DNA of 64,000 nt from an uncultured Chloroflexia bacterium (GCA_963774265.1 CAVZDU010000005.1:128001-192000), one strand, 5' to 3'. Positions 1 to 64,000 are shown, counted from the first letter of the stretch. A program made the numbers and translations. Notes: generated from the sequence alone by a model not told the origin.

Positions 1-1551
1 CGGGCAGAAGGTGTTGACATAGCGTGTGCGCCATTGGCGCTCGCCGGCAGACTCTTTTACCGGCACGGTATTGCCGCGCCGGTTGCCGGCCAGTAGCAGC
101 GCGCGCTTGTCAGGATCACTTGACTTTGCGTCGCTCATGTTCTCGGCGTCGTCGAAGGCCAGCATGGCGCCATAGTCGGCCAAATCGCGCAGACTTGCAA
201 AGCTGCCGCCCGCCAAGATCACTTGGCCCAAGTAGCCAAGTTCAGCATCGACGGTCAGTAACTGCGTCTTGCCGCTGCCGCGGTCGCCGTTCGGCCATAG
301 GAAGCCGACCACGTTGAAGGCGTCCAGAAAGTAGGAAGCCAGCACGTAGCAGGCGTTTAGCTCAGCCATTGTGCGCTGGTCAGCCAATGACTTGTTGAAG
401 TCAATGAAGCGGTCGACAGTGTCAGTCACGCGGGCGAAGACGCCGGCCGGGTCGGGTCGCTGACCGGCTTTATATGCCTTGACAGCGCGGGCGCTCCATA
501 GCTTCTCAGCGGGCGGGATTTCAGGCAGATGCACTTCGATAGCCAGCTCCTCGAAGCTGGCGTCGCCGCCGTCGCCAAAGATGCGGCCATCGTCACGGAT
601 CACGAAGACCTGTCGCGTTGTCGTGATAATAGGCGGGTTATGCCGCACGATCTCGCCGGTCTTCGATATGCTCTCGGTCTGCGTGACCTTGACGTATAGC
701 CAGGTCGCCGCGTAGGCGCGGCCGTCGATCAAGGCCAGCGGGCGGCCTATCATGCGCGGCTCGGCCTCCAGTAATTCGATCTGTGCCGGCGACGGCGTCG
801 GCAGCGGTCGCGGTGCTTCGACCAGGGCTTCCAGCTCGGCGCGGGTATGACCGGCTGCGAAGAAGTCGTCAATACCTTGTTTCTTGCCGCCCTCGCCGGG
901 CGGCAGATAGACAACGGTTACGCGCGCGCCGCGGCGCTGTAGGAAGGGCGTCAGGCGCTTCAGGGCTTGTTGCACTTCAAACTTGCGCGTTACGTCACTG
1001 TCGAAGACGATGCGCACAGCGCGGCCCTTCAGGGCGACGTCTTCCCAGTCGGCTAGGGCAGTTGTGCCGCCCACGTCATTGCTGCCGCGCCAGTTCCAGA
1101 CGCCAAGTAGGGCGATAGCGCAATAGCCTTGCGAAGCCAGCGCGTCGGCCTTCTTCTGGCCCTCTGTCAGCCATAGGTCGACGGTCGGGTCGCCAAGTTG
1201 CGGGCGACAGGTAGGCGGGCAGTCCAGGCGCATCGAAGCCTTCTTCGGTTGCTCATACTTCAGGACGTCCTGCGGGTAGGTGCCGTCTGGAAGCTTCGGC
1301 TTGTCCTTCTTGTCGAAGACGCGCGGCGCATCGGGTCGAATCACATACAGGCCATTACTGGCATCGGGCGGGCAGACGGGCAAGACCAGCGCCGGCACGC
1401 GGCGCTGCGCAGGTGCAAAGCCCAGGTCGGCCAGTTCTTCGCGGGCCGTCGCGGTGAAGTAGCCGCGCGCTTGGATCACGGCGTCGCTGATAGCCGATTC
1501 CTCGCGCAATATGGCGCGATGCTCAGGCGACAGGTAGCTTCTGTCTGGCAT
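1..1551 (-). CDS. DUF3854-type TOPRIM primase fused to a P-loop NTPase/helicase (3' end outside the window)
   Basis: Hand translation, open from ATG 1551 to base 1: MPDRSYLSPEHRAILREESAISD..., WLTEGQKKADAL and IVFDSD (TOPRIM), KQGIDDF, Walker A NGDRGSGKT, Walker B LAFDDAE; absent from the ORF track because there is no stop in the window. Confidence 0.85.
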   Translation of the reverse strand, partial: MPDRSYLSPEHRAILREESAISDAVIQARGYFTATAREELADLGFAPAQRRVPALVLPVCPPDASNGLYVIRPDAPRVFDKKDKPKLPDGTYPQDVLKYEQPKKASMRLDCPPTCRPQLGDPTVDLWLTEGQKKADALASQGYCAIALLGVWNWRGSNDVGGTTALADWEDVALKGRAVRIVFDSDVTRKFEVQQALKRLTPFLQRRGARVTVVYLPPGEGGKKQGIDDFFAAGHTRAELEALVEAPRPLPTPSPAQIELLEAEPRMIGRPLALIDGRAYAATWLYVKVTQTESISKTGEIVRHNPPIITTTRQVFVIRDDGRIFGDGGDASFEELAIEVHLPEIPPAEKLWSARAVKAYKAGQRPDPAGVFARVTDTVDRFIDFNKSLADQRTMAELNACYVLASYFLDAFNVVGFLWPNGDRGSGKTQLLTVDAELGYLGQVILAGGSFASLRDLADYGAMLAFDDAENMSDAKSSDPDKRALLLAGNRRGNTVPVKESAGERQWRTRYVNTFCP

Positions 1552-1711
1552 TGGTTGTCTCGATTTCGGTCTGTTGGGTAGTCTGGTCGGCAGCCTGCGC
1601 GCGTTGCCGCGCGGCCAGGTCCAGCAATAGGGCATAAACCGCGCCCAGGCGCCGCTTGCGCTCTTCGTCGGTCATGGGTGCGGCGGTCGGTCGGTCAGCT
1701 TTGGCGGTCAT
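1523..1711 (-). CDS. Small hypothetical protein of the mobile element
   Basis: MTAKADRPT...EERKRRLGAVYALLLDLAAR; overlaps both neighbours in a coupled arrangement, GGAG upstream. Confidence 0.5.
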   Translation of the reverse strand: MTAKADRPTAAPMTDEERKRRLGAVYALLLDLAARQRAQAADQTTQQTEIETTNARQKLPVA

Positions 1712-1889
1712 GCTGCGCTCCTTGCGGCTCGGCAGCCGGCGCCGGCTCGGTGGATAGCTCGCGCTTGACAGCGTCGCGCACAAGCTGCGCCAGAACGGCT
1801 TCTTCAGGTTCGCGGCGCTTCTCGGCAAGCTCGGCCAGCGCCAGGCGCTCCATTAGCGGTAGTCTTATCCTTTGCCAGCCTACGGTCAT
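1695..1889 (-). CDS. Small putative DNA-binding protein (ribbon-helix-helix-like)
   Basis: MTVGWQRIRLPLMERLALAELAEKRREPEEAVLAQLVRDAVKREL: short strand followed by two helices; GGAG SD upstream. Confidence 0.5.
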   Translation of the reverse strand: MTVGWQRIRLPLMERLALAELAEKRREPEEAVLAQLVRDAVKRELSTEPAPAAEPQGAQHDRQS

Positions 1890-1897
1890 ATGCATCT

Positions 1898-1939
1898 CCA
1901 AAAACAAGAATGGGCGTGACTTTCGATCACGCCCATTCT
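1898..1939 (-). terminator. Intrinsic terminator-like hairpin inside the element
   Basis: 13-bp stem AGAATGGGCGTGA (1907-1919)/TCACGCCCATTCT (1927-1939) followed on the minus strand by TGTTTTT. Confidence 0.6.
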
Positions 1940-1968
1940 CATATGGTTTGCCGTTCGCTTAGGTCTAT

Positions 1969-2671
1969 TTAGACATTTCGCACTTTTCGCACAAGCCTAG
2001 TTTCGATCTCTCGCTTGATCTCGGCTTCGATCTCAGGCCAAGTCTCACGGTAGCGCTCCAGGGTCGACCGCGCCTTGCCGACCAATTGCGCAGCTTCGTC
2101 TCGGCTATTGCCGTTCTCCAGGTAATAGCGAAGATACTTTCTCAGTTCGCCCTCCATGACCTCGCGGCGTGGGTCGCCAGGCTCCAGGTCTGCCAGTCGT
2201 GGCGCGCCGTACGTCGCGCGCTCGCGGCGGCTCGGCCTGCGTCTGGTCGATCACCAGCCCGCGCTGCGTTAGTTCGGCCTGGACCTTCTCCCATAGTGGC
2301 GCCATACTCGAAAAGTCTTCGACCAGTTCGCTTTGCGCGGGCTTGTCGCGATCAGTCTTGGTATACTGGACGATGCGCGCACTCGCAGTTAACAGGGTGT
2401 AGTCGGTTAGCTTCTCGGCTTGAAACATGCCGCCCCTGAATCCCTGCCTATCGGGCGAATATCGGCCTATGACTTCGATCACGATAACGGGCGTCTCTTC
2501 TGGTAGGTCCAGTGTCGACCAGTTGCGCACCTTCCTGGTAACATCGGCCATACTGGTAGGCCGGTCTTCGTGGGGATACACCACAGGACGAAGGTCAGGG
2601 TCTTCGGCCAGGACGGCCAGCACGCGCCGGGCGATCTGCGCCGGTGTGCCCTTGCATTTGATCTCTTCCAT
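1969..2671 (-). CDS. Hypothetical protein with C-terminal HTH-like motif (probably one gene with an indel near 2165)
   Basis: ORF from MEEIKCK (2671, GAGGTG SD) joins ORF 1969..2157 (SRDEAAQLVGKARSTLERY) with a one-base shift. Confidence 0.55.
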
Positions 2672-2711
2672 CGTCTCACCTCTGCGTTTGCGTTTGCGTT
2701 TTTGGCCGGCT

Positions 2712-3689
2712 TCAGTCTCGGCGTGTGATGTACGGAATGTGCAAGCTCTTGCTCGCCTTGCGCTTGACTTCGTCGCCGCGCCGGTCATAGTTGGCGGTCG
2801 TCGTCGGGCTGCTGTGGCCCATTAGCTTTTGCACCGTAACTAGGTCGTTACCATTATCTAGCAGGTTGCCCGCGAAGGTGCGTCGGAAGTCATGCCAGCT
2901 GAGCGGTGCGACGCCGGCCTGCTCGCGGCGCTTCTGTAGCATTTGCGCCAGCGCTTCGTCGCTCGGACCGTGCCCGGCGTCGATCGCGCCGCCCTTATTG
3001 ATCGCATAGAATAGCGGCCCTGCGGCGTCGCCGCGCAGGGCCAGCCAGTCGGCCAGATAGCTTGCGGCGCCATTGAAGACATAGACGACGCGCGGCTTCT
3101 GGCCCTTGCCGAAGATGTGCAGATCGCCTTCGTTGGCGCCCGTATTGATGTAGTCAGCTCGCTTCAGGCCGGCCAATTCGGACCGGCGCGCGCCGGTCGA
3201 CCAGCCCAGGGCGATGATTGCCGCGTCGCGGGCGCCTGCGGGCGACGGATCGTTGACGCAGGCTTCCAGCAGCGCCTTGACTTCGCCGGTCGTGATATGC
3301 CGGCCCTTCTGTGTGCGCTCGCCGCGCACGTCGCGCACGCCAGCGACGCGCTCGGCTTGGGCGACGATCTCGGCACGCTCAGCGCGTTCTTTGTCGTCGC
3401 GGGCGGGTCGATCTTGCGCCTTGTCGGACAGCCGGCGCGCATACCAGCGGATCGCGGCCAGCGTGCGGTTGATCGTTCTTGGCGCCTTGCCGGCCTGCTG
3501 AAGCTCGGCCGCGTAGGATTCGACCAGCAGCTTTGACAATGGCCGGCTGCCGCGCCAGGTCTCGAAGGTGTGCAGATCGCGCAGATAGCCGCGCTTCGTG
3601 TTCAGCGACCGCAGGCGCGGGTCGCTCTCTAGCTCGGCAGCGATGCGCTGAAGGGCGTCATTCTCGATAACGGTCAGGCTTGCGGTCAT
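2712..3689 (-). CDS. Tyrosine recombinase/integrase (Xer/Cre-like size, no obvious arm-binding domain)
   Basis: TGARRSEL (catalytic R), GKGQK (K), HDFRRTF (HxxR), MGHSSPTTTANY (H, Y); AAGGAG SD. Confidence 0.95.
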   Translation of the reverse strand: MTASLTVIENDALQRIAAELESDPRLRSLNTKRGYLRDLHTFETWRGSRPLSKLLVESYAAELQQAGKAPRTINRTLAAIRWYARRLSDKAQDRPARDDKERAERAEIVAQAERVAGVRDVRGERTQKGRHITTGEVKALLEACVNDPSPAGARDAAIIALGWSTGARRSELAGLKRADYINTGANEGDLHIFGKGQKPRVVYVFNGAASYLADWLALRGDAAGPLFYAINKGGAIDAGHGPSDEALAQMLQKRREQAGVAPLSWHDFRRTFAGNLLDNGNDLVTVQKLMGHSSPTTTANYDRRGDEVKRKASKSLHIPYITRRD

Positions 3690-3746
3690 GGTGTTTACTC
3701 CTTGGCGCTTGCGCTTGTCTTCTTACAAGTTAGATTATCACTAGCG

Positions 3747-3774
3747 ATTATAACACAGAACAGGCGCCTGTCAA
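3747..3774 (-). promoter_or_regulatory. Consensus sigma70 promoter for the integrase
   Basis: Minus strand TTGACA-16 nt-TATAAT with an extended -10 TG. Confidence 0.75.
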
Positions 3775-3942
3775 GTCGACCAGGCGCCCGTAAAAGCTCC
3801 GACTTTGCCCTTATCGGCCTTTAGTCTTACAATTCGCAAGCTCAAAACGCGCCGCGATGGCGTAAGGCATTGTATCTATTGTCAATGGGAAGCTGTGACG
3901 GAGGGCGCGTTTTGCGTTAAGAGGGGCTTTCCCAATCGCAAA

Positions 3943-3972
3943 GCCACAAACAAGCACAAAGATCACAAAGGA
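3943..3972 (+). repeat. Short tandem 9-mer repeat (xxxCACAAA x3)
   Basis: GCCACAAAC AAGCACAAA GATCACAAA G; a related repeat lies on the minus strand at 20241-20269. Confidence 0.45.
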
Positions 3973-4016
3973 CGTCGAACTGTTCATGCGAGGCGTAGTA
4001 TGTCGGAGGTGTCAGT

Positions 4017-5069
4017 ATGCACGATAACCTGAGCAAGCTGCAGGCTGAGGCGCTGGAGGCGCTGGCCGCGGCGACGGAGGCGGACGCGCTCGAAGCGTGG
4101 CGCGTGCGCTATCTGAGCCGAAAGGGCGGCGCGTTGTCTGCGGCCATGGATGTGATCGGCAAGTTGCCGCGCGAGGAACGACCCGCATACGGCCAGGCGG
4201 CCAACGAGGTGAAGGCCAGCCTGGAAGAGGCGTTCGGCGCACGGCAGGAAGCGCTGAAGCAGGAGGCTCTGGCCGCGGAGCTCGCCGGTGGGATCGTGGA
4301 TGTCACGCTGCCCGGCCGGCCGCCCAGCATCGGCCACCTGCACATCACGACGCAGAACCTGCGCGAATATCGAGCCGTCTTTGCGGAGATGGGCTTCGAG
4401 GTCTACGACGCGCCGGATGTCGAAACGGACGAGAACAACTTCGGCCTGCTGAACATTCCGCCTTACCACCCGGCTCGCGATATGTGGGACACCTTCTGGG
4501 TCAGCCAGGACGTGCGGCCCGATCCGGGACAGCGCACCTTGGTGATGCGCACACACACCAGCCCGGGCCAGATTCGCGCGATGCGGGAGCGCTGCCCCGA
4601 GCCGATCCGCGTCATTCTGCCGGGCAAGTGCTACCGCTACGAGCAGATTACGGCGCGTTCGGAGCACCAGTTCTACCAGATCGAAGGGTTGGCGGTGGGC
4701 AAGAACATCCGCCTGACCGATCTGATCGGCACCCTCAAGCAGTTCGCTGTGAAGATGTACGGCGCAGGCGAGCTGCGGGTGCGCGGCAGCTACTTCCCCT
4801 TCACTGAGCCGAGCATCGAGGCCGACATGAATTGCGTTCTGTGCGACGGGAAGGGGTGCGGCGTATGCAAGTATACCGGCTGGCTGGAGATCGCCGGCGC
4901 GGGTATGGTGCACCCGGTCGTGCTGCGGAACGGCGGCTACGACCCCGACGTGTTCACCGGCTTCGCGTTCGGCATGGGTGTCGAGCGGCCGGCCATGCTG
5001 CGGCATGCAATCAGCGACATCCGGTATTTTTACTCGAACGACCTGCGTTTTCTCGGGCAGTTCGGTTGA
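4017..5069 (+). CDS. pheS: Phenylalanine--tRNA ligase alpha subunit
   Basis: HPARDMWDTF, RTHTSPGQIR, YFPFTEPS, GFAFGMGVER. Confidence 0.98.
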   Translation: MHDNLSKLQAEALEALAAATEADALEAWRVRYLSRKGGALSAAMDVIGKLPREERPAYGQAANEVKASLEEAFGARQEALKQEALAAELAGGIVDVTLPGRPPSIGHLHITTQNLREYRAVFAEMGFEVYDAPDVETDENNFGLLNIPPYHPARDMWDTFWVSQDVRPDPGQRTLVMRTHTSPGQIRAMRERCPEPIRVILPGKCYRYEQITARSEHQFYQIEGLAVGKNIRLTDLIGTLKQFAVKMYGAGELRVRGSYFPFTEPSIEADMNCVLCDGKGCGVCKYTGWLEIAGAGMVHPVVLRNGGYDPDVFTGFAFGMGVERPAMLRHAISDIRYFYSNDLRFLGQFG

Positions 5070-5104
5070 TCTGCGGGTTGCAGGCTGAAAGTTGAAGGTT
5101 GACC

Positions 5105-7597
5105 ATGAAACTACCACTGAGTTGGCTGAAAGATTACGTCGATATCACCATGACGCCCGAGGCATTGGCGGAAAGGCTCACGTTGGCCGGGCTGGAGGTC
5201 GAATCGATTACGAAGATCGGTGAGTTCTGGGACCGCGATAAGATTTTCGTGGGTCAGATTCTTGAGGTGGTGCGCCACCCGGACGCGGAGCGGCTAACCC
5301 TCGTACGCGTCGACTACGGCGCGGCGCAGCCCATGACCGTCGTTACCGGCGCGCCCAACATGATGCCCTACATCGGACAGGACCTGTCCGGCGGCAAGGG
5401 GCCCAAGGTCGCGTACGCGATGTCGGGCGCGCGGTTGGTCGACGGCCACAGCGAAGAGCGCAAGATCGTGCGGTTGAAGCCGAGCAAGATTCGCGGGGTT
5501 GTCTCCGAGGGCATGGTCTGCTCGGAGAAGGAGCTGGACCTCAGCGACAGCCACGAGGGCAACCTGGTGCTGCCCGACGATGCGCCGGTGGGAATGCCGT
5601 TGTTCGATTACATGGGCGATGTCGTGCTCGACTATGACGTCAAGGGCGCGATCGCGCACTTGCAGTGCATCTATCGGCATCGGCGCGGGAGGTGTCCGCC
5701 ATGACGGGGCAGCCGCTGCGCCGGGACGTGATGACGATCCTGGAACGGGAACCGGTGGCGATCACGCCGCGATGCGGATTTCACCGGCATCGAGATCGAA
5801 GCCCCGGACTTGTGCCTGCGCTACTCGGCCGCGTTGATCGAGGGCGTGAAGGTCGGGCCTTCGCCCATGTGGATGCAACAGCGCCTGCTGCGCGCGGGGA
5901 TGCGCCCCATCGATAACGTCGTTGACGTGACGAACTACGTGATGCTCGAGCTGGGGCAGCCGTTGCACGCGTTCGACTACGACTTGTTACGCCAGCGCGC
6001 AGGGGGTGGCCGGCCCACGATCATCATGCGCCGCGCCCATCCCGGCGAGCGTCTGAAAACGCTCGACGGCCAGGACCGGCAGCTCGACCCCGAAATGCTG
6101 ATGATCACCGACACCGCGGGCTCCATCGCGGTGGCCGGGGTGATGGGCGGCGCGGATACCGAGGTCAGCGCTGGCACGAGCACTATTCTGCTCGAGTCGG
6201 CCAACTTCAACTTCCTGAGCATTCGACGGACCGGCCAGATGTTGGGGCTGCGCAGCGAGGCAGGTAGTCGCTTCGGCAAGCGGGTGGACCCGGAACTGAC
6301 GGTCAAGGCGCTGGCGCGTGCGTGCCAGTTGCTGGAGCAGCTGGCCGGCGGTAAGGCGCGGCCCCTCTACGGCGACAACTACCCAGGCAAGACCGGCGCG
6401 AATCAGATCGAGCTCGACCCAAGCTATGCCAACCGGCTGCTCGGCGTGGATCTGCCCGCGGCTGAGATGGCCCGCATCCTGAGGGCGCTTGAATTCATCG
6501 TGGAAAGCTCGGGCCCGGTCCTCAGCGTTGGCGTACCCAGCCACCGGCAGGATGTGAATATCCCGGCTGACCTGGTGGAGGAGATCGGGCGCATCTACGG
6601 TTACGACCGGCTGCCGAGCACCCTTCTGGAAGACGAGTTGCCGCGGACCCCGCGCAACGTGGCTCTTGAGGCTGAGGAGAAGGTGCGCGACGTGCTGGTC
6701 GGGTGTGGGTTGGACGAGGTGATCACCTACTCGATGGTCGATGTGCGCGACGAGGCCAAGTGGCTGGGCGAGGCGACCACAGCCCTGCAGCCGCACGTAA
6801 CGGTGTTGAACCCGCTGTCGGCTGAGCGCGGCCATCTGCGCGTGACGCTGCTGCCGTCTTTGATCGAGACCGCGCAGGCAAATCTACGGTTCGGCGAACG
6901 GGTTGCGATCTTCGAGATCGGCCGCGTGTATCTGCCACGGCCCGATCAGACGCTACCTGCCGAGCCGCGGCGGCTGGCTGTCCTGCTCGTTGGCCCGCGA
7001 GAGGCCGGGACCTGGTTGGGACACGATGCGGAGCCAATGGGCTTTTTCGATCTCAAGGGTGTGGCCGAGACGTTGTTGCTCCGCCTCGGGCTGACGAATG
7101 TGGCCTGGGAGCGAGGCAGCCACCCGACGATGCACCCCGGGCGAACCGCACAGATTGTCGTCAACGGCATAGCCGTGGGCATGCTGGGCGAGTTGCATCC
7201 GCGGGTGCGAGTCGCGTTCGACCTACCAAACCTGCCCGTTGCAGCAATGGAACTGGATCTCGAAGCGTTGCTCTCCGGTTGGGGCGCAAAGCAAGAGATG
7301 TCTGACTTCTCGTCCCAACCGGCCGTGTTTGAGGACCTGGCGTTGATCGTGGACGAGAGCGTGCCTGCCGCCCAGGTGGCCAGCCTGATTCGCCAGACGG
7401 GCGGGAAGCTGCTGGTCGATCTACGATTGTTCGACGTGTATCGCGGCGGGCAGGTGGCGCAGGGAAAGAAGAGCCTTGCTTACTCGCTCACCTTCCAGGC
7501 GCTGGACCGGACGCTGACCGCAGAGGACACCGCAAAAGCGCGGCAGAAGATCGTGGCGCGGCTGGAGCGGGAGGCGGGCGCGACGCTGCGCGCATGA
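5105..7597 (+). CDS. pheT: Phenylalanine--tRNA ligase beta subunit (two apparent indels near 5670 and 5770)
   Basis: [62 protein letters not shown]...KSLAY; spread over three ORF pieces. Confidence 0.95.
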
Positions 7598-7850
7598 TAG
7601 CGATCGAGTGAACTCGAGATGAGAGCCTCCGCGAACAGGTCGTTCCGGAGGCTCTTGTGCAATTTGCCCCACTAGGACTACCTCGGCAACAATTCAGTTG
7701 ATCCAACGCTCCTGTTTGCATCTTATTAATCCCCTTGTTACAATGAGAACGAAGTAAATATCCCCATCTTGAAAAATCGAAATACCCCATCTCGATCCGA
7801 AAACCAGTCAGGCTTTGGACGCCTAAAACATTTATTCCAAGGGAGGCGGC

Positions 7851-9671
7851 ATGTTCAAGGGAATCATCATCCGTCTGCGTCTGGTGGCGTTCCTCATCGT
7901 GGTGCTGGCTATTGGGCCAGGCTCAGCGCCAATCGCCGTTGCCGCGCAAGCAAATGGCCAGACGGCGCCATCTGGTCCTTTGGCGTCGACGAAGGCCACA
8001 CCGCCAGTAGTGGCAGCAGGGGAATCATCCGACCCGTACTACAGCGTCCAAACCATCACGCTCAGTGACGGCACACAGGTGGATCGGACGACGATCAATG
8101 GCCCGGCCAAGCCGCCGCCAGGTTACGAACTCGAGCGCGCACCCGTGGCGGCGTCTGGGCTCAACAGGCCGGGGGTTGCCTCCAGCCTGACCGTTCCAGC
8201 ATACAACTGGGTCTTCGGATGTGGCGCCGTCTCAGGCGCGATGATCGGCGCGTACTTCGACCGAAACGGGCTTCCGGACATATACACCGGTCCTACGAAC
8301 GGCGGCATCATGCCGATGGATAACAGCATCTGGCCGAAATGGACGGACAGCGTTGGCGTCACCTATCCCGGAAACCCACTTGTGGCTTCACGCAACGGAT
8401 CGGATGGCAGGACAATTCGCGGCTCTATCGACGACTACTGGGTGGCTGATGGGAGCACTGCCCCAGATCCCTACCTTACGGGTGGGTGGGCGCAACACGC
8501 TTGGGGCGATGCATTTGGCGACTACATGAAGACCAGCCAATCCGCCTACGGCAATGCAGACGGCTCGTCAGTCCTTTACACCTGGACGTCATCCGCAGCG
8601 CCGCTGATGTGTGCGCAGATGGTGTCAGACGGTATTGCGGACGAAGATGCCACCTATGGACGCAAGCTGTTCTACGAGGCGCGCGGCTATTCAGTGACTG
8701 AATGCTACAACCAAAAAACCGATAACAATGGCGGTGGATTCTCCTTTGCAAACTACAAGGCGCAGATCGATGCAGGTTATCCCGTTTTTCTCATGCTTAC
8801 AGGGCACTTTGTGGTTGGCGTCGGCTATGCCGATCCGTCAACGGTCTACCTGAATGACACGTGGGATTATCTGACGCACTCGATGACCTGGGGCGGGTCC
8901 TATTCAGGCCGGCTGCTACTGGCCGTCGGCATCGTGAATCCGGCCGTGCCCACAATACCCACGCCGACAATCACCGGGCTCGTTCCCGCCTCCGCGACAC
9001 CGGGCGGTCCGGCCTTCACGCTGACCGTCAACGGCACGAACTTTGCCAACAATTCGGTGGTGCGTTGGAACGGTGCGGACCGCGTCACGACGTATGTGAG
9101 CAGCACACGGCTGACGGCGACAATCACTGCAGCAGATATTGCTACGACTTCAACGGCCAGCATCACTGTCTTCAACCCGGCGTCTGGCGGCCGCACATCG
9201 AATGCGGTGCTGTTCCCCGTGAGCACGCAGCGCAAGGTCTATCTGCCGCAGACCGTCAAAGGCCTGACAGGGCCTCAGCCCGGTTACTGGCGGGATGACC
9301 TGCGCCTGGAATTCTATGTGACCTCAGACCGGAAGTACGTGGACGATTTCGCAATCTACATTACCGGCGACTGTGGAGATTACAAGATCACACACGTCGT
9401 GCCAGAACCGATCTCCGGCAATGCGTTCACCTTCAGCGGGCCGTTCTATGGGTCCGGCACGTTTTCGTCGACGACTGCTGCCAACGTGACCGCGGGGCTC
9501 AGCAATTTCTACATCGATGGATGTGGTTTTATCAGCGGCGGGCCCTGGTCTTCGACTGCGACCTGGCGATATGCTGCAGCGGCGATGGGTGCACCAGGCA
9601 GCGGCGCCGGCATCAATGCCGCGGAACCGGCGACCGGCATGCCTGGCCTGGAGGTGATACGTGTAAAGTAA
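7851..9671 (+). CDS. Secreted protein with papain-like (C10/C39-like) cysteine peptidase domain, IPT/TIG domain and C-terminal beta-rich domain
   Basis: Signal peptide; [12 protein letters not shown] (Cys), [10 protein letters not shown] (His), YLNDTWD; [10 protein letters not shown]...LTVNGTNF...[10 protein letters not shown] (IPT/TIG). Confidence 0.7.
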
Positions 9672-9758
9672 ACTGACCTGCCAATCGTGAACGGGGCCAG
9701 CATCTATAAGCCCAAACATCCGTTTGTTTGATTTAGATATGCCCCACACAGGTAACGA

Positions 9759-12700
9759 ATGTTCATCAAGTTCAGCCTCTCGACGGCTCTACTGATACTC
9801 GCGCTCGTTTTTCCTGGCCGATTGGCAGCATCTACGCCCGGTGGCGTGGTCAACAGCGACCGCGGCTGGAGGACCGTTCGCCGCGCATCAGATCATCGAG
9901 CCGCCGAGCGGGACCGGCACGCCGTCGGGCACGGTCACCGATGGCGGCGACAGCACCCCCCTGTCCGGCGCGTCCGTGAGCCCCTATCCTTCAGGCGGCG
10001 ATGTGCTGGAGGCGCAAACTGCAGCGCAGGACTTCGCGCTGGATGCGATCGCGCCGGTGACCGACCTGAGTATTACACGGTCCGGTACGGACGCGCAGCT
10101 GAGTTGGAGCGTGCCGGGTGACGAAGTAGAGAGCTATGAGCTGTGGCGCGGCACAACGCCCTACTTCGTTGCCGCTCCGGTCGACGGCGAGGCCACTCCA
10201 GTTGACATGGAAATGTGTGCCCTCATAGGGGATACGATCACCTGCACCAATGCAGCCGCGATCGGTGATCCGGCGGTCAATTACTTCTACCTGGTGCTGG
10301 CCGTCGGCGCGAGCGGCGATCGATCCGTGCCATCGAATCGTGTTGGCGAGTTCGATTTTGCTTTGGAGCAGGGAGGCGGGGGAGCCACGGAACCCACCCT
10401 GACACCGACCGAGACGTCGACCCTGACGCCTACTGACACGCCGACTGCACCGCTGCCGACCGACACGCCCACTGCGTCGCCGACCGATACGGCCACGCCA
10501 ACCGCGACACCGACTGCGCCGGTGCCGACTGACACGCCCACGCCGACCGAGACATCGACCGATGCGCCCACTGCCACAGCGACCACGACACCGACTGCAA
10601 CCCATACGCCGACTGTTACACCGACCGCGACCGAAGCCCACACCTACTGGTATGTGGACAATGCTGCTCATGGCGCCAACAACGGCACGTCGTGGAGAGA
10701 TGCCTGGGAGTCGTTTGCCGATATTGACTGGGGAACTGGCGGCGTGACATCGGGAGATACGCTCTACATTTCGGGTGGGTCCAGTTCAAAGACATACTAT
10801 GAGATGTTGGCCGTGGGAGCCAGCGGAGGCGCAGACCACCTTATTACCATCGACGTGGGCGCCAACAGTCCTTCACCTTCCGGGCACGAGGGTGCGGTCA
10901 TCATTGATGGCGAATCATCCCGTCACGCCGGCATCTACATTAACGGCAAGGCGTACATCCGGATCAACGGGCTGAGCAGATCGGACTACAAGCTGCTGGT
11001 GCGGAATCATGTTACTGATACTACAGGATCAGTTGACATTAACAATGCATCTTACGTACATGCAGACTATATTAAGATCGACATCGCCACAGATCGCGGC
11101 GTCTTTTTGGATAATGCCGACCACAGCCGCGTACGAGGTTGCGATATCCGCACTGGATCGGTCAGCAACGCCACTGAAACAGACGGAGTCTATGCCCAAT
11201 TCGGCAATGACAATGTGGTGGAGGACAACGTGGTTGTTTTGGGCAATAGCGGCACCAACCATAATGATGCGCTGCAGGCGGCCAACGGCGAAAACCGGCT
11301 CATCGTGCGCAATAACTGGTTGGAATGGACCAACGGGCGCGGCAACTCGCTAAGCCAGGGATTCATCATCGAAGATTCCAGTGACTGGGTGTACTTCTAC
11401 AATAACGTCGTGCTCGGCAGTTCCGAGAACCCCTACCAGGCCGCGCTATTCAAGGAGGCAGACCCAGGCGGCATTTATTACATCTGGAACAACACTATCG
11501 TTGCGCAGCACCCGACGGGTGTGGCGTTGAACCTGCTCAACTGCACCGATGACGAGATCGGCGAGATCAAGAACAACCTCATCATCAGCCCCGGGCATTA
11601 CGCGATTTTCAGTCTCGAGGCTCCCATGGCCAGCAAGGTGGACTACAACGATCTGTACACGGGCGGCCAGTATATCGCCTATATCAATGGCTCCAAGACC
11701 TGGGCGCAATACCGGGCAGAGGGATACGACGCTCATGGCTACAACCTGTATCCATATTACGACACCAGCGATGGATACCGGCTGACCGGCTCTTCGGCCT
11801 GTTGTATCGACAGCGGCGCCACCCTCAGCTCTCATTTCAACACGGATCGCGACGGATTGACCAGGCCAATCGGGCTGGCTTGGGACATCGGCGCTTACGA
11901 GTATGAGGCCACATCGACCCCGGCGCCGACCGACACGCCGACTGCGACGCCGACCTTCACACCAACCGCAACGCCGATTGCGACGCCGACCGACACACCG
12001 ACCACAACGCCAACCGCAACGCCGACCGTCACGTCCACAGCGACGCCGACCGTGCCGCCGCCGACGGACGCACCAACTGTGCCACCGACCGACACACCGA
12101 CTGCGACACCGACCGTGCCGCCGCCGACCGTCACGTCCACAGCGACGCCGACCGTGCCGCCGCCGACGGACGCACCAACTGTGCCACCGACCGACACACC
12201 GACTGCGACGCCGACCACGCCGACGACGGACACGCCGACTGTGCCGCCGCCAACCGATACACCCACTCTGCCGCCGCCGACCGAGACCCCAATCGTACCG
12301 CCGCCGCCGACCGCTGTGGCGCCTGATTCTGCGCCCGCAGGCGGCTCTGCCGTCCTGGCGGGACTCGAAGCTGGCAGCGGCGCCGAGGAGGGCTACGGTG
12401 CGCGATCGTCTGCGGCGCGTCCGGCAGCCTGTGCGGCTGGAACTCCGGCTCCTTTCTCCCGGTTCAGCTACTTCCCCCTGGTGTGGCAGGGCTGGAATGG
12501 TCCGCAGCCTCTGCCGAATCTCGTCGTGGACCACGTCTCCTTGAGGATGCGCGGATATGACGGCAGTTGTGTCACGAAATGAATGTACTGGTCATGATGG
12601 CCTGTATTCGGAATCAGGGGCTGGGGGATGCGGGGCCTTTCAGGATCGCCGTCGATGAGTTGGATTGCGGTAGATTTCCGGGCCTTGAGAAGGGATGGTC

Positions 12701-12813
12701 CCTATCCCAACCCCACCGATCCTGTGCACCGCAACTCCGACACCGGGTGCTGCCCCCACCAGGAGGTTGACGGGACGGTGAGCGGGGGCGGCATCTTTGA
12801 GCCGGGTGAGTAA
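9759..12813 (+). CDS. Secreted mosaic surface protein: Fn3-like domain, Pro/Thr linkers, right-handed beta-helix with choice-of-anchor-Q-like tail, degenerate CARDB-like end (indels near 9840 and 12570)
   Basis: Signal peptide in ORF 9759; [18 protein letters not shown]; [14 protein letters not shown]; IDSG...[17 protein letters not shown]; LPNLVV...[11 protein letters not shown]. Confidence 0.65.
12021..12216 (+). repeat. Near-perfect 102-bp tandem duplication in the Pro/Thr linker
   Basis: Unit starting CCGACCGTCACGTCCACAGCG at 12022 and 12124 (34 aa, [34 protein letters not shown]). Confidence 0.85.
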
Positions 12814-12894
12814 CGCCGCCTCAGCAGGGAGATTGCCACCCACCTTGTGTCACACGCGTTTTTGGGACCGGCTTCAACGGCGCTCAGGCTCGAT

Positions 12895-13542
12895 CTATTC
12901 CTTTCCTGGCACCAGCCCGCGTTGGTACGCCGCGACTGCAGCCTGCGTGCGGTCTTCCACGCCCATCTTCTGCAGGATCGCGCTGACGTAGTTGCGCACG
13001 GTGCCGGGCGCAAGGTGCAACTGCTGGGCGATTTCCGGGTTGCTGTAGCCGCGGCAGATCAGCCGCAGCACGCCGAGTTCGCGTTCCGTGAGCACCTCGG
13101 CGGACGGTTTCAAGGGCTCCGCAGGTGCGACCATCTGCGCCAGCACCTTGCCGGCAATGGTTGGATCGAGAAACGTCTGCCCCGCCGCAGTCCCCTTGAT
13201 CGCGGCAATCAGAATGTCGCGCCGCGTGTCCTTGAGCAGATAGCCTGATGCGCCGGCGCGCATCGCGTCCAGCACCCAGGCATCGTCTGCGTAGGTGGTG
13301 AGGATCAGCACCCGGATGGCCGGACGGCGCGCCCGCAGCCGCGCGGTCGCCTGGACTCCGTTCATCACCGGCATCTTCAAGTCCATCAGGACGACATCCG
13401 GCTGCCGTTCTTCGGCCAGGGTCACCGCTTCTTCGCCGTGCCGCGCGACTCCCACGACCTCGATTTCATCGTCGGTGCTGAGGATGGCCTCCAGGCCGTC
13501 GCGGACGACGGTCTGGTCGTCACAGATTAGAACACGAATCAT
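12895..13542 (-). CDS. NarL/LuxR-family response regulator
   Basis: MIRVLICDDQ, VVLMDLKMP, LTERE...GYSNPEIA...TVRNYVSAIL. Confidence 0.95.
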   Translation of the reverse strand: MIRVLICDDQTVVRDGLEAILSTDDEIEVVGVARHGEEAVTLAEERQPDVVLMDLKMPVMNGVQATARLRARRPAIRVLILTTYADDAWVLDAMRAGASGYLLKDTRRDILIAAIKGTAAGQTFLDPTIAGKVLAQMVAPAEPLKPSAEVLTERELGVLRLICRGYSNPEIAQQLHLAPGTVRNYVSAILQKMGVEDRTQAAVAAYQRGLVPGKE

Positions 13543-13566
13543 CGGCGCCTTTCTCCAGGGGCACAG

Positions 13567-14835
13567 TCAGCGTCGCACGCGCGTTCCCTGCCCGGCCGCG
13601 CTGCTGATATCCAGTTGGGCGCCGATCAGTCCCGCACGTTCGTGCATGCCGCGAATACCCAGGCGGTCGTCATCATCCCCCGCGGCAGTCAACGTCTCGG
13701 CGCCGATGCCCTGGCCATCATCCTGCACCGTAAGCACCAGTGAACCCGGGCCTTCGACCAATTCGACCGTGATGGATCGTGCGCCGGCGTGGCGGACGAC
13801 GTTCTCCAATGTCTCCTGCGCGATGCGGTACACCCCCTGCTCGACGCCCAGCGCCAGGCAGCCCCCAACAGAAGCGGGCAAGCGCACCGTCAGTCGCGCA
13901 CCCGTCCGCTGCGCCGCGCTTTCAGCAAGCTCCTGCAGCGCGGGGAACAGGCCGAGGTCCTCTAGGGGGGAGGCGCGCAGCGCCTGCAGCGCGCGCCGCG
14001 CCTCGGCCAGGCCGGTGCGCGCGGTCTCATCGGCCTGGCCGAGGATGTGGTGGGCCTTGCCCGGGTGTTTCGCCCACAGCGCCTGCACCGCCTCCAATTG
14101 GACGGTGAGTGCGCTCAGGGAGTGGGCAAGTGTGTCGTGCAATTCGCGGGCCAGCCGGTTGCGTTCGCGGCTGATGGCCAGCTCCTCAAGGGTGGCGGCA
14201 TATTGCTTCAGCCGTTCGTTGGCCGCGGCCTGGCGTTGGTACGCCTCGGACAAGGCGGCTCGCTGGTTGGCCTGGACGGTCGCCAGTGTGGCTGTGACAT
14301 ATCCGGCCAGGAGCATCATCACCGCCTGGAGCACCTGGAAGCCCACCGGCACCGTCCACGGGACATTGGCCTTCGCTGGGGACACGAGCACCTGGTAGAG
14401 AGTGAGCGCGATGACGAAGAGATACAGGTAGCGATATTTGTATTCCCAGGCGACGAGAACGGCTGTGACGAAGAAGAACATCACAAAGGGCGATTGGAGC
14501 GGATTGTCCGCAGGCCACAGATAGTAACCAGCGAGAAGCGGGATCAGGCCCAGGCTAAGGGTCAACGGCACGAACCACCGGCCCAGGCGCTGTGCCTTTG
14601 GCCATATCAGGAGGGCCAGCAAAAGCACCTCGATCACGAGCAGCGGCGCAATGTTTGGCAACGAAAGGTTGCGAATCAGGCGTTCACCGGCCACGCGGTC
14701 GCCGGTCAACATGGGGTCGCCGGCGATCTCCAGAAGGATCAGGACCGGACCCAGCGCCAGCCAGAAGAGAATCCGGATCACCACGAAAAGACGGTAAGCT
14801 GGGATAAACCCGGGCTCCGGTGCGTTGTCTTCCAT
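13567..14835 (-). CDS. Membrane sensor histidine kinase (HisKA_3); the true 3' end may be shifted by an indel
   Basis: Multiple TM helices; ERNRLARELHDTLAH; RIAQETLENVVRHA; QDDGQG; LGIRGMHER. Confidence 0.92.
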   Translation of the reverse strand: MEDNAPEPGFIPAYRLFVVIRILFWLALGPVLILLEIAGDPMLTGDRVAGERLIRNLSLPNIAPLLVIEVLLLALLIWPKAQRLGRWFVPLTLSLGLIPLLAGYYLWPADNPLQSPFVMFFFVTAVLVAWEYKYRYLYLFVIALTLYQVLVSPAKANVPWTVPVGFQVLQAVMMLLAGYVTATLATVQANQRAALSEAYQRQAAANERLKQYAATLEELAISRERNRLARELHDTLAHSLSALTVQLEAVQALWAKHPGKAHHILGQADETARTGLAEARRALQALRASPLEDLGLFPALQELAESAAQRTGARLTVRLPASVGGCLALGVEQGVYRIAQETLENVVRHAGARSITVELVEGPGSLVLTVQDDGQGIGAETLTAAGDDDDRLGIRGMHERAGLIGAQLDISSAAGQGTRVRR

Positions 14836-14861
14836 GCAGCGAGTATAGCACGCTGCAAGAC

Positions 14862-14910
14862 AAGTGTCATATGACATCTTCGTGACTGGTGACACTATGC
14901 TGCATGACAG
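14862..14910. promoter_or_regulatory. Putative response-regulator operator between the divergent TCS and ABC operon
   Basis: Palindrome TGTCATATGACA (14865-14876) plus further (A/G)TGAC(A/T) half-sites. Confidence 0.45.
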
Positions 14911-14984
14911 GCCGGGGCATATACTGCCCATGGCGACGCTGAGGCGGCGCTATTTCGCGTTCGAAGCGTAGTAAGTAGGAATTT

Positions 14985-17384
14985 GTGTTGACGACACCGT
15001 GGGCGAAAGTACTGATCGACCTCTGGGAGCACCGTGTGCGGACATTGGTTGTGGCCCTGGCCATTGCAGTCGGTGTGTATGCAGTCGGTGTGGTGCTCAA
15101 CGCTCGTGAAATCCTGGTGCGCGAGTACCAGCAGGATCAGGCGAAGGCGCAGATGGCGTCCGCGGTCGTGTACACCAGCAGGCCTTTTGAGGATGATCTG
15201 GCCGAAAGTGCGGCCCGCTTGCCCCTGGTGGCGGCCGCGGAGGGGCGAAACTCCGCAACCGGTCGCGTCTCTCGCGCAGATGACTCACCCCAAGAGATCG
15301 TGCTGATGGCTGTCCCTGATTTCGAGAATATGAAGGTGGACACTATCGCGCCCCTGGCCGGCCAGTATCCGCCTGGGCGCCGGGAAGTGGTCGTCGAGGG
15401 CGCGTCGCTGGCGAGCCTGGGTGCAGGGATCGGCGATGAGATCACCGTGGAGATGAGCAACGATGCGGTCCGCACCCTACGAATCGTGGGGACGGTGCAC
15501 GATGCGCAACGGTTCAGCCCGATGCTGGCCGGCATCGCCACCGCCTATGTCACGCCTGACACGCTGGCAAGCCTCGGCTACAGCGCAATGAATACCGAAC
15601 TGCGGATTCGCGTGACCGAGCCGAGCCAGGACGAGGCCCACATCGTCGCCGCGCTGGACCAGGTGGAGACCCTCCTCGAAGACACCGGACGGACAGTCGC
15701 CGGCCGACAGATCAACACCGAAAGCGCGGCCGATCCCTTTATCGGCAGCGTGGTGTTGATCCTCACCGGGTTCGGCGTGGTGATCCTGCTGCTGTCCGGC
15801 TTCCTGGTTGTCAATGCCATGTCCGCGCTGATCACTCAGCAGGTGCCTCAGATCGGGGTGATGAAGTTGATCGGCGCGCGGCGCGGGCAGATCATGGCCC
15901 TGTATCTGACCACCGTGCTGATCTACGGCCTGTTGGCGGTGGTCCTCGCGCTGCCCTTGGCGGGGTTGACCGCGCGCTTGCTGATGAGCCAGCTTGTGGA
16001 ACCGCTGCTGAACGTGCGGGTAGAGAGTTATAGCATTGGCTTGCCGTTCCTTCTTGCACAGGCCGCCGTGGGACTCCTTCTGCCGCTCGCAGCCGGTCTG
16101 GCGCCGGTGATCCGCGGCACACGGGTCACGACCCACCAGGCGCTGAACGATGTCGGCATGGGTGGCGGCGCCTCTGGCCGCGGCTTCACGGAGCGGCTGC
16201 TGGCGCGGGTGCAACAGATTCGCCGCATCGAACGGCCCGTGCTTCTGGCGATCCGCAATACGCTGCGTCACAAGGGCCGGTTAGCCCAGACGTTGGTCGT
16301 GCTGGTGTTCGGCACTGCGCTCTTTGTCTCCGTGTTCAGCGTGCGGGCCTCGGTGGATGCAACGCTGGATGCCTTCATGCGCTTCCATCGCTACGACGTG
16401 TCAGTGGTCATGGAGCAGGGGGAGCTGATCACGCGGCTCGAGGCGGCTGCACGCGAGGTCCCGCACGTGGATGCCGTCGAGGTGTGGTCGAGCGGCGGTG
16501 CGACCCGCGTGCGCGCCGATGACACCGAGAGCAACCCGTTCCGCGTGGTCGCGGTACCCCCCGAGACGTCGTTCATGGATCCGGAGCTGATCTCGGGGCA
16601 ATGGCTGCCGGCGGCCGGAAGCATCCCCAATGCGGTCGTTGTCAACTCAGACCTGGTGGATGACGAGCGAGGGGTGGACGTGGGCCGCGAGATCGTGCTC
16701 GACGTCGATGGCCGCGAATCCACCTGGCGGGTGGTCGGCATTGTGAGCACCGAGTCGCGTGGGGCGGCAGTCTATGTGCATCGTGACGACTATGCGTACG
16801 CGGTCCGGCTGGCCGGCCAGGGCAATCGGGTGCAGGTGCGCATCGCCCAGGGCGCGCACGTGACGCAGGACGAGATGGCCGTGCAACTGCGCGAACATCT
16901 CGACGCGGTTGGACTGAAGGTCAGCGAAACGCAAACGGCGGAGGTGACGCAAACGGAGAACAACCTGCTGTTCACGATTGTTGTCGCCTTCCTCATCCTG
17001 ATGGCCCTGCTGTTGGCCGCGGTGGGCGGGCTGGGTCTGAGCACGACCATGAGCATCAACATGATGGAGCGGGTGCGCGAGGTGGGGGTGTTGCGGGCCA
17101 TCGGCGCGTCGAATGCATCTGTCCGCGGCATCGTCCTGGCTGAGGGCATCGCCATGTCGGTGATCAGTTGGGTGGCGGGTGTGTTCCTGTCGCTGCTGCT
17201 CGCGCCCGTCTTCAGCGATCAACTGGGGCTCGCGCTGATCAAGATCCCGTTGCAGTATCACTATTCGGCCTTAGGCGCCGTGATCTGGTTCTTTGTCCTA
17301 TCGGGCATTGCCGCAGTCGCCAGCCTGGCGCCGGCCCGCAATGCCGTCCGCCTGACAGTGCGGGAAGTGTTGGCATATGAGTGA
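14985..17384 (+). CDS. MacB/FtsX-family ABC transporter permease (two permease repeats)
   Basis: [10 protein letters not shown] and [15 protein letters not shown] motifs; large extracytoplasmic loops. Confidence 0.92.
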
Positions 17385-18080
17385 GAATGGTGCATTGATC
17401 CGACTGAAGGACGTCCGCAAGGCATACAAGACGCCCGCGGGTGATTTCCACGCGTTGAAGGGCATCGATCTGGCCGTTCAGCCCGGCGAGTTTCTCGCGG
17501 TGGTGGGCAAGTCGGGCGCGGGAAAGTCGACCTTGATCAACATGTTGACCGGCATCGACCGTCCGACCGCGGGTGAGATCTGGGTGGGCAAGACGCGATC
17601 CAGAACATGAGCGAGGACCAGATTGCCGCCTGGCGCGGTCGTAACGTGGGCGTGGTGTTCCAGTTCTTCCAGCTGCTGCCCATGCTGACCTGCGCCCAGA
17701 ACGTGATGATGCCGATGGACTTCGCGGGGCTGTACGGAGGACCGCGGGAACGTCGCGAGCGCGCCCTGCACCTGCTCGAACGCGTCGGCATCGCCGAGCA
17801 TGCCGATAAGCTGCCATCGGCCGTGTCCGGCGGGCAGCGGCAGCGTGTGGCGATCGCCCGTGCGCTGGCCAACGATCCGATGCTGCTGGCCGCGGACGAG
17901 CCGACCGGCAACCTGGATTCCAGGACGACCAGCGAAATGTTCGACTTGTTTGGCTCCCTGGTTGATGAGGGCAAGACGATCCTGCTGGTGACGCACGACC
18001 GTGATCTGGCTGGCCACGCGACGCGCCGGGTACACATCGCGGATGGCCGGATTGTGGCGAGCGCGGTGCATCATGATTGA
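17377..18080 (+). CDS. ABC transporter ATP-binding protein (indel near 17600)
   Basis: [37 protein letters not shown]. Confidence 0.9.
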
Positions 18081-18781
18081 TAGCTCCGTATTACCCATGA
18101 TCGATCTGCGCGGGCTGACCAAGATCTACCAGACGCCGGTCGGGCCGTTTTCCGCGCTTCGTGGCATTGACCTGCAGATCCAGCCAGGCGAGTTTATCGC
18201 AGTGGTCGGCAAGTCGGGCAGCGGGAAATCGACGCTGATCAACATGTTCACGGGAATCGATCATCCGACCGATGGGGAGATCATCGTGGCCGGGACGCGC
18301 GTGCGCGAGCTGAACGAAGGCCAGATGGCCGCAGTGGCGCGGGCGGACGATGGGCATCGTGTTCCAGTTTTTTCAGCTGCTGCCCACGCTGACGCTGGTC
18401 GAGAACGTCATGCTGCCCATGGATCTGTGCGAGGCTCTACGCGCCCGGCGAGCGCTATGACCGCGCTTACCATCTGCTGGAGCAGGTGGGACTGGCCGAC
18501 GACGCGGCACAAGTTCCCCGCAGGCGTGTCCGGCGGGCAGCAGCAGCGGGCGGCGATTGCCCGTGCGCTGGCCAACGATCCGGCCATCATCGTGGCCGAC
18601 GAGCCGACCGGCAACCTGGACTCGCGAGCCGCCGAAGCGATCTTCGCGCTGTTTGAGGCGTCGGCGGCCGCCGGCAAGACGATCGTCATGGTGACGCATG
18701 ACGACGAACTGGCCGAGCGGGCTGCCGCGTACGGTGATCCTGGCCGACGGGCTGATTGTCGATGAGATTGTTAGAGCATAG
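18073..18781 (+). CDS. Second ABC transporter ATP-binding protein (several indels)
   Basis: [37 protein letters not shown]. Confidence 0.88.
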
Positions 18782-18805
18782 TGGAGACCTTGCATGCAGA
18801 TGACT

Positions 18806-18833
18806 GTAGAGACGTAGCTTGCTACGTCTCTAC
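18806..18833. repeat. GTAG-type REP palindrome
   Basis: GTAGAGACGTAGC-TT-GCTACGTCTCTAC; related copy at 59587-59616 and a degenerate half-copy at 18781-18798. Confidence 0.75.
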
Positions 18834-18860
18834 CAGCGGGGGGGGATGATAGGAGTTCAG

Positions 18861-20180
18861 ATGAAGAAGCATCGCAAGATGATTGTTGCCTTGATCGGCC
18901 TGCTCGTGATCGCCGGCCTTGTGATCGGTGGGGTGGTGGTGTTTGCGCAGGAACGCGCCGGGACTCAGACTCCAACGGCTGAGGTGATGCCCACGGTCGA
19001 ATCCCCGAAGTCCGAGGATCGAGCTGTGATCGCCAAAGGCATCGTCGTGCCGGCCGAGCGCGCGACGCTGAGCATGGCAGCCAGTGGGATTGTGGCCGAG
19101 GTCCTGGTCAAGGAAGGGCAGCCGGTGGTGGCGGGCGATGTTATCCTGCGGTTGCGTGATGAGCGGCAGCGGGCCGCGCTGGCAGAGGCTGACGCGGCGG
19201 TGCTCGCCGCGCAGGCGCAACTTGCCATTGTTCAGGCCGGTGCGCGCAGCGAGGAGATCGCGGCGGCGCAGGCCGGTCTGGACGTCATGCAGGCGCGGGT
19301 GGCTCGGCTCGAAGAAGGCAGCCGTGACGGCGATGTGGCTGCGGCGCGGGCGAACGTGCAGGCCAGCCAGGCCGCGCTCCAGCGGTTGTATCAGGGAGCG
19401 GACGAGAACACCCGCACCGCAGCTGCGGCGGACCTGGCGAACGCAGAAGCTGTGCTGCGGAGCGCGCAGTCAGCTTACGACAAGATCAAGGAGCGGAGCG
19501 ACGTCGCGATGATGCCGCAGAGCCTGCAACTCGAACAGGCGACGAACGCCTACAAGGCCGCCCAGGCGCGCTATGCTGAGGTGGTGGCCCCGCCGAGGGC
19601 GGATCAGGTGGCGCAGGTGACCGCAGCTATCAAGGCCGCCCAGGCTGATTTCGGTCGCCTGGTGGACCCGGTGACGGACGCGGATCTGGCTGAGGCCCAG
19701 GCTGCGGTGCGGCAGGTCGCGGCGCAGCTCGAGCTGCTGCAGGCCGGCGCTCGTCAGCAAGAGATCGCATCAGCCGAGGCTGCAGTGGCCCAGGCTGAAG
19801 CCGCGCGCCAGCAGGCCGCAGCCGCACTCGGCGACACCGAGTTGGCTGCACCGTTCGATGGGCTGCTGGCCGTTCTGCACGTGCGGTCCGGGGAGCAGGT
19901 GGTCCAGGGTGCTCCGGTCGCTGAGATCGGTGACGTGAGCAATTGGCTTGTGGAGACGGATGACCTGAGCGAGCTCGATGTGGTGCGAGTGCAACCCGGG
20001 CAGGAAGTGCAATTGACCTTCGACGCGATCGCAGGCCTGGAATTGCGCGGCACTGTCGAGCGTATTCAGCCGAAGGGCGAGAAGAAGCTCGGGGACATGA
20101 CGTATATGGCGGTGGTGCGGGTGCAGGAGCCGGACACGCGGCTGTTGTGGAATATGACCGCGGTTGTCGAGCTGCCGTAG
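18861..20180 (+). CDS. HlyD/MacA-family efflux membrane-fusion (adaptor) protein
   Basis: N-terminal TM anchor; SGIVAEVLVKEGQPVVAGDVIL lipoyl half; long coiled coil; LAAPFDG. Confidence 0.92.
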   Translation: MKKHRKMIVALIGLLVIAGLVIGGVVVFAQERAGTQTPTAEVMPTVESPKSEDRAVIAKGIVVPAERATLSMAASGIVAEVLVKEGQPVVAGDVILRLRDERQRAALAEADAAVLAAQAQLAIVQAGARSEEIAAAQAGLDVMQARVARLEEGSRDGDVAAARANVQASQAALQRLYQGADENTRTAAAADLANAEAVLRSAQSAYDKIKERSDVAMMPQSLQLEQATNAYKAAQARYAEVVAPPRADQVAQVTAAIKAAQADFGRLVDPVTDADLAEAQAAVRQVAAQLELLQAGARQQEIASAEAAVAQAEAARQQAAAALGDTELAAPFDGLLAVLHVRSGEQVVQGAPVAEIGDVSNWLVETDDLSELDVVRVQPGQEVQLTFDAIAGLELRGTVERIQPKGEKKLGDMTYMAVVRVQEPDTRLLWNMTAVVELP

Positions 20181-20203
20181 AGAATGTAAAAAGTGAACGC
20201 AAG

Positions 20204-20234
20204 GACCTCCGAGGTTTCGCAGACCTCGGAGGTC
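20204..20234. repeat. REP-like palindrome, family GACC-N5-GGTT...ACC-N5-GGTC (may act as terminator)
   Basis: GACCTCCGAGGTTTCGCAGACCTCGGAGGTC followed by TGGTTTTTT. Confidence 0.7.
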
Positions 20235-20354
20235 TGGTTTTTTGTGCTCTCTGCGTTCTTTGCGGTTAACTCGTCCGGTGCAGTTGTCACCCGGCCCAAG
20301 ACGGTGTTATCATGCGGCCAGCACTAACTTTCACATCCTCCGGGAGGCACAGCC

Positions 20355-21431
20355 GTGCAAATCGATATCCATACACTCAAACCGGGCGAGCAAAAACCAT
20401 TCCCCCAACAGTTGGGGTTTGGCCGCTACTTCGCCGACCGCATGTTCAGCCAGCGTTATACGCTCGCCAAGGGCTGGCATGATGCCTGCATTGGGCCGTA
20501 CGAGCCGTTGGTCATGGACCCTGCCGCGGTCGTCTTTCACTACGGCCAGGAGATTTTCGAAGGCCTGAAGGCTTACCGCCGATCCGACGGGCGGATCAAT
20601 CTGTTCAGGCCTTGGGAGAACACGGCGCGTTTCAACCGGTCGGCCCAACGGATGGCGATGGCGCTGGTTGATCCTGAAGATCATGTCGAGGCGATCGCGG
20701 CTTTGGTGAGCGTCGTGCATGAGGCCGTTCCTTCGCAGCCCGACTCGTCACTCTATATCCGCCCAACCTTGATCGCTACGGATGTGGGCCTGGGCGTCCA
20801 TGCAAGCAAGAGCTATCTGCACTTCATCATTGTCGGTCCGGTGGGCCCCTACTTCGCCACGGGCTTCAATCCCGTGGCGGTTTACGTATCCCGCGACAAG
20901 GTGCGCGCAGTGCGCGGGGGCACCGGCGAGGCCAAGACGGGCGGCAACTATGCTGCGAGTCTCTACGTGGCGGAGGAAGTGCAAAAGCTCGGCTTCCAGC
21001 AGGTGCTGTGGCTCGATGCGGTGGAGCGGCGGTACGTGGAAGAAGTCGGCGCGATGAATATTGCGTTTGTCTATGACGGCAAGCGCATCGTGACGCCCGC
21101 GTTATCCGGCAGCATCTTGCCCGGCATCACGCGCGATTCAGTGCTGCGCCTGGCGCCTGACCTGGGCTACGAAGTGTGCGAAGATCGCCTGGACGTGAAC
21201 CAGGTGCTGAGCGACATTCGCGCGGGGCGGGTGACTGAGGCGTTCGGCATCGGGACCGCGGCGGTGATCGCGCCGGTCGGTCGGCTGGGGGACGAGAACC
21301 AGGTGGAGACGATCAACAATAACGAGTCCGGCCCGGTGGCGCGGCATCTGTACGAGGCGCTGACGGATATCCAGTACGGCCGCGCAGCCGACCCGTATGG
21401 GTGGACGTACGCGGTGAAGCCCCGGGCATAG
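20355..21431 (+). CDS. ilvE: Branched-chain amino acid aminotransferase
   Basis: FHYGQEIFEGLKAY, LYIRP, GTGEAKTGGNYA, EEVGAMN, ILPGITRDS. Confidence 0.95.
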   Translation: MQIDIHTLKPGEQKPFPQQLGFGRYFADRMFSQRYTLAKGWHDACIGPYEPLVMDPAAVVFHYGQEIFEGLKAYRRSDGRINLFRPWENTARFNRSAQRMAMALVDPEDHVEAIAALVSVVHEAVPSQPDSSLYIRPTLIATDVGLGVHASKSYLHFIIVGPVGPYFATGFNPVAVYVSRDKVRAVRGGTGEAKTGGNYAASLYVAEEVQKLGFQQVLWLDAVERRYVEEVGAMNIAFVYDGKRIVTPALSGSILPGITRDSVLRLAPDLGYEVCEDRLDVNQVLSDIRAGRVTEAFGIGTAAVIAPVGRLGDENQVETINNNESGPVARHLYEALTDIQYGRAADPYGWTYAVKPRA

Positions 21432-21464
21432 CCCCATCACCTTCGGGTCGCCAGGCCCAACACC

Positions 21465-21497
21465 AGACCCTAAGGGTTCCCGAAGCCCTTAGGGTCT
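21465..21497. repeat. REP-like palindrome between convergent ilvE and clpB
   Basis: AGACCCTAAGGGTTCCCGAAGCCCTTAGGGTCT. Confidence 0.7.
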
Positions 21498-21504
21498 TCG
21501 CATA

Positions 21505-24117
<2,613 letters not shown>

Positions 24118-24316
24118 GCTCAATCCTCCGTCCTTTTCTCGGTTACGAATCTATTGTATTTGAGGTGCGTTAGCGGGGTATTGGTGGGGTGTTAGTGAAG
24201 TGTGAGAGGGTGCTGGGGCACGTGTGCCCGAACGATGGCGCGTGAAATATCACAGCAAGAGGCGATGTGCCGCGGCCTGCCACCATGCGGGCGACTGGTA
24301 TCCAAGGATAGCCTCC

Positions 24317-24769
24317 TCAACTTCCCGGCAAGACCTGCTGGATGAACTCCCCGGGGAGCAGAATTCGCAGCGGCCGCACGGCCTCGCGCACCGTGTCGTT
24401 GGCCAGGTGCTTGCGATCAAGGGTGATCAGCAATTCAACCTGACTCGCCGTCGCGGCTGCAAGGACATGCGCGTCTTTTGGCGCCACGATCCCCTCCGCC
24501 GCACGTTCCTGTTCCTCTTCAACCTCGGGTAGTATCTCGACGGGGACCGAAGCCAAGGAGTCGTAGAAACGCACGAGCGCCGCCTGGGGGAGCTTATGCC
24601 GTATGTTGGTCTGCGCCTCCATCAGGACGCGCTGCGTGCACACGGCAGCGTACTGTTTGCCACGGCAGATGTCAAGAACGAGGGACGAGCCTCCGGAGGG
24701 CGAAGCGCTGGCAGCCACCCATACCGACGCGTCGATGAAAACGCGCTGTTTCGCCGGTTGACCCGTCAT
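24317..24769 (-). CDS. PIN-domain (VapC-like) toxin
   Basis: VFIDASVWVAA, EAQTN, PKDAHVLAAA, LITLDRKHL. Confidence 0.85.
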   Translation of the reverse strand: MTGQPAKQRVFIDASVWVAASASPSGGSSLVLDICRGKQYAAVCTQRVLMEAQTNIRHKLPQAALVRFYDSLASVPVEILPEVEEEQERAAEGIVAPKDAHVLAAATASQVELLITLDRKHLANDTVREAVRPLRILLPGEFIQQVLPGS

Positions 24770-25035
24770 AGCTGACCAGATGCCAGCAGCCGGCGCACGG
24801 CGTTGGCGGTTTCATCGCTGATCTTATCGTCGTCCAGGAACTGCTGGATTTCGGCCTCCGTGTACTCCCGCAGCGATTGCGTGGTAGCAGGGACCAGGCG
24901 GATCTCGATCTTATCGCCCACGAGCTGCATCTCAAGCAGGGAGCCTTCTTTCAGCCCTAGCTTACGCCTGAAATCGGTTGGCAGCGTGATCTGGCCACGC
25001 GCCGGCAATTGCACAATCCGTGCCGAAGGCTGCAT
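24766..25035 (-). CDS. AbrB/MazE/SpoVT-family antitoxin
   Basis: RGQITLPTDFRRKLGLKEG; ATGA overlap with the PIN gene; GGGAGG SD. Confidence 0.88.
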   Translation of the reverse strand: MQPSARIVQLPARGQITLPTDFRRKLGLKEGSLLEMQLVGDKIEIRLVPATTQSLREYTEAEIQQFLDDDKISDETANAVRRLLASGQL

Positions 25036-25066
25036 GTCGTCCTCCCGTTCAATATATCCAAATATC

Positions 25067-25095
25067 AAGATATCATATTTTCAAGCAAACGTCAA
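25067..25095 (-). promoter_or_regulatory. Putative sigma70 promoter of the TA operon
   Basis: Minus strand TTGACG-17 nt-TATCTT in an AT-rich island. Confidence 0.5.
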
Positions 25096-25124
25096 TACTG
25101 CCGCATCGAGAGACTGCTGGCAGG

Positions 25125-25394
25125 CTACTTCTCGAGCATATGCGCCAACGCCTGTACGCCCGCGTTCGTCAACACATACGTCGCCGCGGGGAATTTGAGG
25201 TTGCTCTGGATCAGGCCGAGGGTAACGAGGGATTCAACGAGGCCGCGCTCGACGGTTTCCGGTTCGCCAGCAAGGGGATAGAGCCGGTGGGTCTTCTCGC
25301 CGTCCAGCGTGCGATGGACCTTGAGCGTCGCGCCGTCACGAATGGCGCGGAGGATGTGGCGTTGGGGGGGAGCCAGGCGCATGGTTGGTGGCAA
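25125..25394 (-). CDS. Hypothetical protein (winged-helix-like)
   Basis: ILRAIRDGATLKVHRTLDG...VESLVTLGLI...YVLTNAG. Confidence 0.6.
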   Translation of the reverse strand: MPPTMRLAPPQRHILRAIRDGATLKVHRTLDGEKTHRLYPLAGEPETVERGLVESLVTLGLIQSNLKFPAATYVLTNAGVQALAHMLEK

Positions 25395-25403
25395 CGTGTG
25401 TCG

Positions 25404-25610
25404 TTAACCCAGGTCTTTTGCATACTGCTGCAACTGGCGCTGGTTGATCTTCTGGAATTCGTCCGGCAGAATCTCGGCCATCTCCGCCTCGCTCAGGCGA
25501 ATGCGCAGGATGTTCAGCGCATCCTCGGGCGACTGGCCGTAGGCCAGCTTCTTCTTGCCGTTCTTCAGATCGAACAGGTACATGTAGTGAGGATTGGAGA
25601 AGCTGCTCAT
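25404..25610 (-). CDS. Small hypothetical protein
   Basis: 68 aa, natural composition, co-oriented downstream of the radical SAM gene. Confidence 0.65.
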   Translation of the reverse strand: MSSFSNPHYMYLFDLKNGKKKLAYGQSPEDALNILRIRLSEAEMAEILPDEFQKINQRQLQQYAKDLG

Positions 25611-25640
25611 GCTTGTGCCCTGATTTGCTTTAGGCTTTCG

Positions 25641-27042
25641 TTACGCGCGTACAGGCCTGAGTAGCCGCGGCCGCTGCTCTTCCGGCGCTCAGGCCCCGGT
25701 TGACCTCGTCATCGTACTTGCCGGCCAGCAGCTCGCGGTAGAAGGCGTAGTCGACGCCCTTCGACCTTTTCGTCGTCGGGGAAGCGGTGGTAGTTGTCCT
25801 TCGACATCAGGCTCTTGCCTTCGGCGATGAGCTGGAAGCCCAGCGCCGAGCCGGGGTAGGGCGCGTAGTAGGAGATGGACGGGAAGACGCGCTTCATCCG
25901 CTTGAGCATGCGCATGGTCTTGAAGGCGTCCTCGGGCGTCTCGCCGGGGATGCCGAGCATGATGTTGGACCAGAACTTCGGCGGCTGCTTGCCCTGCGCC
26001 TGCCATGTCGTCGCCGATGCGGTTCACCAGGTCGATGGCGAAGTAGTTGTCTTCCTCGGTGCATTCCTTGTTGAGCAGCCGGAGGATGCGGTCGCTGCCC
26101 GACTCGAAGCCGATGGAGATCAGGTTCCAGTTGGTCTCTCGCACGCAGCGCCTCGAACAGGTCGGGCCATTGGCGCACGGTGTCGGCGCGGCCGGCCGCC
26201 CAGTAGGGCCAGCGCTTGTTGGCCTTGCGCGGGTACTTCTCGATCCATTCCTTCAGCCAGCTCGGGTTCTGGAAGAACATCGAGTCGTGGATGACCACCG
26301 AGCCGACGCCGTAGTTGTCGTCCAGGTAGTTCAGCTCGTCGATGACCTGGTCCACCGGCTTGCGGCCCATGTTGGGGATGTAGGAGTTCTCGTTGCAGAA
26401 GACGCACTGCCACGGGCAGACGCGGCTGGTGAGGATGGTCGCCACCGGCCCCGGCCCCCAGCCGCACTCCGGCTCCAGCGGCCAGTTGAACTGTCGCGCG
26501 CAGTCTGCCGGCTCGCCGGCTTGGGCCACAGCGTGCGGTCGATCATCGGCCACTCGGCCATCGACTTGGCGCTCTCGCCCTGGAAGAGGCGCGGGAACGC
26601 CGCCGGGTCCTTGCACCAGGTCGACGATCACCTTCTCGCCCGGCCCCTGGCAGATGTGGTCGAACTCGGGCGACCGCCAGCATCTCGTCCGGCGCGACGG
26701 TGGCGTGCATGCCGCCGGCCAGCACCATGCCCTTGCGGGTTGACCTCCTTGAAGAGCTGCGCAGCCTTGCGGCCCGACGGGAAGGTATAGCTGCGCACGT
26801 TCATGAGCGCCATGTCGTAGCCGGCGAGCTGCTTGCGCGAGCTGATCCCAGGAGGTCACTGCGCGCGTCGAGACGAGGTCGGTCTCGATGCCGTTCTGAT
26901 GCAGGATGGTGCGCAGCAGGCCCAGCCCGTGATCCTGCCACTGCTCGTGCGGCCCGTCGGGGTGCACCAGGTCGCCCAGGTCGCCCAGGTCAATCCACAC
27001 GATCTTCGCCTTCTGCTTCGTCCACGGCCAGGAATATGCCAT
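25641..27042 (-). CDS. B12-binding radical SAM protein (many indels; 3' end approximate)
   Basis: VLAGGMHATVAP (B12 domain), TSRVCPWQCVFC (CxxxCxxC), SIGFESGSDRIL, MLGIPGETPED, YAPYPGS. Confidence 0.85.
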
Positions 27043-27256
27043 GCTTAAGCTCGTCCTGTGAATTATTAGATTGAATTTGAGAGATATTATAGCCGAGAAG
27101 CCGCTGAACGCCAACTAGGGCAGGGTGTTGCACTGTTGCGGCAGTGTCGGTACGTAGGCTGCCACGTCTCTGCGTGTCCACACTTGTCCATTGTGGCGGG
27201 CCTGCGCTATGATTCCGTGCATCCCACCTGCACACCGCGAATGGAGGAAGCGTGCG

Positions 27257-27961
27257 ATGCCCAAGCCCAGCCAGCCAAACCTTCCTGGCGTCCAGTCAAA
27301 GATACCCACCCCGTCCAACAAAGCCCGGACCGGCCAGACTCCGAAAGCGCCACCCACACTACAAGAAAAACTGCCCACCGGCCTACAACAGGGCTACGTG
27401 GTAATGGTGAACCCCAAGGAAGGGTATGGATTTATCAGGCCCGACGGTTCTGATCGCGCTGGGGGACGAGATGTCCACTTCAGCATACGGCAAATTGAAG
27501 GGCACAAGGCCTTGCGCCCCGGGCAGAGCGTCAGTTACTATCTGACGCGCACCGACAAAGGCGTCACCGCGATCAAGGTGCGGCCCGGCTCGATATTCAG
27601 CATCCCGTATCTCAAGTTTCTCCTGATCGGGGTCGCCATGGCGTTGATCCTGCTCGCTGGCCTGACGATGGTGCTCGACCGGCCAGCTTCGCTGGCGTTG
27701 TGGATCGGTCTCTGGTCCCTCGCGTTCAGCATGGCCACCTTTGGCGTGTACTGGTACGACAAGATGCAGGCCCAGGCGGGCGGCCTACGCGTGCCAGAGG
27801 TTGTGCTGCATTTGCTCGGCGCCTTGGGCGGCACGCCGGGCGCGTTCATCGCCATGCGCCAGTTGCGGCACAAGATTCGGGATCACCGGTTCCAGGTGGT
27901 TTTCTGGCTGATCATCGCGGCACAAGTCGGTTTTTTGATCTGGTTCTTTTTCCTGCGCTAG
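27257..27961 (+). CDS. Cold-shock domain plus DUF1294 membrane protein
   Basis: KEGYGFIRPD...DVHFS (CSD); YWYDK.QA...RVPE..LH...GGTPGA...RHK (DUF1294). Confidence 0.88.
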   Translation: MPKPSQPNLPGVQSKIPTPSNKARTGQTPKAPPTLQEKLPTGLQQGYVVMVNPKEGYGFIRPDGSDRAGGRDVHFSIRQIEGHKALRPGQSVSYYLTRTDKGVTAIKVRPGSIFSIPYLKFLLIGVAMALILLAGLTMVLDRPASLALWIGLWSLAFSMATFGVYWYDKMQAQAGGLRVPEVVLHLLGALGGTPGAFIAMRQLRHKIRDHRFQVVFWLIIAAQVGFLIWFFFLR

Positions 27962-29772
27962 CGTAAGTTTTGTGCAATCAGAGCCGGAGTCATGGAAATC
28001 GGCTCGAAATGACAACTTTGGAAGAGCGGCAGACTGAGCTGGACGACCCAGCTGCCGACCTGAATGATGCGACCGGCATAGAGACTATCATCCGAGAACC
28101 TTAACAAGCAACCGTTGGGTAGCCACTGGACACTGGCAGGCGTGTGAGCAGCAACCTGGACCAGCGTTTTGATGCTCGCTGTGACCGGTACGAGCCACTG
28201 GTTAGGCACTTGTCCGCAGTCATGGCACAACCAATGGGCGGCCCAGCGCAGGAAGTTGGCCGCAAAGGCGGCGAACTGTTCTTGCAGCCAGAGCGCCGGT
28301 AGGGAACGCACCTTGAGATGGTGCATCTGGAACACGCCCTTACCTTCCTTGATGCCCGCCTCGACCGTCTGGCGACCATTGTAGAAGGCAAACCAGCCAC
28401 CCAGATCTTTGGTGACAGCGTCCGACCCGAAGTGTAGGAGCGCGCCGTACCGCTCGGTCTTGCCTGTATAGAAGTGCTCAAGGGCAACATCGACCGGGTA
28501 GGGGTTGCCCTTGAAGAGCACGCCAGACCAGGCGATCATCTCGGCATTGGCACCTACGCGCACCCAGGGCGTCGTATCCTCGATCCTATGCAGCAAACTG
28601 GCCTTGACCTTCTGACTGTAGGGTCGGGTGTAGACCTCGTAGCCCAGTTCGATCAAGCGGGCGACGTTTTCCCAGGTGCCGAACCCGGCATCCAATCGAA
28701 AGACGGCATGGATGGGGGCCGGATTGGCAGCATTCTCCCGGTTGAAGTCGTCAAGCCGCTGGCCTAAGGTCCGCTCCATAGCCCGTAAGGCCGCGAACCG
28801 CACCTGCTCACGCGCGACGCTACGCTGAGCCTGCAGAAAGCGCTGCTGCTGGCGCTGCAAGCGGCGTTCGCAGGCGGCGAGATGCGCCCGAGCCTGTGCC
28901 AGACGGCAATGCGGTCGCCCCTTGCGCTGCGCGGCCTGCTCGCTGGCGGCCATCAGGCCAGTCAAGGCGGCATTCGCCTGACCTACCTGCTCGCTGCGAG
29001 CCTGCATCAACGCCTGTGCTGCGCTGAACGCCTGGCAGCGTTGCTGAAGGCGCTGCTCAACCAGCGCCCGCTCTTGGCTCACGGCGTGCAGGCGCTGGCC
29101 CAGTAATTCGGTACGCCGTCGGGGACGCACCCCGGTCTGGCCTTCTGCAGCCAGCACCATCTCTTCGGCTACTTGACAGGAAAGCACGTTGCCTGGATGC
29201 GGCTTGACTGAGAGCCACAGTCGACCATAGGTCGGGCTCTTTAGGCTGACGACAGCCGCTTGGTAGCCGAGGCGTACCGCATCGTCCATGTGGCCAAAGG
29301 CAGCCCCGGGGTAGCTCGTGCTGGTATTGGAGACGGGTCGGCCGGTAAGATCGCCGTCGTAAATGAGCCGGCCCTCCTGGAGCAGCGCCTGCGCCACCTG
29401 ATCGTCAATGAAGGGATGGCTGATTTGGCTTAAGGCAGCGGCGATCCGTTCCGCTTCCGGTTGAGTGAGCGCCTGTAAGGTCCGCCCAACGCCACTGTAG
29501 TCGGCCCAGCCGTCCTGCTGCCAGGCAGTCGCCACAACCAGGTCTTGGTCCAACGGCCGCGCATCGCGACTGATGTCCTCGAGATGCGGCAGGCCAGCCA
29601 GAATCGCCACCAGGAACTCGACCACCTTGGTTTGTGGCTGATGCGTGCGGGTCTTCTGATGCAGAGATGCCGCCATCAGGACCTGAATGAGCCCGAGATG
29701 CTGGGCGTACTGGCCCAGAAGTACCAAGAGCGCATGCTCCGTATGGCTCGGTTGAGTGGCGACTTCACGCAT
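27958..29772 (-). CDS. DDE transposase with an internal coiled-coil segment
   Basis: IYDGD, RLDAGFG, YNGRQTVEAGIKEGK (Y-2-R-3-E-6-K); AAGGAGG SD before MREVAT. Confidence 0.9.
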   Translation of the reverse strand: MREVATQPSHTEHALLVLLGQYAQHLGLIQVLMAASLHQKTRTHQPQTKVVEFLVAILAGLPHLEDISRDARPLDQDLVVATAWQQDGWADYSGVGRTLQALTQPEAERIAAALSQISHPFIDDQVAQALLQEGRLIYDGDLTGRPVSNTSTSYPGAAFGHMDDAVRLGYQAAVVSLKSPTYGRLWLSVKPHPGNVLSCQVAEEMVLAAEGQTGVRPRRRTELLGQRLHAVSQERALVEQRLQQRCQAFSAAQALMQARSEQVGQANAALTGLMAASEQAAQRKGRPHCRLAQARAHLAACERRLQRQQQRFLQAQRSVAREQVRFAALRAMERTLGQRLDDFNRENAANPAPIHAVFRLDAGFGTWENVARLIELGYEVYTRPYSQKVKASLLHRIEDTTPWVRVGANAEMIAWSGVLFKGNPYPVDVALEHFYTGKTERYGALLHFGSDAVTKDLGGWFAFYNGRQTVEAGIKEGKGVFQMHHLKVRSLPALWLQEQFAAFAANFLRWAAHWLCHDCGQVPNQWLVPVTASIKTLVQVAAHTPASVQWLPNGCLLRFSDDSLYAGRIIQVGSWVVQLSLPLFQSCHFEPISMTPALIAQNLR

Positions 29773-29893
29773 GGCGGATTCCTCCTTAACTGAGCGGAGA
29801 TTCGCCCCGAGCATAACGGTTGCCTGTCGATTATAAAAGTTCGAATTTCGGGCCGTTTTCTATGATTCGACCGCTGATTGCACAAAACCTGCG
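27962..29893 (-). mobile_element. Complete insertion sequence, 1932 bp, IS4-superfamily/IS1380-like
   Basis: Terminal inverted repeats CGTAAGTTTTGTGCAATCAG / CTGATTGCACAAAACCTGCG (18/20) flanked by CTAG at 27958-27961 and 29894-29897. Confidence 0.9.
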
Positions 29894-30637
29894 CTAGGCC
29901 GCGGTCCTGGTCTGCCGCTTATAGTCGCCTTTCCAACCGTTTATGCGAATGCGAAGGACATCGCGGAACATGCGCCAGGTGTCGTGGACGGGATTGACCC
30001 GGCTGTCCGGGTCGTGGTACCAGTTGATCGGCACAGCAACCACCTTGTAGCCGCGGTGCAAGGCGATGAAGAGCGCCTCGACATCGAATGCCCAACCGTC
30101 CATTGTCCCATCCTGGAATATCTCGCGGGCGACATCACGCCGGAAGCTCTTGAACCCACATTGCGTGTCCTGGAAGCGTGGGATGGCGATCACCCGTACG
30201 ATCAGGTTGAAGACACGGCCCATCAAGTGGCGGAAGGGCGGCTCATTGTACCGATGCGCTCCCGGCCCCTCGCGGGAAGCAATGGCGACATCGTAGTCCT
30301 CCAGGGCGGGCGGCAGGAATTTGCGCACCTCGTCGATGGGCATGGATAGATCTGAGTCGCACATGAAGAGATAGCGGCCCTGACCGGCCATCATCCCCGC
30401 TCGCACCGCGGCCCCCTTGCCCTTCGTACTGTGTAGCACCTGGATAAAAGGATGTTTTGCTGCGTAGGCTTCGGCGATTTCCGTCGTCCGGTCGCGGCTG
30501 CCGTTCTCGACGATCAAGACTTCGATCGGGTAGGTCAGCCGGGCCACAAACGCGACAATGCTGTCGAGCGATTTGGGGAGGCGATGCTCCTCGTTGTACG
30601 CCGGGATGATGATGCTGAGAAGAGGTTGCTGGTCCAT
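29894..30637 (-). CDS. GT2 polyprenol-phosphate glycosyltransferase (dolichyl-P glucosyltransferase-like)
   Basis: SIIIPAYNEE, NGSRD, GKGAAVRAG, DSDLS, DTQCGFK, WAFDVE. Confidence 0.9.
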   Translation of the reverse strand: MDQQPLLSIIIPAYNEEHRLPKSLDSIVAFVARLTYPIEVLIVENGSRDRTTEIAEAYAAKHPFIQVLHSTKGKGAAVRAGMMAGQGRYLFMCDSDLSMPIDEVRKFLPPALEDYDVAIASREGPGAHRYNEPPFRHLMGRVFNLIVRVIAIPRFQDTQCGFKSFRRDVAREIFQDGTMDGWAFDVEALFIALHRGYKVVAVPINWYHDPDSRVNPVHDTWRMFRDVLRIRINGWKGDYKRQTRTAA

Positions 30638-30678
30638 ATCTAGCTCGAACTCAGGATGGCGAAATGAAAGCGCGATGC

Positions 30679-31575
30679 TCACCACCGCATCAGGTTGAAG
30701 AGCGCCAGCCCCGCGATGCCTTGCACCGCCAGCGCGCCGAACCAGAGCAGATAGGCGGCTCCTCGCTGCACATGGCGGTACAACCAGACGCCCGCCCCTG
30801 TGTTGAAAATCCAGACTGCGAGGCCGATCAGCGGCAGCGTGAATAGCTCCGACTTGGGCGAGATGCGATCCGGCAACCCGGTGACGTCAAAGTGCAAAGG
30901 CAGGTCGGCTGACAGCCCGGGGTAGCGAAAGCATAGCGCGCCGAACAACACAAGGATGCCAAGCAGACCGGTCCCAATGAGGAACAGGGCCGCCAGATCG
31001 CGCCACAACGGCCATGTCCAGATCGGAGGACGCCGCAGCTCTGACTCGAGGGTGCGATTGACGCCGAGCGCGAAGCGTTCTTGCAGCGCATTGAGAAATT
31101 CCTGCGGGTCCAATGGCGAGATGCTGTAGTTCTCATCACTGGTCACCAGGACGATCTGTTCGCCCAACGGCACTGTGCCGTACGCGTTCACTGTGCCGTA
31201 CGTCTCGGTTCGCATGCGGCGGCGATGCGGACAAGGCCAGTGCCAGGGCGAGGCGGCATCCAGCGGCGCCACCTTCGACGATGGAACCACGCGCTGGATC
31301 TGGCCCATCGGCACGATCTGCCGTGTCGGTCCCCACACCAGCGTGATCCCGTCCCGGTCGACCCAGTACTCCAGGTTGAACGCGCCCCGGCTGCGGTAGT
31401 ACAGGTAGAAGATGGCCAGCAGGCTGACCAGCACGACCAGGGCCAGCAGAAAGCTGAGGCCGTCCACGGGGCGCTTAGTCAGGATTCGCACGAGCAGAAC
31501 GTCCAGCACGATCAGGCCCAGTATGGCTAGCAGGCCAAGCCAGCGGTCCGCGCACGGTATCGGTTTGAAGCTCAC
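30679..31575 (-). CDS. Membrane protein with bacterial PH-like and DUF1648-like domains
   Basis: TM pair, ..YSISPLDPQEF.., LPLHFDVTGLPDR, C-terminal TMs. Confidence 0.65.
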   Translation of the reverse strand: MSFKPIPCADRWLGLLAILGLIVLDVLLVRILTKRPVDGLSFLLALVVLVSLLAIFYLYYRSRGAFNLEYWVDRDGITLVWGPTRQIVPMGQIQRVVPSSKVAPLDAASPWHWPCPHRRRMRTETYGTVNAYGTVPLGEQIVLVTSDENYSISPLDPQEFLNALQERFALGVNRTLESELRRPPIWTWPLWRDLAALFLIGTGLLGILVLFGALCFRYPGLSADLPLHFDVTGLPDRISPKSELFTLPLIGLAVWIFNTGAGVWLYRHVQRGAAYLLWFGALAVQGIAGLALFNLMRW

Positions 31576-31675
31576 GAAGGGTTAGACCTCTACCTTTAAG
31601 AGACGATCACGGAGTCGATGATTGGCCCAATTGTAACGGTGACCGGCTCAACCGCCAATTGCACACGTGCACATG

Positions 31676-34600
31676 TCACGGCGTTGTCGGTTCTTTATCC
31701 TTGTGTTTGACAAAGATGCGCACCGGTGAACTCTTGACCTCGTTGCCGGCCTTATCGAACGCCTTGACCCAGATCGTGTGGATCTCGTGCAACTTGCCGT
31801 CCATGACTGTCGCACCTGCGCCGCCGCCGGTCATGATGACCACGCGCTGAGCGGTCGTCCCGTCTGGCTTCTTGTATTTCTCGGTCTTTGTTTCGCGGTC
31901 GATTACCTGCTCGGTCGTCACCGTGCCGTCAGGGTTGGTGATTACCTTCGTGGCGTACACCGTCGGCCCGCTCTTGGGCACAACATCCGTCATCTTGATG
32001 GTCCAGCGGACGCTGTACGGTGCGACCGTGGTTTCGCCGAGTTTGGCACCGTCGAGATAGAACTCGACGCGGTCCATCTCCCAGTCATCCTGCGCGTCGG
32101 CCGTGATGGATACCAGCTCGTCGGTCTCCATGACGTAGATCTGGTCGACTGCCGGATGGACGATCTCCACCTTCGGCGCGTTATTGTCCACGACGACCGG
32201 CATCTCATAGGTCAGGATATTGCCACTGTTCTCCATCACGACGAGACGCAGTGTGTACATGCCGGCGAAGCCTGTCGTGTCCCAGAACTCCAGCGGTCCG
32301 TTGCTGATCTGTTCGCCGTGCTCGCCGCCAACGGGCGTCCATTCGCCGCCGCTGCCCACCTCGACGCGATACGCGCGGAAGTCGCCCGCGCGGGCGTTGC
32401 CGGTGATCTGCACGCCGCCCTTGACGCGCGCGCCGATGAATGGTGAACCGATCTGCACATCGCCGGCCAGTTCACCGCCCCCGCACGGCCCATCGACCTC
32501 GACCGGCGGCTGGGCAATGCCTTGATCGCGAACCCAATCTGCCGCGTTAGGCCCGAAGACCTGGTAGGTCACGCGCTGCAACTGATCGGGTGGGGTGCAT
32601 GCGGACGCACGCTTGCCGTTCGTGCCGTTGATCTCGAACGCCTGGTAGATGTTGTCTTGCTGCTTCGGTTCCTTGCCCCGCAGGAACAGCCCGACGGCGC
32701 TCGACGGGCAGTCGGCGGTGGGAAGCAGGCCGGACGGCACGCAGACGCGAACCTTGGAGATGCCCGCTGGTTCAGTCCAACCCTGCGCGGGCAGGCCGTC
32801 AACACCTTTGGCCAGGATCTTGCTGAAAATCGGCGCAGCCGTGATCGAGCCGTCCGCCAGTTTCATGGCCTTGCTGTCGGCGTTGCCGGTCCAGACGCCT
32901 ACCGCCAATTGCGGGGTATAACCCACGGTCCAGGCGTCTTTCCATTCATTCGTTGTGCCCGTCTTTGCAGCGACCGGACGGTTGGGGAGGGTCAGATAGT
33001 TGGCGTAACTGCCGAACGCGACCGGGCGTGGGCCATTGTCGCTGAGCACGTTGTTGAGCAGGTACATCGGCGCAGGATCGACCACGCGTTCGGTGGACGC
33101 CTGGGTGTACTCCTCGATCACCTTGCCGTCCTTGTCTTCGATCTTGAGCACGGTCACGGGATCCAGCTTGCGGTAACCGGGCCGCTGCAGCTCGTCTGGA
33201 ACCGGCTTGCCGGCCATCACGCCGCTGTTGGCAAAGACGCTGAACGCATAGGTGTGGTCGAGCAACGAGACCTCGTCCGCCGCCGAGGGTGAGGCTCAGG
33301 CCGTAGGTATTCAGCTCGCGGTTCAGGCTGCTGACGCCCACGCGGCGCGCGGTTTTGATGACGTTCGAAATTCCTATCTGGTCCATCAGCCAGACGGCCG
33401 GGATGTTGTAGGAGCGCTGCAGCGCTTGGCGCAGCGATTGCGGGCCGTGGTAGCGACGATCGTAGTTCTCGGGGACATACGGTGGGTTGCCCGGGTCCGG
33501 GAACACCGTCCGCACATCCATGACCATCGACGATGGGGCAAACGCGCCCGACTCGAACGCTGTCAGATAGGTGTAGGGCTTGAAGGAGGACCCGGGTTGC
33601 GCAGGTGAGGTCGCCATGTTGACCTGGCCGTCGATGGACTCGTCGAAGTAGTCCAGGCTGCCGACCATCACCAACACCTCACCGGTGGTCGGCCGGATGG
33701 CCACCACCGATGCGTTGCCCACTTCGTGGTCGAACGCCTGCTTGAGCGCCTCCGGGACCGGCGGGATGGTCGCCAGGTCATTCCGGCAAGGCTTGGGTTC
33801 CCGCTGTTGGAGCGAGCCGATGTGGCTGCGCGCCACGCATTCAGCGTATGCCTGCAAATCCCAGTCCAGTGTGGTGTAAACCCGCAGCCCGTTCTGCCAG
33901 ATGAAGTATGGGTCTTCAGGCGTATTGTACTGCTGTTGGACTTGGTCCAGCACGGTCAGCGCGAAGTGCGGCGCATCGGGCGGAATCTCGAAGCGTTCCT
34001 GCGCCGATTCACGCGTGTACTGCCAGAGTGTGCCGGTCAAGCGCTTGGCCGCGTCGGCTTCGTCTTTGGTGAGTTCATCGGCCTTGACCAACGCGTTGAG
34101 CGCGCGGGCGGTGGCCGGCCTGTCACCGGTCGCCACGAGCGGCAGGTCACCCTGGTCCAGCAGACCTTGCTCGACGAGGTCGTTGAGCAAGGGTGTGTTG
34201 AAGTAGCGCCGCGCAGCATCAGCCTGCTCGGGCGTCAGGTAGCTCGCCTCGACCATCGAGGTCAGCACCTTGCGCTGGCGGCGATACGCGTCGCCGGGCG
34301 CCTGGAACGGATTCAGGCCGGGATACTGGGGGACAGCAGCCAGAACAGCCACCTCGTCCAGCGTGAGATCCGCGACGCTCTTGTTGTAGTAGACCTGTGC
34401 CGCGGCCTCGATGCCGTAGGCCGCGTTGCCGTAGAAGTTATAGTTGAGATACCACTCCAGGATCTTCTCTTTGCCTTCGCGGCCCGGATACTTGCGCGTG
34501 ATCTCGATGGCCAGGATCGCTTCCTTTGCCTTGCGAGCATACGACTGTTCATAGCGTTCTTTGGGGTCGATCAGGACGTTTTTGACCAATTGCTGCGTGA

Positions 34601-35069
34601 TGGAACTCGCGCCTTGCACGCTGTTGCCGCGAAGGTTCGAGATCAACGCGCGCGAAAGGCCGCGCAGGTTCACACCGATATTGGTGTAGAAGTCGCGGTC
34701 TTCCAACGCAATGGTCGCGTTCTTAATCAGCGCGGGTATCTGGTCGGCCGTCAAGTAAGTGCGGTCGCCGCGGAAGGGGCGAGGATCGATAGACTCGTAC
34801 AGAAGGTGCTGGCCGGTGCGGTCGTAGATTTTGACCGTCTCGTAGGTTTCCTGCTCGGTTTGGATGGACGAGGGGTCGGGCAAGTTCTGTGCGAAGAGCG
34901 TATAGACGCTCGCGGCGGACGCCGTGACCCCTAGGACCGCGGTGAGAACCAGGACGACGGATGCGGCCAGCAGGCCGCCGAAGACGATGAGAAACCACTT
35001 GCCGTACTGGGGCCGGCTGTGTGCGCGGCGATAACGTCGCCTTTGGTGGATTTGATTGGTGCGATACAT
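31676..35069 (-). CDS. Class A penicillin-binding protein (PBP1A-like) with C-terminal Ig-like domains (indel near 33280)
   Basis: ATIALEDRDFY, GASSITQQLVKN, RKAKE (transglycosylase); PGSSFKP, SYN, KTGTT (transpeptidase); VDNNAP..., VEFYLDG...APYSVRW, KAFDKAGN (Ig-like). Confidence 0.92.
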
Positions 35070-35213
35070 GGTCGAGTGGAAATCTCCAGAGCGCAGGCGG
35101 AATGTTGGCGCAGATGCCCTGCGCTTGCAGATACACTACGCTACAGACGCCTGGCCCCCGAATTGGTTCCTGGCATGTGCGGCCCATCCTGCAGCAGAGG
35201 GCCGCGGTTAAAG

Positions 35214-35246
35214 CGTGCGGGGGGTAGTCCCTCCACCCCCCGCACG
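35214..35246. terminator. GC-rich hairpin between the methyltransferase and PBP genes
   Basis: 12-bp stem CGTGCGGGGGGT/ACCCCCCGCACG. Confidence 0.4.
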
Positions 35247-35291
35247 ATGAGCAAATGCGATTATAGCAGAATGTGGTGCGCGAGGCAAAAG

Positions 35292-36056
35292 CTACGAGCG
35301 TGCTAACCGTTCCAGCACCAAAAAGTGGCTCAGCCCGAACACCTGTAGTGGCGTGTGCTCCGCGGTATACAGCGCCCGGCGCAGCCAACGGCCGGTCTTG
35401 GGCCGGGTCGCGACGATGTTGTCGAAGCCGGGATAGATGACCTGGTGGTGGATCACGCGGACAGGCTGTCCCGCGAAGAGGTCCCGCAGCCCCGGACCGG
35501 TGTACGCTCTGACATGGGGTGCGAGGCGGTTGCGCAGGGGGTTGGGCAGCCAGTTGATGAGCGGGCTGTTGCCAAAATGGTACTTCCCGCGCCAATAGTG
35601 GCCGTGCGTCTCGAACGGGTACAGGCGATTCGGGCAGAAGAGGACGATGCGGCCACCGGGAGCCAGCACGCGCACCATCTCGCGCGCATATCGTCGATCG
35701 TCGTCGACGTGTTCGATTACTTCGTGGGAGAAGATCACATCGAAGCTACGGTCCGAGAAGGGCAGTGCTTCACCGCGGCCAACTGCGATGTGGGCCTCTG
35801 TGCGCGCCCGCGCCTGAGCCGCGACCGCCGGGTCGATCTCGACGCCGGCAACCTGGGGGGATAACTGGCGAAACCTCGCGGTGTACATCCCCACGCCGCA
35901 GCCGTTGTCCAGGATTCGCGCACCGTCCAACTCCGCCCACTGACGGACAAGCGCCAACCGCCGGTCCTGGCCCGCGCGCCACACGTAGGATGGATGCCCT
36001 CGTCGTGCAGCCTCGTCGTCGGTTCGGCGAAATGGATCTCCTTTGCCTTCAGCCAT
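35292..36056 (-). CDS. Class I SAM-dependent methyltransferase
   Basis: ILDNGCGVG, LPFSDRSFDVI, HEVIEHV, RVLAPGG. Confidence 0.9.
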   Translation of the reverse strand: MAEGKGDPFRRTDDEAARRGHPSYVWRAGQDRRLALVRQWAELDGARILDNGCGVGMYTARFRQLSPQVAGVEIDPAVAAQARARTEAHIAVGRGEALPFSDRSFDVIFSHEVIEHVDDDRRYAREMVRVLAPGGRIVLFCPNRLYPFETHGHYWRGKYHFGNSPLINWLPNPLRNRLAPHVRAYTGPGLRDLFAGQPVRVIHHQVIYPGFDNIVATRPKTGRWLRRALYTAEHTPLQVFGLSHFLVLERLARS

Positions 36057-36069
36057 CAACTTGCTCTCC

Positions 36070-37245
36070 CTATTCCTCAGCCATCCCGCGCCGGATTGCC
36101 CGCCCCAGCCGACGAGCGCCTTCCCGCAGCTCGTCGGGGGAGAGCATACTGAACGCCAGTCGCAGATTCTGTTGGCCCCCGCCGCCGCAGCAGAATGGCC
36201 CTCCGGGGATGTATGCAACGCCTTCGGCTGCGGCTCCAGGCTGCATCGCGGCGCTTTCCACCCCCTGGGGCAGCGTAACCCAGGTGAAGAATCCCCCGCC
36301 GGGTCGGGTCCACCTGACCCCCTCCGGCATTTGTTCGGCCAACCCTTCCAGCAACGCCTCGCAACGCGCTCGGTAGCTCGCGGCCAGCCGCGCCACCAGT
36401 GGATCGAATAGCCTCATGCGGATGAACTCGCCTGCCATATGCGCGACGAGGTGGCTTACTCCGCCGCCACTGTCGAGCAGCCCACTGTCGTTGCACCGTT
36501 CGACCATCTCTGGCGGCGCGAGCAGCCACCCCAGGCGCAGACCAGGTGCGAGGAGCTTGGAGAACGAGCCAAGGCGGACTACCGCGCCGGGCGGGCCGTA
36601 CCTCTGCAATGGCGGCGGGGGTGGGGCATAGAACCAGAGGTGGCGATATACGTCATCCTCCAGGATGAGTGTGCCAGCCGACCGGGCCAGTGAAACAATC
36701 TCGCGGCGCCGCGCCGCGGGCATCAGGCTGGCGGACGGGTTATTGAATGTGGGGACCGTGTAGATAAAGCGGGCGCGTCGGTCCGCAGAGCGTAACCGGT
36801 CCAGAGCCTCGGCCAGGGCGGTAGGGCGCATTCCCTCGGCATCAGCGTCCACCGGGACCAGCATCAGCCCGTGGTCCCGGAATACCTTCAGCGCCAGGTG
36901 GTACACCGGCGATTCGACGAGGATGACCTCGCCGGGTGACGAAAAGAGCGTACAGATCAGGTCCAACCCCTGTGAGATGCCCGCGGTGATGAAAATGCGG
37001 TGCCCTTCGGGGATCGGATCGTCGTGTCGCGCCAGCCAGTCCGTCAGAGGCTCGATGAGTGACATTGGCCCGTCATTGCGGCCGTAGCTGAGCGCGGCTA
37101 CCCCATTGCGCACCAGGGCAGCGTCTGCCGCTCGGGCAAACTCCTCAGCCGGCAGCAGCTCCGCCGCGGGATGGCCCCACCGAAAGTCGATCATGCCCGG
37201 CGCGATCTCGAGTTGGACGTCGCCGGGCGAAAAGAGACCGCTCAT
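36070..37245 (-). CDS. PLP-dependent class I/II aminotransferase (MocR/LysN-like, no HTH)
   Basis: YTVPTFNNPS, ILEDDVY, GSFSKLLAPGLRLGW, PGGGFFTW. Confidence 0.92.
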   Translation of the reverse strand: MSGLFSPGDVQLEIAPGMIDFRWGHPAAELLPAEEFARAADAALVRNGVAALSYGRNDGPMSLIEPLTDWLARHDDPIPEGHRIFITAGISQGLDLICTLFSSPGEVILVESPVYHLALKVFRDHGLMLVPVDADAEGMRPTALAEALDRLRSADRRARFIYTVPTFNNPSASLMPAARRREIVSLARSAGTLILEDDVYRHLWFYAPPPPPLQRYGPPGAVVRLGSFSKLLAPGLRLGWLLAPPEMVERCNDSGLLDSGGGVSHLVAHMAGEFIRMRLFDPLVARLAASYRARCEALLEGLAEQMPEGVRWTRPGGGFFTWVTLPQGVESAAMQPGAAAEGVAYIPGGPFCCGGGGQQNLRLAFSMLSPDELREGARRLGRAIRRGMAEE

Positions 37246-37754
37246 TGCGTTGGCTCCATGAGGAGTTCTTCCTTGTGGCCGAACCGGATCGTGTTATCGA
37301 TGAGCCGGAACCACGTTGGTCGCAAGACCCAGAACCGGGCGCGTGCCAGCGGACCGGTTAAGGCCAGAGGGCCGGCTTGCCCGGCCCGTTGGGCCGCGAG
37401 CAGCGCGCCGACAAAGGCGAACCGCCTCCCGTATACCGCGGCCGCATGGGGCAACTCTGCAGCCGTGACGATCGCTGCAACCCCGCGAAGCTGGAGACCG
37501 CGGATCGTGCGCCAGTCCTGGCCGTCAGCCTGGATCGCGCCAGCGACCAGGGGGCGATTGTACAGGTTGCGGCCGTGATCGGTGCGCTCTTCGGACAGAA
37601 AGTAGAGCCTAAGCGCGTCGTCGGCGGCGTAGAAGACGGCCGCAGCGGCTGGCGCGCCATCCGGGTCCACAGTCGCCAGGGTAAGCGTCGTGTGGTCTGC
37701 GAGGAATGCTGCAACGCGCTGGCGCGTGCTGCCCGGCGCCTCTTCTTGTGTCAT
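37242..37754 (-). CDS. Pyridoxamine 5'-phosphate oxidase-like FMN split-barrel protein
   Basis: TLTLAT..GAPAAAAVFYA...TDHGRNL...IRGLQLRG...DNTIRFGHKE. Confidence 0.8.
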   Translation of the reverse strand: MTQEEAPGSTRQRVAAFLADHTTLTLATVDPDGAPAAAAVFYAADDALRLYFLSEERTDHGRNLYNRPLVAGAIQADGQDWRTIRGLQLRGVAAIVTAAELPHAAAVYGRRFAFVGALLAAQRAGQAGPLALTGPLARARFWVLRPTWFRLIDNTIRFGHKEELLMEPTQ

Positions 37755-38686
37755 ACCACGTTCTCGTCAATCACAGCCGCCGCGTCCTTGCTGCGCAGAC
37801 ATAGATAGATGCCTGTGAGGGCAAGCGCGCCTCCGGTCACTTGCGGTAAGGTCAATGCCTCGCCCAGCAGCGGCACGGCCAGCAGCCCTGTGAGCACCGG
37901 TTGCGCGAGGAGGACGATCACCGCGGTGGACGCCGGGAGGTGCCCCAGTGCATAGCCGATGAGCAACCAGCCGCCGGCCTGTGAAAGGATGCCCATCATG
38001 ATCACAGAGGCCATGGATTTGAGCGGGTAGCCGGTCAGGGAGAATCCCATGGCCACGCTGACGGCGATGAGCGTGGCTGCAGCTGTGATGGCCACCAGCC
38101 AGGCGTAGGAGAGGCTGCTGAGATTGCGCCGGGCGCGTTGTGTGTTGAGCAGGTAGCCGGCGTAGAACAGTGCCCCCGCGAACGCCAACGCATCACCGGT
38201 GCCCAGGTGCATGCCTCCGGCCGGATTGAAACCAGTGACTACGGCGGCGCCGGTCAGCGCTAGCGCCAGGCCGATCCAGTAGACGCGGCCCAATCGCTCC
38301 TTGAAGATAAACAGTGCGCCGAGGCCCACCCAGATCGGCGCTGTGTTGTCGAGCAGCGTGGCGTTGGCTGCCGAGGTCAGCAGGAGGGCTGAGGTCAGCA
38401 TGCCGAGATTGATTGCAAACCAGAGCCCGCCCAAAACACCCCACGTAACGCCTTGGCGCTCACCGGCTGACCACCCTCGCGCCTCACGCGCGAACGGCAC
38501 GGCGAGCACGATGGCGGCGACGAACATACGCCAGGCGCCCGTGACCGGACCGGGCATGGCCGCCCACTTGGTGAAAATCCCCGTGAAGCTGATGCAGAGG
38601 ACGCCGCCTATAAGGGCCGCGTAAGGCAACAGAGAGCGTGTGGAGGCGCGCTGATGGGCGAGACGGGTAGCGAGCGGATTTGACAA
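37751..38686 (-). CDS. DMT/EamA-family transporter
   Basis: About 10 TM helices, ANATLL..TAPIW...FKER, LLAQPV...LLGE. Confidence 0.9.
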   Translation of the reverse strand: MSNPLATRLAHQRASTRSLLPYAALIGGVLCISFTGIFTKWAAMPGPVTGAWRMFVAAIVLAVPFAREARGWSAGERQGVTWGVLGGLWFAINLGMLTSALLLTSAANATLLDNTAPIWVGLGALFIFKERLGRVYWIGLALALTGAAVVTGFNPAGGMHLGTGDALAFAGALFYAGYLLNTQRARRNLSSLSYAWLVAITAAATLIAVSVAMGFSLTGYPLKSMASVIMMGILSQAGGWLLIGYALGHLPASTAVIVLLAQPVLTGLLAVPLLGEALTLPQVTGGALALTGIYLCLRSKDAAAVIDENVV

Positions 38687-38778
38687 TGACTGGCTCCGGA
38701 TCGATGCAGGATCAGCGCATTGTAACGTCCGGCGGTTGCGTGCGCAAACAGAGGATCAGAACCTTCCCCCTGACTTGC

Positions 38779-39654
38779 CTACAGCACCTGGCGCCGCGCC
38801 AGCAAGCCTGACCCGACGAGGATCACGACAACCCCGGCTCCCGCCAGCGGAAGTGCGGCCGGAACCGGTGGGGTGAGCGCAAACACGGCAAAATAGCTGC
38901 TAAGGGACAGGATCTGCTGCGGCAGAAATTGAATCGGCACCAGCCTGGCCGCGTCTCCCACCTGGAAGGCCCGTTGTGTCTCAGCGATTGCCAAAAAGTT
39001 GGCAGCCAAGGCGATCGCCACGGCCACGCCCGCCGATGGAACATCCCGGGGCGAAAGTTGCCCGTTGCCTCCCCTGGTGAGGAATCCCACAAACACCCCC
39101 AGCCACAGGTTCGATTGTACGAGAAGCAGCCCGGCATCGAGCGTGCGCAGGACCCCGCGCCATCGAATGGACTGTCTTTGCAGGAGGTAACAGGCGGCCG
39201 AAAAGGCAGCGACTACGGCGGTAAAGGCGACCAGCCGGACCAGAAATGCCGCATCGTAGAGGTCCACCGCCTTCATATCGACGCTGAGCCTGCTCAGGCC
39301 GAAGAGGGTGACGGCTCCCATCACCAGGAGGATGCCGGCCACATCTTTCGGACCAAGCGTTTCGTGAGCCAGAACCACGGCCCCCACAGCCAGCACGATC
39401 AGCCCCGTGGTCATCAGGCCAGGGACGATCGCTGGGCCGAGGGTTGCCTGGGCAAGCACGAGCAGCGGCGTCCCGATTATGAACTGTACGGCAAAGCCCG
39501 CAAGCCATACGGGGCTGCGGACCAACTGGCGCATGAGCCCGGCGCCATCTCCCACGCGTTTGACCGCCACCTTCTGGATCACCATGCCGAGGTTGAAGGC
39601 TGCGCCTGCGACAATGGCGGCAAAGACGCCCAAGGAGTAGGATTCACCGGACAT
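38779..39654 (-). CDS. DMT-superfamily membrane protein
   Basis: Multi-TM; FNLGMVIQK, PVWLAG, LAHETL, QRAFQVG; GGAGG SD. Confidence 0.7.
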   Translation of the reverse strand: MSGESYSLGVFAAIVAGAAFNLGMVIQKVAVKRVGDGAGLMRQLVRSPVWLAGFAVQFIIGTPLLVLAQATLGPAIVPGLMTTGLIVLAVGAVVLAHETLGPKDVAGILLVMGAVTLFGLSRLSVDMKAVDLYDAAFLVRLVAFTAVVAAFSAACYLLQRQSIRWRGVLRTLDAGLLLVQSNLWLGVFVGFLTRGGNGQLSPRDVPSAGVAVAIALAANFLAIAETQRAFQVGDAARLVPIQFLPQQILSLSSYFAVFALTPPVPAALPLAGAGVVVILVGSGLLARRQVL

Positions 39655-39699
39655 TCGGCTCCTCCAACGACCAGGTCGAGAGAGCATACCATGGACGCA

Positions 39700-39775
39700 A
39701 AAACCGCCCTTTGAGAGCGGTTTTCGCAAGTCCCAGTTCTCTTCAGTGCCGACGGGGGGTTTCAAACCCCCGGCA
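39700..39775. repeat. Paired hairpins (REP-like or terminator) downstream of the acyl-CoA ligase
   Basis: AAAACCGCcCTTTGAGaGCGGTTTT and GGGGGTTTCAAACCCCC. Confidence 0.4.
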
Positions 39776-39780
39776 GATCC

Positions 39781-41489
39781 CTAGGTCTGTTGTAATTTCG
39801 ACTTTTCTTCCTCCACCAGCACCCGGCGCAGGAACTTGCCGACCTGCGTCTTGGGTAGCTCGGAGCGGAACTCGATCTGCCGCGGCACTTTGTAGGGCGC
39901 GAGCCGTTCCTTGCAGAACGCGACAATCTCCTCCACGGTGGCGGTCTGGCCTTCTTTGAGCACAACAAAGGCCTTCACGCTCTCTCCGCGGAATTTGTCC
40001 GGCACGCCGATCACCACCGCCTCCTGAACCTTCGGATGGAGGAAGAGCACCTCCTCCACCTCGCGCGGGACGATGTTGAAGCCGGACGCAATGATGATAT
40101 CCTTCAGGCGATCGACGATGTAGAAGTAGCCTTCTGCGTCCACGGCGCGCGATGTCGCCGGTGCGCAGCCAGCCATCTTCCGTGATCGTCTTGGCGGTCT
40201 CGTCAGGCTTGGCCCAGTAGCCCTGCATCACCTGCGGTCCCTTGACCCACAGCTCACCGTCTTCACCGACGTTCTTCTCGGTGAGCTTTTCGTAGTCCAT
40301 GATGCGGGCATCGACGTCGGGGAAAGGCAAGCCGATCGAGCCGGCCCGGCGCTCACCGTAGATCGGGTTACAGTGGGTGACGGGCGCAGCCTCGGTCAGG
40401 CCGTATCCCTCGACCAGCCGGCCGCCGGTGATCTCGCCGAACTTGATCTGCACGTCCATGGGCAGCGGTGCGGCGCCGCTGATGCAGGCCTTGACCGAGC
40501 GCAGATCATATTCCTTGACCTTCGGGTGGTTGATGATGCCGATGTACATGGTCGGCACGCCAGGGTAGATGGTCGCGCGTTCCTTCTGGATCGCCATCAT
40601 CACGCCGTCGATGGGCCGCGGGTTGGGCAAGATCACGAGCTCGGCGCCCAGGGATATGGCAAGCAGCATGGCCACCGTCATGCCGTACACGTGAAAGAAG
40701 GGGATCGCGCCCATGATCCGCTCTTTGCCTTCCTCCAGGGTGTGCATCCAGTTTTTCACCTGGACCGTATTGGCGACAAGGTTGTAGTGTGACAGCATGG
40801 CGGCCTTGGGCACGCCGGTGGTCCCGCCCGTGTACTGGAAGAGCGCAGTGTCCTCTGCCTCCACCTTGACCTGCGGTGGGGCTTCGGGGTGCTGTGCCAG
40901 CAGCGTCTTGAAGCTGTAAACGCCGTTGCCCACGGGCACGTCTATCATCAGGCCGTGCTTTTTCACATTGCTCTTCACGAGCAGGTTGAACGGTACAGGC
41001 ACGTAGTCGGGCACATCGGTGACGATCACACTCTTGATCTGGGTCTGAGCCTGGATCTCTTTGAGCCGGGGATAGAATGAGCTAAGCAGGACCACGGTCT
41101 CTGCGCCCGCATCGGCGAACTGGTGCTGGATCTCGCGCGGGGTGTAAGTCGGGTTCGTATTGACGACGATTGCACCTAGCTTAAGTGCACCGAAGAAGGC
41201 GATGACGAAACTGAGGCAGGTTGGGCAGCATGAGTGCCACCCGGTCGCCCTTGCGCACGCCGAGCGCATGTAGGGCGGCAGCAAAGCGGTTGACGTTGTC
41301 CATGAGTTGCCGGTAGGTCATTGTGCCCCCCAGTCGCAGGGGGCCCACGTAGCGCAGGATTAAACTGGCCGCGGTGTGATCGGGATACTTGCGCGCACTG
41401 TCCTCGAGCATCTGGTGCAGTGGCATCTTGGGGTAGTCGATAGTCCGCGGAACATCGGGTTCGTAGTAGGCCAGCCACGGTGCTTCCAT
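39781..41489 (-). CDS. fadD: Long-chain fatty acid--CoA ligase (indels near 41210 and 40150)
   Basis: [43 protein letters not shown]. Confidence 0.88.
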
Positions 41490-41839
41490 CTCACTTCCTC
41501 CTCGAAGATGGGGCCGGTTCAACAAACCGGGGCACGGAAATACCGTCATTATAAGGGGGGGGCGGGGTGGTGTCAAGCATATTTTTGTGTGAATACTTTC
41601 ACGGAAGGGGATGCAGGGCGATTTCATGTTGCAGCAACGAGCACGCACCGGCAGTGAAACCTGCGCCTACGGCGGCAAAACCGAGTTGCGTCAACTGGGT
41701 CTGTCTGCTGGAGGTCAAGTTTTGCTCGTATCCTGCAACTCCCGCTGCCAGATCGTGGGCAGGCCCTCACAATGAAATCGCCCTGAAGGGGATGAGCCAC
41801 GACTTGAAGGACGGTGCGATTTGCGGTAGACTGAGACCG

Positions 41840-41894
41840 GACCTTCGAGGTTTCGAAAACCTCGAAGGTCTTTGCTCAGAGACCTTGAAGGTCT
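41840..41894. repeat. REP-like palindrome plus half copy (same family as 20204 and 21465)
   Basis: GACCTTCGAGGTTTCGAAAACCTCGAAGGTC then AGACCTTGAAGGTCT. Confidence 0.7.
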
Positions 41895-41920
41895 TCGATG
41901 CGGCATCTTGGAACAGACGA

Positions 41921-43283
41921 ATGCGGATGACTGAACAGAGCGAAGCGCAGCGACGGCTGCAGAGGCTGACACGGTTGCGGAAGCTGGGAGTGCGCAAGGG
42001 CGCGCACGAGATCAGCCCGCCTGTGGCGGCGCCGGCGCCCCCACCGCTACGGGTGGATCCTCCCGTCGAGGATCCACATCTGCCGGGCGAAGAGGTGACA
42101 ACCCCCTTTGGCCCCGCGTGGGTGCGCGAGGTGCGTTATCCGCTCGATGAGCACGAGGAACTGGCGGAGTGGTTGCGTGTGGCGCCTGAGACGTTGGCGG
42201 CACTCGATCGGATTGACCCGCTCATCCATTTGATCCCGTCTCAAGCCGCCTTCATTGACACCGAAACCACTGGCCTGTCACTCGGTGCGGGCACATACAC
42301 CTTTCTCATCGGAGTAGGCCTCTACGAGCCCGCTGCTACGGAGAATGTCGTCGGCTGCGGGCCGGGGGGCGCGTTCGTTGTGCGGCAGTTCTTCATGCGC
42401 CATCCGGGTGAAGAACACGCGCCAGCTTCACCTGGTCGATGAGGTGCTGGGCCTCGCCACGGGCATCGTGTCATTCAACGGCCGCGGGTTTGACATGCCG
42501 CTGGTCAACAACCGTTTCGTGCTCGCTTCCATGCCGCCGCCCCTGGCCGGCGCGCCGCATTTGGACCTGCTGCCGCCCGCCCGCCGGCTGTGGAAGGCGC
42601 GTTGGGGCTCATGCAGTCTGGGCAGTCTGGAACGCAATGTTCTAGGCGTGCAGCGGACGACTGAGGATGTGCCCGGCTATCTGATTCCCGACATTTATCG
42701 CCAGTACTACCTGACGGGCGCGGCGACCGAGATGCTGGCCCGCGTCTTCTATCACAACCTGCAAGACGTCGTTTCCATGGCGCTGCTCGGCGCGCGCATG
42801 GCCCGTTACTTCCGCCGCGAGCAGGTGGAAGCCTTCGTAGTGGATTTGGACGCGGCGGAATGCGTCAGCCTGGGCCGCTGTTACGATACGCTCGGCTGGG
42901 TGGAGGCGAGCGTGCGCTCCTACCAAGCGGCGCTGCAGCGGTCCACCGCGGCGGAGAGCCAGGTGCTCGCCCTGCGCGAGTTGAGCTTGCTGTACAAGCG
43001 CCAGGCGTGGCGCGAGCAGGCGGCCGAGTTGTGGGAAGAGTGGGTCAGCATGGTGCCCGGGGAGGATCTGACGCCTTATATCGAGCTGGCCAAGCACCAT
43101 GAGTGGCACACGGGCGAGCTGGCGGCCACGCGCGGGTGGGCCGCATGGGCGCTGCGCATCGCAGAGGGGTGGCCGGCCGGGTTCGAGCGCGAGGATGCAG
43201 TGGCGCAACTGCGACACCGCCTGGCGCGCGTCGAGCGGAAGCTGACCGGTGCAAAGTCCGGCGAGCCGGAAGAGGCGGAGTGA
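41921..43283 (+). CDS. YprB/MrfB-like RNase H-fold (DEDD) exonuclease with C-terminal TPR-like helices (indel near 42420)
   Basis: FIDTETTGL, SFNGRGFDMP, HLDLL, YHNLQDV, IELAKHHEW. Confidence 0.85.
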
Positions 43284-43442
43284 TATGCCAAATAGCCGCC
43301 CGTTGCCTGGATCCTGCAATCCTTCGATTGCGAGATGCGCCCCGAAATGGTAAACTGATCCCGTGCCGGCCGATGCGAAGCCTCGCAACGCCGGCGTACC
43401 TTGCCGGGGCGGCCTGATCCGCACCGGTCACCAGGAGGCGTG

Positions 43443-45192
43443 ATGGCCAGCCAGGCCCTGTATCGCAAATGGCGCTCGCAGACGTTTGAGACCGTTGTCG
43501 GCCAGGAACATGTGGCCCTGACCCTGCGCAACGCGCTGCGCGACGGCCGCATGTCGCACGCCTATCTGCTCACCGGGCCGCGCGGCACGGGCAAGACCAG
43601 CACGGCCCGCATCCTGGCCAAGGCGATCAACTGCCTCCATGAAAGCCCCATGCAGCGGCCCTGCAACGCGTGCTGCGATCTGCACGGCCATCAACGAAGG
43701 CCGGCTGCTGGACCTGATCGAGATCGACGCGGCCTCGAACCGCGGCATCGATGAGATCCGCGACCTGCGCGAGAAGATTCAGTTTCGGCCCAACGAGGCG
43801 CGCTACAAAGTCTACATCATCGACGAAGTCCACATGCTGACTAAGGAGGCGTTCAACGCGCTCCTGAAGACGCTCGAGGAGCCGCCTCCGCACGCGGTGT
43901 TCGTGCTGGCGACGACCGAACCCGACCGTGTGCCGGAGACCGTTCGCTCACGCTGTCAGCGGTTTGACTTCCGCCGCATCCCCACCGCCGAGATTGTGGA
44001 GCACCTGAGTCACATAGTTCAGAGCGAGGGTGGCAAAGCCGACTCCGAGGCGCTGGTGGCGATTGCTCGCCGCAGCACGGGCAGTATGCGTGATGCTATC
44101 AGCCTGCTGGACCAATTGCTTTCTTACGGCGATGAGACGTTGACCCTGGCCCGCGTGGAGGCCGTACTGGGCCTGATCAACCAGGGAACCATCGGTGCGT
44201 TGGTGGACTATATGGCTGGGAGCGATGCCGGCCAAGGGCTGGCGCTCTTGAACCGGCTGGTGGCTGAGGGCGTCGAGCTGGGCCAGCTTGTGGACCAGGT
44301 CGTGGCCTATTTGCGCGGGGTGATGCTGGTGCGCATTTCCCAGTCGCCAGACTTGTTGGACCTGCCCCAGGACGTGCGGGCGCTCATGGCCAGGCAGGCG
44401 CAGCGGATGAGCACGCCGACTTTGCTGGCTGCTGTCAAAGAGTGGACCGAGGCGCGCGGCGCGCTGCGCGACCAGGTGCCGGGCGTGCCGCAACTGCCGC
44501 TCGAGATGGCTTTCCTGCGTTCCGCGGGCGCGGCGTTGGTGGATGCCGTTTCGGCGCCGCCGCCCGTGGTGGCTGCCGCTGCGACCGCGCCGGCTCAGGT
44601 TGTGGCGGCAGGCCCATCGCCCAGCCAGGCGCGACCCGGCGTCGAGAGCGCACCGGCCAGGACGCCTGATGTGGCGCCGCCGACCCGCGCGGCACAGTCC
44701 GCCCAGGGACCCGCACCGGCGCCTCAACCTACTCGCCGGGCCACACAGGGACCGGTGCAGGCAGCGCCCGCACCTCAGCCGACGTCTGCCCAGACGCACG
44801 AGCCTCTCGCAACGGGCGAGGATTTGCAGGGACGGGTGAACGCGAACTGGGACCGGTTTATGGCGCTGTCGCGCCAGCTGTATGGCATCAAGATCCAGGC
44901 CGCGCTCCGTAACGTGAAAGAGGTGGCGGTCGTGGGCCGGACGCTGGAACTGCATTTCGGCGCGGCGCACGGCTTCTCCCGAGATGTGATCAACGAGGGG
45001 GAGAACAGGCTGCACGTGGAAGACGCCTGGCGGCAGGTGCTGGGGGAGGACGTGACCGTCCGCTGCACCCTGGTGGGCGCATCCCCGGCGGCCAAGACAG
45101 TGGAATCGCGCGATGAGAGCGGGGAGTCCGGGGGCGATGCCCTCCTGGAAGATGCAAAACGTCGCGGCGCGGTGATCACGCCGTTGGATTGA
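43443..45192 (+). CDS. dnaX: DNA polymerase III subunit gamma/tau (indel near 43670)
   Basis: [53 protein letters not shown]. Confidence 0.96.
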
Positions 45193-45237
45193 TGGGCCGG
45201 CGGCCCGGTACCCACGGAAGGAGATGGAGGCAAGCGC

Positions 45238-45606
45238 ATGGCAAAAGGCAAAGCACGTCCTGCATATGGCATCCGTAAACCCACCCCCGGCGGTGGAGGT
45301 GGCGGAGGCGGCATGTCGGGGCAGCTGCAACGGCTTCAAGAGGAATTCGCCAAGACGCAGGAGCTGTTGGGCGATCAGACCGTCGAGGTGACGGTAGGTG
45401 GTGGCGCGGTTAAGGCGGTGATGAACGGGCATCAGAAGCTCCTGTCCATCACCATCTCTCCGGACGTGGTCGATCCCGAAGATGTTGAGATGCTGCAGGA
45501 CATGATTATGGCCGCGGTCAACGAAGCCGTAGAGCAATCGCAGGGGTTGGCCGCGCAGCAGATGCAGGGGTTGACCGGCGGACTGAATATCCCCGGCCTG
45601 ATGTAG
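45238..45606 (+). CDS. ybaB: YbaB/EbfC nucleoid-associated protein
   Basis: GGGAVKAVMNG, VDPEDVEMLQDMIMAAVNEA; lies between dnaX and recR. Confidence 0.93.
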   Translation: MAKGKARPAYGIRKPTPGGGGGGGGMSGQLQRLQEEFAKTQELLGDQTVEVTVGGGAVKAVMNGHQKLLSITISPDVVDPEDVEMLQDMIMAAVNEAVEQSQGLAAQQMQGLTGGLNIPGLM

Positions 45607-45616
45607 GAGGGCGCGG

Positions 45617-46219
45617 ATGGCGCAAACCCTGGCGCGGCCGGTATCCAATCTGATCGAGCTGTTGGCGCGGCTGCCGGGCGTAGGTCCGAAGACCGCTTCG
45701 CGGCTGACATTCTACCTGTTGCGCGAGCCCGGCGGGTTGGCCGACGCGCTTGCGGAAGCCCTGGCCGCGCTCAGCAGCGGCACCGTGCAGTGCGAGCGCT
45801 GCTTCAATATCGCGGAGCAGAGCCCGTGTCCGCTGTGCGCGGACCCGGGACGCGACCAAAGTTTGATCTGCGTGGTTGAAGAGCCTATGGATGTGTTGGC
45901 CGTCGAGCGCACCGGCGCGTATCGGGGCGCGTATCACGTGTTGCACGGTGCGTTGTCGCCCATCGATGGGGTTTATCCCGAGAAGCTGCGGATTGCGGAG
46001 CTGGTGGATCGGGTGCGCGACACGCACCCACATGAGGTGATTCTGGCGACCAATCCGAGCCTGGAGGGTGAGAACACTGCGGCCTACATCTACCAGCAAC
46101 TGGCCGGCGCCGGGGTGCCGGTGACGCGGTTGGCTCGCGGTTTGCCCATGGGCGGGGACCTGGAATACGCCGATGAGGTGACCCTTTCCCGTGCGCTGGA
46201 AGGTCGCAGGTCGATGTGA
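45617..46219 (+). CDS. recR: Recombination mediator RecR
   Basis: LPGVGPKTA.R, C4 zinc finger, YHVLHG.LSP, ATNPSLEGE, GGDLEYAD. Confidence 0.97.
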   Translation: MAQTLARPVSNLIELLARLPGVGPKTASRLTFYLLREPGGLADALAEALAALSSGTVQCERCFNIAEQSPCPLCADPGRDQSLICVVEEPMDVLAVERTGAYRGAYHVLHGALSPIDGVYPEKLRIAELVDRVRDTHPHEVILATNPSLEGENTAAYIYQQLAGAGVPVTRLARGLPMGGDLEYADEVTLSRALEGRRSM

Positions 46220-46252
46220 GTCGGCTTGCAGCGAAAGCATCAAGGCTTGAAT

Positions 46253-46535
46253 TTGACAGCCTGCACGGCTCGTGGTAAATTCGACCCTCGTTGCGCCCGA
46301 AACGGCCATGCCTGACGGGGCGCACCACCCTTGAAAAAGCGGACGCACAAGGCTCAAAACAACGATCGTGACCCGATTTGACAGGGTTGAAAGCCTGTAG
46401 TAAGATCACCGATCGTTGCGCCGAAAACGGAGTGACCTCCGTTGAGGGCAGCGACCCCTTCCCAGTTGAAGACGCCGATTGAGTCAAAGTGAACGACTCA
46501 CTGGATTTGACAGCCCGATCAGGGTGTGATAATCT
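46253..46535 (+). promoter_or_regulatory. Three tandem sigma70 rrn promoters
   Basis: TTGACA-17-TAAATT (46253-46281), TTGACA-17-TAAGAT (46378-46406), TTGACA-17-TAATCT (46507-46535). Confidence 0.75.
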
Positions 46536-46731
46536 AGCGGATCGTTGACCCAGACGGCAACAGAATGACAGGAGTAGAAAGCGCCGACGCAAGTCGGCGA
46601 TTTTATCGCCCTGAAATACTGTAGGGGTTAGCGCAGTTCTCTCAAACGAGGGTACTTTAACAACTGAAGAGTGACAGGAAGAATCGAAGTCAGCTTTTGA
46701 GTGGAGCCTGACAGGCAAACGTAAGTAAGAT

Positions 46732-48230
<1,499 letters not shown>

Positions 48231-48373
48231 GGGATGTCGGATCTACCGAAGCTGTTGAAGCTGGCGGGTGATCGATCCCAGGATGCTCGGACTCTTCGGA
48301 GCCGGGCGAGCCATTTGAGGGTTGGCGGCGAGCTTTCTGTCACTTTTCAGGGGTTAAGGTATCTGGCGGGGAT

Positions 48374-48447
<74 letters not shown>

Positions 48448-48793
48448 CACAGGTACGCATTTGACACAACAGCAGAAGCAATTGGGCACCCCATAAGACA
48501 CGGGTCGAAGGTACACGCAAGGACGGTTTAGGCTGCCTGGCGTTGCGCCGGGCAGTTTTGTGTTATGGGGGTCCGGATAACTGGCGGGTGAGCCTGAGCG
48601 GGAGTTCGGGGGCAGCCGCCAGCGATCCGGGGATCAAGCGATCTGAGGATCGAGTGATCCGGGAGATCGATGGGGAACCGGTGCGAGGCACCGGGGCACC
48701 TTAACAACTGAGCGGAATAGAAGTAAGACGTAAAACACGGCGTACGCGTTGCATTGCAGGGTGTACGTAAGAATCAAGTGTTGCCGTCTCACG

Positions 48794-51768
<2,975 letters not shown>

Positions 51769-51860
51769 CGTGAGAAGGCAGGACTTGATAACTTCTATTC
51801 CGCTCAGTTGGGCAGGTGCACCGGGGGTGCACGGGTCCTTGACAAGTGTAGAGTGAAGCT

Positions 51861-51978
<118 letters not shown>

Positions 51979-52036
51979 AGAGCTTCTTCTTTATTAATCA
52001 GCCTTTCTTCTTTATTTATCCCACCCTCCTTTATCG

Positions 52037-52076
52037 GCAACGGCCTCCCCAAAACTGGGGGGGCCGTTGCTTTTTG
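52037..52076 (+). terminator. rrn operon intrinsic terminator
   Basis: GCAACGGCCTCCCC-loop-GGGGGGGCCGTTGC followed by TTTTT. Confidence 0.8.
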
Positions 52077-52131
52077 GGCTGCTGTCTATTTGTAATATAA
52101 TTATTGATGGACTTGTATCAATGAGGTGAAC

Positions 52132-53130
52132 ATGCGGCTTGCGGCGGTCGTCCTGGCAGCGGGCCAGGGCACGCGTATGAAATCGGCCACGCCGAAGGTG
52201 TTGCATCCCCTGGCCGGCCGGCCTCTCGTCGAATACGCAGTGGCGAGCGCCCTCGAAGTGACCGGCGCATCGCCGCTTCTTGTGATTGGACATGGCGCAG
52301 ACCAGGTTCGGCAAACGCTGGGCGCACGGGCACACTACGCCTTGCAGGCCGAGCAGCTTGGCACGGGCCACGCAGTGCTCCAGGCTCGCCAGCAATTGGT
52401 GGGCCGCTCCGATGCGGTGCTTGTCTGGTATGCAGACATGCCGCTCATCACTGCCGACACACTGCGCAGACTGGTCGAGCAGCACTCGTCCAGTGGGGCG
52501 ACGTTTACCATACTGACGGTGATCGCGGAGGACCCGCACGGCTTCGGTCGCGTCATCCGCAATGCCGAGGGGCGAGTGAGCGCAGTCATCGAAGAGGTTG
52601 ACTGCACGCCTGAACAGTCGGCGATCCGTGAGTTGAACGCGGGCGTCTATTGCTTCGACGCAGCGTGGTTGTGGGATAATCTGGAGCGGCTGCCCATAAG
52701 CCGCAAGGGTGAGTACTACCTGACGGATGCGGTCGCGATGGCTGTGGCGCAGGGATGTCGCGTCGATGCGGTGATTTGCGAAGATCAGGATGAGTTGCTT
52801 GGCATCAACACGCGCGTGCATCTTGCGGAAGCGGAAGCCGCGCTGCGCAGGCGCATCAATCGCCGTTGGATGGAGGCCGGGGTGACCCTGGTCGATCCGG
52901 CCGCGACGACGATCGAACCCGATGTGACCATCGGCCAGGACACGGTGATCCTGCCCAACAGTATGTTGCGCGGCGCAACCACCGTTGGAGCCGGGTGTCA
53001 GATTGGGCCCAATAGCCTGATTGAGAACAGTGTAATTGGCGATCGCTGCACGGTTGTTATGTCGTACCTGCGAGGTGCGATCTTGGCTGAGGGCCGACAG
53101 ATTGGTCCTTTCGCCTCTGTGCAGGGATGA
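52132..53130 (+). CDS. glmU: GlmU-like GlcNAc-1-P uridyltransferase, short form with only a few LbH repeats
   Basis: VLAAGQGTRMKS..PKVLH, EQLGTGHAV, ELNAGVY, EYYLTD, GINTR; ends at IGPFASVQG. Confidence 0.8.
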   Translation: MRLAAVVLAAGQGTRMKSATPKVLHPLAGRPLVEYAVASALEVTGASPLLVIGHGADQVRQTLGARAHYALQAEQLGTGHAVLQARQQLVGRSDAVLVWYADMPLITADTLRRLVEQHSSSGATFTILTVIAEDPHGFGRVIRNAEGRVSAVIEEVDCTPEQSAIRELNAGVYCFDAAWLWDNLERLPISRKGEYYLTDAVAMAVAQGCRVDAVICEDQDELLGINTRVHLAEAEAALRRRINRRWMEAGVTLVDPAATTIEPDVTIGQDTVILPNSMLRGATTVGAGCQIGPNSLIENSVIGDRCTVVMSYLRGAILAEGRQIGPFASVQG

Positions 53131-53148
53131 GACACAGGAGTTGTCCTT

Positions 53149-54519
53149 TTGGACGGTGACAGTAGTATCAGTAATTGGTTTGTAAGCGGACTGCCCTGGT
53201 TTTTGCCGGCGGTCCTGAGCATCGTGTTCCTTGGGTTGGTTGCGGCGGCTGAGATGGCCTTCGCCTGCCTTAACAGAAATCAACTGCGTCAGTTGGCGGC
53301 CGAGCAAAAACGACGGGGCGAGATCGCGGAGTTGCTGCTCAGCCATCCCGCGCATTTGTTGTCGACGCTCATGGTGACCAGAGTTCTGGCCTCCACGGCG
53401 CTGATCGTCAGCGCGATGTTTCTGGCGCGCCTCTATGGCAACTATCGTTGGCTCGGCTGGTGGCTTTTCGGCGGCGTAGCCGTGCTGCTCTTGGTGCAGA
53501 TCTTGAGCCGGGCCTGGGTGATCAACAAGGAAGAACGGACTGCGGTCGCGCTTGCGCCCCTGGTGCGTTTGCTGGCCTTGATCCTAAAGCCGGTGACATC
53601 TATCCTCTGGCGCATTGGCGGTGGTGCGGTTCCAAAGGGCGCCGCTCCTGAGAGCGTCTTTCTGAGCGAAGATGGGTTGCGTTTCCTCCTCCACGTCTCC
53701 GACGAAGAATCGGTCATCGAGCAAGAGGAAAAGGAGATGATCCAGTCCATCTTCGACTTCAGCGACAAATTGGTCCGTGAAGTGATGGTGCCGCGCATCG
53801 ACGTGACAGGCGTGACGGTGGAGACCCCGATGCTTCAGGCGTTGGAGGTCATCCTCAAGGCCGGACACTCCCGCATCCCCGTTTATCGCGACTCCATCGA
53901 TAATGTTCAGGGCATCCTTTACGCGAAAGACCTGCTCAAGTATCTGCGCGATGGCCGGACGGAAACACCGTTGGCCAGGATCGTGCGGCCCGCGTACTTC
54001 ATACCGGAATCAAAGAAGGTGGACGAGCTTCTGCAGGAGTTGCAGCAGCGCAAGGTCCACATGGCCGTGGTGGTGGACGAGTATGGCGGCACCGCTGGTC
54101 TGGTGACCATCGAGGACCTGCTCGAAGAGATCGTCGGTGAGATTCAGGACGAATACGACTCGGAAGAGCCCACTGTTGAAGCGATCAACAGTCACGAGTA
54201 TCTGTTTGATGCGCGCGTGTCTCTCGACGAGGTGAACAAGCTGTTGGACGTGGAGTTGCCGAGCGAGGGCGGCGACACCCTGGGCGGCTTCATCTACAGT
54301 CAGCTTGGCAAGGTGCCGGCGCTTGGCGACCGAATCGAGTTCGAGAATGTGACGATCGAAGTGCTATCAGTAGCCGGACGCCGCATCAAGCAGGTGCGGG
54401 CGACTGTGACGACCCCGGATGACGGCGCTCCCCCACCTCCGGCGGGCGAGCGCCAGGGCGTCAAGCCCATCGGCGAGAGCAGTGGCGCCGGTCTGCTGGC
54501 CTTTTTGAGTCTATTTTGA
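53149..54519 (+). CDS. Hemolysin/CNNM-family protein (DUF21, CBS pair, CorC domain)
   Basis: [55 protein letters not shown]. Confidence 0.93.
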
Positions 54520-54542
54520 TGCGTGAACTTTCTGGGAATGAG

Positions 54543-54962
54543 ATGACACTGACGCTATCGGAAATCGACCGCCTCCTGGCCCGGGCGGCTGAGGCTGCTA
54601 AGGCTGCCTACGTGCCCTATTCTCACTTTGCCGTCGGCGCCGCGTTGCGTGCGGAGGACGGGCGGGTGTTTACGGGGTGTAATGTCGAGAACGCTTCGTA
54701 TGGGCTGACGATCTGCGCAGAGCGGAATGCGGTGGCCCACGCAGTCGCGGAGGGCGCCCGGCGCTTCGATGTCATCGCGGTGGTGACAGGGAATGGCGTG
54801 ACGCCATGCGGCGCGTGCCGCCAGGTGCTCGCCGAGTTTGGGCCGGAGATGACCGTCATCGTCGGCGACGCAGCCGGCAATCGATGCATCTATACCATGA
54901 ATGAGCTTTTGCCTGACGCCTTCACCCCCGCGCATCTGGACGGTAGGGACGGCAACCACTAA
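54543..54962 (+). CDS. cdd: Cytidine deaminase
   Basis: PYSHFAVGAA, GCNVENASYGLTICAER, PCGACRQ. Confidence 0.95.
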   Translation: MTLTLSEIDRLLARAAEAAKAAYVPYSHFAVGAALRAEDGRVFTGCNVENASYGLTICAERNAVAHAVAEGARRFDVIAVVTGNGVTPCGACRQVLAEFGPEMTVIVGDAAGNRCIYTMNELLPDAFTPAHLDGRDGNH

Positions 54963-56385
54963 CCGAAGAACCTCGCAGGGCGGACTGCGCGGCGAAATAG
55001 CCGCACATCCCATGCACCCCGCCGCCGGGGGGCGTGGCTGACGAGCAGATGTAAACCCCCTCGACCGGCGTGGCGTAGGGATCGAGCCGGGCCACCGGCC
55101 GGGTGAATAACTGGCGTAGATCTTGAACGCCGCCGTTGATGTCGCCTCCCACATAGTTGGGGTTGTAGGCCTGCATCTCGGCGGCGTTGTGCGTGGCGCG
55201 GGCGAGGATTCGGTCCCGAAAGCCGGGCGCGAAACGTTCGATCTGGGCTTCGATGCGGCCGGTCATATCTTCGGTGGATCCATGGGGCACATGGCAGTAG
55301 GCCCAGGCCGTATGCTTGCCCGCGGGCGCGCGCGTGGGATCGAAGGGGGTTTGCTGGACGAAAATGACGTACGGCCGCTCGGGGTGCTCGCCGCGCCAGA
55401 TGGCCGATTCGGAGGCCGCAATCTCATCCAGCGTGCCTCCCAAATGCACGGTGCCCGCACGTCGACAGGCGCCTGCCTGCCAGGGCGCTGGGCCGTCCAG
55501 CGCATAATCCACCTTGAACACGCCCGGCCCATAGCGGTAACCGGACAACTTGCGCCGGTAGGGGGCGGGTAGCTTGTCCCCGGCGATGGCCACCAACTGC
55601 CGGGGCGTCACGTCAAACAGCACCGCCCGGCTCCGCGGCACATCTTCCATCCCCCCAACCCACTTCCCGGTCGCGATCTCCCCGCCCAGCGAGCGCAGGC
55701 GGCATGCCAGCGCGTCCGCGAGACGCTGGGAACCTCCCTCGACCATCGGCCAGCCCCGCGCATGGCCGAGCAGCCCTAACATCAGCCCGAACGCGGCGGT
55801 GGCCGGCCACTCCAACGGCATGATCGCGTGCGCAGCCATCCCGGCGAAGACCGCACGGGCGCGCTCTCCGCGAAATAGCAGGCGGGCCAGTGCAGACGCG
55901 GGCAGCAGACCCCAGGCGCCGAAGCGGGCCATGGTTAGGGGATGGCGCGGCAGGCGCAGCGGGCCGAGCAGCTCAGCGAGGATGTTGCGCCAGTCCGCGG
56001 CCAGCGGCGCCATCAGCCCGTAATAGCGGCCTGCATCGGGACCGAGCTGCTCGGCGGTGGCCGCGACCGGGCGCTCGATGGTGACGGCCGTGCCGTCATC
56101 CAGCGGGTGCGCAATGGCGGCGGGTGGAAAGACCCACCGCACCTCCGCGTCCGAGAGCTGCAGGCCGCGAAAGAAGGGCGAGGAAACCCCCAGCGGGTGG
56201 ATGGCGGAGCAACTGTCGTGGACGAAACCCGGCAAGGTCAGCCCGGCGGAGCGCATGCCGCCGCCGATTGTGTCCTTGCCCTCGATCAGCAGCACCCGCT
56301 GCCCGGCCCTGGCCAGCGTGATGCCGGCCGCCAGCCCGTTGGGGCCGGAGCCGACGATCACCGCGTCATAATCGGGAGTACGCAT
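54922..56385 (-). CDS. Phytoene-desaturase-like FAD-dependent oxidoreductase
   Basis: VIVGSGPNGLAA, GFVHDSCSAIHP, CSSATPPGGGVHGMCG; start 1 nt after the upstream stop. Confidence 0.88.
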   Translation of the reverse strand: MRTPDYDAVIVGSGPNGLAAGITLARAGQRVLLIEGKDTIGGGMRSAGLTLPGFVHDSCSAIHPLGVSSPFFRGLQLSDAEVRWVFPPAAIAHPLDDGTAVTIERPVAATAEQLGPDAGRYYGLMAPLAADWRNILAELLGPLRLPRHPLTMARFGAWGLLPASALARLLFRGERARAVFAGMAAHAIMPLEWPATAAFGLMLGLLGHARGWPMVEGGSQRLADALACRLRSLGGEIATGKWVGGMEDVPRSRAVLFDVTPRQLVAIAGDKLPAPYRRKLSGYRYGPGVFKVDYALDGPAPWQAGACRRAGTVHLGGTLDEIAASESAIWRGEHPERPYVIFVQQTPFDPTRAPAGKHTAWAYCHVPHGSTEDMTGRIEAQIERFAPGFRDRILARATHNAAEMQAYNPNYVGGDINGGVQDLRQLFTRPVARLDPYATPVEGVYICSSATPPGGGVHGMCGYFAAQSALRGSSVSGCRPYRPDARG

Positions 56386-56386
56386 G

Positions 56387-57181
56387 TCAGGCCGGCCAGT
56401 TTTCGCCCCGCATGAGACTGCCGGCCCACCGGACCGGCGTGGCAAGGGTGTAGAGGGTGGTGCGCACGGCCGCATTATGCCAGACATTTCGCCATTGCGC
56501 CCATTGCACCCTGGGGTCGACAAGTTGGTTTTGTTGAGACACTTCGCCGGTGACACCGAAGTGGGCCGCCAGGTTCTTCAGCGTCCCATGCCAGAACCGG
56601 TCCTCGTTGGGACCTACCACGCGCAGCCGGCTACCCAGCTCCCAAATCGGGTCGCTGGCTCGAATCAAGGCCTGCATCTGAACGACCGGTCCATCTTCGC
56701 CCGGCTCCGCGCTGAAGGTATTCATACCGGCGAACATGTGGCCCTGGGGTGTCATGAACGAAAACGATTCGTCGTCCGAATAGATCACCAGGATGCCGGT
56801 CGAGATGATCGGGCCCCCGCCCGGCGCGGTCATACCGCCCGGCCCGGCAAGATTCAGCACGGCCACCTGACCGGCCGCGATGGGACCGTCGGCGCCGTAA
56901 AAACGGTTCCCGGCGGGCCAGAATTTCGCGAAATTGGCCTTCCAGACTTCGATGACTTCTTGTGGCGTCGCTCGCGACCCAGCCAAGGGGATGCGATACG
57001 TCTTCTGCCACATCTGACCGAAGCCGAGCAGCGGCCCCGACAACTGCCGGCCCTCCACGTTCAGGTTGACGGCCGATCCCGGAATTGCCGGCGCCGTAAG
57101 CCTGGTGACCGGCTGCGCCCAGTTGCCTGCCGAGCGTTCGTTGGTCGTTGTGCTCGCTTGTTTCTCATTCTGCCCCATCAT
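56387..57181 (-). CDS. Hypothetical protein in the STAS operon
   Basis: 264 aa, natural composition (GFGQMWQKTY, FMTPQGHMFAG); tightly spaced between STAS and oxidoreductase genes. Confidence 0.7.
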   Translation of the reverse strand: MMGQNEKQASTTTNERSAGNWAQPVTRLTAPAIPGSAVNLNVEGRQLSGPLLGFGQMWQKTYRIPLAGSRATPQEVIEVWKANFAKFWPAGNRFYGADGPIAAGQVAVLNLAGPGGMTAPGGGPIISTGILVIYSDDESFSFMTPQGHMFAGMNTFSAEPGEDGPVVQMQALIRASDPIWELGSRLRVVGPNEDRFWHGTLKNLAAHFGVTGEVSQQNQLVDPRVQWAQWRNVWHNAAVRTTLYTLATPVRWAGSLMRGENWPA

Positions 57182-57221
57182 GTTTTCCCCCGTCCTGGCC
57201 TGCCTCGGCCATCCTGCATGG

Positions 57222-57572
57222 TCACGCAGCCGCGACGGCGGCAGCTTCATCGGCATAGATGCCGATCGCCTTATCCAACTGCGTTAACTCGAAGATCTGC
57301 TTGTAGTGATCGGTCAGCCCGTAGGCCAGCAGCTTCTGGCTCAGCCTCTTCGCCCGGATAAGCATCGTGACCAGGAGGCCGATCCCGGAACTGTTCATAT
57401 AGTCCAACCCGGTGAAGTTGAGCACGAGCGCCTTTGCGCCGCCATCGCAGGCCCGGCCGTACGCTTCCATCAGCGCAGCTTCGGCCTGGTTGGTGACTTC
57501 GCCCCGGATGTCCAGAATCGCTGTCCGCCCGTTTGGCTGGCGAACGTGAATGTCAATCTTACCTTGTGCCAT
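57222..57572 (-). CDS. STAS-domain anti-sigma-factor antagonist (RsbV/SpoIIAA-like)
   Basis: ILDIRGEV, LVLNFTGLDYMNSSGIGLL, QIFELTQLD. Confidence 0.92.
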   Translation of the reverse strand: MAQGKIDIHVRQPNGRTAILDIRGEVTNQAEAALMEAYGRACDGGAKALVLNFTGLDYMNSSGIGLLVTMLIRAKRLSQKLLAYGLTDHYKQIFELTQLDKAIGIYADEAAAVAAA

Positions 57573-57584
57573 CTCAATACCTCC

Positions 57585-57938
57585 TCAGGACTGCGGTACG
57601 GCCAGCGCGCTGGCCTCATCCGCATAGATGCTCATGAAATCGGCCAACCGGGTGATCTGAAAGATCTCCTGGTAATGCGGGCTCAACCCGTAGACCGACA
57701 GGCGGCGCCGCGCTTTACGCGCGCGGGCGAGGAGCCCGACGATCAGTGCGATGCCGGTGCTGTTGATGTAGTTCACGCCGGTGAAGTTCAGCACAATGCC
57801 CGGCGGGTTGGTCGATTCGGCCTCGGCGTACGCGCTGCTCAAGGCTTCATCAGCCCCTCCGTTGATGTCGCCCTTCAAATCGATGATGGCCGCGTCGCTC
57901 TCCTGTCGGATGCTGGCGCTAAAGTGCATGTCAGGCAT
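57585..57938 (-). CDS. STAS-domain anti-sigma-factor antagonist (RsbV/SpoIIAA-like)
   Basis: IIDLKGDI, VLNFTGVNYINSTGIALI, EIFQITRL. Confidence 0.92.
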   Translation of the reverse strand: MPDMHFSASIRQESDAAIIDLKGDINGGADEALSSAYAEAESTNPPGIVLNFTGVNYINSTGIALIVGLLARARKARRRLSVYGLSPHYQEIFQITRLADFMSIYADEASALAVPQS

Positions 57939-59556
57939 TGGACCCTCCCTCGGCCGCGGCCAGGTTGACGATCAGTTCCACTGTGTGGTGTTGCTCATCC
58001 GCGCGGACGTTCATTTCGTCCACCATGTTTTGGATCAGGAACAGGCCCCAGCCGCGCGGCGACTGCAGCCCCTCCAACTTCGCCTCTAGATCCGGCAACT
58101 CGGCCTCAGGGATCGCGGCGCCGCCTCCGTGGTCGGTGACGTCCACCCGCAGCGAACGATCGCCCCTGAACACCGTGATCTGGGCTGGCGTGTCGCGCCG
58201 GTACTTGTTGCCGTGCTCCATCGCGTTCATGGTAGCCTCAGACACGGCGGTCTTGAGCCGGTCTGCCTGAGTGACAGGGAGATCAAAGCCGGCGATCACG
58301 TCCGCGACCCGGTCCATCGCCAGCCGCTCATTGCCCGGCTCGCTTGGGATCTCGAACCTTGCGACCTCACGCCAGCCTTCGCCGTCCTTCTTTGCTTCAG
58401 GGAGGGGGAGCCGTTCGAGCACGACAAAGGTCACGTCGTCCTCCTGTTCCCAGCCGGGACCCGTGAAGTCCGCCAGTGCGCCGCGCAGATGGTCGATCAG
58501 CTCCTGCCCGCTGCCGAGGCTGCACGCCATTTCACGCAGCCGGGGGAAGCCGAACATCTCGCCCTGTGGGTTGTGCGCCTCCACCAGGCCATCGCTGTAG
58601 ACCAGGATGCTCTCGCCCGGTCCCAGCATCGCTTCGGTCTCGTCATAAGCCATGTCAGGCAGCAGGCCGAGCGGCATGCCGGTGGCCCGCAACTCGATCA
58701 CCGCTTCGCGCGTGCACTTGGCAGGTAAGTTGTGCCCGGCATTGGCGAAGATCAGTCGCCCCGTGAGGGGATCCAACACGCCGTAGAGGCAAGTCACAAA
58801 CATGTTCGAGGGGATATCGGGACAGAGCAGGTTGTTGACCCGCTCCAGCACCGCGGCCGGCGATGTGGGATATTGCTCGGCTGCCAGGCGCAGCATCGTG
58901 CGCGCGGTGGCCATCACCAGCGCGGCCGGCACACCCTTGTCGGTGACGTCTGCCTCCACGAAACCCAACTTGCCGCCGGGCAGCTCTATGAAATCGTAAA
59001 AATCGCCGCTGACCGCCAAGGCCGGCTGCCAGTGGGCTGCGATCTGCCAGCCGGGCAGTGCGGGCACGTCCTTCGGCAGCAACGTCTGCTGGATCACGCG
59101 CGCCACCCGGAGCTGCTGCTCCAGCCGCTCACGAGCCTGCGTCTCGACCTGCTGCTGCCGGACGAGTTGGGCCACCCGCACCGCGGGCGCAGCCTGGCTC
59201 GCGAGATCGGCCAACAGCTTGCGGTCATCCGCCGAGTACTCCTGTTCGCTCAGACGGGGACCGAGATTAACCAGCCCAACCAGCTCGCCCTGGCTTACCA
59301 GCGGCAGAACCACGACCGCGCCGTCCGCGCGCAGCCTGTCCAGTGCGGGCGAATCAAGCCGCAGCTTGCTCACCTCGACCGGTCCGGGCGCGCTCTGCAG
59401 ATAGGCGAGCAGCGGGTCGTTCGGCGCGATGTCCAGGTCGAGTCGCGTGACGGCCGTCGCGGGCGCCTTTGGTTGGGCCGGCCGCTCATCGGCAGGCGCA
59501 GCGGTCTGCTCTTTGTCTTGCGTTCGCCGCTGCCAGAGCGACTTGATATTGACCAT
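57931..59556 (-). CDS. Partial GAF plus SpoIIE/RsbU-type PP2C phosphatase plus RsbW-type HATPase kinase fusion
   Basis: LPLVSQGELVGLVNLG...DDRKLLADLASQAA (C-terminal GAF part); SGDFYD, ADVTDKG, YSDGLVE, EDDVT (PP2C); AVSEATMNAMEHG, TDHGGG, RGWGLFLI (kinase); GGAGGAGG SD. Confidence 0.9.
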   Translation of the reverse strand: MVNIKSLWQRRTQDKEQTAAPADERPAQPKAPATAVTRLDLDIAPNDPLLAYLQSAPGPVEVSKLRLDSPALDRLRADGAVVVLPLVSQGELVGLVNLGPRLSEQEYSADDRKLLADLASQAAPAVRVAQLVRQQQVETQARERLEQQLRVARVIQQTLLPKDVPALPGWQIAAHWQPALAVSGDFYDFIELPGGKLGFVEADVTDKGVPAALVMATARTMLRLAAEQYPTSPAAVLERVNNLLCPDIPSNMFVTCLYGVLDPLTGRLIFANAGHNLPAKCTREAVIELRATGMPLGLLPDMAYDETEAMLGPGESILVYSDGLVEAHNPQGEMFGFPRLREMACSLGSGQELIDHLRGALADFTGPGWEQEDDVTFVVLERLPLPEAKKDGEGWREVARFEIPSEPGNERLAMDRVADVIAGFDLPVTQADRLKTAVSEATMNAMEHGNKYRRDTPAQITVFRGDRSLRVDVTDHGGGAAIPEAELPDLEAKLEGLQSPRGWGLFLIQNMVDEMNVRADEQHHTVELIVNLAAAEGGSNA

Positions 59557-59586
59557 CGAACCTCCTCCCCAATCGGGGCATTACCC

Positions 59587-59616
59587 TGTAGAGACGTTGC
59601 ATGCAACGTCTCTACA
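59587..59616. repeat. GTAG-type REP, perfect 30-bp palindrome
   Basis: TGTAGAGACGTTGCATGCAACGTCTCTACA. Confidence 0.8.
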
Positions 59617-59725
59617 AACCTACATCCGTAGCATAGCGTCCCCGCGTCCGCCGGGCGTTACGGGAACCGTTACGGCCCCCAAAGACATTTGTTGTATGAA
59701 TGTATCGGATACCTGGCCACCAGGT

Positions 59726-61183
59726 CTATCCGATCCCGATTGACTCACGACCCGTTTCGTTCAGCCACACGCTTACGTCTTCCGGCTGCATCGTCTCCCG
59801 CACGACGCGCGCCAGCTCGCCGGTCAGCGCGTCCAGGTCTGTCTCGTCGCGTGCAACCGTCGCGAACCAGGCGAGCACTTGCTGCGCGTCGTACTTGCGG
59901 CGGAAGAAGCGCCGGTCGACGAAATCCTGCACGCGGCGCCGCAGCGGGCTGAACAGCGCCGCGATCGCCAGGGTCGACGCAACGATGGCGACGGGCGACT
60001 GCGCTCCTGTTGCGCCTCTGAAAAGCTGCTGCAGCACCAGCACGCTGCCGTAGAATGCCAACGCGAGGAGGGACGTGACAACTGCGTAAACCAGCGTGCG
60101 CCGGATGATGACATCGATGTCGAACAAGCGATAGCGCGTGATCGCGACAGCCAGGCAGACGGGCAGCAGGATCAAGAGCCAAAGCATGTCCGCTCCAGCG
60201 CCTGACAGCGTTCCCCGCTGGACGACGATCACCAGCATCAGCATGAAGGGTCCGCCCAACCCCAGGCCCATGCCGAGCGTCATCCAGCGCAGTTGCGCGC
60301 GGGCGATCGGATCGCGCAGTGTCAGCCAGTTGTGAATTAGCGTCCCAAAAATCGACGCGACTGTCAGGGCGATATACAGGCCGAAGCAAACGAATGCCAT
60401 TGACGTCCACAGCGGACTGGCCGTGGTGAGCTCCAGATGGCCGAGAACCAGGGTCGTCAGGATCGCGAAACTGTATAGAACAGCGGGCAACAGGCGCGGG
60501 AAGCGCCGGAGCGGCGCCTTGACCACCGGGAAAGCGAGCGGCAACTGGATTAACGAGGCGAAGAAGAACCAGAACCATGAATAGCCAAAAACGTTGGTAG
60601 CAAGCTGGGCCAAAAATGGAAAGGTCGACTGATAGAGTGATGAGACCGTGAAACCTAGCCACGAGACCGCGAAGTAGTAGGAGAAGATCAGAAACAGGTA
60701 GCGGGCGCCCAGGTTTCCCGGCCGCACGAAGAAGGCATACCCAGCTACCAGCACGATGACCAGCGAGACGATTAGTTCTCGGGGTTCCTCCCTCAGAGAA
60801 TCGAGGATGTTGACCAGCGGCGTGGTGGCGCGAAGTTGAATCAGCGGAACAAGGAGTTCCATGGTCTGCCCGTCCCGCTCGACCGTGTAGCGCACGGTTC
60901 GCCCGACGCGCAGATCGGGTGGAAACGGCGGCGCACCCTCCGGGATCAGACCTTGACCCTCGATGGCCACCACCCGGTCGCCGGGTTGGAGCACCGATGG
61001 CCGGCCCGTCAGGTTCGCTTCGGCGACAAAGGCCCCGAAACGGCCATCGGCCGAGCCATAGCGCCAGCCGTCTTGCGGGAACTGGTACACGTAGAGGCCG
61101 AACGCAATGAAGACCACGAGCCAGCCAACCGATACGGCGAGTGTCAGCCAGGCGCCGGCATCGAAACGGCGTTCATCTCTCAT
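59726..61183 (-). CDS. Multi-TM sensor with extracytoplasmic PDZ-like domain and C-terminal partial GAF
   Basis: [12 protein letters not shown]...YTVERDGQ (PDZ-like); many TMs; RYRLFDID...[11 protein letters not shown]...[13 protein letters not shown]; TGATG coupling to the upstream gene. Confidence 0.8.
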
Positions 61184-62688
61184 CAGTTCACGCCCTTGAC
61201 CTGGTCCAGGACCGCGGCTTCCTCGCGCTCGCGCCGTTCCCACTCGGCCGGCGGCCGGCCCAACGACCGCCACTCGGGCGCCAGCGGCATCACCCCCAGT
61301 TGATCCACGATGCGCCGCGCGGCCAGGCCCAGGATCGCGTTATACGTGGGGTAGGCGATCTGCAGCTCGGCGAGTTGTTCCGCCCACATGTCGGCGGCCA
61401 TCCCTGCCGCGACGATGTGGACGATCTCGAGCGCCTGGTCACCCACCACATGGGCGGCGATCAGCCGGTGCGTCTCCCGCGAGACGATCAGCTTGCAGAA
61501 GCCTTCGGTGCGGCCGTCGATCACCGCGCGATCCATGTCGGCGTACGGGACGGTGGAGATCGCGCAGTCCAGCTGCTTGCGTGCTTCCTCCTCGGACGGG
61601 CCCACGCTGGCATACTCGGGTTCGGTGAAGCCGCCGTGCGGGACGATTCGGGCGGAGGCGTCCTGCCGTTGACCCGCGCCCAACACGGCATTCTCCGCCG
61701 CGAGGCGGGCCTCCGCGCCTGCGGTCTGCACCAGCATGATGCGGCCCGTGATGTCGCCCGCTGCGAAGATGTGCGGCGCGGAGGTGCGCATAGTCTCGTC
61801 CGTCTGTACGTACCGGCCGTCCGTCTGCACCCCCGCAGCGACGAGGTTGAGTGATGCCACGTTGCCGAGCCAGCCGGTCGACATGATGACGGCCCCGGCA
61901 CGCACAACGCGTCCTTCTCCATTGTTGGTGTAGTTTAGCGCCAGTCCATCTGCGGCGCGCTCGATCGATTGGATGCCGCTGATACCTGTGACCACGGTCA
62001 TGCCGCGCCGGGTGAAAGCCGCTGTGATGGCCGCGGAGATGGAGTCGTCTTCGGCGCGCAAGATGCGCGGCGCGACTTCCAGCAAAGTGACCTGTGCGCC
62101 GAAGGCATCGAAGATGCTCGCCAGCTGGCACCCGGTCGCCGCGCCCCCGACCACGGCGATCGAGCGGGGCAGCCGGTCCAGGCGCCAGATGTCGCTGTGG
62201 GTCAGGCTGAGTTCCTCGCCGGGAAAATCCAGCCGGCGGGCGCGGCCACCGGCGCACAGGATGAAACGTCGCGCCTGGACTCGCTGGCCGCTCTCGCCCA
62301 GTTCGATTGTGTGCGGGTCCACGAAGCGGGCTGCACCGGCCGGTGCAAAGACCTGGACGCCGGATGCCTCAAGGTGTGCGGCAAGCTGCTTCTTCTCGTG
62401 CACCTCGTACACGATCTCTTGCGTGCGGGCGAGGAGGCGCTGGAAGTCGAGCTCGGGGTCGGGCAGCGTGATGCCGTACGCGGCGTACTGCCGCGCGTTG
62501 CTCATCAGCCGCGCCGCGTGCGCGAGCACGCGCGTGGGCACGCACCCATCGTTGGTGCAGGTTCCGCCCAACTGCCCCGCCTCGACCAACGCCACGGACG
62601 CGCCCAGCTCGCGCGCCCGCAACGCCGCGGTGACGCCCGCAGGCCCGCCCCCAATCACGCAAATGTCGACCATCTCGCTCATCTCCAC
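61183..62688 (-). CDS. Pyridine nucleotide-disulfide oxidoreductase (Lpd-like flavoprotein)
   Basis: [20 protein letters not shown] (redox CxxxxC), [15 protein letters not shown]-terminal dimerisation domain ending YPTYNA. Confidence 0.9.
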
Positions 62689-62748
62689 ATCAATCTGCCC
62701 CTACGATAGCCTGCTCGCGTCCGCAAATCGTTACGAAGTCGGCCCGAA

Positions 62749-63990
62749 TCACGTGCGCTTTCCGTCCGCCGGCCGCAGCCACACATCGGTTTTTGCCGGC
62801 TGGATTGTCTCTTGAACCGCGTGCTCCAGTGCGCCCGATAGGGCGTCCAGGTCGGTTTCCTCGCGGGCGACCTTTGCGAACTGCGCCAACACCCGCTGCG
62901 CGTCATACTTGCGGCGGTAGAAGCGCCGGTCGACGAAGTCCTGCACGCGCCGCCGCAGCGGGCTGAAGAGTGCGGCGATGGCAAGGGTGGAGAGGACGAT
63001 GGCCACGGCCGACGTCTCGCCGGTCGCGCTGCGGAAGACTTGCTGAAGCAAGACGACGACGCCGAAATAGACCAGCGCCAGGAAAGCGGACAGCGCCGCA
63101 TAAACCAGGGTCTTGCGGATGATCAGATCGATGTCGAACAGCCGGTAGCGCAGAATGGCGATGCCAATCGCTACGGGGATGAGCAAAATGGCCAGCGCAA
63201 ACAGCAGATTCACGACATAGCCAACCAGGCCATTATTCAGCCCCTCGAGAGGCAAACCGGGCACATACACCGCGGCGAACAGGCCGCAGGCGTAAAGCAG
63301 CCACTTGATCTGCTGTCGCTCAACAGCAGCTGCCCGGCGATATCGGACGAACAGCGCAGCTACGCTGCCCAACGTCAACACACCGAGGCCAATGGACCAG
63401 GGCACCATGAATAGATTGCTCTCGAGCGGCCCCGAAGGAATGAAGCCGATCGGATTAGCGAAACGCAATTCGCTTTTTGTCGGGTGCTGCATCACGTCTA
63501 CGAACAGCGTCAGGAACGTGAAAACCACACACATCGTGAGGGCGAGATAGATGACCCAGCGCCAACGCGGTGAAGGGGGCCTGCCCGTCGGAAAGAGCAG
63601 CGGGACGAGAAGGATCGAAAAGATGACCGGCAGCCACGACCAGCCAGAGAACCAGAGCGCCATGATCTGGGGAGGGCCGGGCGACGTCGCTTCCGAGATT
63701 TGGGATAGGGATCTATCGGCGAACCACGCCAGCACGGAAGTGACGGCGGGAATCATCAACAACGAACCGAGCGAATTGCGCGGCTGGTTGGAGACGAGCA
63801 GGGCAGCCAGAATCGCAAACTCAATCGGTAGCAGTTTCCACAGCAGGTCACCGGCCTGTTTGATGAGGTTATCCCCCGTGTTTCCCTGGATGGTCCCTTG
63901 GACCAGATCGCTGCCGACGGTGAAAAGTGTGGCGATGACGATGATCGCGGACAGCATCCAGGCCAGGATCGAGCGGGTTCTCGGATTCAC
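62749..63990 (-). CDS. Multi-TM sensor with C-terminal partial GAF, no catalytic domain
   Basis: [35 protein letters not shown]...DRRFYRRKYDA...QETIQPAKTDVWL. Confidence 0.8.
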   Translation of the reverse strand: MNPRTRSILAWMLSAIIVIATLFTVGSDLVQGTIQGNTGDNLIKQAGDLLWKLLPIEFAILAALLVSNQPRNSLGSLLMIPAVTSVLAWFADRSLSQISEATSPGPPQIMALWFSGWSWLPVIFSILLVPLLFPTGRPPSPRWRWVIYLALTMCVVFTFLTLFVDVMQHPTKSELRFANPIGFIPSGPLESNLFMVPWSIGLGVLTLGSVAALFVRYRRAAAVERQQIKWLLYACGLFAAVYVPGLPLEGLNNGLVGYVVNLLFALAILLIPVAIGIAILRYRLFDIDLIIRKTLVYAALSAFLALVYFGVVVLLQQVFRSATGETSAVAIVLSTLAIAALFSPLRRRVQDFVDRRFYRRKYDAQRVLAQFAKVAREETDLDALSGALEHAVQETIQPAKTDVWLRPADGKRT

Positions 63991-64000
63991 GATTGCGTCC

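Follow-up and report, generated by a model that had tools for sequence, protein, structure and literature searches.

The window, a stretch of 64,000 nucleotides from an uncultured Chloroflexia bacterium, carries a group of genes for putative membrane sensors, a phosphatase/kinase protein (hereafter the PP2C protein) and two STAS proteins. All of the genes given in a preliminary description made from the sequence were recovered, and all of them lie on the minus strand (Table 1). Two further copies bearing the conserved sensor tail, and likewise ending a few residues past it, lie just outside the window; one (S4, 357 aa) is intact and the other (S3) is frameshifted and shortened.

Table 1. Features of the locus, in order along the minus strand (positions are those of the window)
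Feature	Position	Strand	Evidence or remarks
Sensor S2, polytopic membrane protein without output domain	62749..64000, continues past the window	-	full gene 427 aa, 7749-9032 of locus L001
S2 tail, a 44-aa segment YDAQ...VWL equivalent to GAF alpha1-alpha2-beta1	62776..62907	-	stop 8 residues on
Pyridine nucleotide-disulphide oxidoreductase, between S2 and S1	61183..62688	-	profile match; overlaps S1 start
Sensor S1, membrane protein without output domain	59726..61183	-	ORF, profile searches, structure model
S1 tail, corresponding to GAF alpha1-alpha2-beta1	59762..59893	-	residues 461-504 of 515-aa frame
REP-like perfect palindrome, 28 bp, in S1-PP2C spacer	59588..59615	.	13 exact genome copies
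Half-GAF / PP2C (SpoIIE) / RsbW-type kinase protein, 541 aa	57931..59556	-	Pfam, NCBIfam, model
Half-GAF (residues 37-135), equivalent to GAF from beta2 to the C-terminal helix	59152..59448	-	GAF_3 profile 44-127 only
PPM/SpoIIE phosphatase domain, residues 193-382	58411..58980	-	Pfam E 5.9e-48, profile 1-191 of 192
HATPase_c_2 (RsbW/SpoIIAB-type Ser kinase) domain, residues 403-529	57970..58350	-	Pfam E 2.1e-20
STAS1, anti-sigma-antagonist-type	57585..57938	-	start overlaps PP2C stop by 8 nt; NSTG motif
STAS2, second STAS protein	57222..57572	-	NSSG motif
Conserved gene downstream of STAS2	56387..57256	-	DUF1990-like by language-model features only
FAD-dependent amine-oxidase/phytoene-desaturase-like oxidoreductase, conserved neighbour	54922..56556	-	locus comparison

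The ATG start read for S1 is correct and overlaps the stop codon of the upstream oxidoreductase gene as TGATG; the longest S1 frame, to which the S1 residue numbers below refer, opens at GTG 61273 and encodes 515 aa. The S2 gene was likewise found as described, but the start proposed for it, GTG 63990, is internal and the frame reaches an ATG 32 nt beyond the window end. Homologues of the oxidoreductase between S2 and S1 were present in 23 of the 89 loci scanned, and the conserved gene downstream of STAS2 is a possible output or co-regulated gene. A promoter and terminator scan of positions 56000-64000 gave no promoter-like site and seven terminator-like sites, compared with 4.7 +/- 2.0 in shuffled sequences.

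S1 and S2 had been described as lacking a catalytic domain, and none was matched in either protein by Pfam or NCBIfam. These searches found no family at all for S1 and only sub-threshold matches to DUF2304 and PrsK for S2. The S1 model begins with a single TM helix and a PDZ-like ectodomain rich in beta structure, followed by about eight further TM helices, a long juxtamembrane helix and the tail. A Foldseek search of this model against the PDB gave no match at E <= 0.001; weak PDZ matches (CtpA, Deg9) were seen for the ectodomain, and matches to 7-TM receptors were non-significant. Both sensors stop just past the tail, 8-11 residues after the 44-aa YDAQ...VWL segment, as had been noted. Among the three intact paralogues, identity is 25-28% in the membrane part, 91-100% in the last TM and juxtamembrane helix, and 60-64% in the tail. 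Recent gene conversion was considered for the 91-100% segment and ruled out; its DNA differs at many third positions, and these synonymous differences argue for selection instead. Across the 79-row sensor alignment, conservation of the tail is inflated because the rows were picked by tail similarity.

The PP2C gene is separate from S1, as the preliminary description had it: it has its own GGGGAGGAGG 4 nt before the ATG and begins 169 nt past the S1 stop. The REP noted in this spacer is a perfect palindrome, which we regard as REP-like because of its exact copies elsewhere in the genome. Both domains that had been assigned to the product, PP2C and RsbW-type kinase, were matched, SpoIIE (PF07228) with 163.8 bits against a cut-off of 25 and HATPase_c_2 (PF13581) with 73.5 bits against 27.4 over profile positions 1-126 of 127. 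Six aspartates (D185, D188, D203, D322, D373 and D374), which we take to be the metal ligands of PP2C, are invariant in 110 homologues. The kinase domain scored below the NCBIfam equivalog cut-offs (NF003144, 28.3 vs 145; TIGR01925, 49.9 vs 135) and is of the same type as RsbW/SpoIIAB, not an orthologue.

Pfam and NCBIfam also bore out the two STAS genes that follow the PP2C gene. STAS1 exceeded the TIGR00377 cut-off (65.3 vs 53.45), and STAS2 fell just below it (51.3) while matching Pfam STAS (PF01740) with 49 against 22.6. In an alignment with SpoIIAA (1TH8_B), NSTG of STAS1 falls on DSSG, whose first serine reads Ala in the 1TID chain. The two proteins are presumably the substrates of the phosphatase/kinase. 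In canonical partner switching, a sigma factor is encoded with the module; here, none of the 16 Sigma70_r2 matches in the genome falls within the window or L001. The locus occupies 183-195 kb of contig C5, and the nearest match on that contig is over 100 kb away, at 309 kb.

The N-terminus of the PP2C protein resembles only a part of a GAF domain. The Pfam GAF_3 profile was matched at positions 44-127 of 129 only, by residues 37-126, and the full-length profiles PF01590, PF13185 and PF13492 found no complete GAF in this chain (GAF_2, 87-135; GAF, 89-132). When the protein was modelled alone, residues 37-135 had block-mean pLDDT values of at least 84, mostly above 90, and showed no more than a pair of short helices, a single hairpin (82-88, 91-97) and a long helix (109-159). 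This lone model is without strand beta1 and helices alpha1 and alpha2. GAF domains commonly dimerise, and the half-GAF might instead close its sheet by homodimerisation or domain swap, or by means of the disordered first 36 residues of the chain, some of which (4-13) are modelled as a helix with low confidence, while the sensor tails bind elsewhere. Because residues 1-33 have low model confidence and are poorly conserved, and because the fused forms and the co-occurrence described below would be left unexplained, we consider this very improbable.

Naturally fused homologues, for which a search had been proposed, do exist. A search among longer proteins gave 15 matches, including eight proteins of 1065-1410 aa that bear a half-GAF with 54-68% identity to the one here, and five of these eight were examined in detail. 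Four of them (P0272, P0274, P0277 and P0278; 1065-1138 aa; half-GAF 54-61% identical) contain, in one chain, a membrane region, the tail, a linker, the half-GAF, SpoIIE and HATPase_c_2. In these proteins, Pfam GAF is a single full-length domain that runs from the tail into the half-GAF: in P0278 it covers profile positions 1-133 of 133 over residues 502-640, beginning within the tail (483-527), and the matches in P0277 and P0272 span positions 2-130 and 1-130, respectively. The fused relatives, including a second, smaller type in two genomes (G197 and G144), share with the present system the parts, their order, the tail motif, PP2C and kinase, but have a variable, low-complexity linker of 32-83 residues (81-83 aa in P0272-P0274, 32-33 aa in P0277/P0278) and one sensor each, where the present system has separate proteins and several alternative sensors. 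P0274 belongs to a cluster of 44 members, several of which are 1116-1123 aa long and come from different contigs. An unrooted tree places the two fused types apart, at two points among 33 split forms, which requires at least two changes. The fused proteins, uncharacterised database entries, carry the JGI name 'serine phosphatase RsbU/anti-sigma regulatory factor'.

These forms surfaced only in the search from the half-GAF side. From the tail side, the only longer protein holding the S1 tail, P0001, proved to be two sensors in tandem and not a sensor-GAF fusion. Likewise, the four proteins with additional sequence past the tail that were examined among the best 150 tail matches (P0130, P0144, P0171 and P0212) do not run on into a GAF remainder; what follows is either low in complexity or the beginning of a further sensor.

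We then consider the two pieces together. Complex prediction was carried out with PP2C residues 30-142 and S1 residues 446-515 in three runs, together with three controls. The ipSAE values were 0.60, 0.63 and 0.63, against 0.03 for the best control, a score that may come partly or largely from likeness to the halves of solved single-chain GAF domains. In the calibration of the tool, 58 of 80 solved complexes and 2 of 110 mismatched pairs attained this mark, counts that apply only roughly here because custom alignments were supplied. The runs shared at least 73% of contacts, with partner pLDDT of at least 65. In line with the preliminary description, in which a sensor strand would complete the GAF sheet, the tail strand is flanked by the first and the last strand of the half-GAF: tail strand 497-505 pairs antiparallel to PP2C 93-99 with very low expected error and touches 40-41, and tail helix 483-491 rests on PP2C 115-126. 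When S1 was modelled by itself, two helices (427-476 and 480-494) were followed by coil at 499-509 with pLDDT below 50, the strand being disordered there and paired only in the predicted complex. Conserved residues of both proteins are located at the predicted interface, namely L483, L487, P497, W503 and L504 of the tail and G94, N97, L98, G99, L118, A122 and A125 of the PP2C protein, and the interface motif ET.QP....VW[LI] is kept in all three intact sensor paralogues. The prediction speaks for compatibility of the pieces with a GAF fold and is not proof that these copies bind. Together with the fused relatives, in which tail and half-GAF make up one complete GAF, it favors the completion of the fold in trans that had been suggested from the sequence.

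The same split arrangement was found elsewhere in Chloroflexota and at one Rubrobacteraceae locus. In four of six orthologous loci from relatives, PP2C-STAS-STAS is preceded by a complete ORF that ends in the tail; of the other two, one has only a tail fragment and one lies on a contig cut 426 nt upstream. The sensor alignment led to 76 loci with 220 complete tails; in 214 of these the chain ends within 30 residues (median 7), and none is fused. A half-GAF-PP2C ORF was found in 32 of these loci, always on the same strand as the tails, and the number of sensors per locus ranges from 1 to 10. In eight of the 32, the last sensor lies directly against the PP2C gene (gap -76 to +89 nt), and in other loci whole genes intervene. 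These data bear on the question of whether the locus merely reflects decay or an assembly artefact, a once-fused gene having been broken in this genome by a frameshift or a REP insertion. Such an origin could be suspected from S3, the frameshifted one among four sensor copies, and from the REP-like palindrome in the spacer. It is already contradicted by the comparative data, in which the stop directly after the tail recurs across many taxa and the PP2C homologues are uniform (at least 120 listed, 482-575 aa, 59-73% identical). The PP2C gene's own Shine-Dalgarno sequence and ATG, and the whole genes lying between sensor and enzyme elsewhere, also argue against it. Accordingly, the earlier statement that the split is not a frameshift holds, read-through from S1 into PP2C is rejected on the same grounds and because of the 169-nt spacer with its REP, and we regard decay as the least credible of the explanations considered here.

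The tail and the half-GAF also co-occur at the genome level. Among 61 relatives, strong matches (E at or below about 1e-27) to both were found in seven genomes, to the tail only in one, to the half-GAF only in one (contig cut upstream), and to neither in 52. Among 151 genomes of the phylum, 11 had the tail, 13 the half-GAF and 10 both at E <= 1e-20, and on inspection the three apparent half-GAF-only genomes had diverged adjacent tails (two) or a fused tail (one). Genomes with orphan sensors but no half-GAF are thus rare, amounting to 1 of 8 and 1 of 11 of those with a tail and consisting of fragmented assemblies in both cases, with the reservation that related genomes in these counts are not independent samples. 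In 13 of the 76 sensor loci, at least 8.5 kb follows the last tail and no PP2C gene is present within about 9-10 kb; some sensor genes are therefore distant from that of the enzyme, and their products might work with a different partner. This last observation, the absence of any Pfam GAF match to the isolated tails even at E <= 10, and the confident modelling of the half-GAF without the tail would all suit an autonomous tail, serving for example in dimerisation or docking, beside a PP2C N-terminus that is a self-sufficient reduced GAF-like domain, the two being neighbours through co-regulation or a shared pathway. However, a single full-length GAF match spans both pieces in the fused relatives, co-occurrence is nearly perfect, the strand is disordered alone but paired in the complex while controls stay at or below 0.03, and the invariant residues of both pieces sit at the predicted interface. 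We consider an autonomous tail improbable.

In this genome, tails occur in only four ORFs, all at this locus, and only this PP2C protein begins with a half-GAF; the other match corresponds to the C-terminal parts of four GAF repeats in a 983-residue frame on contig C3. The genome is 84% complete, and a second half-GAF could have been missed. Elsewhere, up to 14 tail matches per genome were found. Given three intact sensors here and up to 14 elsewhere, near-identical tails and a single half-GAF, the paralogous sensors would be alternative or competing input subunits of one hub. The same structural evidence would equally fit trans completion in a fixed heteromer, in which one dedicated sensor, probably the adjacent one, anchors the enzyme with no exchange and perhaps only localises or sequesters it. 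The eight loci with abutting genes look like dedicated pairs, and the two fused lineages indicate that a 1:1 covalent arrangement works. Against this stand arrays of 2-10 sensors per locus with one half-GAF, as well as the three paralogues, which have retained the interface residues although identity between their membrane parts is down to 25-28%; a fixed pair is unlikely, in our estimation.

The computational checks proposed in the preliminary description all turned out in favour of its reading. Taking these results together, we consider it probable that the locus encodes a partner-switching-type module in which the input GAF is divided between membrane sensors and a phosphatase/kinase and is completed in trans. 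The last membrane helix of the sensor continues into the highly conserved cytoplasmic helix (alpha1), alpha2 and strand beta1, after which the chain stops, and the soluble enzyme opens with GAF beta2 through the C-terminal helix, followed by a helix of about 50 residues, PP2C and the RsbW-type serine kinase. In the proposed mechanism, the sensor strand would insert between the first and last half-GAF strands, with the sensor helices packing on the C-terminal helix, and the completed GAF would tether the enzyme to the membrane. Movement of the sensor's membrane helix could then be relayed by the completed GAF and the linker helix and so set the phosphatase/kinase balance on a conserved serine of the two STAS proteins. 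The anatomy, its conservation, the co-occurrence and the fused relatives are observed, and physical binding, exchange of sensors on one enzyme, the direction of the signal and the target acted on by the STAS proteins are what we infer from these data. In a more far-reaching version, the GAF would exist only as a heteromeric membrane-tethered fold, for which many receptors (three intact ones here, up to about 14 per genome elsewhere) would compete by supplying the same strand and helices; the identity of the receptor that completes the fold, or the lack of any, would itself be the signal that sets STAS phosphorylation, in a plug-in architecture that integrates many membrane inputs into one phospho-switch. 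This version is tentative and, in our opinion, somewhat doubtful.

The preliminary description knew of no characterised example of such an arrangement, and our literature searches found no description of a GAF shared between a receptor and a phosphatase/kinase. Apart from the fused relatives, known systems that come close include C. difficile RsbZ, S. coelicolor OsaC and RsbU, for the last of which a coiled-coil linker mechanism has been described (eLife 2025, PMC12143880). As far as the available part of that source goes, they have an N-terminal sensory domain, a long helix and a PPM phosphatase as here, and a STAS anti-sigma antagonist as substrate, as proposed here. In RsbZ and OsaC, however, the GAF is complete and in the same chain, whereas here it is halved, phosphatase and kinase form one protein, and the neighbourhood lacks a sigma factor gene. 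The same part of the article reports no sensor domain shared between receptor and phosphatase. It mentions M. tuberculosis Rv1364c-type multidomain RsbU-RsbW(-RsbV) fusions (PMC12143880). These combine phosphatase and anti-sigma-type kinase in one polypeptide as here, but Rv1364c has a complete PAS input and a fused STAS in place of a half-GAF input and two separate STAS proteins.

PrsK (TIGR02916) provides another comparison. S2 and the PP2C protein scored 18.6 and 17.7 bits, respectively, against a cut-off of 300, and these weak matches are consecutive on the profile (S2 201-409 on 138-348; PP2C 77-130 on 407-461), which suggests distant likeness only. PrsK and a relative in genome G046 (L108) have, with weak scores, a homologous membrane region, the RRF.R.KYD juxtamembrane motif and a GAF; both are single-chain, unlike the present system, and the output of PrsK is a histidine kinase. 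No PP2C match was found in the G046 frame, which was scanned as far as the GAF. Engineered split bacteriophytochrome reporters also reconstitute a fold from two polypeptides, but they are artificial and do not represent a natural receptor-effector interface. In these reporters, the split lies between PAS and GAF, not within GAF.

The individual parts (GAF, PP2C, RsbW-type kinase and STAS) are thus known, and the receptor-effector interface would be new for bacterial signalling. If the proposal is true, a sensory domain is interrupted behind its first strand and reassembled from two proteins, natural fold complementation serves as signalling wiring, and an expandable receptor array shares one enzyme, which offers a ready basis for building modular synthetic receptors. 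The idea lends itself to direct testing, the tail being of peptide size and the domain about 110 residues long. The family is large, with 10,277 representative clusters matching the tail at E <= 1e-3, and in every named record examined the sensors are annotated 'hypothetical protein'. If confirmed, the proposal would explain what thousands of these orphan membrane proteins do in Chloroflexota and in at least one lineage of Actinomycetota.

The window carries, at 54.9-64 kb, a minus-strand run of tightly spaced or overlapping genes that includes two membrane sensors (S1 and S2), an enzyme with PP2C phosphatase and RsbW-type kinase domains, and two STAS proteins. The preliminary description had held that neither sensor has a catalytic domain and that both end just past a conserved segment, and profile searches and ORF reading agreed: Pfam and NCBIfam revealed no output domain in S1 or S2, and in each a stop codon follows 8-11 residues past the 44-residue YDAQ...ET.QP....VWL motif (hereafter the tail). 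In the enzyme, residues 37-126 match the GAF_3 Pfam profile (129 positions) at positions 44-127 only, and we call this N-terminal segment the half-GAF. The enzyme gene was confirmed to have its own SD (GGGGAGGAGG, 4 nt upstream of the ATG) and to be separated from S1 by a spacer with a REP. The latter is a 28-bp perfect palindrome with 13 exact copies and 43 half-sites in the host genome, and is a REP-like dispersed element of that genome. The gene description was otherwise correct except for the start of S2, which lies outside the window.

Features of the locus. L001 is the stretch fetched to extend the window past its end; other positions are those of the window or, for domains, enzyme residues
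Feature	Position	Strand	Remarks
SARP/AfsR-like ORF, 979 aa	L001 12759-15698	+	
S4 sensor, 357 aa	L001 10830-11903		intact
Small CxxCH ORF	L001 9728-10174	-	between S3 and S4
S3 sensor	L001 9014-9633 (192014-192633 of the host contig, C5)		just past window end; shortened, frameshifted
S2 sensor, 427 aa	62749 to beyond window end; whole gene L001 7749-9032	-	ORF reading
Pyridine nucleotide-disulphide oxidoreductase	61183-62688	-	between S2 and S1
S1 sensor	59726-61183	-	ATG overlaps oxidoreductase stop as TGATG
S1 beta-rich ectodomain	60850-61090		residues ~66-145
Spacer, S1 to enzyme gene			169 nt
Palindrome	59588-59615		in the spacer
Half-GAF/PP2C/kinase enzyme, 541 aa	57931-59556	-	Pfam
SpoIIE domain	residues 193-382		E 5.9e-48, Pfam
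HATPase_c_2 domain	residues 403-529		E 2.1e-20, Pfam
STAS1	57585-57938	-	
STAS2	57222-57572	-	
DUF1990-like gene	56387-57256	-	no Pfam match
FAD amine-oxidase-like oxidoreductase	54922-56556		

Sequence comparison indicates that the sensor tail and the half-GAF are the two halves of one GAF domain. The profile of PrsK (TIGR02916), a TM-GAF histidine kinase family, gave weak matches in consecutive order, at positions 138-348 for S2 residues 201-409 and at 407-461 for enzyme residues 77-130. The preliminary description had proposed that the fold is completed in trans and had suggested looking for naturally fused homologues; such homologues were found. A search of longer proteins with the half-GAF gave 15 matches, eight of which are 1065-1410 aa long with SpoIIE (54-68% identity; HATPase_c_2 in seven of the eight). 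Five of the eight were examined for layout. Four of these (P0272, P0274, P0277, and P0278) unite all the parts in one chain: the membrane region leads into the same tail, which a low-complexity linker connects to the half-GAF, followed by PP2C and kinase. This linker is 81-83 residues long in P0272-P0274, whereas P0277 and P0278 have one of 32-33. In the fifth (P0271), two sensors and the enzyme appear to run on into one another. In P0278, the full Pfam GAF profile (1-133 of 133) covers residues 502-640 and starts within the tail (483-527); the GAF match likewise spans from tail into half-GAF in P0277 and P0272. The P0274 cluster has 44 members, several of them full-length copies on different contigs, so its fusion is genuine. 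A smaller fused type, with a short membrane region, tail, ~45-residue linker, half-GAF, and PP2C, occurs in genomes G197 and G144, and a distant TM-GAF relative in G046 joins both pieces by a short loop. Four further proteins of 917-961 aa (P0001, P0122, P0123, and P0126) carry two tail matches apiece; the first three contain two complete tail-ending sensors in one frame and are genuine tandem fusions or else products of merging in gene calling.

Structure predictions were consistent with this division. Modeled alone, the enzyme (mean pLDDT 88.2) was confident at residues 37-135 (block-mean at least 84, mostly above 90) and mostly low in confidence at 1-33; residues 37-135 comprised two short helices, one hairpin (82-88 and 91-97), a long helix (109-159), and nothing more. 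S1 alone (mean pLDDT 83.8; 515-aa frame) showed one TM helix, the beta-rich ectodomain, ~8 further TM helices, a continuous helix 427-476, a helix 480-494, and then coil at 499-509 with pLDDT below 50. When enzyme residues 30-142 and S1 residues 446-515 were predicted as a complex with alignments supplied, ipSAE was 0.60, 0.63, and 0.63, compared with 0.03 for the best of three controls; the runs had at least 73% of contacts in common, and partner pLDDT was at least 65. In calibration, 58 of 80 solved complexes attained the mark applied to this score, as did 2 of 110 mismatched pairs; these counts are only approximate because our own alignments were used. The model places tail strand 497-505 antiparallel to enzyme residues 93-99 and in contact with enzyme residues 40-41, and tail helix 483-491 on enzyme helix 115-126. 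In the GAF sheet, beta1 lies between beta2 and the last strand, and the predicted place of the tail strand is that of beta1. Invariant or near-invariant residues at the predicted interface are L483, L487, P497, W503, and L504 of the tail and G94, N97, L98, G99, L118, A122, and A125 of the enzyme. Because a split known fold is concerned, the score may reflect likeness to solved GAF domains, and the prediction thus shows fold compatibility rather than binding.

The split form is conserved. At E<=1e-3, the 85-residue C-terminus of S1 matched 10,277 representative clusters, and a cutoff of E<=1e-10 left 6,495; among the 150 matches listed, the match ends near the protein end bar a handful, and named members are annotated 'hypothetical protein'. 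Enzyme homologues (120 among the matches listed) are 482-575 aa long with 59-73% identity. At four of six orthologous loci of relatives, at least one complete tail-ending ORF lies directly upstream of PP2C-STAS-STAS, while one of the remaining two has a tail fragment only and the contig of the other is cut 426 nt upstream. The sensor alignment, run against the genomes of 185,579 species, gave at least 600 stretches, 579 of them confirmed, and the best 76 loci were kept, whose counts are slightly inflated because loci L083 and L093 overlap and because at least two others repeat DNA of loci fetched separately. These 76 are nearly all from Chloroflexota, with Ilumatobacteraceae and a Rubrobacteraceae MAG in addition. 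A culturable carrier, an Oscillochloris isolate, has sensor genes at L061. They hold 220 complete tails, none fused to a half-GAF, with a stop within 30 residues in 214 (median 7). A half-GAF-PP2C ORF, always on the strand of the tails, is present in 32 of the 76; 27 of these have their sensors (1-10 per locus) only upstream of it, 4 have them only downstream, and 1 has sensors on both sides. In 13 of the 76, the last tail is followed by at least 8.5 kb that lacks a PP2C gene, and some sensors are thus encoded at a distance from the enzyme. The two Actinomycetota records are an Ilumatobacteraceae MAG (L062) with tail-ending sensors and the Rubrobacteraceae MAG (L082), which has three sensors and a half-GAF PP2C gene split into two frames. 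A tree of the PP2C-kinase part (unrooted, 41 rows from differently targeted searches, no outgroup) groups the seven large fused proteins in a single clade (SH-aLRT 96) and places the small fused type elsewhere, beside a split form (SH-aLRT 96). At least two fused/split state changes are needed among the 33 split rows, their direction left unpolarised by the unrooted tree.

The two pieces also co-occur across genomes, which we give as counts without a statistic because related genomes are not independent. Strong matches in 61 related genomes were to both pieces in 7, tail only in 1 (G022, 560 contigs), half-GAF only in 1 (G026, gene at contig start), and neither in 52. Across the phylum (151 genomes, E<=1e-20), 11 had the tail, 13 the half-GAF, and 10 both. 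Three had the half-GAF only by threshold: four diverged tail-ending ORFs adjoin it in G183, one lies at a contig end in G208, and the tail is fused in G197. Orphan sensors lacking a half-GAF, whose frequency the preliminary description had regarded as telling, are therefore rare, being confined to G022 in the first set and G112 (84% complete) in the second. A genome has up to 14 tail matches versus one half-GAF (two in G195). Contig C176 of G142 carries 13 tail matches in 15 kb (481-15407) and contig C52 of G133 carries 12, each on one strand, with one half-GAF gene in either genome.

We searched all six-frame ORFs of the host genome (10 contigs, 84% complete) with both pieces. The tail was confined to four ORFs at this locus, S1, S2, S4, and S3. 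The membrane part of S3 is much shorter and a 1-nt deletion within its tail shifts the frame, making it a pseudogene or else an assembly error. Only the locus enzyme starts with a half-GAF; the one other match fell on the C-terminal portions of four GAF repeats in a 983-residue frame on contig C3. Pairwise identity among S1, S2, and S4 is 25-28% in the membrane part, 91-100% in the last TM and juxtamembrane helix, and 60-64% in the tail. Their genes carry many third-position differences, so the conserved segments are probably due to purifying selection, and gene conversion was rejected as the source of their identity. Conservation figures over all 79 sensor rows are biased, because rows were picked by tail similarity. 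The ectodomain is unique to S1 among the three intact copies; comparison of the S1 model with the PDB gave no significant neighbor, and at most a weak, non-significant likeness of the ectodomain to CtpA/Deg protease PDZ domains (E ~0.01).

On the output side, the PPM-domain acidic residues and N-box/G-box-like kinase motifs, presumably functional, show no variation across 110 homologues. Against the anti-sigma-antagonist model, STAS1 scores above the cut-off and STAS2 slightly below it; NSTG of STAS1 aligns to DSSG of SpoIIAA, and at the first serine the 1TID chain has Ala instead. On the same contig, sigma-70-family genes are absent out to 100 kb from the locus. We read the system as a partner-switching PP2C/kinase/STAS module with GAF input, of a known kind apart from its divided input. 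In the proposed mechanism, insertion of the sensor strand and packing of the sensor helices would complete the GAF in trans, and the completed domain would couple the sensor membrane helix through a 50-residue linker helix to the PPM switch; for other sensor-PPM pairs, coupling of the sensor through a linker is proposed in PMC12143880. The enzyme would then set STAS1/STAS2 phosphorylation, and paralogous sensors may alternate or compete on this one hub. The new part would be the receptor-effector interface, a sensory fold for which one enzyme is predicted to supply one piece and an expandable array of membrane receptors the other; 'split GAF domain' or like wording was absent in the signalling sense from the full-text literature searched.

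Neighboring genes recur as well. Of the 89 loci scanned, 37 have a homologue of the DUF1990-like gene, a language-model lead only (atlas feature score 0.98), and 33 of these 37 belong to the 44 loci with a PP2C gene; a homologue of the FAD oxidoreductase occurs in 27 of 89. Both lie downstream of the STAS genes, and their recurrence may mark switch output or co-regulated genes. Together with the kinase domain itself, they are candidate partners of the STAS proteins. The pyridine nucleotide-disulphide oxidoreductase gene (homologues in 23 of 89), translationally coupled to S1 and located between two sensors, hints at a redox link. Past the window end, the 979-aa ORF reads by eye as a putative SARP/AfsR-type regulator with a TPR tail, and the small ORF appears by eye to carry a CxxCH haem-binding motif.
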